Source: an uncultured Gemmatimonadales bacterium (lineage in GTDB: Bacteria; Gemmatimonadota; Gemmatimonadetes; Gemmatimonadales; GWC2-71-9). Taken from it: a stretch of 64,000 bases of DNA. Positions 1 through 64,000 of the stretch are shown in pieces. Within the stretch, counting starts at the first letter, position 1; each line of letters starts with the position of its first letter. The notes under the pieces were generated by a model that was given only the letters and a program-made list of their open reading frames with translations, did no database searches and was not told where the DNA came from. The stretch lies in contig CAVSQW010000002.1 in assembly GCA_963730185.1 (NCBI GenBank), forward strand, positions 1 through 64,000. Reading direction: 5' to 3'. A program made the translations under genes and the position numbers.

Positions 1-2
1 GG

Positions 3-311
3 ACCCGGCACGCCAAGACGGAGGCATACTACCAGCAATGCACGCTATGGGCCTTGGCCGGGAAATGCCCGAGAGCGCCCCTGCAGTCGCCTGAGAAGGC
101 CGAAGTCCGGGCGACCGTATACCTGTGGTCCCTGATGGACGAGGACGGCCTGACGGCCCGCCTGAAGTGGCCCATCGACTGGATGGTACACCAGGGCTAC
201 CTGACGGACGACAAGCCGAAGAATATGAGTCTGGCCAAGCCGGCGCAGTACATCGACCGGAAGAACCCGAGGGTCGAACTGACCGTAACCCCTATACCGG
301 AAACGACATGA
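3..311 (+). CDS. RusA-like Holliday junction resolvase (5' partial)
   Basis: Frame is open from the window edge. Pattern MDEDGLTARLKWPIDWMVHQGYLTDD...IDRKNPRVELTV matches the RusA DxD..K...D...G..DD..NPRVE layout. Confidence 0.6.
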   Translation, partial: TRHAKTEAYYQQCTLWALAGKCPRAPLQSPEKAEVRATVYLWSLMDEDGLTARLKWPIDWMVHQGYLTDDKPKNMSLAKPAQYIDRKNPRVELTVTPIPETT

Positions 312-787
312 AGCCGCGAGGATATTTCGCCATCGGCGTTGAATACCCGAAAATCCCAGCGAACATCGGCACACTCTGGCGGTCTGCCCACAACTTCGGG
401 GCTGCGTTCATCTTCACGGTTGGGCACCGTTATCACAGACAGCCAAGTGACACGTCCCGGGCGTGGAAACACGTACCGTTGTTCAACTTCGCCACCATTG
501 ACGACTTGTGGGCGCACCTTCCACACGATTGCATTTTGGCCGGGGTCGAGTTGGATGAGCGGGCGCAGCCACTTCCCGACTTCGCCCACCCGGAACGTTG
601 CATCTACCTGTTGGGCGCGGAGGATCATGGCCTGAGCGAGGAGGCCCGTAACCGGTGCTCTCGCCTGATCGTGGTGCCCGGTGTCGGTTCGCTGAATGTG
701 GCCACGGCCGGTTCTATCGTGATGTACGGCCGGATGGTGGGTAGGCCGGGCGAAACGGCAGGAGCGAAGATCAAGGCGGTCGCGTGA
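308..787 (+). CDS. TrmH/SpoU-family RNA methyltransferase
   Basis: SPOUT motifs PANIGTLWRSA, LLGAEDHGLS, SLNVATAGSIVMY; ATGA overlap with the upstream gene. Confidence 0.85.
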   Translation: MKPRGYFAIGVEYPKIPANIGTLWRSAHNFGAAFIFTVGHRYHRQPSDTSRAWKHVPLFNFATIDDLWAHLPHDCILAGVELDERAQPLPDFAHPERCIYLLGAEDHGLSEEARNRCSRLIVVPGVGSLNVATAGSIVMYGRMVGRPGETAGAKIKAVA

Positions 788-1271
788 ACGACCTGACGCT
801 ATCCGGCGTGGTGCTGAGTCCCACAGGCCTTGCGTACTCGGAGCCACCCAGTTGGGAGCAATGGGAGGCTGACGGTAGGTGGCTGGCCCGGGAGACGGAG
901 GCGATCCGGTGGCGAGTGGGCGACTGGTACAATGCGGGTGAGAGCGTACTTCGGCGAGCAGGCCGCGCAAGCCGTGGATGGGCTCTGCGCTCAGAGTCAA
1001 TCCAGAACGCGGCATGGGTAGCCAACCGATATATCGGCTCCCGTCGACGGGAGGGCCTGAGCTGGCGCATCATGCCGAGGTCGCGGCCTGGAGCCTGAGG
1101 AGGCCGATGCCCTGCTGGACGAGGCCGAGGCCAACCAGTGGCCGGTCAAGCGGTTGCGGGCGGTGCGGAACGAGGTCAAGGCGATCAGCAACGGCCAGAC
1201 GGACGAGCCTGCCCACCTGTCCCGAGTGCGGTACGGTGCTGGTCTGTCCGAACTGTGGAGAACTGCGATGA
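784..1271 (+). pseudogene. LmbU-like DNA-binding protein with C-terminal CPxC/CPxC Zn ribbon; about five frameshifts (pseudogene or sequencing errors)
   Basis: Stitching frames gives WRVGDWYNAGE / YFGEQAAQAV / SIQNAAWVANRY..RRREGLSW / AHHAEVAA / EEADALLDEAEANQWPVKRLR / CPECGTVLVCPNCG. Confidence 0.6.
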
Positions 1272-1280
1272 ATTTCGGGG

Positions 1281-1475
1281 TCATGTCGTCACCTCCTGCA
1301 GCAGTTGGTCGAGCGCCAGCCGCAGGTAGGGCGGCGGGACGCGCTCGCCCCGTTCCCAACGGGCCACGGTATTCTCCGACACCGGGGGCTTTTTACCACA
1401 CGACAGCGCCTCGGCCAGCCGCCGTTGCGACCAGCCGAGGGCGTGGCGTGCCTCGCGGATCTCGGGGCCGGTCAT
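1281..1475 (-). CDS. XRE/Cro-type helix-turn-helix protein
   Basis: IREARHALGWSQRRLAEAL...SENTVARWERGERVP. Confidence 0.85.
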   Translation of the reverse strand: MTGPEIREARHALGWSQRRLAEALSCGKKPPVSENTVARWERGERVPPPYLRLALDQLLQEVTT

Positions 1476-1729
1476 GGCCGAGCCTGCCCGTGGAACGCGC
1501 GGTAGCGGTTCCGGGCGCGCTGCTTGTTCCGCTCACGCCAACCCCGGGCGAAAGGTCGGGCCGCTCGCCCGTCCTCGTGGTATCGCTCGCCGCACCGGAG
1601 ACAGGTCATGGACGGCCCGTACCACTCGTACCGCGACTCGACGCCGTAGACGCGCCGCCCGCAGGTCGGGCAAGCGAACCGGATCAGCTCGACGGCCAAC
1701 GGGGTCGGCGCACAGATCGCGCTCGCCAT
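1472..1729 (-). CDS. Small Zn-ribbon hypothetical protein
   Basis: CPTC and CLRC pairs; overlaps the HTH gene start by 4 nt. Confidence 0.6.
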   Translation of the reverse strand: MASAICAPTPLAVELIRFACPTCGRRVYGVESRYEWYGPSMTCLRCGERYHEDGRAARPFARGWRERNKQRARNRYRAFHGQARP

Positions 1730-1732
1730 GGC

Positions 1733-1957
1733 TCAGACCTCCCACCGGCGAGCGACATCGGACCACGCGACCTCGGAGCCGTCCAGCAGGATGTAGACGG
1801 GCAGCCGACCCGCCGCCGCCGCAGCGTCCGTGGCTGGCCAGTCGATGTGCTCGGCGAGGCCGCCCATCGCTGCGACCTGGTCGAGCGTGGGGTCGGTCTG
1901 GGCGCTCCACGCGTTGAGCGCGGCGGCGATCTGGTCTGCGATCTCGGTCCGTGTCAT
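1733..1957 (-). CDS. Small hypothetical protein
   Basis: GAGG RBS upstream; first gene behind the promoter at 1999-2027. Confidence 0.65.
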   Translation of the reverse strand: MTRTEIADQIAAALNAWSAQTDPTLDQVAAMGGLAEHIDWPATDAAAAAGRLPVYILLDGSEVAWSDVARRWEV

Positions 1958-1998
1958 GTCGTCCTCGTTGGTTTCGGGTCCGTCTCTGTCACACTCCC

Positions 1999-2027
1999 AA
2001 TATATACCAATGGTAGGGTGTACGCAA
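1999..2027 (-). promoter_or_regulatory. Sigma70-type promoter TTGCGT-N17-TATATT with palindromic operator TACCAATGGTA (2005-2015) in the spacer
   Basis: Read directly on the minus strand in an AT-rich intergenic patch. Confidence 0.75.
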
Positions 2028-2121
2028 GGATAATCTCGGCGATTTTCGGTCTCCGCCGGGAAAGATTTACAATTCTTTCGGGAAAGGTTCGGGGAAATAT
2101 CAGTCTCGGCGAGGCGAGCTG

Positions 2122-2808
2122 ATGCCCTGCACCAAGGACACGCGTCGCTGCGACCACTCGACCAGCTACCTGCACAGTCTCGGGCCGTGCTGCCGGTCGC
2201 ATATCCGGACCATGGTGATCGAGGTCGGGAAGCTGCTCGACACGGCGGGAGTCCCGTGGTGGATCGACTACGGTACGCTACTCGGCGCCGTCCGGGGCGA
2301 CCTGCCCGGCGTTGGCCATGGCAAAGGCATCATCCCGTGGGATAAGGACGCCGACTGCGGCTTCTTCATCACCGACGCGCCGAAGTTCCGGGCGCTGATG
2401 TCCGGCTACCGCGAGGACCCGCGGGCGCCAACGAGGCCAACCGCGAACTTGCAGGCCGGGAAGGCGGGTTTGCTCTATGTCATCGAGAAGCGGCCCAACC
2501 GGTCCCACGACCAGTGGGGTGCGGGCAACTCGTTCAAGGTGCATTGGTCTGCGTACAACCGGACGTGCTGCGACTACTTCGGTTGGCATCTGAACGAGTC
2601 CGGACTCGTGTATCGTGAGAAATACGTGAGCGTCGACAAGTACAAGGGCCGCGAGTTTCCTGTGAGCCGGCTCTTACCATTGGGTCGCATCGAATGGGAG
2701 GGCGCGATGCTTCCGTGTCCGGCCGACCCGGAATGGTTCGTCGAGCATCGGTATGGGAAGGGGTGGCGGACGCCGCTCCGGAAGAACAATGCCGGGGTGA
2801 AGCGATGA
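2122..2808 (+). CDS. LicD-family nucleotidyltransferase-fold phosphotransferase
   Basis: WWIDYGTLLGAVR...GIIPWDKDAD, C-terminal P.DPE.F...YG..W.TP. Confidence 0.85.
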   Translation: MPCTKDTRRCDHSTSYLHSLGPCCRSHIRTMVIEVGKLLDTAGVPWWIDYGTLLGAVRGDLPGVGHGKGIIPWDKDADCGFFITDAPKFRALMSGYREDPRAPTRPTANLQAGKAGLLYVIEKRPNRSHDQWGAGNSFKVHWSAYNRTCCDYFGWHLNESGLVYREKYVSVDKYKGREFPVSRLLPLGRIEWEGAMLPCPADPEWFVEHRYGKGWRTPLRKNNAGVKR

Positions 2809-3376
2809 GCATCGCCATCCCGAAGATACAGGGATGGATGGGACCAAAGGCCCTGCGTTGGCTGGCGCGCCGGGCCGCGAGGCACCGCCAGGTGATCGAG
2901 GTCGGCGTCTGGCGCGGTCGGACGACGAAGGTCTTGGCGGCGGCTTGCCCGGGCACCGTCTGGGCCGTGGACCACTGGCTCGGCGCGCAGCAGGACCCGC
3001 GACAAGCCGCGCTCTACATGGCGAAACGGTGAAAGCCCGGCGCGACTTCTTCGCCAACCTGAAAGCTGAGATCGGCCGCGGGAAGGTGCGCGTCATCGAA
3101 GGCAAGAGCACGGACGTTGCCGCGAGTCTGCTCATCGAGTTCGGCCAGATGTTCGACATGGTGTTCATCGATGCGGACCATTCCTATGAAGGCTGCCGGG
3201 ATGACATCGCCGCGTATCGCCCGCTGCTCAAGCCCGGCGGGCTGTTCTGTGGTCATGACTACCCATGGCCGAGCGTAGCCGTCCCGTGGAAGGGTGTCGG
3301 CCGCGCGGTCCGGGAGGCGTTCGGCGTGCCGAAGGAAGGGCCGTCGAGCATTTGGTGGGTCAATGTCCAGACCTGA
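2805..3376 (+). CDS. Class I SAM methyltransferase (Methyltransf_24-like), one frameshift near 3015-3030
   Basis: VIEVGVWRGRTT, AVDHW in one frame; FDMVFIDADHSYEGCRDD..LLKPGG..CGHDY in another. Confidence 0.75.
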
Positions 3377-4219
3377 CGCGATCAGCTTCTGCGTGCATTC
3401 GTTCAACGAGGCCGCGGAGCTCCGGCGGCTGGTCGAGTCGTCCCTGCCATTCGCCGAGTTCATTGCCGAGTGGGTCATCGTCGACCACCGTAGTAGCGAT
3501 GATACGCCGGCCGTGATCGAGAGGCTTCGGCCAGTGCTCGAGCAGCACGGCATCGGCCTGACGACGAAGCGCGAGGAGCGGGACCTGTCGAAAGCCTTCC
3601 CGTTCGCGGCGATCCGGAACCTGACGCTCGATCTGTGCCGGACCGAGATTGCCGCGCTCTTGGATGCCGATTTCCTGCTCGGCCCAGCGTTTGCCGCGCA
3701 CCTGGAGAAGTCGATTGCCGCGCTCCGGAAGCGGGATAGCGTCTACTACGCCGGCTCCTACTCGGTGCCCGTCATCTGGGACCATCTCGTGACCGATACT
3801 AAAGGTCGGATCGTGGACCATGGCCGGGTCTGGGTGCATCAGCGTCGGCCCCGCATCCTGTTCCGGCCTGCGATCCGGTATGCGCAGACGGGCGCCCATG
3901 GCCGGTGGGAGAAGCTCGTCGTCCAGCATGGTCCGCACTGGCTCGCGCGTCCGCGACCTGCACCTGACCGGGAATCGCCGCGACGCGCCGTTCCCGAATG
4001 CTGTCATCTCGTGCAATGTGAAGGGCGCGGACCGGATTGCGCTCCGGGACACAATGACCATGTTCATGGAGGACGCGCATACCGGTAAGGTCGAGTGGCA
4101 CATGGCTGGAGAACTACCATGCGAAAAAGACGCGGAGTCAGGGCCAGTATCCGTTTCAGGAGATCAACCTGCGCGGCTGGCGGATCAATGCCCCGAACCT
4201 GAGGCTCGGCGTCGAATGA
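3363..4219 (+). CDS. Glycosyltransferase family 2, two apparent frameshifts (~3925, ~4098)
   Basis: SFNEAAELRR..VIVDHRSSDDT..FAAIRN..LLDAD; the stitched C-terminus ends at an ATGA overlap at 4216-4219. Confidence 0.7.
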
Positions 4220-4737
4220 ACCGTGGCACTGCTCACAATAACCTCGTCCGTGCCCGGGATACGCTGGCACGGCACGGGATCCGCCCGTTCTTGGTGGATG
4301 GGACGCTACTCGGCGCGATTCGGGAGGGCGACTTCCTCGGCCATGACACGGACGTCGACCTCGGCGTCTGGCGGCGTCAATGGCGGCCCTCGCTCGTTAG
4401 CTGGATGCAGCGCGGCGGGTTCACGCTCCACAAGACGTTTGGCGAGCCGGACCGTGGGCTGGAATACTCGTTCAAGCGCGGCGGCATGAAGCTGGACCTG
4501 TTCTTCTACTATCGGGCCGGCCCTGTCGTATACCATGCCGCTTGGAAGGACGGCCAGCCGATCCGGTATCCGTATCCCCGGTTCCGGCTGAAGCCGCTGA
4601 TCTTCCGTGGCCAGGTGTTCGACGCGCCGGCCGATCCGATCAAGTTCTTGCGGACGAAGTATGGCGACGACTGGCGAACGCCGGTCAAGGTCTGGGACTG
4701 GGCATGGGGTCCAAAGAATGCGGAGCCATGGAAATGA
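4216..4737 (+). CDS. LicD/fukutin-like phosphotransferase
   Basis: FLVDGTLLGAIREGDFLGHDTDVDLG, KLDLFFYY, FLRTKYGDDWRTP. Confidence 0.85.
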   Translation: MNRGTAHNNLVRARDTLARHGIRPFLVDGTLLGAIREGDFLGHDTDVDLGVWRRQWRPSLVSWMQRGGFTLHKTFGEPDRGLEYSFKRGGMKLDLFFYYRAGPVVYHAAWKDGQPIRYPYPRFRLKPLIFRGQVFDAPADPIKFLRTKYGDDWRTPVKVWDWAWGPKNAEPWK

Positions 4738-5172
4738 ACGCCGTCATCGTCGCGGGCTCCGGTCGGAGCGGCACGACATGGGTAGCCGAGCTGCTGGCGG
4801 CCATGGACGGTGGCAAGATTGTATTCGAGCCGTTCCATGCGAAGGTCCCGATCGGCAATATGTTCGCGCATTCCTACCTGCGTCCGGGCGAGCAATGCGA
4901 GCCGTTGAAGCGGTTCTGGCTTGTCTGCCTGAACGGCCAGATGCGGCACCGTTGGGTACGCCATATCCAGCAGGGCGAGAATCCAACAGGTCCATCCGTG
5001 ATCGTGAAGGCGATCCGGGCGAACCTGATGCTGGCATGGGTCCGATCGGTATACCCGACTGTTCCCGTGCTCTACCTGATCCGCGATCCGCGCGCTGTCT
5101 CGCCTCGCGGATCCGCCGTGGCTGGAATCCGAAACCCGCATTGCTGGCCATGCTCGAACATGGGACATTGGT
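4734..5172 (+). pseudogene. PAPS-dependent sulfotransferase, 3' truncated at the junction (frameshift at ~5098)
   Basis: AGSGRSGTTW (5'-PSB), FEPF, and IRDPRAVLAS after restoring one C; the sequence stops resembling a sulfotransferase at ~5172. Confidence 0.7.
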
Positions 5173-5173
5173 G

Positions 5174-6767
5174 GGCGCCGACCCTGGCCGATGCCCGAGT
5201 GAACCTCGGTCTGGCCCGACTGGACGCGGGGCGGCTCGGCGAGGCGATTCACGAGTTGGAGCAGGCGGTGGCCCTGGCCCCCGGCGCCGCGACGCCGCGC
5301 CTCGATCTGGGAACGGCGCTCCGGGCCGACGGCCAGCTGGAGTCGGCGTTGGCGCGATTCCTGGAGGCCGCGGCGCTGGATCCGACCCTGGGAGCGGCCC
5401 ACCGGAACGCCGCGGTCTGTCACCAGCTGCTGGGGCGAACGGACCACGCCCTGGCGTGTTATCGACGGGCCCTCGCGCTCGACCCCCAGGATGCCGACTC
5501 GCTGACCAACCTCGGCGTGGCGCTGCTCCGGGCGGGGCAGGTGGACGAAGCGGTGGCGGTGCATGCCGCCGCCGTGGCAGCCGCCCCCCTGATGGCGGAG
5601 GCTTGGCTCAACCGAGCCACGGCCCTCCAGGCGATGGGGCGGCTGGACGAAGCGAAAGCCAGTGTGGAGCGGTCGCTCGCCCTCGCGGAGACGGCCGCCG
5701 GCCGCACCGCCCTCGGGAGCCTCGAAGCCGAGCGGGGCCGACCGGAGGTCGGCGTGCTCGAGCACGAACGGGCCCTCGTCCTGGACCCGCAGCACGCCGA
5801 CGCCCATTGGAACCTGGCCCTGGCGCTCCTGGCGAGCGGTGCGCTCGGCCGGGCGTGGGACCAGTACGAGTGGCGCTGGCGGGCCGCCAACGCGCCGGCT
5901 CGCTGGCGTGACTACCCCTGGCCGACCTGGCAGGGCGAGCCGGTCCAGGGCAAGCGGATCCTGATCTGGCGAGAGCAGGGGCTGGGCGACGAGCTGATGT
6001 TCCTGAGCGTGGTACCCGACCTGATCGCGGCCGGGGCGCGGGTCACGGTTCTGGTCAGTGAGCGGCTCCGTGCGCTGGTGGCGCGATCGCTGCCGGGCGC
6101 GACGGTCCGGACCGATAGCCCCGGCGCGGTGAGCGAGGCGGACGGCTTCGACTGCCACCTCCCGATGGGAAGCCTGCCGCGCTGGCTCCGCCGCGCCCGG
6201 AACGCCTTCCCGGCCTCGGGCGCCTATCTCCAGCCCGATCCGCTCGCCGCGGCGCGGTGGCGGGAGCGGCTCGCCGGGCTGGGCAGCGGGCCGACGGTTG
6301 GGGTCTGCTGGCGGAGCGGGTTGGTCACGGCCGAACGGCGGCGCTTCTACCCGTCGCTCCGGGACTGGGCGCCGGTCTTCGGGACGCCCGGGGTGACGTG
6401 GGTGAACCTCCAGTATGACGACTGTCTCGACGAGCTCCGGGAGATCGAGGGGCGCTGGGGCGTCACGGTGCACCGCTGGGACGACGTGGACCTCCGGAAC
6501 GACCTGGAGAGCGTCCTCGCCCTGGTGGCGAGCCTGAGCGCCGTGGTGACCGCGCCGACGGTGGTCAGCTCATTCGCCGGCGCGGTGGGCACCCGAACCT
6601 GGCAGGTGGACAGCGGCAGTGACTGGACCGCCCTGGGCGAGCCCGGCTCGCCGTGGTTCCCGAGCATCGGTGTGGTGCGGCCGGCGGGGTCCGATCGGCT
6701 CTGGAGCGAGGTGCTTGCTCGGGTCGGGTCGGAGCTGGGCGTCTGGACCCGGGAGGCCGCCGCATGA
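5174..6767 (+). CDS. flmG: FlmG-type TPR + GT-B flagellin glycosyltransferase (paralog 1, 5' truncated)
   Basis: TPR repeats start mid-repeat (APTLADARVNLG); WREQGLGDE, GVCWRSG, WVNLQYDDC, DLRNDLE, SPWFPS motifs. Confidence 0.75.
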
Positions 6768-8260
6768 TCCGGCCGGCCGTCTCTCCGACTTTCGATCGCG
6801 GGCTCGAGGCGCAGCGGGCCGGTCAGGTCGACGACGCGATGGCCGCCTACCGCGAGACGATCGCCGAGCAGCCCGACCACGCGCCGGCGCAGTTCAACCT
6901 GGGCCAGCTGCTCCGGGCTGCCGGGCAGGACGCCGAGGCCGCCGACTGCTTCGAGGCGGCGGCCCGGCTCCGGCCCACGGCCGCCGACGCCTGGATCAAT
7001 CTTGGCCTCTGCCGGGAACGGCTGGGCCACCTGGACCGGGCGGCCGCCGCCTACGAGCGGGCGATCGAGGCGGGCGCCGGCGACGGCACGCCGCACTTCA
7101 ACCTCGGCAACGTTCGGCGGAAGCAGGACCGGCTGTCCGAGGCGCTGGACGCCTTCCGCGAGGCCGATGCCCGCCACCCCGGGGTGCCCGAGGTCCAGCT
7201 CAACATCGGCAACACCCTCCGCGAGATGGGCCGCTCCTCGGCCGCCGCCGCCGCCCTCCGCCGGGCCCTCGAGCTTCGCCCGGGATGGGTGGCGGCCGAG
7301 TGGAACCTGGCCCTGGCGCTTCTGGGGGCTGGGCAGCTCCGGGAGGGATGGGAGCGCTTCGAGAGCCGGTGGCCGCAGATTGGCCTCGCGGTGAACCGGG
7401 GGCTCCCGTGGCCGCTTTGGCGGGGCGAGTCGCTCGTGGACAAGCGCATCCTGGTCTGGCGGGAACAAGGACTCGGCGACGAGCTCCTGTTCGCCGGGTG
7501 CGTGCCCGATCTGGTGGAGCACGGGGCCAAGGTGACGCTGGCCGTCGACCCCCGTCTGGTGTCGCTTCTGGCCCGGAGCTTTCCCGGGGTCGACGTCGTC
7601 GCCGATCGCGATTGGGACGACCGTCTCTTCGACTATCACGCCCCGATCGGCGGCCTCCCGCGCTGGCTCCGAGGCGATCGGACGGACTTTCCGGAGCGCT
7701 GGTCGTACCTCCAGCCGGATCGCGGGCACCTGGCCGCCTGGCGAGAGCGCCTGGCCCTGCTGGGCTCGGGGCTCAAGGTGGGGCTCTGTTGGCGGAGCGG
7801 GCTGCGGAGCGGCGGGCGGGACCGATTCTACTGTCCCCTCGAGGCCCACGATCCCCTGTTCGCCCTGCCCGGCCTGACCTGGATCAACCTCCAGTACGAC
7901 GACTGCGAGGCCGAGCTCGGCGAGGTGGAGCGGCGGTGGGGTGTCCGGGTGCACCGGTGGGACGACGTGGACCTGAAGAACGATCTGGAACGAGTGGCCG
8001 CGCTGGCGTGGCACCTCGACCTGGTGATCTCGGCGCCGACCGCGGTGGGGTCGCTCTCGGGCGCGCTCGGGATCGAGACCTGGCAGGTGGAAGCTGGCAA
8101 CGACTGGACCGGGTTCGGCGAGCGACGCTCGCCCTGGATGCCGGCCCTCACGATGTACCGTCGGGCCCCGGGCGACCGGGCGTGGGACGGCGTGATCCGC
8201 ACTCTCGCGGACTCGCTGGTGGAGCGTCAACGGGCCCTTCCGGGCCGTTCGTCGACCTAG
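6764..8260 (+). CDS. flmG: FlmG-type TPR + GT-B glycosyltransferase (paralog 2)
   Basis: TPRs, WREQGLGDE, GLCWRSG, WINLQYDDC, DLKNDLE. Confidence 0.78.
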   Translation: MIRPAVSPTFDRGLEAQRAGQVDDAMAAYRETIAEQPDHAPAQFNLGQLLRAAGQDAEAADCFEAAARLRPTAADAWINLGLCRERLGHLDRAAAAYERAIEAGAGDGTPHFNLGNVRRKQDRLSEALDAFREADARHPGVPEVQLNIGNTLREMGRSSAAAAALRRALELRPGWVAAEWNLALALLGAGQLREGWERFESRWPQIGLAVNRGLPWPLWRGESLVDKRILVWREQGLGDELLFAGCVPDLVEHGAKVTLAVDPRLVSLLARSFPGVDVVADRDWDDRLFDYHAPIGGLPRWLRGDRTDFPERWSYLQPDRGHLAAWRERLALLGSGLKVGLCWRSGLRSGGRDRFYCPLEAHDPLFALPGLTWINLQYDDCEAELGEVERRWGVRVHRWDDVDLKNDLERVAALAWHLDLVISAPTAVGSLSGALGIETWQVEAGNDWTGFGERRSPWMPALTMYRRAPGDRAWDGVIRTLADSLVERQRALPGRSST

Positions 8261-8274
8261 GGGAGAGCGACACC

Positions 8275-9255
8275 ATGTTTCTCGAAGGCCAATCCATTCT
8301 GGTGACCGGCGGCACCGGCTCGTTCGGGCGGGCGCTCGTCAAGTACCTGCTCGATCGGTACAGCCCGCGTCGGGTCATCGTGTACAGCCGCGACGAGCTG
8401 AAGCAGTACGAGATGGCGGAACAGCTCAAGGATCGCCGGCTCCGGTTCTTCCTGGGCGACGTCCGCGACCTGCCCCGCCTCCAGCGGGCCTTCGTCGACA
8501 TTCAGGTGGTGGTCCACGCGGCGGCGCTCAAGCAGGTTCCCGCGGCGGAGTACAACCCGTTCGAGGCGATCAAGACCAACGTAATCGGCGCCCAGAACGT
8601 GATCGAGGCCGCCTTGGGCACGGGGGTGGAGCGGGTGATCGCCCTGTCGACCGACAAGGCGGCCAACCCGGTCAATCTCTACGGCGCCACCAAGCTCTGC
8701 TCCGACAAGCTGTTCGTCGCCGCCAACGCCTACGGCGGCGGCCGCGGTCCGATGATGTCGGTGGTCCGCTACGGCAACGTGGTCGGAAGCCGGGGCTCGG
8801 TGGTCCCGTTCTTCCTGAACGCCCGGCGGAACGGCCTCCTGCCGATTACCGACCCGCGGATGACCCGGTTCTGGATCACGCTCGACCAGGGCGTCGACTT
8901 CGTGGTCGACTCGCTTCGGCGGATGCGGGGCGGCGAGCTCTTCGTGCCCAAGATCCCGTCGACCGACATCATGACCCTGGTCGAGGCGCTGGCACCGAAC
9001 TGCAAGACCGAGGTGATCGGGATCCGGCCGGGCGAGAAGCTCCACGAGCTGATGATCGGCGAGGACGACGCCCGCCGGACCCGCGACATGGGCGGCTACT
9101 ACGTGCTCCAGCCGCAGCAGCCCTGGTGGGACGAGGAAGTGCTCAACCTGGGCGCGGCGGTGCCGGACGGCTTCTCGTATCGGAGCGACACCAATCCGGA
9201 GCGCCTCGGGGTCGAGCAGGTCCGGCAGCTCCTGGGCAAGCTGGGGCTCAACTGA
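8275..9255 (+). CDS. pseB: UDP-GlcNAc 4,6-dehydratase (inverting)
   Basis: TGGTGSFG, SRDELKQ, HAAALKQVPAAEYNPFEAIKTN, LSTDKA, GIRPGEKLHE. Confidence 0.93.
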   Translation: MFLEGQSILVTGGTGSFGRALVKYLLDRYSPRRVIVYSRDELKQYEMAEQLKDRRLRFFLGDVRDLPRLQRAFVDIQVVVHAAALKQVPAAEYNPFEAIKTNVIGAQNVIEAALGTGVERVIALSTDKAANPVNLYGATKLCSDKLFVAANAYGGGRGPMMSVVRYGNVVGSRGSVVPFFLNARRNGLLPITDPRMTRFWITLDQGVDFVVDSLRRMRGGELFVPKIPSTDIMTLVEALAPNCKTEVIGIRPGEKLHELMIGEDDARRTRDMGGYYVLQPQQPWWDEEVLNLGAAVPDGFSYRSDTNPERLGVEQVRQLLGKLGLN

Positions 9256-10418
9256 TGCACCTGCCGTACGCGCGCCAGGAGATCTCGGACGCCGACGTGG
9301 CCGCGGTCACGGCGGCGCTCGGGCACCGGCACCTGACCCAGGGACCGGGGGTCGCGGCGTTCGAGGACCACCTGGCCCGGCAGGTCGGGGCCCAGTTCGC
9401 CGTGGCCTTCAACAGCGGCACCGCGGCCCTCCACGCGGCCTACGCCGCCGCCGGGCTCGGCCCCGGCGACGCGATCGTCACCTCGCCGATCACCTTCGTC
9501 GCCACCGCCAACGCCGCCCGATATCTCGGCGCGGAGGTCCGCTTCGCCGACGTGAATCCGGTGACCGCCCTGCTGGACCCGGACGCGGCGGACGACGCCG
9601 CCGACGACCGGGTTCGGGCGGTGGTCCCGGTTCACCTGACCGGCGAGGTGGCCGATCTGGTCGCCCTCGAGGCCGTCGCCGAGGCGCGGGGGTGGATCGT
9701 GATCGAGGACGCCGCTCATGCCCTCGGCGCCCGCTACCGAACGGGCGACGGCGCCTGGCATTCGGTCGGCGCGTGCCACCACAGCGATCTTTGCTGCTTC
9801 AGCTTCCACGCGGTCAAGCACGTGACGACCGGTGAAGGAGGCGCGGTCACCACCAACGACGAGCGCCTCTACGACCGGCTCCGCCGGTTTCGGACCCACG
9901 GTATCACCCGCGATCCTCGGGAGATGGTCGCCAATGACGGCCCCTGGTACTACGAGCAGGTGGAGCTCGGCTTCAACTACCGGATCACCGACTTCCAGTG
10001 CGCCCTCGGTGAATCCCAGTTGGACCGGCTGAGCGACTTTCTGGCTCGACGCCGGCGGGTGGTCGGGTGGTATGACGAGCGACTGACCGAGGTGCCCGAT
10101 GCCGTGCCGCTGGGGCGGCCGGCCTGGTCGGAAGGGGCCCACCATCTCTACGTCTGCCAGGTGCCGCCGGATGCCCGCCGGGCGGTCTACGACGCGCTTA
10201 CGGCCGACGGGATCGGGGTCAACGTCCACTACATCCCCGTCTATCGTCAGCCGTACTACCGCGGCCTTCTGGGCAAGGAGCTCCGGCTCCCGGGCGCCGA
10301 GGCGTACTACGCCGGTGCCCTCACCCTGCCGCTCTTCCCGGCGCTGACCGAGGCCGACGTGGTTCGGGTGGTGGACGCGCTGGCCGCGGTGCTGTCGACG
10401 GTGGGGCCCCGGCGATGA
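9255..10418 (+). CDS. pseC: UDP-4-amino-4,6-dideoxy-N-acetyl-beta-L-altrosamine transaminase
   Basis: LPYARQEI..LTQGP, IEDAAHALGA, FSFHAVKHVTTGEGG, LGFNYRITD. Confidence 0.9.
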   Translation: MHLPYARQEISDADVAAVTAALGHRHLTQGPGVAAFEDHLARQVGAQFAVAFNSGTAALHAAYAAAGLGPGDAIVTSPITFVATANAARYLGAEVRFADVNPVTALLDPDAADDAADDRVRAVVPVHLTGEVADLVALEAVAEARGWIVIEDAAHALGARYRTGDGAWHSVGACHHSDLCCFSFHAVKHVTTGEGGAVTTNDERLYDRLRRFRTHGITRDPREMVANDGPWYYEQVELGFNYRITDFQCALGESQLDRLSDFLARRRRVVGWYDERLTEVPDAVPLGRPAWSEGAHHLYVCQVPPDARRAVYDALTADGIGVNVHYIPVYRQPYYRGLLGKELRLPGAEAYYAGALTLPLFPALTEADVVRVVDALAAVLSTVGPRR

Positions 10419-11314
10419 TCGGGCGGCTGGTGCTCCGCGCCGACGCCACCCCCCGAGTGGGGGCCGGCCACGTGATGCGGCTGCTCACCCTCGCGGCGGC
10501 CTGGCGGGAGCGGGGCGGGGAGGCGCTGGTGGTGGGTGAGGTGTCGCTCCCTTTCGTGGCCGAGCGGCTGTCCGGGCTGGGCCTGTCCCGGCAGGACCCA
10601 CCCTGCTCGGGTGGGGCGGTGATCGTGACCGACAGCTACGACGCGACCGTCCGGTATCGCTGCGCCGAGGTCGACGGCTACGCGCTCCGGGTCTTGGTGG
10701 ACGACGTGGGTGGCGAAGTGCCGCCGGGGTACGACGTCGTCTGGAACCCCAATCCCTACGGTGGGCGTGAGCTCTACGCCGGGTTCAGCGGCGGGATCGT
10801 CGCCGGGCCGGACGTGGTGCCGATCCGCGAGGGGCTGCCGCGCTGGAGCCCCGGGGCGACCCCTGAGACCTTCGTGACCCTGGGGGGCGGCGTCCCGCCG
10901 GCCTCGATCCGGGAGTCGATGGAGATCCTGGCCGAGCTGACCCCGGACAACCGCTTCGCGATCGTCGGCGACTGGGCGCCCCGAGGATGGCGGACGGTGC
11001 CGGCGGCGGAGCTCTGGCGCCAGGCGATGGGCGCGACCCGCCTGGTCACGGCGGCCGGCACGACGGTGTGGGAGGCGGCCGCGGTCGGCGTTCCCGTCGT
11101 CCTGCTTCAGATCGCGGACAACCAGCGGCTGGCGTATCGCTGGGGCCGGGACGCTGGGGTGCCGGGGCTCAACGCCGGGCTGATCGACGCGGAGTTCCTG
11201 GCTCACCAACTCCGGGCCCTGCTGCCGGCCGCACGACCGCTGCCCCGCATCGAAAACGGCGCGGCGTCCGTCGCCGAGTGCCTGGAGCACCTGCTGCCGG
11301 TGGCCGAGCCGTGA
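10415..11314 (+). CDS. pseG: PseG-like UDP-sugar hydrolase
   Basis: RADATPRVGAGHVMR, TDSY, VTLGG, AAGTTVWE, ADNQ. Confidence 0.8.
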   Translation: MIGRLVLRADATPRVGAGHVMRLLTLAAAWRERGGEALVVGEVSLPFVAERLSGLGLSRQDPPCSGGAVIVTDSYDATVRYRCAEVDGYALRVLVDDVGGEVPPGYDVVWNPNPYGGRELYAGFSGGIVAGPDVVPIREGLPRWSPGATPETFVTLGGGVPPASIRESMEILAELTPDNRFAIVGDWAPRGWRTVPAAELWRQAMGATRLVTAAGTTVWEAAAVGVPVVLLQIADNQRLAYRWGRDAGVPGLNAGLIDAEFLAHQLRALLPAARPLPRIENGAASVAECLEHLLPVAEP

Positions 11315-11793
11315 TGCTCCGCCTTCGGAAGGCCGAGCTGGCCGACGCCCACGTGCTCTGGGTCTGGGCCAACGACGCGGCCGCGCGGGCCGCGTCCGGG
11401 AACCGCCCGGTGATCCCGTGGCCGGAGCACTTGGCGTGGCTCGAGAGCCGGCTTCGGACCGACACCGCGCTCGTTCTGGTCGCCGAGACCGGCGACCTCC
11501 GGCCGGTCGGGACGATCCGCTTCGAGACCGACGACGGGTGGCGTCATGCTCGGCTGAGCTACACGATCGCCCCCGAGCGGCGGGGCCGAGGCCACGGTCG
11601 GGCGCTCCTCGATCAGGGGGTCGCGGCCCTTCGTCGCGCCCATCCCGAGGCGGTCGTCGAGGCCCTGGTCCGGCCCGACAACGAGCCCTCGCTACACCTG
11701 TTCCGCACCCTGGGCTGGAGCTTGCACGAGACGGGGGACGGTCCGGTCCGGTTCACCGCGGCGTCGCGGGTGGAGGACCCATGCCGATTCTGA
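11314..11793 (+). CDS. pseH: GNAT N-acetyltransferase, PseH-like
   Basis: WANDAAARAAS..IPWPEHLAW, RGRGHG, NEPSLHLF; sits between pseG and pseI. Confidence 0.75.
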   Translation: MLRLRKAELADAHVLWVWANDAAARAASGNRPVIPWPEHLAWLESRLRTDTALVLVAETGDLRPVGTIRFETDDGWRHARLSYTIAPERRGRGHGRALLDQGVAALRRAHPEAVVEALVRPDNEPSLHLFRTLGWSLHETGDGPVRFTAASRVEDPCRF

Positions 11794-12854
11794 TCGGGAG
11801 CAAGCCGGTGGGCGCGGGCGCCCCCTGTCTGATCGTGGCGGAGCTCTCCGGGAACCACAACGGCGACCTGGGCCGGGCGCTCGCGACCATCGAGGCCGCG
11901 GCCGAGGCCGGGGCCGACGCCATCAAGCTCCAGACCTACACCGCCGACACCCTGACCATCCAGTCGGATCGGCCGGAGTTCGTGGTCCCGGGCGACGGTC
12001 CCTGGGCCGGCCGGACGCTCTACGACCTCTATACCGAGGCCCACACGCCGTGGGGCTGGCACGCCCGGCTCTTCGCGCGGGCGCGGGAGCTTGGCCTCGA
12101 GATCTTCTCGACCCCGTTCGACGACACGGCCGTGACCCTGCTGGAGTCGCTCGACGCCCCGGCCTACAAGGTGGCCTCGTTCGAGCTGGTCGACGATGGC
12201 CTGCTCCGGCGGGTCGCTCGGACGGGGCGGCCGGTTATCTGCTCGACCGGGATGGCCAGCCTGGAGGAGATCGGCCACGCGGTGGCAGTCCTCCGCGAGG
12301 CGGGAGCGAGCGACGTGGTGCTGCTCCGCTGTACCAGCAGCTATCCGGCGCCGGACGACGCGATGCACCTGGCCACAATCGGGGTGCTGGCGGCGGCCAC
12401 CGGCTGCCCGGTCGGCCTGTCCGATCACAGTCTCGGAGTCGTGGCCCCGGTGGTGGCCGTGACGCTCGGCGCCGTGATGATCGAGAAACACTTCACCCTG
12501 GCCCGCGCGGACGGTGGGGTGGACAGCCACTTCTCGCTGGAACCGGCCGAGCTGGCGGACCTGGTGCAGGCGGTCCGGCGGGCGGAGCGGATGCTGGGGC
12601 GGCCCCGGTTCGGACCGGGCTCAGCCGAAGAGGGGAGCGTGGTGTTTCGCCGCTCGCTCTACGTGGTGGAGGACCTGGAGGCCGGTGAGGTGATCACCGG
12701 GAGGCACGTCCGGTCGATCCGGCCGGGTCACGGTCTCGCGCCTCGGTATCGCGAGCTGGTCGTCGGTCGGCGGGCGGCGCGGTCCGCCCCGAGGGGGACG
12801 CCGGTGACCTGGGACCTGATCGCAGCGGCGGCGGGCCAGGAGGTGACCGGATGA
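11781..12854 (+). CDS. pseI: Pseudaminic acid synthase
   Basis: IVAELSGNHNG, IKLQTYTADTLT, AHTPW, GLSDHS, IEKHFTL, C-terminal SAF domain. Confidence 0.92.
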   Translation: MPILIGSKPVGAGAPCLIVAELSGNHNGDLGRALATIEAAAEAGADAIKLQTYTADTLTIQSDRPEFVVPGDGPWAGRTLYDLYTEAHTPWGWHARLFARARELGLEIFSTPFDDTAVTLLESLDAPAYKVASFELVDDGLLRRVARTGRPVICSTGMASLEEIGHAVAVLREAGASDVVLLRCTSSYPAPDDAMHLATIGVLAAATGCPVGLSDHSLGVVAPVVAVTLGAVMIEKHFTLARADGGVDSHFSLEPAELADLVQAVRRAERMLGRPRFGPGSAEEGSVVFRRSLYVVEDLEAGEVITGRHVRSIRPGHGLAPRYRELVVGRRAARSAPRGTPVTWDLIAAAAGQEVTG

Positions 12855-13597
12855 GGGTGGTCACCACGATCGAGGCGCGGATGCGCTCCTCCCGGCTGCC
12901 CGGCAAGGTGCTCAAGCCGGTGCTCGGCAAGGCCATGTTGGCCCGGATGATCGAGCGGCTCCATCGGGCGGCCCGGTCGGACGACGTCGTCGTCGCCACG
13001 ACCACGGACCCGGCCGACGATCCGATCGAGGAGCTGGCCCTGGCGCTCGACGTCCGCTGCCATCGAGGCAGCGAGGACGACGTGCTTGGCCGGGTGCTCG
13101 AGGCCGCCACGGCGGCGGACGCGGATCTGATCGTCGAAACCACCGCCGACTGCCCGCTGATCGACCCCGGGGTGATCGACCAGCTGGTCCACACCTTCCA
13201 GACCAACGACGTGGACTACTGCGCCAACGTGCTGGCCCCGACCTATCCCCGGGGGCTCGACGTGCAGGTCTTCCCGCGGGCCGTGCTCGCAGACGTCGCC
13301 GCCCGGACCCGGGAGCCGGCCGATCGAGAGCACGTCTCCCTCTACATCTACGAGCACCCGGAGCGCTACCGGCTCCTCAACGTCGCCAGCGGGCTGCCGG
13401 AGTGGGTGGGCCGGCTCCGGCTCACCGTCGATACCGCCGACGACCTCGCGCTCGTGGAGCGCGTGTACGAGACGCTCTACCCCCGGAATCCGACTTTCGG
13501 GCTGACTGATCTGGTCGCGCTCTTTCGCCGCGAGCCGGAGCTGATGGAGTTGAACCGACACGTCCGCCAGAAGGCGGTTCGCCAGGAGAGTGCCTGA
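12851..13597 (+). CDS. SpsF/PseF-type cytidylyltransferase (copy 1)
   Basis: EARMRSSRLPGKVL, RGSEDDVL, TADCPLIDP, REHV, RLTVDT. Confidence 0.85.
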   Translation: MRVVTTIEARMRSSRLPGKVLKPVLGKAMLARMIERLHRAARSDDVVVATTTDPADDPIEELALALDVRCHRGSEDDVLGRVLEAATAADADLIVETTADCPLIDPGVIDQLVHTFQTNDVDYCANVLAPTYPRGLDVQVFPRAVLADVAARTREPADREHVSLYIYEHPERYRLLNVASGLPEWVGRLRLTVDTADDLALVERVYETLYPRNPTFGLTDLVALFRREPELMELNRHVRQKAVRQESA

Positions 13598-14265
13598 TGC
13601 CGTTGGATGCCACCGACCAGCTGGGCCAGTGGACCCGGGATTTCGGCCGGAGCTACACCGACCGAAACACGATGAGCCCCGACGAGATGGACGCGGCCTT
13701 CGCGCTTCAGTTCGGCGTTCGGAAGTCGACCATTTACCGCGAGCTGGTGGGGCCGGCCCGGCTGCCGGCGGGCCGCGCGCTGGAGGTGGGCTGCAACATC
13801 GGGCTCCAGCTCCAGCTGCTGCGCCTCGCCAACCGACGTCTCGAGCTCCACGGGCTCGAGCCGCAGGAGTATGCCCTGGCCCGGGCCCGGGTCCTGGCGC
13901 CCGAGGTCAGCTTCCACCAGGGGACGGCGTTCGACATGCCGTTCGCCGACGCTTCGTTCGACCTGGTGTTCACGCACGGCGTCCTGATCCATCTGCACCC
14001 GCGCGATCTCCCGAAGGCCATCGGGGAGATGTGCCGGGTGAGCCGGCGGTTCATTCTCTGCCACGAGTACTACGCCCGCGAAACCACCGAGGTGCGCTAC
14101 CAGGGCAGCGACGGGCTGCTCTGGAAGACCGACTTCGCGGCCCGGTTCCGGGAGGCATGCCCGTCGCTTCAGGAGGTAGCGGTCCGCTACTACCCCTACA
14201 GCGATGCCTGCGGGGGTGCCGACTTGGTGGACCAGGTGGTCCTCTTCGAGCAGGGCGGGGCATGA
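13597..14265 (+). CDS. Pseudaminic acid biosynthesis-associated methyltransferase
   Basis: W..DFGRSYTDRN, LEVGCNIG, FTHGVLIH, EYY..LWKTDF. Confidence 0.8.
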   Translation: MPLDATDQLGQWTRDFGRSYTDRNTMSPDEMDAAFALQFGVRKSTIYRELVGPARLPAGRALEVGCNIGLQLQLLRLANRRLELHGLEPQEYALARARVLAPEVSFHQGTAFDMPFADASFDLVFTHGVLIHLHPRDLPKAIGEMCRVSRRFILCHEYYARETTEVRYQGSDGLLWKTDFAARFREACPSLQEVAVRYYPYSDACGGADLVDQVVLFEQGGA

Positions 14266-15245
14266 GCCTCCGGGCGGCGGTGATCGGCTGCGGCTTCATC
14301 GGGGCCGGCGAGGGCACAGCCGGGCTCGGCGCCCAGTCGCATGCGGCCGCCTGGACCGCGATCGCGGGAGTGGACCTCGTGGCGCTGGCCGACTCGGATC
14401 CGGAGCGGTTGGGCCGGGCCCAGGCCCGCTGGGGCGTGGCCGACGGCTTCCCGACGGCCGGCGCCTTGCTCGCCGCCGCCCGACCCGACGTGGTGAGCCT
14501 CTGCACCCCGGACCCGAGCCATGGACCGCTCCTCGCGGCGATTCTCGACACCCCGTCGGTGCGCGCGGTGCTGGCGGAGAAGCCCCTGGCGCTCGACCTC
14601 GACGAGGCCGGGCACCTGGTCCGGCGCGCCCGGGATCGGGGCGTGCGGCTCGCGGTCAACTACGGCCGCCGCTCGCTTCCGAGCCATCGGGCGCTCCGGC
14701 GGTGGATCGCGGGAGGTGGCCTGGGCACGGTCCAGTCGGTCACCGGACGTTACGTCCGGGGCCTCAAGCACAACGGCACGCATTGGCTCGACCTGGCCCG
14801 TTTCCTGGTCGGCGAAATCCGGTCGGTGCGGCCCCGTCCCGGCGAGCCGGTCGACGGACCCGATCCGACCATCGACGTGATGCTGGAGTTCGAGGGTGGT
14901 GCCCGGGGGTTGCTGACCGGACTCCGCGGGGTGGACTACGCCCTCTTCGAGATGGATCTCGTCGGGACCCGGGGCCGGGCTCGGATCCTGGAGGGCGGCC
15001 ACCGGTTCGAGATCTTCGCCGCGGGGGCGAGCCCGCGGTTTCCGGGATTTCGAGAGCTGCTGCCGGTGGAGGGCCCGGCGGGCGGGATCGACGATCTGGT
15101 CCGGCACCCCGCGGCGGATCTGATCGCCGCGCTGGCCGAGGGCCGGGAGCCTGCCTGCACCGGCGATGACGCCGTCGCCGCCCTCGCGCTGGCGACCTCC
15201 GCCATCGAATCGCTGGAGGGGCAGCATGCCAGCATCGGTCTTTAG
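14262..15245 (+). CDS. Gfo/Idh/MocA oxidoreductase
   Basis: AVIGCGFIG, SLCTPD..H, LAEKPLA, HNGTHWLD. Confidence 0.88.
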   Translation: MSLRAAVIGCGFIGAGEGTAGLGAQSHAAAWTAIAGVDLVALADSDPERLGRAQARWGVADGFPTAGALLAAARPDVVSLCTPDPSHGPLLAAILDTPSVRAVLAEKPLALDLDEAGHLVRRARDRGVRLAVNYGRRSLPSHRALRRWIAGGGLGTVQSVTGRYVRGLKHNGTHWLDLARFLVGEIRSVRPRPGEPVDGPDPTIDVMLEFEGGARGLLTGLRGVDYALFEMDLVGTRGRARILEGGHRFEIFAAGASPRFPGFRELLPVEGPAGGIDDLVRHPAADLIAALAEGREPACTGDDAVAALALATSAIESLEGQHASIGL

Positions 15246-16311
15246 CGTCCTCGGCGACCGGGGCGGCGCGGAAGCCGTGCTTCCGGTCCTCGAATCGCTC
15301 GCCGCCCGGGGAACCCGGGTCACGACAGTGGCCTGGGGGCCGGCGCGGGCGCTGCTCCGGGATCGGGGCCTGGCCTCGCTGAGCCTGGCGCCCACCCTCG
15401 CGCCCCGGGCCGTCCTGGCGGCGCTCGAGTCGGCTCGTGCCACCGCCTTGGTCACCGGGACCTCCTGGGGCGACGACCGGCCCGAGCCGCCGTTTCTGAC
15501 GGCCGCCCGGGAGCTCGGGGTGCCCTCGCTGGCGGTGCTCGACTTCTGGTCCAACTACGCCGAGCGGTTCGCCGGAGGGCTGCCGGACGAGATTGCGGTC
15601 ATGGACCAGCGAGCCCGGCACGAGGCCATCGCGGCGGGGCTCCCGCCGGAGCGGATCACGGTCACGGGAAACCCGCACTACGAGCGGCTGCTCGATCGCT
15701 TCGACGGGTTCGGACACTCGGCCCGGCTGGCCTTTCGGGAGCGGGTCGGGCTCTCCCGGCGCGACACGGCGGTTCTCTTCGTGTCCCAACCGCTCGGGGC
15801 GCTCTACGGCGACCGCCTGGGCTGGACCGAGACCGAGGTGCTGACCGCGGTGCGGGCCGGCCTGGAACGGGTCGCCGAATGGCTCGGCCACCGGCTGGTC
15901 CTGGCCATCCGCCCCCATCCCCGAGATCCCGCGTTGCCCAAACTCGACAGCAGCGACCGCGTGTTGGTGCGCCCGGCGCTCGACCACGACGCGATGGCCT
16001 GGGCGCTGACTACCGACCTGGTGGTGGGGATGACCAGCGCCGTGCTGGTGCAGGCGGCGCTGCTCGGGGCCCGGGTGGTCGCGATCCGGCCGGGCAGCGC
16101 GGCCGTCGGCGTGGGGCCGTCCCCGGGAGAGATGGTCACCGATCTGGCCGAGGTGCCGGCTGCGTTGTTCCGGGGTCTGGCCCGGCCGGCCAACGCCGAG
16201 CGCGACGCCTCGTGGACCGCGCTTCGCGCGGAGGCCCGCGGCGCCACCGAGCGGATCGTGGAGCGGATCGACGCCTTGGGGGCTTCGGCCCCGAGAGAGG
16301 TCATGGTATGA
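15226..16311 (+). CDS. GT-B-fold protein of unknown specificity
   Basis: DRGGA, VTGTS, VLDFWSNY, VTGNPHY, FVSQP, RPHPR, VGMTS. Confidence 0.6.
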   Translation: MPASVFSVLGDRGGAEAVLPVLESLAARGTRVTTVAWGPARALLRDRGLASLSLAPTLAPRAVLAALESARATALVTGTSWGDDRPEPPFLTAARELGVPSLAVLDFWSNYAERFAGGLPDEIAVMDQRARHEAIAAGLPPERITVTGNPHYERLLDRFDGFGHSARLAFRERVGLSRRDTAVLFVSQPLGALYGDRLGWTETEVLTAVRAGLERVAEWLGHRLVLAIRPHPRDPALPKLDSSDRVLVRPALDHDAMAWALTTDLVVGMTSAVLVQAALLGARVVAIRPGSAAVGVGPSPGEMVTDLAEVPAALFRGLARPANAERDASWTALRAEARGATERIVERIDALGASAPREVMV

Positions 16312-17585
16312 CGCGATTGGCCATCGACGGCGGCCGCCCGGTGCGGACCACGCCGTTTCCCGAGTACCGTACCATCGGCGCCGAGGAGCGGGACGCGGTT
16401 CTGCGGGTCCTGGAGAGCGGAGTGCTGTCGCAGTTCGTGGGCGTCGACGGTCCCGACTTCCTGGGAGGGCCCCGGGTTCGTGAGCTCGAGACGGCGTGGG
16501 CCGAGTACTTCGGCACCCGGCACGCGGTGGCGGTGAACTCGGCGACCAGCGGCCTCTCCGCCGCGGTGGGCGCCGCCCGGATCGGTCCCGGCGACGAGGT
16601 GATCGTGTCGCCGTACACGATGAGCGCCTCCGCCGCCGCCGCGATCGTCTATGGCGCGGTGCCGGTCTTCGCCGACATCGATCCCGAGACCTTCTGTCTC
16701 GACCCGGTGTCGGTCCGGGCTCGGATCACGCCGCGCACCCGCGCCGTCATCGCGGTCGACCTCTTCGGCCATCCGGCCGCCTGGGAGGAGCTTCGGACGA
16801 TCGGTCGGGAGCACGGCCTAGTGCTGATCGAGGATGCCGCCCAGGCGCCGGGCGCCCGGCTCGGCCATCGCTACGCCGGCACCCTGGGCGACCTCGGCGT
16901 CTTCAGCCTCAACTATCACAAGACCATCCACTCGGGCGAGGGTGGGGTGATCGTGACCGACGATCCCGACCTGGCCGAGCGCTTGCAGCTGATCCGCAAT
17001 CACGCCGAGGCCGTGGTCAAGGCTCGCGGCACCGACGACCTGGTGAATCTGGTGGGCTTCAACTTTCGGATGACGGAAATCGAGGCGGCCATCGCGTCGG
17101 AGCAGCTCCGGAAGCTCGACCGCCTGGTGCAGGCCCGGATCGACGCCTCCGACTATCTCTCGACCCGGCTGGCCGGGTTCCCCGGACTCGGAGTGCCGGT
17201 GGTCCGGCCCCGCGTTCGCCATGGCTATTACGTCTATCCGCTCCGGTTCGACGCCGGCCAGGCGGGCATGACCCGGGCCCGATTCGCGGCCGCCCTGCGG
17301 GCCGAGGGCATTCCCGTCCACGAGGGATACGTCGAGCCGCTCTACTGGCAGCCGATGTACCAGCGCGGCATTGGGATCGGCCGGGACGGGTTCCCGTTCC
17401 GCCAGCCCGGCCGCGAGCCGGTCCGCTATCCCCGCGGGCTCTGTCCGGTGACGGAGCGGATGCACCAGGAGGAGCTTCTCTACCTCACGGTCATCCACGC
17501 CCAGATGAGGCCGGCCGATCTCGACGACGTGATCGCCGCCTTCGAGAAGGTCCTCTCGGCGGCCGGGAGCGCGGTGGCCTCGTGA
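16308..17585 (+). CDS. DegT/DnrJ/EryC1/StrS aminotransferase (second)
   Basis: VNSATSGL, IEDAAQAPG, FSLNYHKTIHSGEGG, GFNFRMTE. Confidence 0.9.
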   Translation: MTRLAIDGGRPVRTTPFPEYRTIGAEERDAVLRVLESGVLSQFVGVDGPDFLGGPRVRELETAWAEYFGTRHAVAVNSATSGLSAAVGAARIGPGDEVIVSPYTMSASAAAAIVYGAVPVFADIDPETFCLDPVSVRARITPRTRAVIAVDLFGHPAAWEELRTIGREHGLVLIEDAAQAPGARLGHRYAGTLGDLGVFSLNYHKTIHSGEGGVIVTDDPDLAERLQLIRNHAEAVVKARGTDDLVNLVGFNFRMTEIEAAIASEQLRKLDRLVQARIDASDYLSTRLAGFPGLGVPVVRPRVRHGYYVYPLRFDAGQAGMTRARFAAALRAEGIPVHEGYVEPLYWQPMYQRGIGIGRDGFPFRQPGREPVRYPRGLCPVTERMHQEELLYLTVIHAQMRPADLDDVIAAFEKVLSAAGSAVAS

Positions 17586-18181
17586 CCCTCGTCCTGCCGT
17601 CCGACGCACTCCGCGCTCACTATCGGGCCCGCTTCCTCGCCCACGGCGACGCCGCCCTCGCGACCCAGATGAGCCGCGAGGGCCAGGCGTTCCGGTTCCG
17701 GAAGCTGCTCGAGATCGGCAATCTCGACGATCGCTCGGTGCTCGACGTCGGCGCCGGGTTGGGCGACTTCGTCCCCTTCGTCCGGGCCCGGTATCCGCGG
17801 GCGCGATACGAGGGTGTCGACTTGGTGCCCGAGATGGTGGCCTGCGCCAGCGAGAAGTATCCGAATCTTCGCTTCCGGACGGCGGACCTGCTGGTCGCCC
17901 CGCTGCCCGAGCGCTACGACTACGTGCTGCTTTCCGCCGTATTCAACAACGCGACCGAGGACCCGACCGGGCATCTCGAGCGGCTGGTGGCGCGGAGCTT
18001 CGAGCACTGCCGGATCGGGCTCGGGTTCAACTTCATCTCGACCCACGTGAACGTGACCGAGCCGGAGATGGCCTATCACGACCCGGCTCGCGTGCTCTCG
18101 TTCTGTCTCACCCTGAGCCGGAAGGTCGTCCTGGCGCACCACTACGAGCGGTGCGACGTGGCGGTCTTCGCCTATCGATGA
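17582..18181 (+). CDS. Class I SAM methyltransferase
   Basis: VLDVGAGLGD, YEGVDLVPEM, YDYV. Confidence 0.82.
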   Translation: MTLVLPSDALRAHYRARFLAHGDAALATQMSREGQAFRFRKLLEIGNLDDRSVLDVGAGLGDFVPFVRARYPRARYEGVDLVPEMVACASEKYPNLRFRTADLLVAPLPERYDYVLLSAVFNNATEDPTGHLERLVARSFEHCRIGLGFNFISTHVNVTEPEMAYHDPARVLSFCLTLSRKVVLAHHYERCDVAVFAYR

Positions 18182-19149
18182 GTGCTCCGCCGTTGCCGCT
18201 CGTCGGGACCGTCGACCCAGTCCGGTGGGACCGGCTGGTCGACGAGTCGCCCGAGGGGTCGGTGTTCTGCCGAACCACGTTCCTGGAGGCGCTGGACCGC
18301 CCGCACGAGCGGCTGGCGCTCGGCGACGGTGCGTCGATTCCGGCCGGCGCGGTGGTGTTCCGGGAGGCCGACGGGTCGGTGGCCCGAGCGCCGCTGCCCT
18401 TCAGCCTGTACCAGGGAGTGCTGCTCCCCGGCGAGGTGGCCGTAATGCCGGCCCACCGGCGGGTCCGCGAGACGCTGGAGCGGACCGCCGCGCTGCTCGA
18501 CGCGCTCGCGGGGCAGGGCGCGCTCTCGTTCTGCCTCCACCCCCGGTTCCCGGACGTCCGGGCCTTCTCTTGGTTCAACTACCACCGCCCGGAGGCGGGA
18601 CAGTTCCGGATCGACGTCCGCTACACCGGCGAGATCGCCCTCTCTCGGGAGGGTGGGCTCGACGCCTTTCTCGCCGGGTGCCGGAGCGTGCGCCGACAGG
18701 AGTATCGTCGGGCCGCGGCCCGATTCACGGTCGGCGCGAGTGACGAGCTCGAGTTGCTGGACGAGCTCCACGAACGGACTTTCGCCCGCCAGGGCCTGGA
18801 ACGATCGCCGCGGGAGCGGTCGCTGCTGCGATCACTGACCCGCGCGGCGCTGACCCACGAGTTCGGCGAGGTGCTCGTCGCCCGGGACGGCGACGGCCGG
18901 GCTGCGTCGGCGGTGCTGACGCTGTTCGACCGGCGGAGCACCTACTACCTGGTGGCCGCGAACGATCCCGACTACCGCTCCGCCGGCACCTCGACGCTGC
19001 TCTTCGTGGAGATGGTGCGCCGGGCGCTCGAGCGTGGCTCGGAGACGGTGGACGTGGTGGGGATGAACTCGCCGTCCCGTGGCGACTTCAAGGCCAGCTT
19101 CGGCGCGATGCCGGTTCCGTATTACGTGGCGCACTGGGAGGGCCGATGA
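18178..19149 (+). CDS. GNAT / FemAB-like acyltransferase
   Basis: WDRLVDESPEGSVF, YYLVAANDP..RSAG, VGMNSP..FKASFG. Confidence 0.75.
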   Translation: MSAPPLPLVGTVDPVRWDRLVDESPEGSVFCRTTFLEALDRPHERLALGDGASIPAGAVVFREADGSVARAPLPFSLYQGVLLPGEVAVMPAHRRVRETLERTAALLDALAGQGALSFCLHPRFPDVRAFSWFNYHRPEAGQFRIDVRYTGEIALSREGGLDAFLAGCRSVRRQEYRRAAARFTVGASDELELLDELHERTFARQGLERSPRERSLLRSLTRAALTHEFGEVLVARDGDGRAASAVLTLFDRRSTYYLVAANDPDYRSAGTSTLLFVEMVRRALERGSETVDVVGMNSPSRGDFKASFGAMPVPYYVAHWEGR

Positions 19150-19916
19150 GGATCGTGGCCGTGATCCAGGCCCGGATGACGTCCACCCGGCTCCCGGGCA
19201 AGGTGCTCGCGGAGGTGGAGGGCGAGCCGATGCTGGCCCGGGTGGTGACCCGGCTCCGAGCGGCCGAGCGGGTCTCGGACGTGTGGGTCGCGTGCACCGA
19301 CCGGGTCGAGGACGATCCGGTGGCGGGCCTGGCCCGGCGGCTCGATGCCGGCCTGTTCCGCGGGTCCGAGCGCGACGTCCTGGGACGCTACGTGGCCACC
19401 GCCCGGGAGGCCCGGGCCGACGTCGTGATCCGGGTCACGGCCGACTGCCCGTTGATCGATCCGCGGGTGGTGGACCGGGTGGTCGGGGTGCTGCTCGACG
19501 GGCGCTCGAGCCTCGACTACGCGGCCAACGTGCTGCGCCGGACCTATCCGCGGGGACTCGACATCGAGGCGCTCTATGCCGATGCGCTACTCCGGGCGGA
19601 GCGGTTCGGGATCACGCCGGAGGCCCGCGAGCACGTGACGCTCGCGATCCGGACCGACCCGGAGGGCCGGTTCGCCACGGGCAACGTCGAGGCCGAGGCC
19701 GACGACAGCGACCTCCGCTGGACGGTCGATACGGCCGCCGACCTGCACCATGTCCGACAACTCTATCGCGAGGTCGGCCTGGCCGATCCCGCCCTGGACT
19801 ATCGCCGGGTGGTGGCCTGGTGCCGGAGCCATCCGGCCCTGGCCCGCCGGGATGATGATCCGTTGACCTGGGACCCGGCCCGACGCCGGGATTCCCCTCT
19901 CCACGCACAGGGGTAG
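19146..19916 (+). CDS. SpsF/PseF-type cytidylyltransferase (copy 2)
   Basis: QARMTSTRLPGKVL, RGSERDVL, RVTADCPLIDP, REHVT, RWTVDT. Confidence 0.85.
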   Translation: MRIVAVIQARMTSTRLPGKVLAEVEGEPMLARVVTRLRAAERVSDVWVACTDRVEDDPVAGLARRLDAGLFRGSERDVLGRYVATAREARADVVIRVTADCPLIDPRVVDRVVGVLLDGRSSLDYAANVLRRTYPRGLDIEALYADALLRAERFGITPEAREHVTLAIRTDPEGRFATGNVEAEADDSDLRWTVDTAADLHHVRQLYREVGLADPALDYRRVVAWCRSHPALARRDDDPLTWDPARRRDSPLHAQG

Positions 19917-19920
19917 CCTC

Positions 19921-21837
19921 ATGCCGGGAACACCAGACTCCGCGCTCGAATCGGGCGGGCTCCTCATCGCCGAGCGTCTCGAACACGAAGGGCGCCTGGT
20001 CGATGCGGCCAAGGCCTATCAATCGGTGCTCGAGGTGGCCCCCGACCATCCCGAGGCGCTCTTCCGGTTGGGCCGGACCATGGGTCGCCTCGGTCAGCGC
20101 GACCTGGAGGTCGCCTTTCTCGGCCAGGCCATCGCCCGCTCGCCCGGGCAAGCCGGGTATCACCAGGCCCTCGGCGACGTGCTGATCGGGTCCGGGCTCG
20201 CCGCCGACGCGGCCGAGTGCTACCGGGAGGCCGGCCGGCTCGCGCCGGAGGCTCCGGAGCCCCGACTTGGCCTGGCCGACGCCTATCTCGATCTCGGCCG
20301 CGGCACCGAGGCACGCGGAATCCTCGATGCGGTCGCCGACCAGGGCGCGCGAGCCCAGCGGGCTCGTGCCCGGCTGCTGCTCGGTGAGCGGCGGTTCGAG
20401 GAGGCGACCACGGCTTTCGTGGCCTACCTCCGCGAGAATCCCGACGATCCGGCCGCGTTCTTCTACTTGGGGGTGGCCCTCCAAGGGCGGCAGATGCTGG
20501 AGGCCGCGGCCGCCAGCTACGCCCAGGCCTTGGTTGGCGATGCCACGCTGTTCGAGGCTCACGCCAATCTGAGCACCGTGCTGGCGGCCATGGGGCAGGC
20601 GGCCGACGCCTTGCACTACGCCGACGAGGCGATCGCCCTGGTGCCGGAGCGGGCCGGACTCTACCTGAACCGGGCCAACGTCAAGCGCGACCTGGGCGAG
20701 CATGCGGCCGCCATCGAGGATTATCGGGCCGCGCTGGCGAAGGATCCCGAGTTTGCCGAAGCGTGGTCGAGCCTCGGAAACCTCTATCACGATCTGGGGC
20801 GGTGGTCCGACGCGCTCGATGCTCACCAGCGGGCGGTAGCCGCCGGGCCCGCCCTGGCGCAGGCGCACTGGAACCGGTCCTTCACTTTGCTCGCGAACGG
20901 GGACCTCGCCACGGGCTGGGACGAGTACGAGTACCGGTTCGAGACCGAGGCGGCGGCCCCCGAGCCCCGCGACTTCCCCTGGCCGCGATGGCGGGGTGAT
21001 CCGCTCGCCGGCAAGTCGATCCTGGTGTGGCGAGAGCAAGGCCTCGGCGACGAGATCCTGTTCGCGAGCTGCGTGCCCGACCTGATCGAGGCGGGGGCGG
21101 CGATCACCTTCCTCGCGACCGACCGGTTGGTCGAGCTCGTTGGCCGGGGATTGCCGGGGGTCGACGTCAGGCCGGACGGCCCCGAGGCCCTCGCTCCGGA
21201 CGCCCGGTTCGACTACCAGGTCCCGGTCGCCAGTCTCCCCCGCTGGCTCCGCCGGAGCCGGGCGGCGTTCGGCGCCGGGCGGAGCCCGATCGCGCCCGAC
21301 CCGGCCCGAGTGGCCGCCTGGCGCGAGCGGTTGGCCGCCCTTGGCCCCGAGCCCAAGGTCGGGATCTGTTGGCGAAGCGGCCTGCTGACCCCCGATCGCA
21401 CCCAGCACTACGCCGAGCTGGCGGCCTGGTCGCCCCTGCTGGTGACGCCCGGCGTCACCTGGGTGAACCTGCAATACGACGAGTGCGAGGCGGAGCTGGT
21501 GGAGGCGGAGGCGCGGTGGGGCGTAACCATCCACCGATGGCCGGAATTCGATCTCCGAGGCGATCTGGAGACGACCGCAGCGCTGATCAGCGAGTTGGAC
21601 GCGGTGGTAACCGCCCCGACCGTGGTGAGCTCCTTCTCGGGAGCGCTCGGGATCCTGACCTGGCAGATCGACAACGGGTCGGACTGGACCGCCCTCGGCG
21701 AGGCTCGGTCGCCCTGGTTCCCGAGCGTGGGGCTGATTCGGCGGGCGCCGGGGACGCTGGGGTGGGAGCCGGCGACCCAGCGGGCAGCGGCGGAATTGGA
21801 CACCTGGCGCCGGATGCGTCCGGCGGCTGGGCGCTAA
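19921..21837 (+). CDS. flmG: FlmG-type TPR + GT-B glycosyltransferase (paralog 3, longest TPR array)
   Basis: TPRs, WREQGLGDE, GICWRSG, WVNLQYDEC, SPWFPS; directly upstream of flagellin. Confidence 0.78.
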   Translation: MPGTPDSALESGGLLIAERLEHEGRLVDAAKAYQSVLEVAPDHPEALFRLGRTMGRLGQRDLEVAFLGQAIARSPGQAGYHQALGDVLIGSGLAADAAECYREAGRLAPEAPEPRLGLADAYLDLGRGTEARGILDAVADQGARAQRARARLLLGERRFEEATTAFVAYLRENPDDPAAFFYLGVALQGRQMLEAAAASYAQALVGDATLFEAHANLSTVLAAMGQAADALHYADEAIALVPERAGLYLNRANVKRDLGEHAAAIEDYRAALAKDPEFAEAWSSLGNLYHDLGRWSDALDAHQRAVAAGPALAQAHWNRSFTLLANGDLATGWDEYEYRFETEAAAPEPRDFPWPRWRGDPLAGKSILVWREQGLGDEILFASCVPDLIEAGAAITFLATDRLVELVGRGLPGVDVRPDGPEALAPDARFDYQVPVASLPRWLRRSRAAFGAGRSPIAPDPARVAAWRERLAALGPEPKVGICWRSGLLTPDRTQHYAELAAWSPLLVTPGVTWVNLQYDECEAELVEAEARWGVTIHRWPEFDLRGDLETTAALISELDAVVTAPTVVSSFSGALGILTWQIDNGSDWTALGEARSPWFPSVGLIRRAPGTLGWEPATQRAAAELDTWRRMRPAAGR

Positions 21838-21862
21838 AGCTGGAGCGGGGGGATGCCGAAAC
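21835..21862 (+). promoter_or_regulatory. Sigma28-like promoter of flagellin, TAAA-N16-GCCGAAAC
   Basis: Matches the FliA/SigD consensus; same spacing as three other sites in the window. Confidence 0.7.
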
Positions 21863-21978
21863 CTAGGGAGACGGCTGAAGAGGGCGGTGCACCCGGAATG
21901 CACCGAACCCCCTGAACGCCACCGGACGGTCGGGAAGAAGCCCGACCCGGACACCCTAGAACAAGGAGCGGTACCCAC

Positions 21979-22794
21979 ATGGCTGACAGCATTGCTCTCA
22001 CCTCCGGCATTCGGAACAACCTGCTGAGCCTCCAGAACACGGCGGGGCTCATCTCCACCACGCAGCAGCGCCTGGCCTCCGGCCTCAAGGTCAACAGCCC
22101 GATCGACGACGCCAGCGCCTTCTTCACCGCCAGCGCCGCTCGTGGCCGGGCCAGCGATCTGGCCGGGCGGAAGAACGAGATCGGCGAGGCCATTCAGACC
22201 ATTAAGGCCGCCTCCGACGGCGTCGACTCGATCTCGCAGCTGATCGACGCGGCGAAGGGTGTCGCGGAGTCGGCGCGATCGGCCACGACGGCCGGCCGCT
22301 CGACCCTGGCCGCGCAGTTCAACGACATCCTGACCCAGATCGACTACACCGGGGCCGACGCGAAGTACAAGGGTACCAACCTGCTCGCCAGCGGCTCGCT
22401 CACGGTCAAGACCAACGAGGACGGCACCTCGAAGATCTCGCTCAACGGCTTCGACGCGACCTCGACGGTCGGTCTGTCGGTGTCGGCCATCGCGGTCAGC
22501 ACCTGGACGGTGGACTCGGCTATCGACGCCGCGGTCAGCCAGCTCACCGCCGCGCAGGCGACCCTCCGGACCCAGGCCTCCACGCTGGGCGCCGTGTCGA
22601 GCACCCTGACCATTCGGGACTCGTTCCTCGACAACCTGAAGAACGTCCTCCAGGAAGGCGCGGACAAGCTCACGGTCGCCGACCAGAACGCGGAAGGCGC
22701 CAACCTGCTTTCGCTGCAGACCCGTCAGCAGCTCGGCGTCATCTCGCTGAGCCTCGCGAACCAGTCGCAGCAGGCAATCCTCCGGCTCTTCTAG
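21979..22794 (+). CDS. fliC: Flagellin, short alphaproteobacterial type (271 aa)
   Basis: IRNNLLSLQNT..TQQRLASGLKVNSPIDD..FFTA; ADQNAEGANLLSLQTRQQLG..LSLANQSQQAILRLF; AAGGAG RBS. Confidence 0.95.
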   Translation: MADSIALTSGIRNNLLSLQNTAGLISTTQQRLASGLKVNSPIDDASAFFTASAARGRASDLAGRKNEIGEAIQTIKAASDGVDSISQLIDAAKGVAESARSATTAGRSTLAAQFNDILTQIDYTGADAKYKGTNLLASGSLTVKTNEDGTSKISLNGFDATSTVGLSVSAIAVSTWTVDSAIDAAVSQLTAAQATLRTQASTLGAVSSTLTIRDSFLDNLKNVLQEGADKLTVADQNAEGANLLSLQTRQQLGVISLSLANQSQQAILRLF

Positions 22795-22812
22795 GCGGAC
22801 TCGGGGATAGCC

Positions 22813-22837
22813 AGGGGGAGGGATTAGCCCTCCCCCT
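22813..22837 (+). terminator. 10-bp GC hairpin after flagellin (no U-tract; terminator or mRNA stabiliser)
   Basis: AGGGGGAGGG-attag-CCCTCCCCCT. Confidence 0.55.
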
Positions 22838-22866
22838 CATTCCCTCGGGATGGCAGGAATGAGAGT

Positions 22867-23502
22867 ATGACACCAATCACTGACGGTTTAGGAATAGCGC
22901 CGCCCCAGACCGCTCCTCGAGAGCGGCTGGGCGTTGCGCTTTTCGGTGCCACCCCACGGGGGCGGTCCGGGGGGAACCCCGGGCCGGTCTCCGGCGCGGG
23001 TGCAGTCGGCCGGTTCGGTGACCTGGGACGGCTGTTCGAGTCCCGTGGCCATCAGTGGGCGGAAGCGGTGAAGCTGCGGCAGCAGGACGGGAAGCTCAGC
23101 CAGCTCGCCCGGCAGATCGACTCCGTGACCACGAACCTGGTCCCGGTCAAGCTCTACCCGCCTTATCCGCCGGACGAGTCGCGGCGAGCGCAGGCGATCC
23201 GGGATTTCAATGGTGTGGCGGCCGAGGTCGCGAAGGTGGTCGGTCCCGAGATCGGGGCCGGACTGGCGCCCCTGCCCAACCAGGCAACCACCGGCGAGGC
23301 GGAGCGGGCGATCACCGGCCTCTCCCAGGCCGGCCAGGCGGTGGCGGCGGCCCGGCAGGACATCGCGGCGGCGGCCTCGAGCGGAACCGTGCCCGAGTCG
23401 GCGCTGGCCAAGCTGAGCGCCCAGGTGGGCGGGGCCCTGGCCCGGACTGGCGGCGCGACCCTGTCCCGGGGCTTCGAGCTTCGGATTCAGGAGGTCCTCT
23501 GA
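22867..23502 (+). CDS. Hypothetical protein with VKLYPPYPP motif, coupled to flbT
   Basis: 211-aa ORF whose stop overlaps the flbT ATG; helical pattern. Confidence 0.7.
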   Translation: MTPITDGLGIAPPQTAPRERLGVALFGATPRGRSGGNPGPVSGAGAVGRFGDLGRLFESRGHQWAEAVKLRQQDGKLSQLARQIDSVTTNLVPVKLYPPYPPDESRRAQAIRDFNGVAAEVAKVVGPEIGAGLAPLPNQATTGEAERAITGLSQAGQAVAAARQDIAAAASSGTVPESALAKLSAQVGGALARTGGATLSRGFELRIQEVL

Positions 23503-23903
23503 TGCCGCTTCGGATCGCGCTCAAGCCCGAGGAACGACTCATCGTGGGCGGCGCCGTCGTCCGGAACGCCGGCCGGCGGGGCTTGCAGCTCATGGTCGAG
23601 AACGACGTGCCGATACTGCGGGGCAAGGAAGTCATGGGGCTCGCCGATGCGACCTCTCCGTGCCGACGGATCTACTTCGCGATCCAGCTGATGTACGTCG
23701 ACCCGGAGGACCTCGCGAATCACGGGGCCCTCTTCGCCGAGTTGATGGCCGAAGTGGCGGAGGCGTCACCCAGCATGCGGGGCCGACTGGACGAGATCAC
23801 CGACCTGATCACCGCCGGAAAGTACTACCAGGCGCTCAGGCTCACCCGCCAACTCATCGAGTACGAAGAGGAATTGATCAGCCATGTCGCGAGTCGCCGC
23901 TGA
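23502..23903 (+). CDS. flbT: Flagellin regulator FlbT
   Basis: LRIALKPEERLIVGGAVVRN, PILRGKEVM, SPCRRIYFAIQLMY, YYQAL. Confidence 0.9.
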   Translation: MPLRIALKPEERLIVGGAVVRNAGRRGLQLMVENDVPILRGKEVMGLADATSPCRRIYFAIQLMYVDPEDLANHGALFAELMAEVAEASPSMRGRLDEITDLITAGKYYQALRLTRQLIEYEEELISHVASRR

Positions 23904-24273
23904 CGCTTACACGGATGTCGAGAAGATCACCGCCAGTGGCCGGCAGCTCGAGGCCTCGGCACTCTTCCGCGCCGCGCGGGCCCTCCAGGTAGCTCAGGAA
24001 TCATGGGGACAAGAGGGCACGGAGCAGCGGCTCGAGCAGGCCCTCCAGCTCAATCAGCGGCTCTGGACTTTCTTCCAGGCCGAGCTCAGTGCCGACGACA
24101 ACCCCCTCCCGCTGGAGCTCAAAGCGAATCTCCTGAGCCTGGTCGAGTACATCGACAAGCGGACCTTCGAAGTGATGGCCGCGCCCGCGGCGGAGAAGCT
24201 CAACGTGCTGGTCGCGATCAACCGGAACGTCGCCGCGGGTCTGGCGTCGCAGCCGAGCGGCGTGGCGGCCTGA
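23884..24273 (+). CDS. flaF: Flagellin regulator/chaperone FlaF
   Basis: RQLEASAL, NQRLWT, DNPLPLELKANLLSL, INRNVAAGL. Confidence 0.9.
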   Translation: MSRVAADAYTDVEKITASGRQLEASALFRAARALQVAQESWGQEGTEQRLEQALQLNQRLWTFFQAELSADDNPLPLELKANLLSLVEYIDKRTFEVMAAPAAEKLNVLVAINRNVAAGLASQPSGVAA

Positions 24274-24507
24274 GGGTGGGGGTGGGAGGGACGAGGAGGG
24301 ATGGGGAGGGACGGGGAGGGATGGGGCGAGACGGGGGGAGAGAAAGGGGGCGCCGATCCGCGATCGGCGCCCCCGCCTCGTTTGGCCCCGCGGTGTCTCA
24401 CCCCGTCCCACCCCGTCCCACCCCCGTCCCTCCCCGTCCCACCCCGATCCCCCATCCCCTCCCGTCTCACCCCATCCCTCCTCCCGCTTCGCCCCATCCC
24501 TCCCTGG
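24274..24507. repeat. Nested inverted repeat: ~6 x 10-nt G-rich units, 13-bp hairpin, ~10 complementary C-rich units
   Basis: A(C/T)GGGGAGGG units at 24281-24340; GGGGGCGCCGATC-cgc-GATCGGCGCCCCC at 24346-24374; CCCC(G/A)TCCC(A/T) units at ~24395-24505. Confidence 0.85.
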
Positions 24508-25413
24508 CTACCCCAAATAGTCCGTCAGGCTCAACCCTAGGAGCCGACTGGTGGCCGAATACGATGCCTGGACCGTCGTCTGCAGCGACAGGAGCCGGGT
24601 GATCGCCTCCTCGGGGGCCACGTCCTGGACGCCGGTCTTGGCGTTCAGGGTATTGGTTCGAACGGTGGCGTTGCTGGCCTGGGTGCTGTTGATCTGGGCG
24701 CTGGTGGTACCGGTCTGAGCCTGGGACAAGAGGAGGCCGTCGGCGGTGGCCGCGACCGCCTGGGCGGCGGTCTGGACCTGGGCCTCAGTCTGGTTGTTGG
24801 CGGGGTCGACCGCGTCGCGGAGCGCTTTCAAGGCCGCGATCGCGGGTCCAACGAACTGATCGCCCGTGTGGTTGGGCGTCACCTGGACCCCGGCCGCGAT
24901 CTCGACCTTCCGGACGATGGTGCTGCCCTGGTAGTCGCCGTAGGTCGCGCCGGCGGTCGGGTCGAAGGGCGGAGTGGTGCTGGCCGCCCCGCCCAGGATG
25001 TACTCGCCGCCGATCTTGGTGTTGCCGAGCGAGATGGCCTCGTCCAACAACCGGCTGAGCTGGTCGGCCGCCACCAGACGTTGCTGGGTCTGGTCGGTGG
25101 TGTAGGGCGGGTCGCCCTTGGCGAAGCTCAGGGCGAAGTTCTGGCCCTGCTTGACGAGGTCGTTCACCTGCTGGGCGACCGCCTCCTCGGCCCCGAGCCG
25201 GACCTGAGCGTTGGTGGCATTCTTGTCGTACTGGTCCAGAGCCCGGATTCCCCGGTCGAACCGCATCACCTGAGCCGCCCCGGCCGGATTCTGCTCCACC
25301 GACGTGAATTTCTTGCCGGTCGCGATCTGGCTTTGCAGGTCGATCAACCGGCTGAGATTACCTTGGAGGTCTCTGAGGGTCTGATCGGTTCGGAAAGAGT
25401 TGGTGACCCGCAC
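24508..25413 (-). CDS. flgL: Hook-filament junction protein FlgL
   Basis: MRVTN..LQSQIATGKK..NP, GEYILGG, C-terminal TTVQASYSATSRLLGLSLTDYL. Confidence 0.88.
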   Translation of the reverse strand: MRVTNSFRTDQTLRDLQGNLSRLIDLQSQIATGKKFTSVEQNPAGAAQVMRFDRGIRALDQYDKNATNAQVRLGAEEAVAQQVNDLVKQGQNFALSFAKGDPPYTTDQTQQRLVAADQLSRLLDEAISLGNTKIGGEYILGGAASTTPPFDPTAGATYGDYQGSTIVRKVEIAAGVQVTPNHTGDQFVGPAIAALKALRDAVDPANNQTEAQVQTAAQAVAATADGLLLSQAQTGTTSAQINSTQASNATVRTNTLNAKTGVQDVAPEEAITRLLSLQTTVQASYSATSRLLGLSLTDYLG

Positions 25414-25459
25414 GGCTAACCTCCCATTCGACAGGACGTTGCGTCCTGGGGTATATTGA

Positions 25460-25487
25460 GTATCGACTGCGGTAGAGCAAACCTTGA
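25460..25487 (-). promoter_or_regulatory. Sigma28-like promoter of flgL, TCAA-N16-GTCGATAC
   Basis: Read on the minus strand. Confidence 0.65.
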
Positions 25488-25505
25488 GCCAATCCTCGAG
25501 CGCTG

Positions 25506-26930
25506 ATGGCGACGATTCTCTGCGTCGATGACGAGCCGTCGGTCGGTGTCGTCATCGAGGCGGCCCTGACCAAACTCGGCCACACCCCCATCCTCGCCTC
25601 CGGGGTCGACGAGGCCATGAAGGCCGTCGGCCGCCAGCAGTTCGACCTGATCATCTCCGATTATCGGATGCCCAACGCGACCGGGCTGGACCTCCTCTCC
25701 CAGTTGGAGAAGGAGAGCTATCAGATCCCGGTCATCATCATGACGGGCTACTCGTCGGTCGAGCACGCCGTCATGTCGCTCCGGAGCGGGGCGATCGACT
25801 ACCTCACCAAGCCGATCAGGGCCGAGACGCTGCGGATCGCGGTGAACCAGGCCCTCGAGGTCATCCGGCTCAAGAAAGAGAACGAGACCTTTCGGCAGGA
25901 GCTGTCGAGCCTCCGGGGCCGGCGGCAGATCCTGGGGGAGAGCGGGGCGCTCCGCCGGGTCCTCGAGGTGGTTTCCACCGTCGCCCCGACCAAGGCCACC
26001 ATCCTCCTTCAGGGCGAATCCGGGACCGGGAAGGAACTGGTCGCCCGCGCCATCCACGAGCAGAGCCCCCGGCGGGACCGGCCGTTCATCACCATCAATT
26101 GCGCGGCGATGCCCGAAGGGTTGGTCGAGAGCGCGCTGTTTGGCCACGAGAAGGGGGCCTTCACCGGCGCGACGGCCCGCACCCAGGGCGCCTTCGAGCG
26201 GGCCAACGGCGGCACCTTGCTGCTGGACGAAGTCTCGGAGATGCGACTCGATCTCCAGGCCAAGCTGCTTCGTGTCATTCAGGAGCAGGAGTTCGAGCGG
26301 GTGGGTGGGCAGCAGCCGATCCGGGTCGACGTCCGTCTCGTGGCGACCACGAATCGGGACCTCAAGGCCGACGCGGAAGCGGGGAAGTTCCGCCAGGACC
26401 TCTACTACCGGCTCAACGTGGTGCCGATCCTGATGCCGCCCCTGCGGGAGCGGCTGGAAGACATCCCGGCGCTGGTCCATCACTTCGTGGGCCGCGCGGC
26501 GCAGCAGCTCGGGGTCGAGGTGAGCGGCGTCGCTCCCGAGGCGATCGCCGCGATGCAGGGCCGGACCTGGCCTGGCAACATCCGCGAGCTGGCCAACGCG
26601 GTGGAACGGGCCGTCATTCTCTCCCGCGGTGGGGTCCTCGGTGCCAGCGCCTTCGTCGACGACAGCCTCCGAATGAGCGCGCCGCCGAGCCTGACGGCGC
26701 CGAGTCCGGCCCATGGCTCCGCGGCGCCGGCGAGGTCCGCCGCGACCGGGGGTGATCCCGAGAACATCATTCCCGACAGCTTCAACCTCGACGAGCTGGA
26801 GCGCATCGCGATCCAACGCGCCTTGGTGGCCACCGGCGGCAACCGGACTCGCGCGGCCAAGCTGCTCGGGATCAGCGAGCGAACTCTGCGCAACAAGCTC
26901 AACTCTCCCAAGGCGGCTTCGCGCCCCTGA
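25506..26930 (+). CDS. Sigma54-dependent response regulator (REC-AAA+-Fis HTH), probable flagellar activator
   Basis: ILCVDDE..SDYRMP, GESGTGKE, ESALFGHEKGAFTGA, WPGNIREL, GNRTRAAKLLGISERTL. Confidence 0.92.
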   Translation: MATILCVDDEPSVGVVIEAALTKLGHTPILASGVDEAMKAVGRQQFDLIISDYRMPNATGLDLLSQLEKESYQIPVIIMTGYSSVEHAVMSLRSGAIDYLTKPIRAETLRIAVNQALEVIRLKKENETFRQELSSLRGRRQILGESGALRRVLEVVSTVAPTKATILLQGESGTGKELVARAIHEQSPRRDRPFITINCAAMPEGLVESALFGHEKGAFTGATARTQGAFERANGGTLLLDEVSEMRLDLQAKLLRVIQEQEFERVGGQQPIRVDVRLVATTNRDLKADAEAGKFRQDLYYRLNVVPILMPPLRERLEDIPALVHHFVGRAAQQLGVEVSGVAPEAIAAMQGRTWPGNIRELANAVERAVILSRGGVLGASAFVDDSLRMSAPPSLTAPSPAHGSAAPARSAATGGDPENIIPDSFNLDELERIAIQRALVATGGNRTRAAKLLGISERTLRNKLNSPKAASRP

Positions 26931-26942
26931 GGTTCCGACCGG

Positions 26943-26957
26943 CGGCAAGGTCTGCCG
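26943..26957. promoter_or_regulatory. ftr-like enhancer palindrome CGGCA-N5-TGCCG
   Basis: About 135 nt upstream of the sigma54 promoter; related sites at 37603, 37637, 37668, 59279. Confidence 0.6.
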
Positions 26958-27090
26958 GTCGAACTTTCCCGTGACCGCCGGGCCTCTCGCAGGCGAGGCT
27001 TCGCCTCGCTTCGAGCCGACGCATTGTAACCCCCTGTAACCAAACGAGTTGAAACCGTCCTCCCCGGGATGCGGCTCGCCGCACGTCCGG

Positions 27091-27105
27091 GGGTATGCCG
27101 CTTGC
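27091..27105 (+). promoter_or_regulatory. Sigma54 promoter of flgB operon (GGGTATGCCGCTTGC)
   Basis: GG-N10-GC spacing with TTGC. Confidence 0.65.
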
Positions 27106-27148
27106 GCCTGCCCCGATCGCGTCAAGCCACTGTCGAGGGAAGCGGCAA

Positions 27149-27445
27149 ATGATTCGCGGACTGTTTGGAGCCAACACGTTGTCGTCGATGCTGCGCGGCG
27201 GACTCGAGGAGACGAGTGCCACCCAGCGGGGGATCGGCGAGCGCGTTTCGAAGACGATCGAGACCAGCACGAGCGTCGATTTCACCAGCACCATGCAGGC
27301 GCAGCAGGCCAAGGCCCGAGCGACCGAAGCCGACCTGCAGCGCGACATGGCGTCGCTGGCCGACACCCAGCTGCGGTACGAGGCCGACGCCCAGCTCCTC
27401 AAGGAGGTCTATACCCGCCTCCGGACGGCGATCAGCCGTGGCTAG
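27149..27445 (+). CDS. flgB: Divergent FlgB-like rod protein
   Basis: Position before flgC; C-terminal DLQRDMASLADTQLRYEA; lacks ANNLAN. Confidence 0.65.
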   Translation: MIRGLFGANTLSSMLRGGLEETSATQRGIGERVSKTIETSTSVDFTSTMQAQQAKARATEADLQRDMASLADTQLRYEADAQLLKEVYTRLRTAISRG

Positions 27446-27863
27446 GATCGAAGGCGCGCCGATCACGCCGCGTCCGGAACGGACCTTCATGCGGTCGCTG
27501 GCCATCAGCTCGGAAGGGATGGCCACCCAGCAGGCGTTTCTCGACATCATCGCCGAGAACATCAGCAACGCCGACACGACCCGAACGGCCGAAGGTGGAC
27601 CGTATCGGCGGAAGGTGGCGGTGACCGTGCGCGATCCCCGCACCGGCGATCTCTCGGTCCGGGTCGTGGAGGACCAGACCCAAGGGCGGATGGTGCACGA
27701 TCCGACCCATCCCGATGCCGATCAGGACGGCAACGTGTTCTACCCCAACGTCGACATCAACAACGAGATGGTCGACCTGATGCTGGCTCGGCGGATCCAC
27801 GAGGCGAACGTCACCGCCTTCCAGGCCGCCAAGCAGATGCTCAGGCGGGCCATCGACATCTGA
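27438..27863 (+). CDS. flgC: Rod protein FlgC
   Basis: IAENISNADTTRT..GGPYRRK, DPTHPDAD..G.V.YPNVD. Confidence 0.92.
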   Translation: MARIEGAPITPRPERTFMRSLAISSEGMATQQAFLDIIAENISNADTTRTAEGGPYRRKVAVTVRDPRTGDLSVRVVEDQTQGRMVHDPTHPDADQDGNVFYPNVDINNEMVDLMLARRIHEANVTAFQAAKQMLRRAIDI

Positions 27864-27882
27864 CGCGGACGGAGCGGCATTC

Positions 27883-28161
27883 ATGGGGATCCACGGAGTG
27901 AGCGGCGCGGCCGGCGCCTACGGTCGGATCGGCATCACGCCTCGGCCGGCGCCGGGGCATCGCCCCGAGTCGGCCGCGGGGGCCGCCGGCGGGAGGTCGG
28001 CCGGCCAGTCGGGCGACGTGCGGTCGGTGCTGACCCCCGACGAGCTGGCCTACTTCTCCGAGCTCGAGAAGCTCGGCCCGCTGACCTACGGACCGCGCGC
28101 CGGCAAGGCCGACGCGGCACCCGCGCCCTCGCTGGGGCAGCGGATCGACGTCAGGGCCTGA
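27883..28161 (+). CDS. Small hypothetical protein ending LGQRIDVRA
   Basis: GGAG RBS; fills the gap between flgC and fliE. Confidence 0.65.
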   Translation: MGIHGVSGAAGAYGRIGITPRPAPGHRPESAAGAAGGRSAGQSGDVRSVLTPDELAYFSELEKLGPLTYGPRAGKADAAPAPSLGQRIDVRA

Positions 28162-28164
28162 CCG

Positions 28165-28468
28165 ATGACGGCCCCGATTGGTCCGCCGTCAGGGCATCGT
28201 CGGCCCGATCGAACGATCGGGCGGCGGGATTCCGCTTCAGGACAACGGGCCGTCGTTCGGCGACCTCTTCAAGAAGGCCCTGAACGACACCTCGGGTCTC
28301 GAGGATCATGCCAAGGACACCATCGCGTCGTTTCTCCGCGGTGACCCGGTCGAGCTCCATCAGGTCATGGCGGCGAGCGAGGAAGCCTCGATCTCGCTGG
28401 AGCTCCTCGTCGAAGTGCGCAACAAACTCACTGACGCGTATCGCACCATCATGAACCTGCAGATCTAA
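28165..28468 (+). CDS. fliE: FliE (start uncertain; possible frameshift near 28185)
   Basis: SFGDLFKKAL, VELHQVMAASEEASISLELLVEVRNKLTDAYRTIMNLQI; the ATG at 28165 is out of frame with the body. Confidence 0.85.
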
Positions 28469-29958
28469 TGGCCAACGAGCTGGTACAGAATCTGAGCGGC
28501 GCGGTGCAACGGATGCCGCCTCAACGCCGTCTGCTGATCTTCGGGTTCGTCGGGGTCCTCCTCGCCGCGGTCGCGGGCGTGGGATTCTGGGCCGCGAATC
28601 CGGAGTGGGTCGTCCTCTACAGCGACGTCTCCCTGGGCGAGGCCGCCCGGATGACCGACGCACTCGACAAGGGGGCGATCGGCAACAAGCTGGGCCCGGA
28701 TGGGACGGCGGTCCTGGTGGCCCGGGGCGATCTGGCCCGGGCTCGCGTGTTGCTGGCCAAGTCGCAGCTCCCGACCAGCGGCCGTCCCGGGTTCGAGCTC
28801 TTCGAGCAGAAGCAGGACTGGGGGATGACCGACTTCACCCAACGGATCACCTACCAGCGGGCGCTCGAAGGCGAGCTCAGTCGGACCATCGAGCAGACTT
28901 CCGGGGTGGATCGGGCAGAGGTCCACCTCACGATTCCAGAGCCGGGCGCGCTCCGCCGCCTCGACCGGCCGGCCAAGGCGGCGGTGCTGCTCAAGATGCG
29001 ACGCGGCTACCTGCCGGCGCCGGGGGCGGTCCAGGGGATCATCGCGATCGTGGCGAACAGCGTCGATCGCCTCTCGCCCGAAAACATCGCGGTGACCGAC
29101 GAGACCGGCCGGCTCCTGTCCGGCGCTACGGACGACGGCTCCATGGTCGGGGCCGCATCGCACCGGATCGAACTTCAGCGCTCGATCGAGGACTACGTCG
29201 CCAACAAGGCCGAGCAGCTGCTGGCCTCGGTGAGCGGGCTCGGCGCCCCCAAGGTGCAGGTCTCGGCCCAACTCAACTTCGACCAGGTGGAGCGGACGAT
29301 CGAGTCGTTCGATCCCGACGGCCAGGTGCTCCAGAGTGAGGGGCGGAGCGAGACCGAAGCGCCCAGCGACGGCAGCGGCACCCAGACGGTCATCAACAAC
29401 ACCTATCAGAACTCCCGCAAGCTCGAGAAGGTCGTGAGCGGCGGCACCGGCATTACCCGTCTGACGGTCGCGGTCCTGGTCGACGAGCGGGCCATCCGGG
29501 CCGACACCGTCAGCACCGAGTCCCGCGATCAGCGGCTGGCCCAGGTGTCGTCGTTGGTCAAGGACGCGATCGGCTTCGACAGCACTCGGGGCGACCGGAT
29601 CACGGTCTCCGCGGTGCCGTTCGAGGTGGCGGCGATCGACTCCAGCACCCCGCCGGCGCCGCGCGACATCGTGGGCACGGCGGAGCGGTTCGTGCGTCCG
29701 GTGATCGGGATCGTGGCGATCGCGGCGCTCCTGCTGCTGGCCTTTCGCGGGCTGAAGGCCCTGCAAGTGGCCGGAGCCCGGACCGCCCAGGCGTCGTTGG
29801 CCCAGCAGCAGGCGGCCGCGGCGGTGCCGTCCGGCGAGGCGCCGCCACTCGGGCCGACGCCGGGCGCGGTGCTGCTCAAGAACAAGGTGGTCGAGGAGAC
29901 CGCGGCCAAGCCGCAGCTGATGGCGCAGGTGGTCCGCGCCTGGATGACAGAGGGGTGA
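28468..29958 (+). CDS. fliF: MS-ring protein FliF
   Basis: GFELFEQ..WGMTDF..YQRALEGELSRTIE; two TM segments. Confidence 0.95.
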   Translation: MANELVQNLSGAVQRMPPQRRLLIFGFVGVLLAAVAGVGFWAANPEWVVLYSDVSLGEAARMTDALDKGAIGNKLGPDGTAVLVARGDLARARVLLAKSQLPTSGRPGFELFEQKQDWGMTDFTQRITYQRALEGELSRTIEQTSGVDRAEVHLTIPEPGALRRLDRPAKAAVLLKMRRGYLPAPGAVQGIIAIVANSVDRLSPENIAVTDETGRLLSGATDDGSMVGAASHRIELQRSIEDYVANKAEQLLASVSGLGAPKVQVSAQLNFDQVERTIESFDPDGQVLQSEGRSETEAPSDGSGTQTVINNTYQNSRKLEKVVSGGTGITRLTVAVLVDERAIRADTVSTESRDQRLAQVSSLVKDAIGFDSTRGDRITVSAVPFEVAAIDSSTPPAPRDIVGTAERFVRPVIGIVAIAALLLLAFRGLKALQVAGARTAQASLAQQQAAAAVPSGEAPPLGPTPGAVLLKNKVVEETAAKPQLMAQVVRAWMTEG

Positions 29959-29962
29959 TCGG

Positions 29963-31006
29963 GTGAGCATCGCCGCGCTGCCTTCGGGCAAGGCCAAGGA
30001 CGACGCGAACCTCACCGGCCGCCGCAAGGCCGCGATCCTCTGTATGGCGCTCGGTCGCGAGAAGGCGGCCGAGATCATGAAGCTCCTCACGCCGGTCGAA
30101 GTGGAGGACCTCGGCAAGGAGATCGCCACCACGCCGGCGATCGAGCACCGCGTGGTCGAGTCGGTGCTGACCGAGTTCCGGGGGGTCTTCCAGGCCGCCG
30201 AAGCCGCCGCCAACGGGGGCCTGGTGGTGGCCCAGGAGATTCTGGAGCGGGCGCTCGGGCCCCAACGGGCTCGCCAGATCCTGGACAAGATCCAGGAGCA
30301 GATCGCCGATACCGGACTGCGCCGCCTCCGGAAGGCCGCGCCCGACGTCCTGATGGGCGTGCTCCGCGGCGAGCATCCGCAGACCATCGCGTTGATCCTG
30401 GCCCATCTCGACGTGCGGCAGGCGGCCGGGGTCATCTCCGGGATGGAGCCGGAGGTCGCCTCCGAGGTGCTGTACCGGGTGGCCCGAATGGACAAGATCT
30501 CGCCCGAGATGCTGGCGCTGGTCGAGGCCGGCCTCGCCAACAAGACCGACCTGGGCCTGAGCCAGGAAATGACGACCTCCGGCGGTCCGGCGACGGTCGC
30601 CAAGCTGCTCAACCTGACCGGTGGGTCGCTGGAGAAGACGCTGCTCGAGGGCCTGGACCGGCGCGACGGCGACATCGCGACTCAGATCAAGAACCTGATG
30701 TTCGTCTTCGAGGACCTGATGCTGATCGACGGCCGAGCCATGCAGCGCCTCCTCCGCGAGTTGGACAGCAAGGAGCTGGCGCTGGCCCTCAAGGCCGCCA
30801 GCGAGGACCTCAAGGGACACATCTACTCGAACATGTCGGAGCGCGCGGGCGCCGCCCTCAAGGAGGAGCTCGAGTTCCTGGGGCCGGTCAGGGTCCGCGA
30901 CGTCGAGGCGGCCCAGACCCGGATCATCGAAGTGATGCGGAGCCTGGAAGAGCAGGGGGAGATCATCGTGGGTGGCCGGGGAGGCGACGAGGATGTCATC
31001 GCTTGA
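29963..31006 (+). CDS. fliG: Motor switch FliG
   Basis: KAAIL, EHPQTIALIL, MFVFEDL, NMSERA, GPVRVRDVE. Confidence 0.95.
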   Translation: MSIAALPSGKAKDDANLTGRRKAAILCMALGREKAAEIMKLLTPVEVEDLGKEIATTPAIEHRVVESVLTEFRGVFQAAEAAANGGLVVAQEILERALGPQRARQILDKIQEQIADTGLRRLRKAAPDVLMGVLRGEHPQTIALILAHLDVRQAAGVISGMEPEVASEVLYRVARMDKISPEMLALVEAGLANKTDLGLSQEMTTSGGPATVAKLLNLTGGSLEKTLLEGLDRRDGDIATQIKNLMFVFEDLMLIDGRAMQRLLRELDSKELALALKAASEDLKGHIYSNMSERAGAALKEELEFLGPVRVRDVEAAQTRIIEVMRSLEEQGEIIVGGRGGDEDVIA

Positions 31007-31625
31007 GCCGGTCCGTTCCGTCTCCTGGGCCACGGCCCCGAGCGAGCCGGCCGCGGCGGTCTCGTGGGGAGCCCCCGAGCTCAATGGCCGGACCCAGGCC
31101 CGACCGCACCCCGCCGATCCGCCCGATCCGGCGGAGGCGCTGGAGCAGGCCTACACCCGCGGCTTCGCCGAAGGAGCGGCAGAAGGCACCCGCCAGACGA
31201 TGGCGGAGCTGGTGCCGATCAAGGCGATGCTGAGCGGGTTGGCGCAGAGCCTGGAGCAGGAGCAGGTGATCGCCCGGCGGACCGCCGAGCAGAATGTCAC
31301 CGCCCTGGCCATCGCGGTCGCCCGGTGGCTGTACCAGAAGAAGGTCGCCTCCGATCCCGAGCTCATGAAAGAGCTGATCGGTCGGGCGGTGCAGCTCCTC
31401 CCCTCGGCGTCGAGCGTGGAGGTTCGGGCCTCGCCCGCCGATCTCGAGGCGCTGGGCAGCTCGCTGGACTTCATGGAAGCCGACGGACGGCCGCTCCCGC
31501 TCCATTGGGTGGCCGACCCGTCACTCGAACGCGGCAGCTTCACCCTGGCGGGCCCCGCGCGGCTGGTGGACGGGCGCGCCGATCTGGCCTTGCGGAGTCT
31601 CTATGAGCGACTGGCGGGCGAGTGA
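30993..31625 (+). CDS. fliH: Export apparatus FliH
   Basis: AYTRGFAEGAAEG repeats, DPSLERGS; position. Confidence 0.8.
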   Translation: MSSLEPVRSVSWATAPSEPAAAVSWGAPELNGRTQARPHPADPPDPAEALEQAYTRGFAEGAAEGTRQTMAELVPIKAMLSGLAQSLEQEQVIARRTAEQNVTALAIAVARWLYQKKVASDPELMKELIGRAVQLLPSASSVEVRASPADLEALGSSLDFMEADGRPLPLHWVADPSLERGSFTLAGPARLVDGRADLALRSLYERLAGE

Positions 31626-32944
31626 CGCCGCGGTCGCGATCTCCGCGACCCCCCGATTCGCCGTACACGGCCGCGTCACCCGGGTCATCGGGCAGGTGGT
31701 CGAGGGTACCTCGTTGGAGGTGGCCGTGGGCGAGGTGTGCCGGATCATCGTGAGCCCGACCGCCGGGATTCTCGCCCAAGTGGTGGGCTTTCACGATCGA
31801 GGCATCCTGCTGATGCCGTTCGGCGATCTCGACGGCATCCATCCCGGCGACGTGGTGATCCCCCTGGGGCGGTCCCTGTACGCCGATGCCAGCGAACGGC
31901 TGGTCGGACGGGTTCTCGACGGGCTGGGCCGGCCGATCGACAGCGACCGGTCGCTCGGTGTGGTCCGTCGCTATCCGCTCGTGGCCGAGCCGCCGGGTCC
32001 GCTGGAGCGTGAGCCGATCGCCGCGCCGCTCAGTACCGGCGTGCGCGCGATCGACGGCTTCCTGACCCTGGGCCGGGGCCAACGGATCGGGATCATGGCC
32101 GGGAGCGGCGTCGGCAAGAGCGTGCTCCTGGGGATGATCGCCCGTCACACCAGCGCCGACGTGAACGTGATCGCGCTGCTCGGCGAGCGGGGCCGCGAGG
32201 TCCGCGAGTTCATCGAGCGGGATCTCGGGCCCGAGGGTCTCAAGCGGAGCGTGATCGTGGTTGCCACCAGCGACCAGGCCGCCGTGATCCGGGCCACCGG
32301 GGCGCTGGTGGCCACCGCCATCGCCGAGTTCTTCCGCGACGCGGGGCTCGAACGTGATGCTGATGATGGACTCCGTCACCCGGGTGGCGATGGCCTGGCG
32401 CGAAGTGGGACTCTCGGTCGGCGAGCCGCCGACCACCAAGGGCTATCCGCCGTCCGTCTTCGCCCAGCTGCCCCGATTGCTGGAGCGGGCCGGCACCGGG
32501 AAGCGGGGGAGCATCACCGGCCTCTACACCGTGCTGGTCGAGGGCGACGACTTCAACGAGCCGGTGGCGGACGCCGCCCGCTCGATCCTGGACGGGCACA
32601 TCGTGCTCAGCCGGAAGCTGGCCAACGCCAAGCATTTCCCCGCCATCGACGTGCTCGACAGCGTGAGCCGGGTGCGCGACCAGGTAATCGATCCGGAGGA
32701 CCGCGAGGCCGCCAACCTGCTGCTCCAACTCGAGGCGACCTACCGGACCCAGGAGGACCTGATCACGGTCGGCGCCTACAAGTCCGGCACCGACGCGGCC
32801 CTCGATACGGCGGTGGCCGTCAGGCCCGAGTTGATCGAGCTGCTTCGGCAGCGACCGGAGGACGGCTGCCGGCTGGAGGAGACGGCCGCGCGGGTCCGTG
32901 CCCTTGCCGCCAAGGTCGAGCAGCAACTCGGAGGTGGGGCATGA
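31603..32944 (+). CDS. fliI: Export ATPase FliI, +1 frameshift at ~32350
   Basis: [18 protein letters not shown], then [19 protein letters not shown] in the next frame. Confidence 0.9.
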
Positions 32945-33390
32945 AATCGTTCTCCTTCCGGCTGGACCGGATTCTCCGCTTGCGCGAGCAGGCCGAGCAG
33001 GGCCGGGCCCGCACCTTCGGCGCCGCGGCCCGGGAGGAGGCCTACCTGGACCGGCTGGTTCAGGACCAGGCCGACTACCTGGCATCGATCGGCGACCGGC
33101 TGGCTCCCAAGTCCGGCGAGCCAATGAGCGCTGGGTGGTTGCGAGTGCTGACCCTCACGGCCGCGGCGGCCCAGCAGCAGCTGGAAGACACCGAGAAGTC
33201 TCGGGAGGATGCCCGGACAGCGGCCGACGAGGCCCGCGCCCGGCTGGCCGAGGCCCGGGTCGAGCGGCGGAGCCTGGAACGGCTCCGCGAGAAGCAGCAG
33301 GCGGCCTGGGGCCTGGAGGCCCGCCGCGACGAGCAGAAGACCTTCGACGAGATCGCCGGACGGCGGCGGCCTGGAGGCGGTGAGGCGTGA
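32941..33390 (+). CDS. fliJ: Export protein FliJ
   Basis: [20 protein letters not shown]. Confidence 0.85.
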
Positions 33391-33893
33391 AGCAGGTGTT
33401 CCTGCTGGGGATCGTGGCGTTCGCCTTCGCCATCGGTGGAGCGACTTGGGTCTCGGCTTATCTGCTGCCGCCGCCTCCGGCGCCGGTCGTGGACTCGACG
33501 GCGAGCGGGGCCCCGGCCTCGGACGGCACGGTCGCTCCGGCGACCGCCCGGGCCGGGTCGGCGCCGTCCGATACCGGTCGGCCCAAGGCCGGGGGGCCCG
33601 ACACCTCGTCGGCCGCCGCGGCGGCTCTGAAGGTCGCCGCCCCCGCGCCGGCTCGCGATTCCATGCCGCCCAACGTCAAGACGGTGGCCAAGATCATGGT
33701 CGCCATGAAGCCGAAGGACGCGGTCAGCATCATGGCCCGGCTCTCGGACAAGGAAGTGGAACAGATCCTTCGCCAGATGAACGCCAAACAGGTGGCCGCG
33801 CTGCTCGCGGTCCTGCCCCAGGAGCGCGCGGCCGAATTGAGCCGGCGACTCCTGCTGGATTCCCCACCGGTCAAGAACGGAGCGACCCCATGA
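33387..33893 (+). CDS. MotE/MgtE-N-like flagellar membrane protein
   Basis: N-terminal TM; AMKPKDAVSIMARL..QILRQMNAKQVAALL. Confidence 0.75.
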   Translation: MKQVFLLGIVAFAFAIGGATWVSAYLLPPPPAPVVDSTASGAPASDGTVAPATARAGSAPSDTGRPKAGGPDTSSAAAAALKVAAPAPARDSMPPNVKTVAKIMVAMKPKDAVSIMARLSDKEVEQILRQMNAKQVAALLAVLPQERAAELSRRLLLDSPPVKNGATP

Positions 33894-35547
33894 GCGCCCC
33901 CATCGCGACGACCCCGTCGTTCGTGTCCGAAAGCCGGGCGGCTCCCCGAGCAAGCGACGCCGCCGAGGGCGGGCCATTCGGGAAGGTCCTCGGCTCGGCC
34001 CTGCTGGAGGCGGCCGGCTCGTCGGAGGATCGGCAACAGCCCGGCCTCGCGGCCCTCACGGCGGTGGCGCTGTCGCTGGCCAAGCCGGCGGCCGCACCGC
34101 AGGCATCGGGCGCGAAGGTCGACCTCGGTGTCGACCTCGTGCTCGCCAGCGAGTGGCAGCCGGACCAGGACCCGTCGGCCGCGGGCGAGCTGAATACCGA
34201 CCTGACGTCGGCGACGAATGGATCCGCCCCCGACGAGGGTGTGCCGCGACCCGCGGGGCCGCCGCCTGCCGGTTCGGCCCGAGCCGCTGCCGGGACCGAC
34301 ATCCCGCTCACGCTCGAGAAGGGCCTCGAGCTCTGGGTCCGGCGGATCGCCAAGGGGGCAACCGTTGCGGCGGCGCCGGGACAGGGCGCCGCCGCAGGGC
34401 GGACGGCAGAGGCGGCGCCCGACGCGCCGTCCGCTGGGAGCGAACCGCTCTGGCTCGGTCCGGCCGCCGCCGGCGATGCCCAGGCGTCCAAGGCGCCCTC
34501 CCGCGAGGGGGTCGGGTCGTTCGTCCGACCGACGATCGACGGAGGACTGGACGCCGAGAGTCTGATCCAGGTCATGGCATCCAGGGTTCACGCGGTCGAG
34601 ATCGCGGGCTTCAGCTTTCCGATGCCGAGGGAGTTGGCCACGCCGGTCCCCGAGTCGGTCGCGGCGGTGCCCGGGGCGGACCAGGCTCTCCCGTCGGCGG
34701 GCGGGTCCGGAGCCAGCGGGCCCGCCCTGGCGACGGCGGCGGATGCCGCGCTCGCGGTCCGTTCGCGGATCGTCGAGCTGGAATCGCGCGGTAGCGGGGC
34801 CGACTCCACTCGGCGAGCTCGCCACGGCGCGACCGGGGCGGGGAAGCCGAGTGACTCGGCCACGGCGGGTCAGGGGGCCACGCTCCCGATCGAGACCGGC
34901 CGGAGCGGCGGTGACGACGCCAATCCGCGCCGCGACGGCCGGTCGGGCGACGGGCGGGACGGTGCTCGGCCGGAGGTGGGGGGGCGGCACCCGTCCCCGG
35001 CGGAAACACCACTCCGGGACACCCGGCCCCGGTCCACGTGGCCGACGCCGCCCCGCGGCCCCTGGCCACCGCCCCGACGGTCGCCACCGGCGACCCTCGC
35101 CCGGCGGCGGCGCCGGAGCCGGCCCGGCCGATGCCCCGCATGGAACAGGTGACCGTGGACCTCAAGGACGAGGCGGGGGATCACGGACGGCTCCGGCTCA
35201 GCGTGCAGGGATCGTCGCTTCGGGCGACGATCCTGCCGAACGACCCGGAGCTGGCAACCCGGCTCAACGACGGGCTTCGCGAGCTCCGCCAGAACCTGAG
35301 CGATCGGGGCTTCGCGGCCCCGCGGATCTCGGTCCAGGGTCCCCGGGTCGCCGACGGTTTGCCCGGGCTGGCCCCGCTGGGCCGTGACACTTCGGCGGTC
35401 AGGCTCGAGTCGCCCGGGACGGAACGGCAGTCGAGTAGTGATTCGCGACGGGACCCGTCGCAGCAGTCGGCAGAACAGCGCCGCCAGGGGGGACGGTCGT
35501 CCGACCGCCAGACGCCCGGACGGCAACCGCGTGGGAGGTGGGCATGA
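33890..35547 (+). CDS. fliK: Hook-length control FliK-like, frameshifted (probably at G7 run 34978-34984)
   Basis: Long low-complexity N-part; C-terminal GRLRLSVQGSSLRATI..LRELRQNLSDRG domain in another frame; precedes flgD. Confidence 0.7.
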
Positions 35548-36203
35548 GCTTTCCCTTGGCCGGTCTCGGCAGCTCGGCGGCCAGCACGGCGACGACCGCG
35601 ACCGGCGGTCGAACCGACATCAATCGGGATCAGTTCCTTCAGCTGCTGGTGACTCAGCTGAAACACCAGGACCCCTTGAGTCCGCTGCAGCCCGACCAGT
35701 TCGCGGCCCAGCTGGCCCAATTCGCGACGGTGGAGCAGCTGAACACCCTGAACGACCACTTCACGGCCCAGTCGGCCGCTCAGGCGCAGGGAGCGCTGGT
35801 CGACCAGACCGCCCTCGGTGCGTCCCTCATGGGCCGGACGGTCCAGGCCCAGGGCAACGGCGTGGCGGTGGGCAGCAACGGGATCGCGTTATTGCCGGTG
35901 GACGTGGGCGGCAGCGGGGGCTCGGCCACGGTGCATTTCTACGACGGCACCGGTCGGCTGGTCGCCACCAAGGCGGTCGGCCAGGTGGCGGCGGGGTCGC
36001 AAACCCTGTCGGTCGCGCCGGGACTCCCTGCCGGCAACTACACCTATGACGTTCAGGTCGACGACGGGAGCGGCAATGCCGTTCCGGCCACGACCTTCAT
36101 GCAGGGCGTCGTCGACGGCGTCCTCTTCGAAAACGGCGCCATCGTGCTCCGCGTCGGCGGCACGAAGGTTCCACTCACCAAAGTCACCGAGATCACGAAC
36201 TAA
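35544..36203 (+). CDS. flgD: Hook cap FlgD
   Basis: FLQLLVTQLKHQDPLSP..FAAQLAQF. Confidence 0.93.
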   Translation: MSFPLAGLGSSAASTATTATGGRTDINRDQFLQLLVTQLKHQDPLSPLQPDQFAAQLAQFATVEQLNTLNDHFTAQSAAQAQGALVDQTALGASLMGRTVQAQGNGVAVGSNGIALLPVDVGGSGGSATVHFYDGTGRLVATKAVGQVAAGSQTLSVAPGLPAGNYTYDVQVDDGSGNAVPATTFMQGVVDGVLFENGAIVLRVGGTKVPLTKVTEITN

Positions 36204-36221
36204 CCAAGGAGCAATGGTCCC

Positions 36222-37574
36222 ATGATGCGAGCCCTCTTTGCCGGCGTGTCCGGGCTCCGGAATCACCAGGTCCGGATGGACATTATCGGCAACAACATCG
36301 CGAACGTGAATACCGTGGCGTTCAAGTCGTCGCGGGTCACCTTCGCCGAGTCGTTCAACCAGCTGATCCAGGGCGCCACCCGACCGCCGGCGAATTCCGG
36401 CGGCCGCAACCCGACCCAGATCGGCAACGGCATGAACGTCGCCAGCATCGACACCCTCTTCACCCAGGGCACGGTGCAGAGCACCGGCGTCAAGACCGAC
36501 GTCGCAATTACCGGCAACGGCTTCTTCGTGACGAAGGGCAACGGCCGGACACTCTACACCCGGGCGGGCAACTTCCAGTTCGACGCCAACGGCCGGCTGG
36601 TCGCCCCGGCCAACGGGTTCATCGTCCAGGGCATCAACGCCGACCCGCAGGGCAACTTCTCGTCGTCGTCGGCCGTAACCGGGATCGATCTCTCGCTCAA
36701 CCAGAAGTCGCCGGCCCGAGCCACGACCTCGCTCACCATCGCGGGCAACCTGGACCTGAACCAGCCGCTGACCCAGACCAACCCGACCCCGGTCGCCCAG
36801 ACCCACCAGATGTCGATCACGGTCTACGATACGGCCGGCCAAGCGCACAACCTGGTCATGAGCTTCGATCAGGTCTATACCGGCACGCCGCCGGCCACCA
36901 ACAATACCTGGCAGTTCTCGATGACCTCGGCCACGGCGACGGTGGAGGCGATCGACAATGCGGGCACCCCCAACACCGCCGCGATCGACACGGGGCAGGG
37001 GCTGGTCACCTTCAACGCCAATGGCCAGATGACCGATTTCAGCAACGGCCTGGTCCAGCTCTCGACCGAGCCGGTGCGGATCCGGGTCACCCCGAACTCG
37101 GGCGGTACCCCGTTCGACGTGACTCTCGATCCGGGCCAGCTCAACGACATCAACGGCCTGTCCCAGTTCTCGAACCCGTCCAACGCGGTGTTCACCAGCC
37201 AGGACGGGTACACCAGCGGCGACCTCCAGGACATCTCGATCGACTCGACCGGCGTCCTGACCGGCTTCTACACCAACGGTGTCAGCCGTCCCGTGGCCCA
37301 GCTGTCGCTGGCCGACTTCAACAACCCGACCGCGCTGCTCCGGCGGGGTGACAACATGTACGAGCCCTCGGCCAACTCGGGCGTCGCCGTCCTTGGCTTC
37401 GCCGGGTCGAGCAACACCTCGACCATCACCGCCGGGGCGCTCGAATCGTCCAACGTGGACCTCTCGGAGCAGTTCACCGAGATGATCACGGCCCAGCGCG
37501 GGTTCCAGGCCTCGGCCCGGGTCATCACGACCTCGGACGAGATGCTGACCGAGCTGGTGAACCTCAAGCGGTAG
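36222..37574 (+). CDS. flgE: Hook protein FlgE
   Basis: IGNNIANVNT, YTRAGNF, LESSNVDLS..QRGFQA. Confidence 0.95.
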   Translation: MMRALFAGVSGLRNHQVRMDIIGNNIANVNTVAFKSSRVTFAESFNQLIQGATRPPANSGGRNPTQIGNGMNVASIDTLFTQGTVQSTGVKTDVAITGNGFFVTKGNGRTLYTRAGNFQFDANGRLVAPANGFIVQGINADPQGNFSSSSAVTGIDLSLNQKSPARATTSLTIAGNLDLNQPLTQTNPTPVAQTHQMSITVYDTAGQAHNLVMSFDQVYTGTPPATNNTWQFSMTSATATVEAIDNAGTPNTAAIDTGQGLVTFNANGQMTDFSNGLVQLSTEPVRIRVTPNSGGTPFDVTLDPGQLNDINGLSQFSNPSNAVFTSQDGYTSGDLQDISIDSTGVLTGFYTNGVSRPVAQLSLADFNNPTALLRRGDNMYEPSANSGVAVLGFAGSSNTSTITAGALESSNVDLSEQFTEMITAQRGFQASARVITTSDEMLTELVNLKR

Positions 37575-37811
37575 TCCGGCATTGACGGGGAGCGCCGGCG
37601 CCCGGCAAAGGGCGCCGGCGTGACCCACCGGTCGGGCGGCACACCCAGCCGCTGCCGGCCGCCCGCTCGGCAAAAGCGTCCGCGCTCGAATCGGCACTTC
37701 CTTCCCGCCCGCCTCCGGCCGTCCGGGCCTGACCCCGATCCAATCAGCTGAAACTGTTGTCGCGCAATGGGTTGAAGGTCTGGCGCCCAACGCGATTTCT
37801 GCCCCTTCCGG

Positions 37812-37826
37812 TGGCATGTGGGTTGC
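37812..37826 (+). promoter_or_regulatory. Sigma54 promoter of fliL operon (TGGCATGTGGGTTGC)
   Basis: Near-consensus -24/-12; ftr-like sites at 37603-37682 upstream. Confidence 0.8.
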
Positions 37827-37877
37827 CCTTTGCCGCAACCGGCAACGTCATCCGTTCACGCGCACCATCCGGGCATC

Positions 37878-38402
37878 ATGGCAGAGGAACAAGCGCAGGG
37901 CGCCGAAGAGGCGGGCGAGGGCGAGGCTCCCAAGAAGGGCGCCTCGAAGCTCCTCCTTCCGATCATCGTGGCGGTCGCGACGGTGGCCGGCGGCGTGGTG
38001 GGGGTGACGGTCGTCGCGCCCCGGCTGATCGCGGCCCGAGCCGCCTCCGCCGCGCCGGCCGACAGCGCCGACGGCGAGCATGGCGGCGGGGGTGGCGAGC
38101 CGGGTCCGCTCCTCAAGATGGACAACCTGATCGTCAACCCGGCCGGGGCACAGGGCACCCGCTTCCTGATGGTCTCGGTGGCCGTCGAGGCGCCCACCCC
38201 CAAGGTCGGTGACGAGCTTCGGGCCCAGGAGCTCCGGATTCGGGACCTGATCATCGGACTGCTGGAGCGGCAGACGATGCAGGACCTGAGCACGCCCGGC
38301 ATCCGAGAGGAACTCAAGGGGCAGATCGCGGATACCATCGGCGCCCTGATGGGGCAGGCGGGGAAGATCCGGGTGCTCCTTCCTCAGTTCGTGGTCCAAT
38401 AG
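37878..38402 (+). CDS. fliL: FliL
   Basis: TM, then LIVNPAG..RFL..IRDLII..QFVVQ. Confidence 0.88.
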   Translation: MAEEQAQGAEEAGEGEAPKKGASKLLLPIIVAVATVAGGVVGVTVVAPRLIAARAASAAPADSADGEHGGGGGEPGPLLKMDNLIVNPAGAQGTRFLMVSVAVEAPTPKVGDELRAQELRIRDLIIGLLERQTMQDLSTPGIREELKGQIADTIGALMGQAGKIRVLLPQFVVQ

Positions 38403-38423
38403 GCCGGGCGGAGGCACCTTCCC

Positions 38424-39476
38424 GTGAGCGGCACCGGATCGTCCGGCTTCGGCCGGGGTGAGATCGACAACCTCACCCAGACGGACGTCGATCGGCTCCT
38501 CCAGAGTCGGGGCGGCCGCCCGGCGCGCGAGCGTCACCCGGCCGTCGAGATCGTCCCCTACAACTTCCTCCGTCCGCCCCGGATCTCGAAGGACCGGCGG
38601 GCGGTCCTCAATTCGATCTTCAGTCGCTTCGCCGCCACGGTGCAGTCGATGCTCTCCTCCCGCCTCCGGGTGGTGATGGACATCTCCTGCTCGGTGGAGC
38701 AGGCCAGCTTCGGCGAGTACACGATGTCGATCGCGTCGCCTTGTGCCGCCTTCGTCTTCGAGCTCGGGAGCACGGCCCAGGGCGAGGGGGCGATCGACTT
38801 CAGCACCGAGCTGGCCTTCTTCTTCATCGATCGGATCTTCGGCGGTCCCGGTGACCCGGTCCGCCTGGACCGGCCCCTCACGTCCCTCGAGCGGACCGTG
38901 ATGCGAGGCATCGCCGACCGGGTGCTGGTCTCCCTGCAGGAGGCCTGGGCCGAGCATCTCGGCCTCGAGCCCAAGGTCCTCGGCTTCGAGTCCACCCCCG
39001 ATTTGCTCCGGATCGCCAACGCCGAGGACAACGTCCTGGTGGTGAACATGGAGGTTCGGTCGGGCAACACCTCGGGCCTGATCGTCTGCTGCATCCCGCT
39101 GCTCGCCCTCGAAGGCTTCCTGAGCGAGAAGACCTCCGCCCGGCAGGCCGTGGCCCCGGGACGGGCCGCCATGCTGGGGCAGTTCCGGAAGACGATCGAG
39201 GAGCGCCTCCGCGCGGCCCGGGTGGAGCTGGCGGTCCGTTTTCCGCCGCTTCGCCTGAGCGCCCGTGAGATCGCCGAGCTCAAAGTCGGCCAGATCATCG
39301 CGACCACCCAGCCCATCGACGGGCCGGTGGAGCTCCACATCAACGGCCAGCGCCGCTTCCGCGGCGTGATCGGGGACAACCAGAAGGCCCTGGGCTTCCG
39401 AATCACCGAACCGACCGACCGCGCCACCGTTGGCGCCCTCGACCGGCCCACCCGAGGAAGGATCAGAACAGCATGA
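38424..39476 (+). CDS. fliM: FliM
   Basis: LTQTDVDRLL, YNFLRPPRISKD, DRIFGGPG. Confidence 0.9.
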   Translation: MSGTGSSGFGRGEIDNLTQTDVDRLLQSRGGRPARERHPAVEIVPYNFLRPPRISKDRRAVLNSIFSRFAATVQSMLSSRLRVVMDISCSVEQASFGEYTMSIASPCAAFVFELGSTAQGEGAIDFSTELAFFFIDRIFGGPGDPVRLDRPLTSLERTVMRGIADRVLVSLQEAWAEHLGLEPKVLGFESTPDLLRIANAEDNVLVVNMEVRSGNTSGLIVCCIPLLALEGFLSEKTSARQAVAPGRAAMLGQFRKTIEERLRAARVELAVRFPPLRLSAREIAELKVGQIIATTQPIDGPVELHINGQRRFRGVIGDNQKALGFRITEPTDRATVGALDRPTRGRIRTA

Positions 39477-39781
39477 GCGACGCCGCAGCGAAGGCCACGG
39501 CGCCGGTCGCCCCGCGGGGCGAGGACGCCCGGTCGTTCGACAGCCTGATGGACATGAGCCTGCCGGTGATCATCGAGTTCGGCCGCACCGCGATGACCTT
39601 GCAGGAAGTCCTCGCGCTGGCCAGCGGCTCGGTCATCCGGCTGGAGCGGATGGTCGGCGAGCCGATCGACATCTTCGTGAGCGACCGCAAGCTCGCCGAG
39701 GGTGAAGTGGTGGTCATTGGCGAGCACTTCGGGGTTCGGATCACCCGGCTCCTGACCGAGCAGGGCGAGCCCGAGCAATGA
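39473..39781 (+). CDS. fliN: FliN
   Basis: EFGRT..GSVIRL..GEVVVIGEHFGVRIT. Confidence 0.92.
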   Translation: MSDAAAKATAPVAPRGEDARSFDSLMDMSLPVIIEFGRTAMTLQEVLALASGSVIRLERMVGEPIDIFVSDRKLAEGEVVVIGEHFGVRITRLLTEQGEPEQ

Positions 39782-40995
39782 GCGTTCAGGCGGTGGCCGG
39801 CCTGATCGGCGCGTTCGCGCTCACGGGCGGCCTGCTTCTCCTCACGGTCCGACTGCTCCGCCACCTGCAAGGCGGGTTCAAACGGTCGCAGCGACTCCCG
39901 TTCGAGGTGGTGCAGCGACATGCGCTGGGGCCCAAACAGGGCCTCGTGGTCATCCGTCTCGGCGCCCGGGTGCTGGTGCTGGCGACCGCCGACCAGGGCT
40001 CGCGGCTGGTGACCGAGCTCCGGGGCGACGACCGGGACGCGATCCTCGAGGCGCCCGCCGCCGGCCGGCCGGTGGTCCGGTCGCGGAAGGACCCCGACTT
40101 CAAGAAGCTGCTGGCCCGGCTCACCCTGGTGGCCCTGCTCGGCCTCGGGCTGAGCGGACCGGTGCAGGGTCAGGCCCGCCCGGCTCCGGCCGGTGCCGGC
40201 CCCGTCCGGCCGGACACCGGGAGGGTGCTCCCGGTGTCGCCCCCCAGCTCGGTGGCCCCCAGGCCCGAACGGCGCGCCCCGGCCCAGGCCATTCAAGGTC
40301 CCCGGGTCTCGGCGCCGACCGCCCCCAACATCGAGGTCAAGATCGGCCAGGGCGCGGAGTCGCTCCACCTGTCCGGCACGGTCGGGCTGGTGGTCTTCCT
40401 CGGGGCCCTGACGCTGCTGCCGGCCGTGGTCCTGCTGATGACCAGCTTCACCCGGATCCTGGTGGTGCTCCACTTTCTCCGTTCGGCGCTCGGAACGCAG
40501 GGGAGCCCGCCCGGTCAGCTGATGGTGGCGATCGCGGTGCTGCTCACCGGGGTCGTGATGCAGCCGGTCATTGCCGAGGTCAACCAGACCGCGGTCCAAC
40601 CCTACTTCGACGGCCAGATCCAACAGGCCGAAGCCTACACCCGGGCCCTCCAGCCCCTTCGCCGGTTCATGCTGGCGAACGTCCGGGAGCGGGACCTGGC
40701 GACCTTCGCCGAGATGGGCGGGGTGGCGGACGTCGACTCGTTCGACGACGTCCCGACCGTCACCATCGTGTCGGCCTTCGTCACCAGCGAGCTCCAGTCG
40801 GCCTTCTGGATGGGGTTCGTGATCTTCCTCCCCTTCGTGGTGGTCGACCTCATCGTGGCGACCTCACTCATGAGCCTCGGCATGTTCATGGTGCCGCCGG
40901 TCATGATTTCGCTCCCCTTCAAGCTGCTCCTCTTCGTGCTCGCCGACGGCTGGTCCCTCGTGGCCCAGAACCTGGTGGCGAGCTTCCACCGGTGA
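39778..40995 (+). CDS. fliP: FliO-FliP fusion protein
   Basis: FliO-like N-terminus (TM + VVQRHALGPKQGLVVIRLG) in frame with FliP (MTSFTRI, LGTQGSPP, SLPFKLLLFVLADGW). Confidence 0.85.
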   Translation: MSVQAVAGLIGAFALTGGLLLLTVRLLRHLQGGFKRSQRLPFEVVQRHALGPKQGLVVIRLGARVLVLATADQGSRLVTELRGDDRDAILEAPAAGRPVVRSRKDPDFKKLLARLTLVALLGLGLSGPVQGQARPAPAGAGPVRPDTGRVLPVSPPSSVAPRPERRAPAQAIQGPRVSAPTAPNIEVKIGQGAESLHLSGTVGLVVFLGALTLLPAVVLLMTSFTRILVVLHFLRSALGTQGSPPGQLMVAIAVLLTGVVMQPVIAEVNQTAVQPYFDGQIQQAEAYTRALQPLRRFMLANVRERDLATFAEMGGVADVDSFDDVPTVTIVSAFVTSELQSAFWMGFVIFLPFVVVDLIVATSLMSLGMFMVPPVMISLPFKLLLFVLADGWSLVAQNLVASFHR

Positions 40996-40999
40996 GCCG

Positions 41000-41269
41000 A
41001 TGAACGCCGCGTTCGCCGCCGATCTCATTCGCCGGGGGGTGATGCTCACCCTCATGGTGTCGGCGCCGCTGTTGGTCACCGCGCTGGTGGTCGGCCTCCT
41101 GGTGACGCTGCTCCAGGCCATCACTCAGCTCCAGGAGCAGACCCTCACCTTCCTGCCCAAGGTGCTCACCATGGCGCTGGTCCTGCTCCTGGTGCTGCCC
41201 TGGATGCTTCGGGAGCTGGTGGAGTTCCTGGTGATGGCTCTCCGGACGTTGCCGTCGGTGAACGGATGA
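41000..41269 (+). CDS. fliQ: FliQ
   Basis: QAITQLQEQTLTFLPK. Confidence 0.93.
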   Translation: MNAAFAADLIRRGVMLTLMVSAPLLVTALVVGLLVTLLQAITQLQEQTLTFLPKVLTMALVLLLVLPWMLRELVEFLVMALRTLPSVNG

Positions 41270-42057
41270 CCGGGTTCGGCAACCTCCTCGCGCCCGGCGC
41301 CTGGCCCGCCTTCGTGTACATCTCGATGCGGCTGACCGGACTCATGCTGGTCGCGCCCTTCTGGTCGATGGTGGGCGTGCCCCGAACCGTCCGCGGCGCG
41401 ATGGTGGTGGTGATCGCCGCCGCCCTGATCCCGTTGGCGCCGGCCGTGTCGTTCCCGCCCCGGGTGCTCGATCTCCCGCTGCCGCTGATCACCGAGCTCT
41501 TGATCGGGCTCGGGATCGGCCTGGTCGCGGCGGTGATCCAGCACGCTCTGATGCTGGCCAGCGAGGTGGTCGCGATGCAGTCGGGGCTCTCCTTCGGGCA
41601 GCTCCTCACGGCCGATATCGAGACCGGCGGCCCGGCGATCTCCCAGCTCTACGGCTATGTGGGCCTCGCGACCTTCGTCGGCATCGGCGGTCACCTGATG
41701 CTGCTCGAGGCCCTCGGCCGGAGCCTCGCCACGGTCCCGCCGGGCTCGCTTCCGACCTTCGCCGGCGGGCCCGACCAGGTGATTGCGGTGACGGGTGAGC
41801 TCTTCCGCGACGCGATTCAGATCGCCGCCCCGGTGATGGTGGCGCTCACCATCAGCAATCTGGCGATGGCCATCCTCAGCCGGGCCGTGCCCCAGCTCAA
41901 CGCGATGGCCATGTCGTTCGCGGTGTCCATTGGGGTGGCGCTGGTGATCTTCGGCACCGCCTTGCCGCTGCTCAGTCGGGTCGTGGGCCGGTGGTACGGC
42001 GCGATCCCGATCGCGGCGGACGCGATGGTGGGCGCCATCGCGGGAACGGGACGGTAG
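41266..42057 (+). CDS. fliR: FliR
   Basis: Multi-TM, GGHLMLL, LSRAVPQLN. Confidence 0.9.
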   Translation: MTGFGNLLAPGAWPAFVYISMRLTGLMLVAPFWSMVGVPRTVRGAMVVVIAAALIPLAPAVSFPPRVLDLPLPLITELLIGLGIGLVAAVIQHALMLASEVVAMQSGLSFGQLLTADIETGGPAISQLYGYVGLATFVGIGGHLMLLEALGRSLATVPPGSLPTFAGGPDQVIAVTGELFRDAIQIAAPVMVALTISNLAMAILSRAVPQLNAMAMSFAVSIGVALVIFGTALPLLSRVVGRWYGAIPIAADAMVGAIAGTGR

Positions 42058-42060
42058 GGT

Positions 42061-43161
42061 ATGGCCGAAAACGAAAGCGACGAGGAAAAGAATGAGGAGC
42101 CGACCGCCCGACGGCGGGACGACGCCCGGAAGGAGGGCCGGATCGCCAAGAGCCAGGAGCTCACGGCGGCGGTCCTGCTCCTGGCCGGCACCGCGTTGCT
42201 GGCGTCGTTGGGTGGGGGCTTTGCGGACCACCTGCTCGGTCTCTTCCGGAACGTCCCGGTGATCCTCCAGGCGACCCCGCCGGAGCTGTCGGGCGTGGTG
42301 CGGATCGCCCGAAACCTGATCATCAGCACCGTGCTCGCCATGGCGCCGTTCGGGATCGGCCTGATGGTCGCCGCGGTCGCCATCGGGCTGCTGCAGACCC
42401 GCGGGCTCGCGACCAGCAAGCCGCTGGAGCCCAAGTGGGAGCGGATCAACCCGATGGCCGGGCTCAAGCGGATGCTCGGCGCCAACGCCGCCATCAATCT
42501 GGTCAAGGCGACCCTCAAGCTGGTCCTCCTCGGCTTCATCACCTACTTGGTGCTCAAGCGGGCGCTGCCGCGCTTCGTCGAGCTGGGCGACGCGGCGCCA
42601 CCCGCGATCGTGACGGTGCTCCGCGCGAACGTGCTCCGGCTGGTGGCCACCGTCGGCCTCGCGTTTCTGGGGCTCGGGGTCTTCGACTTCGGGGTGCAGT
42701 TCTTCCGGACCGAGAAGGGCCTCAAGATGTCGCGCCACGAGATCCAGCAGGAGCACAAGGAGCAGGAAGGCGACCCCCAGATCAAGGCCCGGGTCCGCCA
42801 GATCGCCCGGCAGCGGGCCCGCCAGCGGATGCTCGCCGCCGTGACCACCGCCGACGTGGTGATCACCAACCCGACCCACATCGCCGTGGCGCTCAGGTAC
42901 GACACCAAGGTGTCGCCCGCCCCGGTCGTGGTCGCCATGGGCGAGCGGAAGATGGCGGAGCGGATCAAGCGGCTCGCCGCCGGCGCGGGCGTCCCGATGA
43001 TCGAGAACAAGCCGCTGGCCCGGGCGCTGCTCGCGACCTGCACCGTCGGCCTGCCGATTCCGCCCGCCCTCTACGTCGCGGTGGCCGAGATCCTCGCCTT
43101 CGTCTACCGGAAGCGGCGGCAGATGCCGGCCGGGCTGACGCTTGAGGGGAGCCGGGCATGA
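42061..43161 (+). CDS. flhB: FlhB
   Basis: EEPTARR, EGDPQIK, TNPTH cleavage site. Confidence 0.95.
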   Translation: MAENESDEEKNEEPTARRRDDARKEGRIAKSQELTAAVLLLAGTALLASLGGGFADHLLGLFRNVPVILQATPPELSGVVRIARNLIISTVLAMAPFGIGLMVAAVAIGLLQTRGLATSKPLEPKWERINPMAGLKRMLGANAAINLVKATLKLVLLGFITYLVLKRALPRFVELGDAAPPAIVTVLRANVLRLVATVGLAFLGLGVFDFGVQFFRTEKGLKMSRHEIQQEHKEQEGDPQIKARVRQIARQRARQRMLAAVTTADVVITNPTHIAVALRYDTKVSPAPVVVAMGERKMAERIKRLAAGAGVPMIENKPLARALLATCTVGLPIPPALYVAVAEILAFVYRKRRQMPAGLTLEGSRA

Positions 43162-45335
43162 GCGCGCCACCGGTGATGAGCTCCACCCCGATCCCCACTA
43201 CCCGATCGTCCAGCCTGACCGGATCGAGCGGAGGACACGTGCGCGATCACGGCAGCGGCGCGACCGCCCCGGCCCGGAAGCTGGTGAGCGCGAGCGCCGA
43301 GACCTACCTCGCCATCGGCGTGGTGGTGATCGTGGCGCTCCTGATCCTCCCGCTGCCCCCGCCGGTGCTCGACGCCATGCTGGCATTGAGCATCGGGCTC
43401 TCGATCCTGGTGCTGCTGGTGGCGATCTCGTCCAACGAGCCGCTCGAGTTCTCGGTCTTCCCGAGCCTGCTCCTGCTGGTGACACTGCTTCGCCTCGGCC
43501 TCAACGTGAGCAGCACCCGGCTGATCCTCAGCTCCGGCCGGGCCGGCCGGGTGATCGAGGCGTTCGGCAACTTCGTGGTGGGCGGCAACGTCGTCGTTGG
43601 GCTGGTGATCTTCCTGATCCTGGTCGTCATCAACTTCATGGTGATCACCAAGGGCGCCGGCCGGATCGCCGAAGTCGCGGCCCGGTTTACGCTCGACGCC
43701 ATGCCGGGCCGGCAGATGAGCATCGACGCCGACCTGAGCGCCGGGCTCATCGACGAGTCCGAGGCTCGAGCCCGCCGGGAAGAGATCAGCAAGTACGCCG
43801 ACTTCTACGGTGCCATGGACGGTGCCGCCAAGTTTGTCCGCGGCGACGCCGCGGCCGGCCTGGTGATCACCGGCATCAACTTGCTCGGCGGGTTCGTGAT
43901 CGGGATGACCCAGCAGGGGCTCTCGGCCGCCGACTCGCTCCAGACCTATACCAAGCTCACCGTCGGCGACGGCCTGGTCACCCAGATCCCGGCCCTGATC
44001 GTGAGCACCGCCGCCGGTATGTTGGTGACCTACGGGTCGTCCAACCCGGCCATGGGTCCGACTCTCGGGGCCCAGCTGACCCGGTCGCCGCGGACCATGA
44101 TCACCGCGGGTTCCATCCTCGGGCTCTTCGGGCTCGTGCCCGGACTGCCGACCGTCCCCTTCCTCCTCCTCGCCGGTCTGGCCATCGGGGGCGGGCTGGT
44201 CGGGCGACGGCGGGTGGCACGACGCGACGCGGCCGACGAAGCCGCCCGGGTCGAGGCCTTACCGGGTGAGAAGGCGCCGACCGCTCCGATCAAGGATCTG
44301 CTCGCGGTCGAGCCGCTCGAGCTCGAGATCGGCTATGCCCTGGTGCCGTTGGTCGACGAGGCGCAGCACGGCGACCTGGTCAAGCGGATCTCGCTCACCC
44401 GCCAGAAGCTCGCGATGGAGTTGGGGGTGATCGTGCCGCCGGCCCGGATCCGGGACAACATCCAGCTTCCGGCCACCGAATACGCCATCAAGCTCCGGGG
44501 AGTCCGGGTCGACGGCGGTGAGGTCATGCCGCGCTTCCTGCTGGCCCTCAACACCACCGGGGCCGGCACGCCGCTCGAGGGGATTCAGACCACCGACCCG
44601 AGCTTCGGGATCCCGGCCGTGTGGATCGCGGCCGAGCTCCGCCTCGAGGCCGAGGCGTCCGGCTACGCCGTCGTCGAGCCGGCGACGGTGATCTCCACCC
44701 ATCTGATGGAGACCGTCCGCCAGCACGCGGCGGACCTCCTGACCCGGCAACATACCCGCGAGCTCCTCGACGGCATCAAGGAGAGCCATCCGGCCCTGGT
44801 CGACGACGTGGTGCCCAACAAGCTCTCGCTCGGCACCGTGCACCGGGTCCTCCAGCGGCTCCTCAAGGAGTCGATCCCGATCCGGGACCTGGTCAGCATC
44901 CTCGAGGCCCTGAGCGACGCGGCCGACCAGACCAAGGATCCCGAGACCCTGACCGAGTTCGTCCGGCGAGCGCTGGGGAACGTGATCGTCCAGATCCACG
45001 ACCAGGGCGACGGGACCGTCCGCGGGATTACCGTGGGCCCCCGACTCGAGGCCGCGCTGATGCAGCTGTTCAGCCCCCGGCCGCTCCGGGACGGTGGCCG
45101 CACCATGGACCCCGACGAGCTCACCAACGCGCTCCGCCGGCTCAACGACCTGGCCCACGAGCACCGTCGCGACGGCGGCTGGCCCGCGATCATCACGCCC
45201 CCGACCCTCCGGGTCGGCGTCCGCCGCCTGATCGAGCCGGTGCTGCCCAAGGTTCCCGTTCTCTCGCTCGGAGAGCTGCCCACCCAGGCGCCCATCCTGA
45301 GCCTCGCCACCTGGGAGCTGCCCCGTGCCAATTAG
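43158..45335 (+). CDS. flhA: FlhA
   Basis: RIAEVAARFTLDAMPGRQMSIDADL, FYGAMDGAAKFVRGD. Confidence 0.96.
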   Translation: MSAPPVMSSTPIPTTRSSSLTGSSGGHVRDHGSGATAPARKLVSASAETYLAIGVVVIVALLILPLPPPVLDAMLALSIGLSILVLLVAISSNEPLEFSVFPSLLLLVTLLRLGLNVSSTRLILSSGRAGRVIEAFGNFVVGGNVVVGLVIFLILVVINFMVITKGAGRIAEVAARFTLDAMPGRQMSIDADLSAGLIDESEARARREEISKYADFYGAMDGAAKFVRGDAAAGLVITGINLLGGFVIGMTQQGLSAADSLQTYTKLTVGDGLVTQIPALIVSTAAGMLVTYGSSNPAMGPTLGAQLTRSPRTMITAGSILGLFGLVPGLPTVPFLLLAGLAIGGGLVGRRRVARRDAADEAARVEALPGEKAPTAPIKDLLAVEPLELEIGYALVPLVDEAQHGDLVKRISLTRQKLAMELGVIVPPARIRDNIQLPATEYAIKLRGVRVDGGEVMPRFLLALNTTGAGTPLEGIQTTDPSFGIPAVWIAAELRLEAEASGYAVVEPATVISTHLMETVRQHAADLLTRQHTRELLDGIKESHPALVDDVVPNKLSLGTVHRVLQRLLKESIPIRDLVSILEALSDAADQTKDPETLTEFVRRALGNVIVQIHDQGDGTVRGITVGPRLEAALMQLFSPRPLRDGGRTMDPDELTNALRRLNDLAHEHRRDGGWPAIITPPTLRVGVRRLIEPVLPKVPVLSLGELPTQAPILSLATWELPRAN

Positions 45336-46173
45336 GACCTTCGTCGGCCCGAACTTGTCGACCCTGCTCAAGCAGGCGCAGCGAACCATCGGCGCCGACG
45401 CCGTCATTCTCCACACCCGCCGGGTCAGGACGCCCAAGGGGCCCGCCTTCGAGCTTCTCGCCGCCGATCCCTCGAGCGCCAGCCGGCGGGTCCGGCTCCG
45501 CCCCGAGGGACCGGCCGCCGCGCTCGAGACCATGGTGCCGACCTTCCCGGGGCACGGTCCGCTCGTGATCGGGCTGGTCGGGCCGACCGGGTCGGGCAAG
45601 ACCACGACGCTCGCCAAGCTCGCCACCAATCCCCGGGTGTTCGGCGGGCGCCGGGTCGGGGTGGTGTCGCTCGACACCTACCGGGTGGGCGCCTTGGAGC
45701 AGCTCGGCACCTATGCCGCGATCGGCGGCCTGCCGCTCGAGGTCGCCTACCGGCTCGAGGACGTGACCCGGATCCGGACCCGCTTCCAGGACCGGGATGT
45801 GATCCTGGTGGATACCCCGGGTCGGAGCCCGCGGAACCGGCGCGACCGGCTGGCGGTGGAAGGGCTGCTCGCCGGGTTGGAGCCCACCGAGGTGCACCTG
45901 GTGTTGCCGGCCGCGATCCCGCTCTCCACCGGACGGCGGCTGATCGAGGACGGGCGCCGGATTGGGGTAAGCCATCTGCTGGCCACCAAGGCCGACGAGG
46001 CGGGCGACGAGTCGCACGTCTTCGACCTCGCAGTCGAGTCGGGCTTGCCCATTCGCTGGGAGACGTCGGGCCAGGAGGTCCCCTTCGACCTCGGGTCGCC
46101 CGCCGAATCGCTCGAGGCCGTCCGGCTGGCGCGCTCGGACCAGGCGCTGCTGGTGGGGGAGGACGTGGTATGA
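45325..46173 (+). CDS. flhF: Compact FlhF SRP-type GTPase
   Basis: GADAVIL N-terminus, GPTGSGKTTTLAKLA, DTYRVGA, DTPG, TKADE. Confidence 0.88.
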   Translation: MPIRTFVGPNLSTLLKQAQRTIGADAVILHTRRVRTPKGPAFELLAADPSSASRRVRLRPEGPAAALETMVPTFPGHGPLVIGLVGPTGSGKTTTLAKLATNPRVFGGRRVGVVSLDTYRVGALEQLGTYAAIGGLPLEVAYRLEDVTRIRTRFQDRDVILVDTPGRSPRNRRDRLAVEGLLAGLEPTEVHLVLPAAIPLSTGRRLIEDGRRIGVSHLLATKADEAGDESHVFDLAVESGLPIRWETSGQEVPFDLGSPAESLEAVRLARSDQALLVGEDVV

Positions 46174-47021
46174 ACGATCAGGCTCTTCGGCTCCGGCAAC
46201 TCGCCGCCGAGTCGGTCCCGGCGCCCACCGATTTCAACGGTCCCCCGGTGATCGTCATCGGGAGCGGCAAGGGCGGAGTGGGGAAGTCGGTCCTCGCCGT
46301 CCTCACGGCCCAGGCGCTGGGCGAGCGCGGGCTCCGGGTGCTCCTGCTCGACGGCTCCCAGAACCTGGGCCACCTCCAGGTGTTGCTGGGCGTGGCGGTG
46401 CAGGCCCGGCTGGAACAGCTGGCCCGGGGCGAGGCCACCCCGGAGTCGCTGCTCCACCGGGTGACCGAGCGGATCTGGCTGGTCCCCGGCGACTCCGGGG
46501 CCGAGGGGCTCTACGCCCTCCCGGCCGTCGACTCGGCCCGCCTGCATCACCGGCTCTGCAGCCTGTACGACGAATTCGACGCGGTGGTGGTCGACGCCGG
46601 CCCCGGGATCGAAGGCGTGGTCCGCCTGTCGACCATGCGGGGCACCCGCCTGGTGGTCGTGACCATGCCCGAAGCCGCCGCGCTGACCGACGCCTACGCC
46701 CTGATCAAGCTGGTCCACGTGCAGCTGCCCACCCTCCCGATCGACGTGCTCGTGAACCGGGTCATGTCGGAGGAGGAGGCGACCGTGGCCTTCGAGCGTC
46801 TGGCCGGCGCCGCCGAGCGGTTCCTGGCCCGCTCGGTCGGTTCGTTGGGAGCCCTGCCAGAGACGCCGGAGCTTCGGGAGGCGATGCGCCGTCCCGGGGC
46901 CCTTCTGACCGACCTCCACCTGGCCGCGCTCAGGGAGCGGGTGGCCGCCCTCGATCTCCGGATCGGCGGGGCGGAGCGGATGGAGGCCGTCCCGGTGCGA
47001 CCCGAGGAGTCAACGTCATGA
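46170..47021 (+). CDS. flhG: FlhG/FleN MinD-like ATPase
   Basis: DQALRLR, SGKGGVGKS, LTDAYALIK. Confidence 0.9.
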   Translation: MNDQALRLRQLAAESVPAPTDFNGPPVIVIGSGKGGVGKSVLAVLTAQALGERGLRVLLLDGSQNLGHLQVLLGVAVQARLEQLARGEATPESLLHRVTERIWLVPGDSGAEGLYALPAVDSARLHHRLCSLYDEFDAVVVDAGPGIEGVVRLSTMRGTRLVVVTMPEAAALTDAYALIKLVHVQLPTLPIDVLVNRVMSEEEATVAFERLAGAAERFLARSVGSLGALPETPELREAMRRPGALLTDLHLAALRERVAALDLRIGGAERMEAVPVRPEESTS

Positions 47022-47782
47022 CGTCCGTCACCGATCAACTCTGGGAGCGCTACACCGACACGGGAGACCCCGAGGCTCGGTCCGAGCTCCTGGATCGTTA
47101 CCTGGGCCTGGTGCATCACTGCGCCCGGGACACCGCCAACCGGATCGGCAACGCGGTGGAGTTCGAGGACCTGGTGGGAGCCGGCACGCTCGGCCTGGTG
47201 CAGGCGCTCGAGGGCTTCGACCTCAAGCGCGGCCTGGCCTTCAGTACCTACGCGGTCCGGCGGATCCGGGGTGCCATCCTCGATGAGCTTCGGAGCCGCG
47301 ACTGGCGGCCCAGGAGCGTCCGGGTCAAGGGGCGGCAACTCGCCGCCGTGGTCTCGACGCTCCAGGTGGAGCTCGGCCGGGCGCCCGAGGCGCAGGAGGT
47401 CGCAATCGCGATGGGTGTCGATCTCCCCACCTACTACCGGATGAAGGAAGACGTCGAGGGCGGGGTGATGCTGTCCCTCTCCGGGGCCGTGGCCCGCGGC
47501 GGCGACGACGCCCCCCGGCTGGAGGACACGCTCGCCGACGAGAACAGCGACGCCTCCATAACCCGGGTCGGCCAGGGCGACCGGGTCCGGCGGGTCAAAG
47601 AGGCCATCGCGGGCCTCCCGGCCCGGGAACGGACCGTGCTGGCGCTCTACTACTACGAGGAGCTCAACCTCAAAGAAATCGCCGAGGTGCTCCACGTCAC
47701 GGAGTCGCGGATCAGCCAGATCCGGACCCAGGCGCTCCGCCGCCTGCGGGAATACTCCACCCTCACTGCGGAGGACTTGTGA
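47018..47782 (+). CDS. fliA: Flagellar sigma factor FliA (sigma28)
   Basis: FSTYAVRRIRGAILDELRSRDW.PRS, LYYYEELNLKEIAEVL.VTESRISQI. Confidence 0.95.
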   Translation: MTSVTDQLWERYTDTGDPEARSELLDRYLGLVHHCARDTANRIGNAVEFEDLVGAGTLGLVQALEGFDLKRGLAFSTYAVRRIRGAILDELRSRDWRPRSVRVKGRQLAAVVSTLQVELGRAPEAQEVAIAMGVDLPTYYRMKEDVEGGVMLSLSGAVARGGDDAPRLEDTLADENSDASITRVGQGDRVRRVKEAIAGLPARERTVLALYYYEELNLKEIAEVLHVTESRISQIRTQALRRLREYSTLTAEDL

Positions 47783-48240
47783 ACCGGCGAATCTGGGCGG
47801 CCGTGCTGGCTACGGTCGGGGTGATGGGGACCACATCGGTGCTCCAGCATACCGACGCCTGGCGGACCAACGTCGCCTCGGCCCGGCGCGAGCTCGCCGA
47901 CCGCGGCGGTCCGGCCTGGCGCTGGGCGGTCGGTCATCGGGACGCCATCGGGGTCGGCACGGCCGCGATTGGCGTGCTGCTGCTGGTCGGTCTCCGGCTG
48001 CGCCGCCGGCCGGAACGACGCGGCCATGCCGCCCCGTGGCAGCAGGTGATCGAAATGGCGACCTCCGGCCAGGAGATCGACGAGATCGCGCGGGCCACGC
48101 ACCTGGCCCAGGACGCGGTCCGGATCCTTCTGACCCCGGTTCCCTTGGACCCGGCGCTGCCGCCGGGAAGAACCTTCCGGCATGATCGACCGGTTCCGGT
48201 CCCGAGCCCAGGCCGCCGCAAGCCGGGCCGCCGTCGGTGA
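47779..48240 (+). CDS. Membrane-anchored protein with C-terminal HTH-like domain (DUF2802/DUF6115-like)
   Basis: TM (IGVGTAAIGVLLLVGL), then VIEMATSGQEIDEIARATHLAQDAVRILL; follows fliA. Confidence 0.55.
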   Translation: MNRRIWAAVLATVGVMGTTSVLQHTDAWRTNVASARRELADRGGPAWRWAVGHRDAIGVGTAAIGVLLLVGLRLRRRPERRGHAAPWQQVIEMATSGQEIDEIARATHLAQDAVRILLTPVPLDPALPPGRTFRHDRPVPVPSPGRRKPGRRR

Positions 48241-48289
48241 AGTGATGGTACCGCAAGCGGTTCGGGCCGCTTCCCGAAAACGCGGCGCG

Positions 48290-48304
48290 AGGCATAGGGG
48301 TTGC
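48290..48304 (+). promoter_or_regulatory. Sigma54 promoter of flgF operon (AGGCATAGGGGTTGC)
   Basis: GG-N10-GC with TTGC. Confidence 0.75.
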
Positions 48305-48330
48305 GCCTCGCCCCGCTCGGAGGAATGCCG

Positions 48331-49026
48331 ATGTTCACATTGCGTGGAATTCTGACGGCGGCCCGGACGCTCTCGTACTACTCCCGGCTGCAAGAAGTCA
48401 CGACCAACAATCTGGCCAACGTCGACACGGCCGGCTTCAAGGCCGATCGACTGACGGCCCATCGTCCCTCGGATCTCGAGAGCCCGATTCCGGTGGAGTC
48501 GACCGACTTCTCCCAGGGATCGCTCCGGAAGACCGACCGGCCGCTCGACGTGGCCCTGGAAGGGAAGGGGTTCTTCGTGGTGGAGACCCCCAACGGCCAG
48601 CGCCTGACCCGGGGCGGAAGCCTCAAGCTCGACGGCCAGGGGCAGCTGACCGATGACGCCGGCAACCCGGTGCTGGGGGAGAACGGTCCCATCACCCTGA
48701 CCGGCGCCAAGATCGAAATCCGCCCCGACGGGTCCGTCATCGACGACGGCGCCGACGTGGGCCGCCTCAAGGTCGTGGTGCCCGGTGACGGGGCCCAGCT
48801 CCTCAAGGAGTCGAACGGCCGCTACCTGCTCAGCCGGGGGACCGTGGATCCGGCGGACAATACGGCCGTCCGTCAAGGGCAGCTCGAGGAAGCCAACTTC
48901 AGCTCGATTACCGCCATGGTCTCGCTGGTCGAGATCCAGCGAGCCTACCAGGCGAACGTCACCGCCGTCCGGACCATGGACGGGGTGCTGGGCTCGGTCA
49001 CCAACGACGTGGGACGGGTAACGTGA
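48331..49026 (+). CDS. flgF: Rod protein FlgF
   Basis: TNNLANVDTAGFK, TDRPLDVAL, LEEANF; GGAGG RBS. Confidence 0.88.
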   Translation: MFTLRGILTAARTLSYYSRLQEVTTNNLANVDTAGFKADRLTAHRPSDLESPIPVESTDFSQGSLRKTDRPLDVALEGKGFFVVETPNGQRLTRGGSLKLDGQGQLTDDAGNPVLGENGPITLTGAKIEIRPDGSVIDDGADVGRLKVVVPGDGAQLLKESNGRYLLSRGTVDPADNTAVRQGQLEEANFSSITAMVSLVEIQRAYQANVTAVRTMDGVLGSVTNDVGRVT

Positions 49027-49060
49027 TCGCCGCCGTCCATTCTTTCGAAGGGAGCGCGTG

Positions 49061-49852
49061 ATGGATCCGGCCATGCGGACCTCGGCGAGCGGGATGGTCG
49101 CCCAGCAGCGGATGATCGACGTGATCGCCAACAATCTGGCCAACGTCAACACCACCGCCTTCAAGCGGAGTCGGGCCAGCTTCCAGGACGTGCTCTACGA
49201 GACGCTCCAGGGCGAAGCCGTCGTCAACTACCAGAGCAACGACACCATCGCGCCGGTGCAGGTCGGTCGCGGCGTCCGGGTGGCGGCCGTCAGCCGGTTC
49301 CACCAGCAGGGCTCGCTCCAGCAGACCGACCGGCCGTTCGACCTGGCGATCGCGGGCGACGGGTTCTTCCAGATCCAGCGTCCCGACGGCACGATGGCCT
49401 ACACCCGGGACGGCTCGTTCACCCTCTCGAGCAACGGCGCCCTGGTCACCAGCAACGGTTACCTGGTTCAGCCGGGCGTGACGGTGCCGCCCGACTCGGT
49501 CGAGGTCAACGTCGCGCCCAACGGGATCGTCAGCGTCCGCTCCGGCTCCAACGATGCCCAGCCGGTCGAGATCGGGAAGATCGACCTGGTTCGGTTCGCC
49601 AATCCCACCGGGCTCGAGGCCCTGGGCGAGAACCTCTACCGGGAGACCGTCGCCTCCGGGCAGCCGATCACGGGCCAGGCCCAGGACAACGGCTTCGGCC
49701 GGATCCTCCAGGGCAACCTGGAGTCCAGCAACGTCGAGATCGTGGTCGAGATGACCGACATGATCGCGGCCCAGCGGGCCTACGAGATCAACGCCAAGGC
49801 CATCCGGACCACCGACGAGATGATGCAGAGCACCAATGACCTGGTTCGCTGA
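49061..49852 (+). CDS. flgG: Distal rod protein FlgG
   Basis: IANNLANVNTT, YTRDGSF, LESSNV..AQRAYEINAK. Confidence 0.95.
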   Translation: MDPAMRTSASGMVAQQRMIDVIANNLANVNTTAFKRSRASFQDVLYETLQGEAVVNYQSNDTIAPVQVGRGVRVAAVSRFHQQGSLQQTDRPFDLAIAGDGFFQIQRPDGTMAYTRDGSFTLSSNGALVTSNGYLVQPGVTVPPDSVEVNVAPNGIVSVRSGSNDAQPVEIGKIDLVRFANPTGLEALGENLYRETVASGQPITGQAQDNGFGRILQGNLESSNVEIVVEMTDMIAAQRAYEINAKAIRTTDEMMQSTNDLVR

Positions 49853-50495
49853 GCTGCTGCTGCTCGGGGCCGCCGTCACCGGCGACTCCACCGTCCCCGC
49901 CGGACTCGAGCTTCGGGTCCGCGAGGCCGTGGCCCGGGCCTGGCGGGTGCCGGCGGTCCAGGTGCAGGTGGCATGGGGCCAGGTCGCGGGGCGGGCGGAG
50001 CTCTCCGATTCGTCGGCCTTCCGGCTGGCCGGGCGAGGGCTCGCCGGCCGCTGGGTCGTCGTGGTGACCACCGAGCAAGGCGGCGCCGTGGCCATCGGGG
50101 TCCGGGCCGGCGTGGAGGACAGTGTCTGGTTGGCCGCCCGCCCGCTCCCGCTCGGGAGCACCGTGGGCGAGGGCGACCTGACCCGGGGCACCCGGCTCCG
50201 CTGGGGTCCACCCCCCGCCGACGCCGACTCTCCGATCGGCTGGGAGGTGCGCCGGTCGCTGGCCCAGGGCGACCCGGTGGAGGCGCCGGCGGTGCTCGAG
50301 CCGGCCGTGATTCGCGCCGGCGACCGAGTCCGGTTCGTCTGGCGGCAGGGATCGATCGCGGTGGTCCGGGAGGCGATCGCGGGCAACACCGCGCGACGTG
50401 GGGAAACCGTCTGGGCCCGGGATCCGGAGCGCGGCGACCGATTGGTCGGCACCGCGCTCGGCCGGGGCCTCGTGGATTTGAGAGGAGAGCGATAG
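49836..50495 (+). CDS. flgA: P-ring chaperone FlgA
   Basis: SAF-like AARPLPLG..GD..VIRAGDRV; position. Confidence 0.75.
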   Translation: MTWFAELLLLGAAVTGDSTVPAGLELRVREAVARAWRVPAVQVQVAWGQVAGRAELSDSSAFRLAGRGLAGRWVVVVTTEQGGAVAIGVRAGVEDSVWLAARPLPLGSTVGEGDLTRGTRLRWGPPPADADSPIGWEVRRSLAQGDPVEAPAVLEPAVIRAGDRVRFVWRQGSIAVVREAIAGNTARRGETVWARDPERGDRLVGTALGRGLVDLRGER

Positions 50496-51152
50496 ATGGG
50501 GTGGAGCAACTCGGCGATTCTCGGGATCGCCCTCACGGCCGGCGCCGGCGGGCTCGCGGCTCAGGCCACGCCGAACGGCCAGCGTCCCGACTCCGCTCGG
50601 GCCGCCGCCGACTCGGTGGCGCCGGCCCCGGTGCGAGCCCCGGTGCCGCCGCCGCGGGCGGCCTGGCTCTCCGACCGACTCCCGCTTCGAGTCGGCGATC
50701 TCCTGACCGTCGTGATCGACGAGCAGGCGAACGCCTCCGAGCGGGTATCCAACAACGCCACCGCCAACCGCGCCCTCAACACCGGGCTCGGGCTGAACCT
50801 CGATTCGACCATTCGACTCGGGCCGTCGAAGGCCTTCTCGAGCACCGTCGGGAACTCGTCGACCGAAGGCTCGACCAGCGGCCGGGCCGGCGCCCTGACC
50901 GCCGTCCTCGCGGTCCGGGTCACCGACATCGACGCCAACGGCGTCGCCTCGATCGAAGGGACCAAGAGCGTGACCGTGGACGGGCGCGAGCAGCAGGTGA
51001 AGCTGACCGGCATGGTGCGGGCCGAAGACGTGGCCTCCTCCAACCTGGTTTCCTCGAGCCGGATCGCCAACGCCCAGATCACCTACAAGGGCAAGACGGT
51101 GAAGCCCAAGACCGGCATCCTCGGCAAGATCCTCTCGATCCTCTGGCCCTGA
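50496..51152 (+). CDS. flgH: L-ring protein FlgH
   Basis: SDR..VGDLLTVVIDE, LTGMVRAED..SSRIANAQITY. Confidence 0.88.
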   Translation: MGWSNSAILGIALTAGAGGLAAQATPNGQRPDSARAAADSVAPAPVRAPVPPPRAAWLSDRLPLRVGDLLTVVIDEQANASERVSNNATANRALNTGLGLNLDSTIRLGPSKAFSSTVGNSSTEGSTSGRAGALTAVLAVRVTDIDANGVASIEGTKSVTVDGREQQVKLTGMVRAEDVASSNLVSSSRIANAQITYKGKTVKPKTGILGKILSILWP

Positions 51153-51155
51153 TCC

Positions 51156-52295
51156 ATGGCTCCCGTGTTCTCGTCGCGCTTTCGCCGGGCCCTCGTCCCG
51201 GCCCTCGCCCTGGTGGCGCTCGGCCTGGCCGGCCCGCTTCGGGCCCAGCAAGTGGCCCGGGTGGCCGACCTGACCCATCGCGCCGGCGACGTGGCCCGCC
51301 GGCTGGTCGGCTACGGGATCGTGGTCGGCCTCGATGGCACCGGCGACCGGAGCTTCGGCGGCTTCAACGGCTCGACCATGACCGTCCGATCGATCACCAA
51401 CCTGCTCCGCCGGTTCAATATCGAGGTCCCGCCCGACCAGATGCGGCTCCGGAACGTGGCCGCCGTGCTGGTCACGGCCGAGGTGTCGCCGTATCTCCGT
51501 TCGGGGGGGCGGTTCGAGGTGCAGGTGGCCGCCATGGGCGACGCCACGTCGCTCCGGGGTGGGGTGCTCTGGATGGCGCCGCTCCTCACCGATCCGAACC
51601 AGCCGCCGGTCGCCACCGCGCAGGGCATGCTGGTCGTGCCCACGGACGGTACCGGCCGGATCAGCATCCGCCAGGGTAACAGCGGGCGGATCGCCGACGG
51701 CGGGCTACTCGAGGTCGATCTCCCGACCCCAACCCTCTCGGGAACGCCCCGCCTCTCCCTCGCCACCCCGGATCTCCGGATGGCCACCCGGATCGCCGGG
51801 GCCATCCGGGCCGTTTACGGCGACAGCGCCGCCCGGACCGAGGATGCCGGCAGCGTGCTCCTCAACCCTGGGGCCGGGCGTGCCGATAGTCTCAGTATGT
51901 GGCTCGCGGCCATCGACACCCTGCCGGTGACCGTAGTCGAGGTGAGCCGGGTGGTGATCGACGGCCGCGACGGCACCGTCGTGCTGGGTGGCGACGTCCG
52001 GGTCGGGCAGGCCACGGTGAGCCACCGGGGCTTGACCGTGCAGGTGGGCGGCCCTCCGCTGCCGGCGGCGGCCCCACCGGCCCAGCGGGCCCCCGGCGAC
52101 ACGACCGCCGCGACGGCCGCCGATTCGACCGCCACCGCGAGTGCCGCCGGGCTGATCCGGGCCACGGCCGGCGCGAGCGTCCAGGAGCTGGTCGCCGGGC
52201 TTCACGCAGCCGGCGCCCGAGCTCAGGAAGTGGCCGCGATCTTCGAGGCCTTGCGCGCGGCGGGCGCGATCCGGGCCCAGGTGGTGGTCCGATGA
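51156..52295 (+). CDS. flgI: P-ring protein FlgI
   Basis: LVGYGIVVGLDGTGD, NVAAVLVTA, GDATSLRGG. Confidence 0.93.
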   Translation: MAPVFSSRFRRALVPALALVALGLAGPLRAQQVARVADLTHRAGDVARRLVGYGIVVGLDGTGDRSFGGFNGSTMTVRSITNLLRRFNIEVPPDQMRLRNVAAVLVTAEVSPYLRSGGRFEVQVAAMGDATSLRGGVLWMAPLLTDPNQPPVATAQGMLVVPTDGTGRISIRQGNSGRIADGGLLEVDLPTPTLSGTPRLSLATPDLRMATRIAGAIRAVYGDSAARTEDAGSVLLNPGAGRADSLSMWLAAIDTLPVTVVEVSRVVIDGRDGTVVLGGDVRVGQATVSHRGLTVQVGGPPLPAAAPPAQRAPGDTTAATAADSTATASAAGLIRATAGASVQELVAGLHAAGARAQEVAAIFEALRAAGAIRAQVVVR

Positions 52296-52600
52296 CCGGG
52301 ATTGGCGGGATCGGCGCGGGCGGCGGTCCGCCGGCGGCCGACGAACACACCCGGCTCCGGCAGACGGCGCAGCAGTTCGAGGGGCTGTTTCTGGCTCAGC
52401 TCTTCAAGGAAATGCGGGCCTCGGTCCCGAACGAAGGGCTGACCGGCAGCTCGGCGGGGCAGGAGACCTTCACCGGCTTCTTCGACGACGCGATCGCCCA
52501 AGAGGCCGCCAAACACTCGACCCGCGGCCTCGGTGAGGCCCTCTATCGACAGCTGGCCCGGCGCCTCGACGGCGCCCCGCCCACCGGGGACGTGAAATGA
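52292..52600 (+). CDS. flgJ: FlgJ rod-binding domain only (no muramidase)
   Basis: LRQTAQQFEGLFL..EMRASVP..GLGEALYRQL. Confidence 0.85.
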   Translation: MTGIGGIGAGGGPPAADEHTRLRQTAQQFEGLFLAQLFKEMRASVPNEGLTGSSAGQETFTGFFDDAIAQEAAKHSTRGLGEALYRQLARRLDGAPPTGDVK

Positions 52601-53106
52601 GCGCCGTGACCACCGAACTGCCCAGCTCGACCGAATCCGCCGCCGGACTTCGCCATGGGCTCGAGACCGAGCGCGGCCTCCTCAAGGATCTGCGGGGCGC
52701 CCTCCGGGAACAGCGCGACGCGCTGGCCCGCGACGACGCGCCGGCGCTCGAAGCCATCGTCCACCAGATCGGACGGACTCTGCTCGCGATCCGCGAAACC
52801 CGGCGCCACCGAAGCGGGCTGATCGCCGTCCTGACCGGCTCGTCCGACGCCGCGTTGTCGGCGGCCATCGGTGTCCTGACGCCGGCCGAGGCCGAGCCGG
52901 TGGAAGCCCTCTGCCGCGAGCTCCATCAGACGGCAATGGCGGCCAGCCGCGAGCTGGCGATCAACCAGTCGGTCCTCCGTCGCGCCATTCAGACCGGCGA
53001 GCAATTTCTCCAGCAGATGCTGACCGCCCCGGTCGACGGCGAGGGCGCCGGTAGCTATCCGGCGCCCGCGAGCGCGAGCGGTCTCCTCTTCAACCAACGG
53101 GCCTGA
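52597..53106 (+). CDS. flgN: FlgN-like chaperone
   Basis: Coiled-coil, ELAINQSVL, position before flgK. Confidence 0.7.
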   Translation: MSAVTTELPSSTESAAGLRHGLETERGLLKDLRGALREQRDALARDDAPALEAIVHQIGRTLLAIRETRRHRSGLIAVLTGSSDAALSAAIGVLTPAEAEPVEALCRELHQTAMAASRELAINQSVLRRAIQTGEQFLQQMLTAPVDGEGAGSYPAPASASGLLFNQRA

Positions 53107-53109
53107 TCC

Positions 53110-54582
53110 ATGTCCGTCACGAGTCTGCTCTCCATCGCTCGCGGCGCGCTCTCCGCTCAGGAGCAGGCGGTCAACGTCGTCGGGCACAACATCGCCAATG
53201 CCGAGACGCCGGGGTACACCCGCCAACGGGTCACCCTCGCGGCGGCGACGCCGGAGACGCTCCTGCCCCTGGGGCAGATCGGCCGGGGCGTGACCGTGGC
53301 CGGGATCGAGCGGCTGCGGAGCGCCTTCCTCGACTCCAGCTGGCGCCAGGAGGCGGGGCTCCAGGGTCGGGCCCAGTCCCTCTCCGACGTCCTGAGCCAG
53401 GTGACCGGCGTGCTGGCGGAGCCCAGTGACACCGGCCTGGGGGCCAGTCTCGACAACCTGATCGACGCCTTCAACTCGCTCGCCTCGAACCCGGTCGATC
53501 CGACCAACCGCGCGGTGGTCGCCGCCAGCGCCACCGCACTGGTTGACAAGTTCCACGGCATCGACAGCCAGCTGACCGCCATTTCTCAGAACGCCGCGGC
53601 CGGTCTGACCCAGGCCGCCAACGACGTCAACTCATACGCCGCTCAGATCAGCGATCTGAACGCCCAGATCCGGGCGGCCGGCGGCTCCGCCCCCGACCTC
53701 CTCGATCGGCGGGACCAGCTGGTCGACAAGATCGGCGGCCTGATCGACGTCAAGGTGGTCGACCGGGGGTTCGGGACGGTCGACGTTCTCGCGGGCGGGC
53801 TCCAGCTGGTGTCGTCGGGGGGCACGACCCAATCGCTCTCGGTGAGCGGCAGCGGGCCGTACCAGGTGCAGATCGGATCGCCCGCGGCACCGGTGAGCAT
53901 CGGTGGCGGCAAGATCGCCGGCTTGATCGATGCCCTCAACACGATCGGCTCGCGGGGCTCCGGGACCACCCGGGCCACCGGGCTCCGGGGACAGCTCGAC
54001 GACCTGGCCGCCGGGCTGGTGACCGCTGTGAACCAGATTCACAGCGACTACGATCCCAGCACCAAGCCGCTCCAGCCGACCATCACGCCGGCCCCGTCGC
54101 CCCTGGCCACGATCGGCGCCTTCTTCGATCCGAACGGCATCACCGCGGCCTCGATTCAGCTCGATCCGGCCATCCAGGCCGATCCGGCCAACATCGCGGC
54201 CGGGTACAGCACCGCCGCGGGCGACAACACGATCGCGCTCCAGCTGAGCGGGCTCCGGAATCTCGCGGTTCCCGTCCCGGGCGCGAGCGGCGCGACCCCG
54301 AGCTCGCCGGCCACCACCGCCGGCGGGTCCCAGATTCTCGGTGACTTCTACACCTCGTTCGTGGCGGGCCTGGGCGTCACCGCCCAGGCGGCCCAGTCCC
54401 GGGCGGATTCCCACACCACCTTGCTCGGGAACCTGGATGCCAAGCGGCAGTCGGACTCGGGGGTGTCGATCGACGAGGAGATGGTGAGCCTGATCGAGCA
54501 TCAGCAGGCCTACACCGCGGCCGCCCGCCTGGTGAAGGTGGCCGACGAGATGCTCCAGGAACTGGTGAATCTAGGGCGGTAG
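53110..54582 (+). CDS. flgK: Hook-associated protein FlgK
   Basis: GHNIANAETPGYTRQ, DLLDRRD, SGVSIDEEM..QQAYTAAAR. Confidence 0.94.
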   Translation: MSVTSLLSIARGALSAQEQAVNVVGHNIANAETPGYTRQRVTLAAATPETLLPLGQIGRGVTVAGIERLRSAFLDSSWRQEAGLQGRAQSLSDVLSQVTGVLAEPSDTGLGASLDNLIDAFNSLASNPVDPTNRAVVAASATALVDKFHGIDSQLTAISQNAAAGLTQAANDVNSYAAQISDLNAQIRAAGGSAPDLLDRRDQLVDKIGGLIDVKVVDRGFGTVDVLAGGLQLVSSGGTTQSLSVSGSGPYQVQIGSPAAPVSIGGGKIAGLIDALNTIGSRGSGTTRATGLRGQLDDLAAGLVTAVNQIHSDYDPSTKPLQPTITPAPSPLATIGAFFDPNGITAASIQLDPAIQADPANIAAGYSTAAGDNTIALQLSGLRNLAVPVPGASGATPSSPATTAGGSQILGDFYTSFVAGLGVTAQAAQSRADSHTTLLGNLDAKRQSDSGVSIDEEMVSLIEHQQAYTAAARLVKVADEMLQELVNLGR

Positions 54583-54590
54583 GTCGTGAC

Positions 54591-55316
54591 TCAGGGGGCG
54601 GGGCGGAGGGTGACCACCGTCTCGGTCCCGCCACCGGCCCGAACCCGGAATGCCAGCGTGCCGCCAGCCCGCTCCACCAGGGCCCGCGCCACGAACACCC
54701 CGACTCCACCGTGCGAGGCGGCCGGCCAGTCGCCGGCGAGCGGCCGCTCGACGACGAGGCCCGGTCCCGGGCCCCGATCGGCGATGACGATCGCCGCGCC
54801 CGACGGCCCGCCGGAGCTCGTAACCCGGACTTCGGTGCCGTCCTGGCCGGCGGCCTCCTTGGCGTTGTGCAGCAGGTCGAGCAGCACCTGGGTCAGCGCC
54901 GGGGTGGAGATCGCGACCCGAATCCGAGCGGTCACCGGGTCGATCCGAGTCGGCGTCGGGGGGACGTTGCGCTGAAACTCGGCCAGCCGTTCCACGGTCC
55001 GGAGTACCTCGCCCAGGTCGGAGACCGGGTCGGGGTCGGCCGGGTAGCGGCCCAGCTGGCCCAGAAGGTCGAGCGTCTCGGTCATGGCCTCGACGGCGCC
55101 GTCGACTCGCGACAGCACCGAGGCGTCCGCCTCGAAGGCGCCCATCCCCGAGCTCAGGGCCAGAACCTGGAGATTGTTGCGGATGTCGTGCGCGATCCCG
55201 CGAAGCAGCGACTGAATGGTATGGGCCCGACCGAGCGTCACCAGCCGGTCGATCTCCGCAGGGCTCAGCGGGACGGTGTCCTCGTCGGGAGAGTGCATTG
55301 GGTCGACGGGCACCAT
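54591..55316 (-). CDS. Sensor-less histidine kinase (HisKA + HATPase)
   Basis: GIAHDIRNNL, LLHNAKEA, IADRGPG, GGVGV. Confidence 0.75.
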   Translation of the reverse strand: MVPVDPMHSPDEDTVPLSPAEIDRLVTLGRAHTIQSLLRGIAHDIRNNLQVLALSSGMGAFEADASVLSRVDGAVEAMTETLDLLGQLGRYPADPDPVSDLGEVLRTVERLAEFQRNVPPTPTRIDPVTARIRVAISTPALTQVLLDLLHNAKEAAGQDGTEVRVTSSGGPSGAAIVIADRGPGPGLVVERPLAGDWPAASHGGVGVFVARALVERAGGTLAFRVRAGGGTETVVTLRPAP

Positions 55317-55350
55317 GATAGGGCGCGCCCGGGTCGGACGGCAAGGCCTC

Positions 55351-56547
55351 TCAGGCCGCCGGCGTTCCCCGGCGGACCCAGACCCCGTGCACGATCGGGT
55401 CGCTCCGGTGCCGCCGGCGAATCGTCTCGAGGGTCGCCTGGGTCAGCTGGGCACCGGCCGCGAGGAGCTTCACGCCGGAGCTGGTACAGAGATCGTCGGC
55501 CAGGACCATCCCCTCCTCGAGCTTCGTGATCGGCACCCGGGCTCGCGACGCCGTCGCCGGTGCGTCGGCTCCGGCCCGGACGATGGCGTCCAGGTAGGCC
55601 ACGACCAGCGGGTCGTACCGCGTGCCCGAGTGAGCCGCCAGGCGATCGAGCGCCGTGGGGGGCGTCGCCGCCTGGCCGGACTCCAAGAGGGCGTGGTAGT
55701 CGATCAAGCAGCGGAGGATCCGGGACCGGAGCGGAACCTGGCCCTGGCGGAGCCGGTCGGGATGGCCCGTTCCGTCCCAGTTCTCGAAGGACGCGCCGAT
55801 CAGGTCGGCGGCCGGCTCGAGTCCATCGGTCTGGCGGAGGAGGTCGCGGGCGGCCACCACGTAGCGCCAGGCGTCGCCCTCGAGCACGTCCTCGACCTCG
55901 TCGCCTTCCGCCTGCTCGGTCGCCAGCACCACCTTGCCGATCTCGTGGAGCTGAGCCGCGATCGTCAGGTCCCGCCGGAGCACCGGTGGGATCTCGAACC
56001 GATCGGCCAGCTGGGCGGCCAGCCGGGCGCTGTCGGCGCCCCGGGCCGCCGCCCCCGGCACCCGGAGGTCCACCAACTGGACCAGCAGCGCCAGCAGGTT
56101 GTCCAGCCGCTCGGCCACCGCCCGGTTCAGGCGCTCGAGCTCCAGCTTGTCGGCCCGGAGCTGATCGTGGAGCCGCTTGAGCCGGAGCATGGACCGGACC
56201 CGGGCCACCAGGTCGGCCGGCCCCACGGGCTTGATCAGGAAATCGTCCACCTCAGCCTCGGCGGCGATCTCGACCGGCGCGTCCGCGCTCGGCTCGAGCA
56301 CGACCACCAGGGTGCCCTCGAGGGTGTCGTCCTCCTTGATCGCCCGGCCCAGCGCCAGGCCGCTGCCGTCTGGCAGGGCCCGGTCGGTCACCACCAGGTC
56401 GGGGCGGTGGATCCGGGCCGCCGCGAGCCCCGACGCCAGGTCGGTCGCCGTGAGGATCCTCAGACCCTGGTACGGCTTGAGGACCGCCTGGTAGGCGGCC
56501 GCGTCGGCCGGATCGCCGACCAAGAGGGCCGTGCCGGCGAGCGTCAT
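55351..56547 (-). CDS. REC + degenerate HD-GYP protein
   Basis: PDLVVTD..DDFLIKP; LHEIGK, FENWDGTGHP..VPLRSRIL, SGTRYDP. Confidence 0.8.
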   Translation of the reverse strand: MTLAGTALLVGDPADAAAYQAVLKPYQGLRILTATDLASGLAAARIHRPDLVVTDRALPDGSGLALGRAIKEDDTLEGTLVVVLEPSADAPVEIAAEAEVDDFLIKPVGPADLVARVRSMLRLKRLHDQLRADKLELERLNRAVAERLDNLLALLVQLVDLRVPGAAARGADSARLAAQLADRFEIPPVLRRDLTIAAQLHEIGKVVLATEQAEGDEVEDVLEGDAWRYVVAARDLLRQTDGLEPAADLIGASFENWDGTGHPDRLRQGQVPLRSRILRCLIDYHALLESGQAATPPTALDRLAAHSGTRYDPLVVAYLDAIVRAGADAPATASRARVPITKLEEGMVLADDLCTSSGVKLLAAGAQLTQATLETIRRRHRSDPIVHGVWVRRGTPAA

Positions 56548-57374
56548 CGGCGCCGCGCCAGCATCTTCCGGACGCTGTCGGCCGGGATGGTCACCTTGCC
56601 GACCGTCCGGTTCAACAGCACCAGGATGCTGACCCGCCGGTTCCGCGGATCGAAGGGCGCGTCCGGGTAGCGGAGCCGCCGGTCGGCCATCCCCCGGATC
56701 TCTTCGAACCGCCGCGACGGCACTCCCGCGTCGCCGACGATCCGCCGGGCGGCGTTGGCGCGGTCGGCCGAGAGCTCCCAGTTCGAGTAGCCCGAGCCGC
56801 TCACGTAGGGACGGGCGTCGGTGTGACCCTCGATGGTGACCTGGTTGGAGTCGGGCGCCAGCTCCTGGCCGATCAGGTTGAGCAGCAGTTTGCCCTTGTC
56901 GCTCACCGTTGCCTTGCCGGACTCGAAGAACTGAGCCGTCGAGTCCTCCAACAGCTCGATCCGGAGGCCCTCGTCGGTCATGGTGATCTCGACGTGGTTC
57001 TTGAGCGAATCGAGCAGGGGAACCGTGCCGAGCTTGTCCTTGAGGTCCTGCGCGATGTTCATCAACCGGTCGATCCGGAGGTCCACCACCTGGGGCGGGG
57101 CCAGGGGGCGGGCCATCTGGGTCTGGGCCCCCTCGCCCGGGATGATGGACGAGCCGAACTCGTCGGCCCGGCCCAGCGGGTCCTGGAAGTATCCGGCGAT
57201 CGCGGACTTGACGTCCGAGCTCTGGTTCACGAGCCAGAGCACCAGGAAGAGCGCGAACATCGCCGTCATGAAGTCGGCAAGCGCGACCTTCCAGGCACCG
57301 CCGTGATGGCCGTGGCCGCCGCTCTTCTTGCGGACGATGATGATGGGGGTTTCGCGGTCCCGATTCACGGCCAT
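56544..57374 (-). CDS. motB: Stator MotB
   Basis: GGAWKVALADFMTAM, IEGHTD, NWELSADRA, NRRV. Confidence 0.95.
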   Translation of the reverse strand: MAVNRDRETPIIIVRKKSGGHGHHGGAWKVALADFMTAMFALFLVLWLVNQSSDVKSAIAGYFQDPLGRADEFGSSIIPGEGAQTQMARPLAPPQVVDLRIDRLMNIAQDLKDKLGTVPLLDSLKNHVEITMTDEGLRIELLEDSTAQFFESGKATVSDKGKLLLNLIGQELAPDSNQVTIEGHTDARPYVSGSGYSNWELSADRANAARRIVGDAGVPSRRFEEIRGMADRRLRYPDAPFDPRNRRVSILVLLNRTVGKVTIPADSVRKMLARRR

Positions 57375-57381
57375 AGCCGAC

Positions 57382-58233
57382 CTACTTCCCCTTGCAGGCG
57401 GTTTCCATGGCCTGGAACGTAGGACGGACGTCCGCCGGGATCGCCCGCCGGGCGAACTCGACCGCGACGATCGGGGCGAAGCCCTTCGCGAAGGCTACGA
57501 CCCCGGCGCGAAGCACCTGATAGAAACTGCCCTCCGCGGCGTTGAGGTGCTCGATGGCGGTGGCCAGCGGGCCGAAGAAGCCGTAGGCGCAGAACACCCC
57601 AAGCATCGTCCCGGTGAGCGCCGCCCCGACGTGCTCGCCGACCTGCTCCACGGGGCCGGAGATCGCCGCCATCGTGACGATGATGCCGAGTACGGCCGCC
57701 ACGATCCCGATCCCGGGGAGCGCGTCCGCCACCTTCTGGAGGGCATCGGCCGCGGCGCTCTCCTGGAGGTGAAGGAGGTCGATCTCCCCGTCCATCAGGG
57801 AGTCGAGGTCGTGGGGCGGCACGCTGCCCACGATCACCAGCCGAAGGTTGTCGCAGAGGAATTGGACCGCGTGAACGTGGTGGTGGATGGCCGGGTACTT
57901 CTTCAAGACGGAGCTCTGTTCCGGCCCCTCGACGTGGGCCTCGATGGCCACCAGGCCGTCCTTCCGGGCCAGCTGGAACAATTCGAAGAGGAGCCGGAGG
58001 GCATCGAGGTAGGTGGTGGAGCTGAACGGGGCTCCCTTGAATACCCCCGCTACCTTGCCGATCATTAGTTTCAGGACCGATGGGGGGGTCGAGACCAGGA
58101 CCGTTCCCAGAGCGGTGCCCAGGATGACGACGATCTCTGAAACATGGAACAATGCCAGAATCTTGCCCCCGGCGATCGTGAAACCGCCGAGGACCGAAGC
58201 AAGGACGACGATGATGCCGATGATCGCGAACAT
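57382..58233 (-). CDS. motA: Stator MotA
   Basis: ARKDGLVAIE, ADALPGIGIVAAVLGII, AVEFARR. Confidence 0.95.
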   Translation of the reverse strand: MFAIIGIIVVLASVLGGFTIAGGKILALFHVSEIVVILGTALGTVLVSTPPSVLKLMIGKVAGVFKGAPFSSTTYLDALRLLFELFQLARKDGLVAIEAHVEGPEQSSVLKKYPAIHHHVHAVQFLCDNLRLVIVGSVPPHDLDSLMDGEIDLLHLQESAAADALQKVADALPGIGIVAAVLGIIVTMAAISGPVEQVGEHVGAALTGTMLGVFCAYGFFGPLATAIEHLNAAEGSFYQVLRAGVVAFAKGFAPIVAVEFARRAIPADVRPTFQAMETACKGK

Positions 58234-58285
58234 GCCTGGCCCTCAGTCCATACTCCGGGTTGGACTACCCGGGTGTGGGGGGTCA

Positions 58286-58313
58286 GTATCGGTCCCGCGA
58301 TCGGTCATCTTGA
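58286..58313 (-). promoter_or_regulatory. Sigma28-like promoter of motAB, TCAA-N16-ACCGATAC
   Basis: Read on the minus strand. Confidence 0.65.
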
Positions 58314-58347
58314 GGCGTAGCCAGGGGCCTGACGGGGGGGCAAATCG

Positions 58348-59214
58348 ATGTCGGTGACCTCTTTCGAGGCCAACCTGGAAGTCCTCATGGCCAGCGGGCA
58401 GCAGCTGCCCTCGCTGCCCACCATGCTCATCCAGGTCCAGCGGGCCATGGCCAACGAAAACGGTGGCCTGGCGGACCTGGGGCGCCTCATCGAGCAGGAT
58501 CCGGCCCTGACCACCCGCCTGCTTCGGATGGCCAACTCGGCCTTCTTCAATCGGGGGGATCAGGTTACCTCGATCACATCGGCGCTCAATCGCCTCGGCA
58601 TGGTCAATGTCCGGTCTCTGTGCATTGCCGTCGGGGTCATCAAAGCCTTCGGCGACGCTCAGCACGCCTTGGACCACCGCCGCTACTGGCAGCACTCTGC
58701 CGCGGTCGGGCTGGTCGCCGAACACCTGGCCCGGGTTGGCAAACGCTATGCCGCGGTCGACGGGTCCGAGGCCTATACGGCGGGCCTCCTCCACGACGTG
58801 GGCGTCCTGATCCTGGACCAGTTCTTCCCGGCGCTCTTCGCCTCCATCCGGGCCGACGTCGAGGCCCAGGGCATCGGCCGCTGGCACGTCGAGACCGCCG
58901 AGCTCGGGATGGACCATGGGCAGGTCGGGGCCCGGCTCCTCGGGCACTGGCGCCTCCCGGAGCCCGTGATCGCCGCCGTCCGGGAGCACCACCAGGGGCC
59001 CGAGGCCGTCGTCGGCGCCGGGCTCCTCGGTCACCTGGTCTGGGGGGCCGAGGCCCTCTGCTCGGCCGGAGGCCTCGAGCTCACCGAGGAGGGGGTCGCC
59101 GAGATCACCCCCGCCGAGGTATTCGACCGCCTGGGCATCGAGGCTGCCGACCAATCGGCCGTGCTCGAGCGGGTCGGCAGGATCGGCGATCAGGCGCTCT
59201 CGATCGCGGCCTGA
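58348..59214 (+). CDS. HDOD domain protein
   Basis: LPSLP, IEQDPALTTRLLRMANS, YWQHS, AGLLHDVG, WRLPE. Confidence 0.9.
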   Translation: MSVTSFEANLEVLMASGQQLPSLPTMLIQVQRAMANENGGLADLGRLIEQDPALTTRLLRMANSAFFNRGDQVTSITSALNRLGMVNVRSLCIAVGVIKAFGDAQHALDHRRYWQHSAAVGLVAEHLARVGKRYAAVDGSEAYTAGLLHDVGVLILDQFFPALFASIRADVEAQGIGRWHVETAELGMDHGQVGARLLGHWRLPEPVIAAVREHHQGPEAVVGAGLLGHLVWGAEALCSAGGLELTEEGVAEITPAEVFDRLGIEAADQSAVLERVGRIGDQALSIAA

Positions 59215-59361
59215 TCGGCGGTCGGCCTCCGGGCCGTCCCTTTTCGCCGTCCGACCGGTCATTTCGTCCGCCTCTGATCGGCACGCCTTGCCGGATCGGG
59301 CGGCCGTGGGCCGGACTTTCCGCTCCCTTTCCGTTCTGCCACGCGAGCCGGCACTCCGGCC

Positions 59362-59389
59362 TCAACTTCGCCGTCCCAACGGCCGATAA
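59362..59389 (+). promoter_or_regulatory. Sigma28-like promoter of cheA, TCAA-N16-GCCGATAA
   Basis: Consensus -10 element. Confidence 0.75.
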
Positions 59390-59490
59390 CACGGCTTGAC
59401 GGAAGTAGTGTCCTCTCCGGGAAGAGTGGGTCGGCCGACCGTCCCCCGCTCGGCATGTTCCCGCGCCGTTCGGACGGTCAAGGGAGTCGG

Positions 59491-61311
59491 GTGCCCGAAG
59501 TGGACGAGATCGTCAGAGAGTTTGTGGTCGAAAGCGCGGAGAGCCTCGAACAGGTCGATCGCGATCTCGTCGCGCTGGAACGACGCCCCGACGATGATGA
59601 GCTGCTCGGCCGGATCTTCCGCTGCATCCACACGATCAAGGGAACCTGCGGGTTTCTCGGCTTTTCGACCCTCGAGTCGATCACCCACGCCGGCGAGAGT
59701 CTCCTGGCCCGGCTTCGCGACGGCGACCTCCGGCTCACGGCCGAGGGGACCAGCGTCCTCCTCCGCCTCGTCGACGCCGTCCGCGGCGTCTTGGCCCGGA
59801 TCGAAGCGACCGGCGTGGAGGGCGACGCCGACCACGCGGATCTGATCGGAGCCCTGACCCGGCTGCAAGACGTCCCCGAATCCAACTCGGAGGCGCCGGC
59901 GGTGCGCGACATGGGCGAGCTCTTGATGGCCCGGGGAGCGGCCACCCGGGACCAGGTGGCCGAGGCCGCGGTCCGCCAGGGTCGAGGCGACCCCCGTCGG
60001 ATCGGCGAGATCCTGGTCGAGACGGCGCACGTCCCGCCGTCGGCGATCGTCGAGGCGCTCGCGGCGCAGGCGGCCGCCGCCCGCGCCAGCGGCTCCGTCA
60101 CCGACGGGACCGTCCGGGTCGAGGTGCGGATCCTCGACCGGCTCCTGGCCCTGATGGGCGAGCTCGTCGCCGTCCGGAGCGACGTGCTCGATCACCCCGC
60201 CACGGATTCGGATGCCCGGCTGAGCCGGGCGGCGCAACGCCTGGACTGGATCGCCGGCGAGCTGCGCGACGCGGTCGTCACCTCCCGGATGCAGCCGATC
60301 GGAACCCTGTGGGGCAGACTCCCTCGCCTGGTCCGCGACCTGGCCTTGGTCTGTCGGAAGCGGGTCCGGATCGATCTCGAGGGGGAGGCGATTGAGCTCG
60401 ACCGGACGGTCGTCGACGCGATCAAGGACCCCCTCACCCACCTGGTCCGGAACGCGGTCGATCACGGCATCGAGACGCCGGAGTCGCGGCTTGCCCAGGG
60501 CAAGCCGGCCGAAGGCCGCCTCCTCGTCCGGGCCCATCAGGCCGACGGCCAGGTCCACCTCGAGGTCTCGGACGACGGCGCGGGGATCGATCTGGAGAAG
60601 ATCAAGGCCAAGGCGGTGGCGAAGGGCATCCTCCCCCCCGCCCAGGCCGCCCGGTTGAGCGAGCGCGAGGCCCTGACGCTGGTCTTCGTCCCGGGGCTCT
60701 CCAGCGTCGAGGAAGTCAGCACCCTCTCCGGCCGCGGGGTCGGGATGGACGTGGTCCGGACCAACGTCGAGAGGATCGGTGGCACGATCGACATCGTGAC
60801 CGCCAAGGGACGGGGAACCACGCTCCGAATCACCATTCCCCTGACCGTCTCCCTGATCCCGGGTCTGCTCGTCTCCGCCCGCGCCGATCGCTTCGCGATC
60901 CCCCGGGCCAGCCTCCTCGAAGTGGTGCGGCTCGGCGGTGACGAGGTCGATCAGCAGATCGAGACGGTGGGGGGCAGGCCGGTCTACCGGCTCCGGGGCG
61001 AACCACTTCCCCTCGTCGGCCTGGCCGACCTCCTGGCCCTCGATTCCAGCGGGTGGACGCCGGCGGCGGGCTGCGCGGTTGAGATCGTCGTCCTGCGGGC
61101 CGCGGAGGGCACGTTCGGACTCGTCGTGGACGAGGTCAACGAGGCCAGGGAGATCGTGGTGAAACCGCTGGACCGGCAGCTCGAAGGCACCGTCCCATTC
61201 TCAGGGGCCACCGTGATGGGTGACGGGCGGATCGCGCTGATCCTCGACGTGAACGGGATCGCTCGCCTCGGCGGCGTCCGCCGGTCCAGGGTTCCCTCGA
61301 CCGCGGGGTGA
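59491..61311 (+). CDS. cheA: Chemotaxis histidine kinase CheA
   Basis: HPt IFRCIHTIKG, RMQPIG, HLVRNAVDHGIE, SGRGVGMDVV, one C-terminal CheW-like domain. Confidence 0.93.
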   Translation: MPEVDEIVREFVVESAESLEQVDRDLVALERRPDDDELLGRIFRCIHTIKGTCGFLGFSTLESITHAGESLLARLRDGDLRLTAEGTSVLLRLVDAVRGVLARIEATGVEGDADHADLIGALTRLQDVPESNSEAPAVRDMGELLMARGAATRDQVAEAAVRQGRGDPRRIGEILVETAHVPPSAIVEALAAQAAAARASGSVTDGTVRVEVRILDRLLALMGELVAVRSDVLDHPATDSDARLSRAAQRLDWIAGELRDAVVTSRMQPIGTLWGRLPRLVRDLALVCRKRVRIDLEGEAIELDRTVVDAIKDPLTHLVRNAVDHGIETPESRLAQGKPAEGRLLVRAHQADGQVHLEVSDDGAGIDLEKIKAKAVAKGILPPAQAARLSEREALTLVFVPGLSSVEEVSTLSGRGVGMDVVRTNVERIGGTIDIVTAKGRGTTLRITIPLTVSLIPGLLVSARADRFAIPRASLLEVVRLGGDEVDQQIETVGGRPVYRLRGEPLPLVGLADLLALDSSGWTPAAGCAVEIVVLRAAEGTFGLVVDEVNEAREIVVKPLDRQLEGTVPFSGATVMGDGRIALILDVNGIARLGGVRRSRVPSTAG

Positions 61312-61353
61312 GGCGGGTCGCCCCGGCCGGCGGGAGATCGCCTGGCTTCGGGA

Positions 61354-62316
61354 TCAGGCGGGCCGGGGCCGGCCGGCCAGCTTGGCGTTGTACATCGCCC
61401 GGTCGGCCGACGCCAGGAGCGCCGACAGGTCGGGCTCCGGATCAGCCGTGAAGCTCACCCCGCCGAGGCTGAGCCCGAGCCGGAGCCGGCCGGCCAGCGT
61501 CGCGTTGGCCCGCTCGAGATTGTCGTCGAGCCGGCTCAGCACCGCCCGCCCGCCGTCGCCCGTCTGATCCAACGCCAGCACCGCGAACTCGTCGCCCCCC
61601 AGCCGCGCCAGGACGTCGGATTGACGGAAGGTGGCTCGGAACACGGCCGCCGTTGCCCGAAGAGCCTGGTCACCCATGTGGTGGCCCAGCGAGTCGTTGA
61701 TCCCCTTTAGTCCGTCGAGATCCGCGAACAGCAGCAGGAATTGGCTCCCGGTCCGGTTCCCGAGCCGGACCTGGGTGCCCGCCAGCGTCTGAAACCCCCG
61801 CCGGTTCAGGAGTCCGGTCAGCTCGTCCGTCAGGGACTGGGAGCGGAGTGCCGTCATCTGGCCGTGACGCTCCATCGCGCAGCGGATCGTGCGGGCCAGG
61901 CCGTCCGCCGTCGCCTGGCTCCGGACGACGTAGTCCTGCGCCCCCTGGCGGAGGGCCTCGAGCGCCAGCTCCTCGGTGCGCGCCGAGCAGAGCACCACGA
62001 TCGGTCGCTCCGGGGCCGCCAGCGCGAGCCGGTGGACGAGGTCGGCGTCTTTGGCCGGGAGGTCGATGCTCGCCAGGATCACGTCGACCGGGGTCTCCTC
62101 CAGCCGGCGGAGCGCCTGGGTCGCCGACCCCGCCACCGCCACGCGCACCGAGAACCCCGGCGCCCGGGACAGCAGTTGATGCAATCGCATCGCCTCGACG
62201 GGACTATCTTCGACCACCAACGCCGTGATCGTGGCGCCTCGGTCGTGACGCTTCGCGGACGGCACGGTTCGTCGGTCGGTAGCCGGGCCGACGGGAAGGG
62301 CGGTAAGCGGGGTCAT
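61354..62316 (-). CDS. REC-GGDEF diguanylate cyclase
   Basis: DELTGLLNRR, INDSLGH..GD, RQSD I-site, ARLGGDEF. Confidence 0.92.
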   Translation of the reverse strand: MTPLTALPVGPATDRRTVPSAKRHDRGATITALVVEDSPVEAMRLHQLLSRAPGFSVRVAVAGSATQALRRLEETPVDVILASIDLPAKDADLVHRLALAAPERPIVVLCSARTEELALEALRQGAQDYVVRSQATADGLARTIRCAMERHGQMTALRSQSLTDELTGLLNRRGFQTLAGTQVRLGNRTGSQFLLLFADLDGLKGINDSLGHHMGDQALRATAAVFRATFRQSDVLARLGGDEFAVLALDQTGDGGRAVLSRLDDNLERANATLAGRLRLGLSLGGVSFTADPEPDLSALLASADRAMYNAKLAGRPRPA

Positions 62317-62386
62317 GCGTCCTCGGTTTGGGTCGTGGGCCGGCGGCGTTTCTCGCCTCTCGCCGGTCGTTCGCCGGGACTGAAAA

Positions 62387-62401
62387 GCAGACGGTGTGCC
62401 A
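62387..62401 (-). promoter_or_regulatory. Sigma54 promoter of the GGDEF gene (TGGCACACCGTCTGC)
   Basis: TGGCAC and GG-N10-GC; IHF consensus just upstream. Confidence 0.7.
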
Positions 62402-62418
62402 GTTGGTTCGATTTTACG

Positions 62419-62431
62419 TAACCTATTGATT
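62419..62431. promoter_or_regulatory. IHF-binding consensus TAACCTATTGATT
   Basis: Exact match to YAANNNNTTGATW. Confidence 0.65.
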
Positions 62432-62514
62432 CACAACATGCTGCCTTGCGCGATCGCGGTCCGGAGCCGGGCCGGTCTCGCTGCCGGGCCAGCAGGAACT
62501 TCCGGGAGGTGGCC

Positions 62515-62898
62515 GTGCGGGAGCGGGTTTCGACCGGAACGCCTTGGGAGCCGGTGGTCGGGTACAGCCGGGCCGTCCGGGTCGGGAACCTGGTGCACGT
62601 GTCCGGCACCACGGCGACCGACGAGCGGGGGCAGTTGGTCGGCCGGGGCGACGCCTATGCCCAGACCGTCCGGATCATCGAGAACCTGAAGCAGGCCCTC
62701 GCCCGGGTCGGGGCCGGCCTCGACCATGTGGTCCGGACCCGGATGTACGTCACCGACATCGGCCGCTGGGAGGAGGTCGGTCGGGCCCACGGCGAGGCCT
62801 TCCGGGACATCCGGCCGGCGACCTCCATGGTTGAGGTCAGTCGCCTGATCGACCCCGACATGCTGGTCGAGATCGAGGCCGAGGCCGTCGTCGACTGA
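62515..62898 (+). CDS. RidA/YjgF family protein
   Basis: [44 protein letters not shown]. Confidence 0.92.
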
Positions 62899-62938
62899 GC
62901 GCGTGGGATCCCGGGCCCGACCGGCCTATAATTCCTCC

Positions 62939-63844
62939 ATGCCCGAACCAGGTCTGCCCGCCACGCTCGTGACCACGCTCACGGGCGCCATCGACTACGC
63001 CGGTCTCTTCCCGCCCGCCGCGCTCGCCCTGCCCGACGCGGTGGCCAACTACGCCGATTATCGCGCCTCCGACGACGCCTGGGCCCTTGGCCGCCTGATC
63101 GTGCCGGCGGCGCGCCTGCTCGCGCTCGAGGCCGCCCTGGCTCGACTCGACCCGGCCCGGCTCGGCGGCATCCCCTGGGACCTGAGCGTTACCCTCGGTC
63201 CCGACTGGGAAGCCGACGGGCGGTCGCTGGACGGGTTCCACGCCAGCGGCGGCACCACCCGCGCCGTGCCCGATGCGATCGAGGCCCGGGTTCGCGACGC
63301 TGCGGCCGTGGGCCGACTCGCCGGCCTCGTCGGCAGCGACAAAGCCGTTTTCGGCGAGGTGGCCCCCGGCCCGGCGAGCGCGGAGGTGCTCGCGGCTCTG
63401 GCCGAGGCGGGCCTCGCGGCCAAGATTCGGATGGGTGGGGTCACGCCCGACGCCTTTCCCGCACCAGAGTTCGTGGCCGACTTCCTGATCGGTGTCGCCC
63501 GGCTCGCGCTGCCGTTCAAGGCCACCGCCGGGCTCCATCATCCGATCCGTGGCCCTTACCCACTGACCTACGCTCCCGATGCCGCGCGAGGCACCATGTA
63601 CGGATACCTCAACGTCGTGCTGGCCGCCGCGCTGGCCCGCGAGGGCGCCCCGGCCCCGACGGTGCGCAGCGCGCTCCTCGAGACCGACCGGGGCGCCCTC
63701 CGATTCGACGACGACGGACTGACCTGGCGCGAGTCACGGGTGAGTCGGCGGGTGCTCGATCAGCTCCGGGCCGGCGGATTGCGGGGGTGGGGCTCCTGTT
63801 CGTTCCGCGAGCCGATGGACGAGCTCCGCCCGGTGCTCCGCTGA
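62939..63844 (+). CDS. Conserved hypothetical protein (IDYAGLFPPA family) upstream of fahA
   Basis: IDYAGLFPPA, KIRMGG, FKATAGLHHP, GSCSFREP. Confidence 0.8.
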   Translation: MPEPGLPATLVTTLTGAIDYAGLFPPAALALPDAVANYADYRASDDAWALGRLIVPAARLLALEAALARLDPARLGGIPWDLSVTLGPDWEADGRSLDGFHASGGTTRAVPDAIEARVRDAAAVGRLAGLVGSDKAVFGEVAPGPASAEVLAALAEAGLAAKIRMGGVTPDAFPAPEFVADFLIGVARLALPFKATAGLHHPIRGPYPLTYAPDAARGTMYGYLNVVLAAALAREGAPAPTVRSALLETDRGALRFDDDGLTWRESRVSRRVLDQLRAGGLRGWGSCSFREPMDELRPVLR

Positions 63845-64000
63845 TGTCCTTCCAGCCTGGCCCGACCCACGATCCCTCCGCTCGCTCCTGGGTCGAGTCC
63901 GCCCAGCGGCCCGGGACCGACTTTCCGATTCAGAACCTTCCCTTCGGCGTGTTTCGCCGGCGGGGCGGCCCCGAGACCCCGCGAATCGGCGTGGCGATCG
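63844..64000 (+). CDS. fahA: Fumarylacetoacetase (3' partial)
   Basis: THDPSARSWVESA..TDFPIQNLPFGVF..RIGVAI; not in the ORF track because it runs off the edge. Confidence 0.85.
   Translation, partial: MSFQPGPTHDPSARSWVESAQRPGTDFPIQNLPFGVFRRRGGPETPRIGVAI

Follow-up and report, generated by a model that had tools for sequence, protein, structure and literature searches.

Probable replacement of the flagellar filament module under FliA/FlgM control in a genus of Gemmatimonadales

Introduction

Control of the filament by FlbT and FlaF is treated as an alphaproteobacterial alternative to the FliA/FlgM hierarchy, and the FliW-CsrA-flagellin switch belongs to FliA/FlgM flagella of the Bacillus subtilis and Campylobacter type, which also possess FliS and FliD. 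How, then, did a cassette of the order fliC (271 aa)-X-flbT-flaF with an upstream sigma-28-type promoter come to stand in a genome of the Gemmatimonadales whose fliA and basal-body genes are native? The locus lies on a stretch of 64,000 nucleotides that was analyzed as a whole (the window; Table 1). A sequence-only reading of this DNA had proposed that filament, chaperone, translational control and glycosylation machinery were swapped in as one block and re-promotered in a non-alpha lineage.

Architecture of the locus

The locus forms a complete flagellar gene cluster of the Gemmatimonadales, for all parts of which we infer the function. Profile searches and the comparison of 18 leaders bear out the genes named in the sequence-only reading, i.e. 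an alpha-type fliC, flbT and flaF with a sigma-28-like promoter, as well as flhF, flhG, fliA and the sigma-54 activator, which reside in one cluster. The top NCBIfam models for the flagellin are the alpha-type PRK12688 and PRK14708, each below its cut-off, and in the PDB it matches Flj flagellins of Caulobacter best (E about 2e-19). FlbT scores 110.9 and 106.7 bits against the NCBIfam equivalogs, under their cut-offs of 125 and 153. A strong hairpin 3' of fliC folds in 15 of 15 intergenic regions, examined without a shuffle control, and is predicted to serve as mRNA stabiliser or partial attenuator.

Table 1. Features of the flagellar locus; positions refer to the window.
Feature	Position	Strand	Remarks
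Pseudaminic-acid-type sugar operon	8275..19916	+	pseB, pseC, pseG-like, GNAT pseH-like, pseI, two cytidylyltransferases, methylases, DegT
TPR-repeat glycosyltransferase-like protein	19921..21837	+	TPR Pfam matches; FlmG-like by architecture and position
Sigma-28-type promoter, CTAAAG-N15-GCCGAAAC	21834..21862	+	present in 18/18 genus leaders
Leader hairpin 1, (A)AGAAG loop	21928..21947	+	candidate FlbT operator
Leader hairpin 2, CCU-AGAAC(A)-AGG	21955..21968	+	pairs into Shine-Dalgarno AGGAG
fliC, short alpha-type flagellin, 271 aa	21979..22794	+	sole flagellin found in genome
Strong GC-rich hairpin 3' of fliC stop	22813..22837	+	without U-tract in this genome
X	22867..23502	+	211 aa; stop overlaps flbT start
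flbT	23502..23903	+	PF07378, 134 bits (cut-off 27)
flaF	23884..24273	+	PF07309, 110.5 bits (cut-off 23.6); NF009435, 116.6 (cut-off 91)
Native flgL, convergent with cassette	24508..25413	-	TIGR02550 above cut-off; fliW next in relatives
Native sigma-54-dependent activator	25506..26930	+	heads basal-body cluster; junction same in FliD-type relatives
Native basal-body, hook and export cluster flgB..flgK, including flhF, flhG, fliA	27149..54582	+	
fliA	47018..47782	+	TIGR02479, 230 (cut-off 189.6)

The gene for the TPR glycosyltransferase-like protein, one of several paralogues, lies directly 5' of fliC in 15 of 16 flanked genus loci (it is missing in L004), and its stop codon overlaps the fliC −35 box. 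The protein shows 36% identity to an Azospirillum flagellin-neighbour protein and 33% to a paralogue of a FliD-type relative. As to the sugar operon, the FliD-type sister genus G094 carries pseB-C-G-H-I in the same order and at the same site (PseB 70%, PseI 71% identical). Hence, the cassette need not have brought the glycosylation genes, and on these comparisons the pse operon is likely resident. The proposed exchange as a block is supported for the filament genes by distribution, synteny and trees, and is not supported for glycosylation.

Probable exchange of the filament module

Among 301 sampled genomes of the phylum, FlbT was found in all six of the genus and in none of the other 295, while FliD occurred in 69 of the 301 and in none of these six; no genome combined the FlbT and FliD modules. 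CsrA was detected in 5/5 FliD-type relatives vs 0/22 genus genomes, and the best flagellin score in these 22 was 59.5 bits, compared with 112–118 for the FliC of the relatives, i.e. a canonical-scoring flagellin was absent. In sister genera, fliW..fliC-fliD-fliS occupies the site of the cassette, with csrA nearby; the order in G021, G043, G105, G196, G065 and G094 is flgL, followed by fliW, fliC, fliD, fliS and then flgM. Here, the cassette stands at the fliW site, and the fliW, fliC, fliD, fliS and csrA of the sister genera are missing. A search of the genome itself (81.8% complete) found neither the FliD cap, the FliS chaperone and FliW/CsrA of the canonical hierarchy nor a second flagellin, and a canonical fliC-fliD-fliS locus that could supply the real filament was looked for elsewhere in the genome and not found.

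Separate trees, as the sequence-only reading had called for, are incongruent. FliG and FliA place the genus with FliD-type Gemmatimonadota, while the flagellin tree, from which 21 of 63 collected rows were left out as partial or redundant and to which seven full-length X-family proteins were added, groups it with flagellins of Nitrospirota and of Azospirillum/Methylobacterium. A single Gemmatimonadota flagellin clade is rejected by the AU test (p=0.015, 27 rows). Replacement of the filament module in the ancestor of this one genus, with retention of the native motor and of sigma-28/FlgM control, is very probable, and the four-gene cassette was likely imported.

An alphaproteobacterial source is not supported. 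The nearest FlbT relatives found are of Nitrospirota/Syntrophales type (38–58%), with alphaproteobacterial FlbT at 31.6–39.5% among the 30 plasmid matches listed. The cassette is of Nitrospirota/Desulfobacterota type; the trees of FlbT and FlaF fix no donor, as they resolve poorly, the alpha branches being long and one alpha FlbT falling inside the non-alpha group. The combination of FlbT and FlaF with FliA/FlgM likewise occurs in 15 of 151 sampled Nitrospirota, roughly a tenth. Given that the closest relatives found are of Nitrospirota/Syntrophales type, the arrangement recurs in other phyla and is not unique to this genome.

Transcription and the FlgM checkpoint

FliA, FlgM and a sigma-28-type promoter on fliC, which define the canonical hierarchy, were all found. 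The boxes ahead of fliC (TAAAG at 21835, GCCGA at 21855) were compared across the 18 genus leaders, some of which are near-duplicates. The consensus also precedes the genome's own flgM and motA and four of seven FliD-type fliC genes; in a loose form it lies upstream of 31 of the 4468 predicted genes, including fliC, motA and flgM. A sigma-70 scan revealed no site ahead of fliC. A sigma-54-like TGCAC-N5-ATGCA at about 21888 was rejected, as it is confined to the leader of this genome.

Absence of FlgM, which had been noted alongside that of FliD and FliS, applies to the window only; FliD and FliS were not found anywhere in the genome. The Pfam search of the genome for FlgM gave no match and proved a false negative: weak matches in 4 of 22 genus genomes led to a divergent flgM outside the window (G000:C4:152433-152768), which an HMM built from the FlgM of six FliD-type relatives hits at 1e-20, the next best match being 0.054. 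The FlgM of relative G065 passes the Pfam cut-off, and the order flgM-cheY-cheZ is common to this genome and the relatives. By orthology and synteny, the gene is thus assigned as the genome's own flgM, and with FlgM present the FliA/FlgM checkpoint appears intact. In Nitrospirota, the cassette fliC has a sigma-28-type promoter in 8/8 leaders, and the cassette genomes encode FliA (15/16) and FlgM (16/16), with FliD over the cut-off in 0/16. Since these cassettes are already of sigma-28 type, the proposed re-promotering is unlikely.

The fliC leader

The leader RNA and the identity of X are new to this analysis; the sequence-only reading had picked up neither. Hairpin 1 shows compensatory changes at 7/7 pairs and pairing in 86.7% of cells, a value reached by 0/500 shuffles and compared with 30–57% in slid controls, in an alignment that is anchored on the loop and with a covariation control that ignores relatedness. 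Hairpin 2 was independently predicted by RNAalifold from a 24-sequence alignment and closes on the ribosome site, where the relatives have a CsrA-type GGA loop; the corresponding GC-x-x-GGA-x-GC loop is present in 7/7 canonical leaders. AGAA-loop stems of at least five pairs occur in 11/14 genus, 11/11 Nitrospirota, 2/3 metagenome, 3/7 alpha and 1/7 canonical leaders, as opposed to 20/4464 leaders of the genome itself. Three of the alpha leaders examined have an AGAAA-loop hairpin. An Rfam search at the leader gave no match up to E=1. From this conservation, the tandem AGAA hairpins probably constitute the FlbT site. Counting against repression, FlbT in rhizobia and Brucella activates rather than represses flagellin translation.

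Protein X

Family models gave nothing for X at the thresholds used, the sole Pfam match, to Flagellin_N, being out of register and not significant (E 0.03), and an ESM Atlas search yielded no usable match. When the alignment of X from the genus was compared directly with structural flagellins by hhalign, the result was not significant (probability 0.3%), and the X model aligns with flagellin/FlgL D1 at Z 8.1–8.9, with unrelated helical bundles reaching 10.3. The relationship emerges through full-length intermediates, which tie X to flagellins at BLAST E 2e-8 and of which P0232 and P0146 exceed the Pfam cut-off for Flagellin_N. The family (653 clusters, loop KxYPP[YF]P..R) forms a gradient from full-length flagellins to truncated forms, with E values down to 1e-29 against a structural-flagellin HMM and 61 of 151 members at E<1e-3. 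These sequence relationships identify X as a degenerate paralogue of flagellin, belonging to a large family that carries no name.

The loop reads KLYPPYP..ESRR in this genome; conservation of K95, P98, P99 and R107 across the family amounts to 99–100%, a value that is partly circular because the search profile contained the motif. Residues 1–50 are predicted to be disordered, with low model confidence for 1–47, and D1-like helices span 51–171. Intact N- and C-terminal D0 regions, as needed for polymerization, are not found in X, whose N-terminal D0 motif, kept in 7/151 family members, is absent. In 16/16 Nitrospirota genomes the gene separates fliC from flbT, and in the 4/4 metagenome loci retrieved with one protein it neighbours one or the other of them; no PP[YFW] gene was seen at six alpha loci.

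Proposed mechanism and alternatives

On balance we favor a swapped module under FliA/FlgM that is controlled by FlbT at the leader with X as co-repressor. Early genes would be driven by the native sigma-54 activator, and FliA would be held by FlgM until the hook is done and then transcribe fliC-X-flbT-flaF from a single promoter, with the post-fliC hairpin keeping the three downstream products scarce. FlbT may bind both leader AGAA loops and lock hairpin 2 over the ribosome site, thereby taking the part that CsrA plays in relatives on the GGA loop found in this position. X, which has lost most polymerizing parts, could act as FlbT co-repressor via its invariant PP[YF]P loop, analogous to Caulobacter FljJ; for this FljJ-like role alone, the chances are slightly less than even. 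Once FlaF has brought flagellin and X to the export gate, repression would lift, and flagellin would be modified by the resident pse operon and the putative TPR glycosyltransferase. In Caulobacter, co-repression by FlbT-FljJ and a chaperone role of FlaF are described in the available portions of PMC7591256.

The same swap could instead have brought X as a polymerization factor, i.e. a flagellin-made cap that replaces FliD in the manner of Caulobacter FlaY, with FlbT sensing flagellin itself; we consider this the less probable reading. It would account for FliD being found in none of the X-bearing genomes that were searched (0/6 genus, 0/16 Nitrospirota over cut-off) and for the fact that X is the sole unexplained gene always travelling with the cassette, and a hook checkpoint is already supplied by FlgM. 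The PP[YF]P insertion sits at the ND1a-ND1b turn, which we take to be a subunit-contact surface. FlaY is presented as a FliD analogue in the parts available of PMC13277936 and bioRxiv 2024.09.25.614892, and a mutant of the fourth gene of the Rhodobacterales cassette fliC-flaF-flbT-CP1 secretes FliC without forming a filament, as far as the available text of PMC11974857 describes it. However, by that same text the Phaeobacter exoproteome did not include CP1, so the analogy between X and CP1 is loose; moreover, X is translationally coupled to flbT, and the many members of just 160–180 aa without both D0-like ends have little to hold a filament tip. A role of X as minor hook-proximal adaptor, which starts the foreign flagellin on native FlgL without any regulatory task, is improbable. 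Full-length family members are flagellins, one cluster is annotated FlgL-like by a source, the FlgL stem branch of the genus is long (0.82, against about 0.3 for sister pairs), which would suit a junction under pressure to adapt, and Caulobacter FljJ is hook-proximal (PMC7591256, in the portions available), yet most members have lost the D0 motif, and the conserved loop would face away from the filament core.

Two further readings dispense with a recent import or a working flagellum. An old FlbT/FlaF module in several Gracilicutes lineages that was differentially lost is very improbable: the host-like composition of the cassette (GC 0.65–0.72; GC3 0.84–0.93) and the long-stemmed clade that the genus forms without close donor would fit, but FlbT is confined to the genus, no sampled genome has both modules, and the position of FliG and FliA among FliD-type lineages would demand many parallel losses. 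Least probable of all is a decaying flagellum with the cassette as relic. In this assembly, fliI is frameshifted by a one-base insertion near 32341, fliK is apparently split and, where the contig begins, a TPR gene is broken up by 5 kb of lower GC; against decay, fliI has an uninterrupted reading frame in the relatives examined, flagellin identity within the genus is about 80% with promoter and leader conserved too, and the low completeness score and few contigs fit assembly indels.

Comparison with known systems

The available portions of PMC7591256 and PMC3930126 describe a Caulobacter crescentus system (FlbT-FljJ-FlaF-FlmG) that resembles the present locus in its short alpha-type flagellin, FlbT, FlaF, a specialised flagellin paralogue and pseudaminic-acid genes, with a TPR protein that is here a putative glycosyltransferase, and without FliD/FliS. 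Unlike in Caulobacter, where they describe RpoN/FlbD/CtrA control, the flagellin here has a sigma-28-type promoter alongside FliA and FlgM, and the sigma-54-like motif is not conserved before fliC; likewise, there is one structural flagellin, accompanied by a truncated paralogue with the PP[YF]P loop. No FlaY was recognised; the PF06748 (DUF1217) profile matched in 0/5 genomes, and control genomes gave no match either. With the canonical FliA/FlgM flagellum, and thus the state of the sister genera, the locus shares the basal body, sigma-54 activator, FlhF/FlhG, FliA, FlgM and sigma-28 promoter, but fliW, csrA, fliS, fliD and a canonical fliC were not found, and AGAA loops replace the GGA leader loop. 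Rhodobacterales fla1 (fliC-flaF-flbT-CP1) is a comparably compact four-gene cassette that moves as a unit without FliD, although according to the available text of PMC11974857 its fourth gene CP1 is no flagellin derivative and control is by CtrA without FliA. A mirror image is provided by the RpoE6 cluster of Azospirillum brasilense (flgK-flgL-fliC2-fliD-fliS), an alphaproteobacterial canonical module under an unusual sigma factor; in the accessible part of PMC12826043 it contributes a minor flagellin in addition to the alpha system, whereas no filament source other than the alpha-type cassette was found here.

Significance

Literature searches outside subscription journals, on flbT/flaF in Gemmatimonadota, Nitrospirota and deltaproteobacteria, on flbT/flaF with fliA/flgM, on the FlbT leader and on flagellar FliD and flagellin of Gemmatimonadota, found no description of the arrangement; the supplements of PMC13277936, to judge from the part available, map FlaF/FlbT across phyla and may already show its distribution. 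Two control layers, FlbT/FlaF and FliA/FlgM, are here united in one flagellum, and beside sister genera with the old module, the genus offers an unusually clean replacement, gene for gene and RNA site for RNA site. The exchangeable unit thereby displayed comprises filament, cap, chaperone, translational regulator and operator.

Conceivably, though we regard the generalization as rather unlikely, bacteria possess two complete filament modules that exclude one another and can be interchanged. One would comprise FliC/FliD/FliS/FliW/CsrA and a GGA leader; the other, alpha-type FliC/X/FlaF/FlbT and an AGAA leader, would plug into FliA/FlgM flagella of several non-alpha phyla, with X (at least 650 clusters) as a cap reinvented from a duplicated flagellin and the tandem AGAA hairpin as general FlbT recognition element. 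Two questions become testable: which RNA feature FlbT recognizes, for which a 20-nt hairpin pair, also present in 3/7 alpha leaders, is proposed, and how a filament polymerizes with neither FliD nor a recognised FlaY, for which the cassette offers X as its single candidate.

The filament cassette and its setting

All four genes of the cassette fliC-X-flbT-flaF were recovered at the positions that the sequence-only reading had assigned to them, with both FlbT and FlaF confirmed by family models and the flagellin scoring best with alpha-type ones. As that reading had also stated, the sigma-54 activator, flhF, flhG and fliA lie in the same cluster: flgL, which is convergent with the cassette, is followed by the activator and then by a full basal-body cluster, with pse genes and TPR glycosyltransferase-like genes upstream of the cassette. 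Gemmatimonadota account for all of the 17 closest flagellin loci (77-83% identity); two from Nitrospirota (50%) and one from Pseudomonadota (35%) come next. In the own genome (81.8% complete), the cassette flagellin and FlgL are the only flagellin-type genes. The proposed absence of FliD and FliS stands, since neither these nor FliW were detected in this genome, and tblastn with FliC, FliD, FliS and FliW of relatives gave no match.

Positions of the cassette genes and of other features; plain numbers refer to the window (G000:C2:1-64000), C3 and C4 to other contigs of the same genome (G000), L numbers to loci compared in relatives
Feature	Position	Remarks
fliC	21979-22794	Flagellin; best scores with alpha-type models and Caulobacter Flj structures
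X	22867-23502	Between fliC and flbT; no family match
flbT	23502-23903	Passes Pfam cut-off
flaF	23884-24273	Passes Pfam cut-off
flaF-flgL gap	24274-24507	Purine-rich and pyrimidine-rich repeats, together forming a long, imperfect inverted repeat that encloses a GC hairpin; likely a bidirectional terminator
flgL	24508-25413	FlgL stem branch of the genus long (0.82 vs ~0.3 in sister pairs), possibly an adaptation to the new filament
Motif upstream of flgB	~27091	GG-N10-GC, sigma-54-like; strict pattern in 3/13 other loci
fliI	31603-32944	Split over two frames by a one-base insertion near 32341, either an error of assembly or a loss at strain level; intact in relatives examined
fliK region	33890-35547	Two overlapping frames (33890-35152, 35038-35547); a single 692-aa ORF in another genome compared (G188)
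fliO-fliP fusion	39778-40995	One 405-aa ORF; same in several relatives
Lower-GC stretch (0.60-0.70)	1-5174	Small phage-like ORFs, two LicD-family genes, methyltransferase, GT2; adjoins a TPR gene that has its 5' part at the C4 end; inserted element or assembly join
flgM	G000:C4:152433-152768	
359-aa protein	G000:C3:63704-64783 (L138:2705-3784, minus)	Sigma-28-like motif 35 nt upstream; weak EF-hand-like repeats
ORF directly before the cassette	L017:2633-3001	One Nitrospirota genome; FliS-like by eye
ORFs in the fliS-flgM gap	L058:10011-10442, L056:18137-18977, L049:1807-2232	FliD-type relatives; one or two unnamed ORFs (~140-150 aa; 57-99 aa)

Probable replacement of the filament genes in one genus

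Among 301 Gemmatimonadota genomes, FlbT was found in all six members of the window's genus vs none of the 295 others, and FliD in 69, none of which belongs to the genus. CsrA is likewise missing from 22/22 genus genomes, whereas it occurs in 5/5 FliD-type relatives (sister genera with canonical fliW, fliC, fliD and fliS), and no genus genome examined encodes a canonical-scoring flagellin. The junction of flgL, activator and flgB is the same in both groups. Beyond flgL, the sister genera continue with fliW, fliC, fliD, fliS and flgM (with an optional glycosylation island after fliW), mostly followed by cheY-cheZ; in the genus, flgL is followed by inverted flaF-flbT-X-fliC, the island and flgM-cheY(-cheZ). 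The fliS-flgM gap ORFs of the FliD-type relatives, the longer of which may be FliT-like, were not found in the own genome.

Separate trees, the check proposed in the sequence-only reading, point in the same direction: FliG and FliA (the latter in a quick version) of the genus cluster with FliD-type Gemmatimonadota, the flagellin does not, and a single Gemmatimonadota flagellin clade was rejected (p=0.015). In the simplest reading, the fliW site was the point of entry of the cassette, with loss of csrA and the former filament genes; the host-like GC of the cassette suggests that this entry is old. A block swap into a non-alpha lineage is thus supported for the filament cassette by distribution, synteny and incongruent trees, but not for the pse genes of the glycosylation machinery, all of which had been thought to arrive with it. 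The FliD-type genus G094, from the same family, has the pse operon in the same order and at the same site (PseI 71% identical); the operon is therefore probably resident.

Predicted sigma-28 control and occurrence in Nitrospirota

FlgM, not recognised in the sequence-only reading, is encoded on contig C4. The protein aligns with FlgM of relatives, one of which exceeds the Pfam cut-off, and an HMM in which no genus sequences were included recovers it at 1e-20. Since C4 ends in 50 bases that recur at window positions 5175-5224 (49/50 identical), flgM probably belongs to the same cluster as the window genes. GG-N10-GC sigma-54-like motifs were seen by eye upstream of flgM in five genus leaders, alongside the sigma-28 site.

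The sigma-28-type promoter noted ahead of fliC is kept in 18/18 leaders and resembles those of flgM and motA. It also precedes the Nitrospirota cassettes (8/8 leaders), which argues against re-promotering after transfer; the cassette was likely sigma-28-ready on arrival. FlbT occurs in 15 of 151 Nitrospirota sampled, and 16 FlbT-bearing genomes of this phylum encode FliA over cut-off (15), FlgM (16) and FliD (0). Hence, the hybrid is a recurring non-alpha system. FlbT of non-Gemmatimonadota relatives, one from Syntrophales, reaches 53-59% identity and that of alpha plasmid copies 31.6-39.5% among the matches listed; the trees name no donor.

The 359-aa protein on contig C3 was found with this query in 7/10 genus genomes, 0/10 FliD-type relatives and 0/6 Nitrospirota. 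It is a possible late flagellar export substrate; its absence from two good genus genomes makes an essential cap role unlikely.

X as a flagellin paralogue

Some Nitrospirota carry between fliC and flbT a full-length, divergent flagellin with the KxYPP[YF]P motif of X, inserted at the turn between D1 helices one and two. All 16 Nitrospirota genomes have a gene of this kind at this place, with PP[YFW] in 15 and a variant in one. A profile search (E<=1e-3) gave 653 representatives of 50% clusters; among 151 family members examined, 61 match the structural-flagellin HMM and seven keep the N-terminal D0 motif, while the motif residues K, P, P and R are 99-100% conserved. In the flagellin tree, the full-length members group together as sister to the cassette and Azospirillum-type flagellins (95 SH-aLRT). 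The predicted model of X (pLDDT 71.5) has 50 disordered residues followed by a D1-like bundle; flagellin or FlgL accounts for 12 of its best 20 fold matches (Z 8.1-8.9), with generic bundles equally high, and direct hhalign of the genus X family against flagellins was not significant. On this evidence, X is a decayed flagellin paralogue with one putative binding loop kept. In a Nitrospirota subfamily of ~160 aa (L064, L065, L066, L069, L070, L072, L073), the flagellin-like C-terminus is replaced by a tail with a conserved G-x-x-[IV]-N-x-K-[IV]-like motif.

Leader RNA and a model of control

Leaders of FliD-type relatives contain, ~40 nt ahead of the start codon, a CsrA-type GGA loop (7/7). Cassette leaders have an AGAA(U/G/A)-loop stem in its place (genus 11/14, Nitrospirota 11/11; background leaders 20/4464); an AGAAA-loop stem is also present in 3/7 alpha leaders (Erythrobacter, Rhodovastum, Marinovum). 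Compensatory changes affect 7/7 pairs in a 24-sequence alignment and the observed pairing was reached by 0/500 shuffles, with slid controls down to 30-57%, figures somewhat inflated by relatedness and by anchoring the alignment on the loop. A second, small hairpin (CCU-AGAAN-AGG), predicted by RNAalifold, closes on the Shine-Dalgarno; a search against Rfam gave no match. Since FlbT is reported to bind flagellin 5' UTRs (PMC3930126), the AGAA hairpin is an obvious candidate FlbT operator.

Genes, gene order, distribution and the conservation of promoter and RNA were observed; the following circuit could connect them. Export of FlgM would release FliA, and a single transcript would span the cassette, with a hairpin after fliC, at 22813, reducing expression of the downstream genes. 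FlbT bound to AGAA loops would shut the ribosome site, with X as its co-repressor until export, aided by FlaF, takes X away. This role is proposed by analogy with FljJ, an FlbT co-repressor in Caulobacter (PMC7591256), and we give it slightly less than an even chance. As the main rival reading, X could be a polymerisation factor in place of FliD. FliD is missing from every X-bearing genome tested, and Caulobacter is reported to rely on FlaY for filament polymerisation (PMC13277936, bioRxiv 2024.09.25.614892); we consider this role possible but less likely than that of a co-repressor.

The literature searched gave no description of FlbT/FlaF under FliA/FlgM, the filament swap, the X family or the AGAA element; PMC13277936 notes co-presence of FlaF and FlbT and may, in its supplements, show their spread. 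Each named part was already known, and what appears new is their combination, the swap, the X family and the AGAA element.
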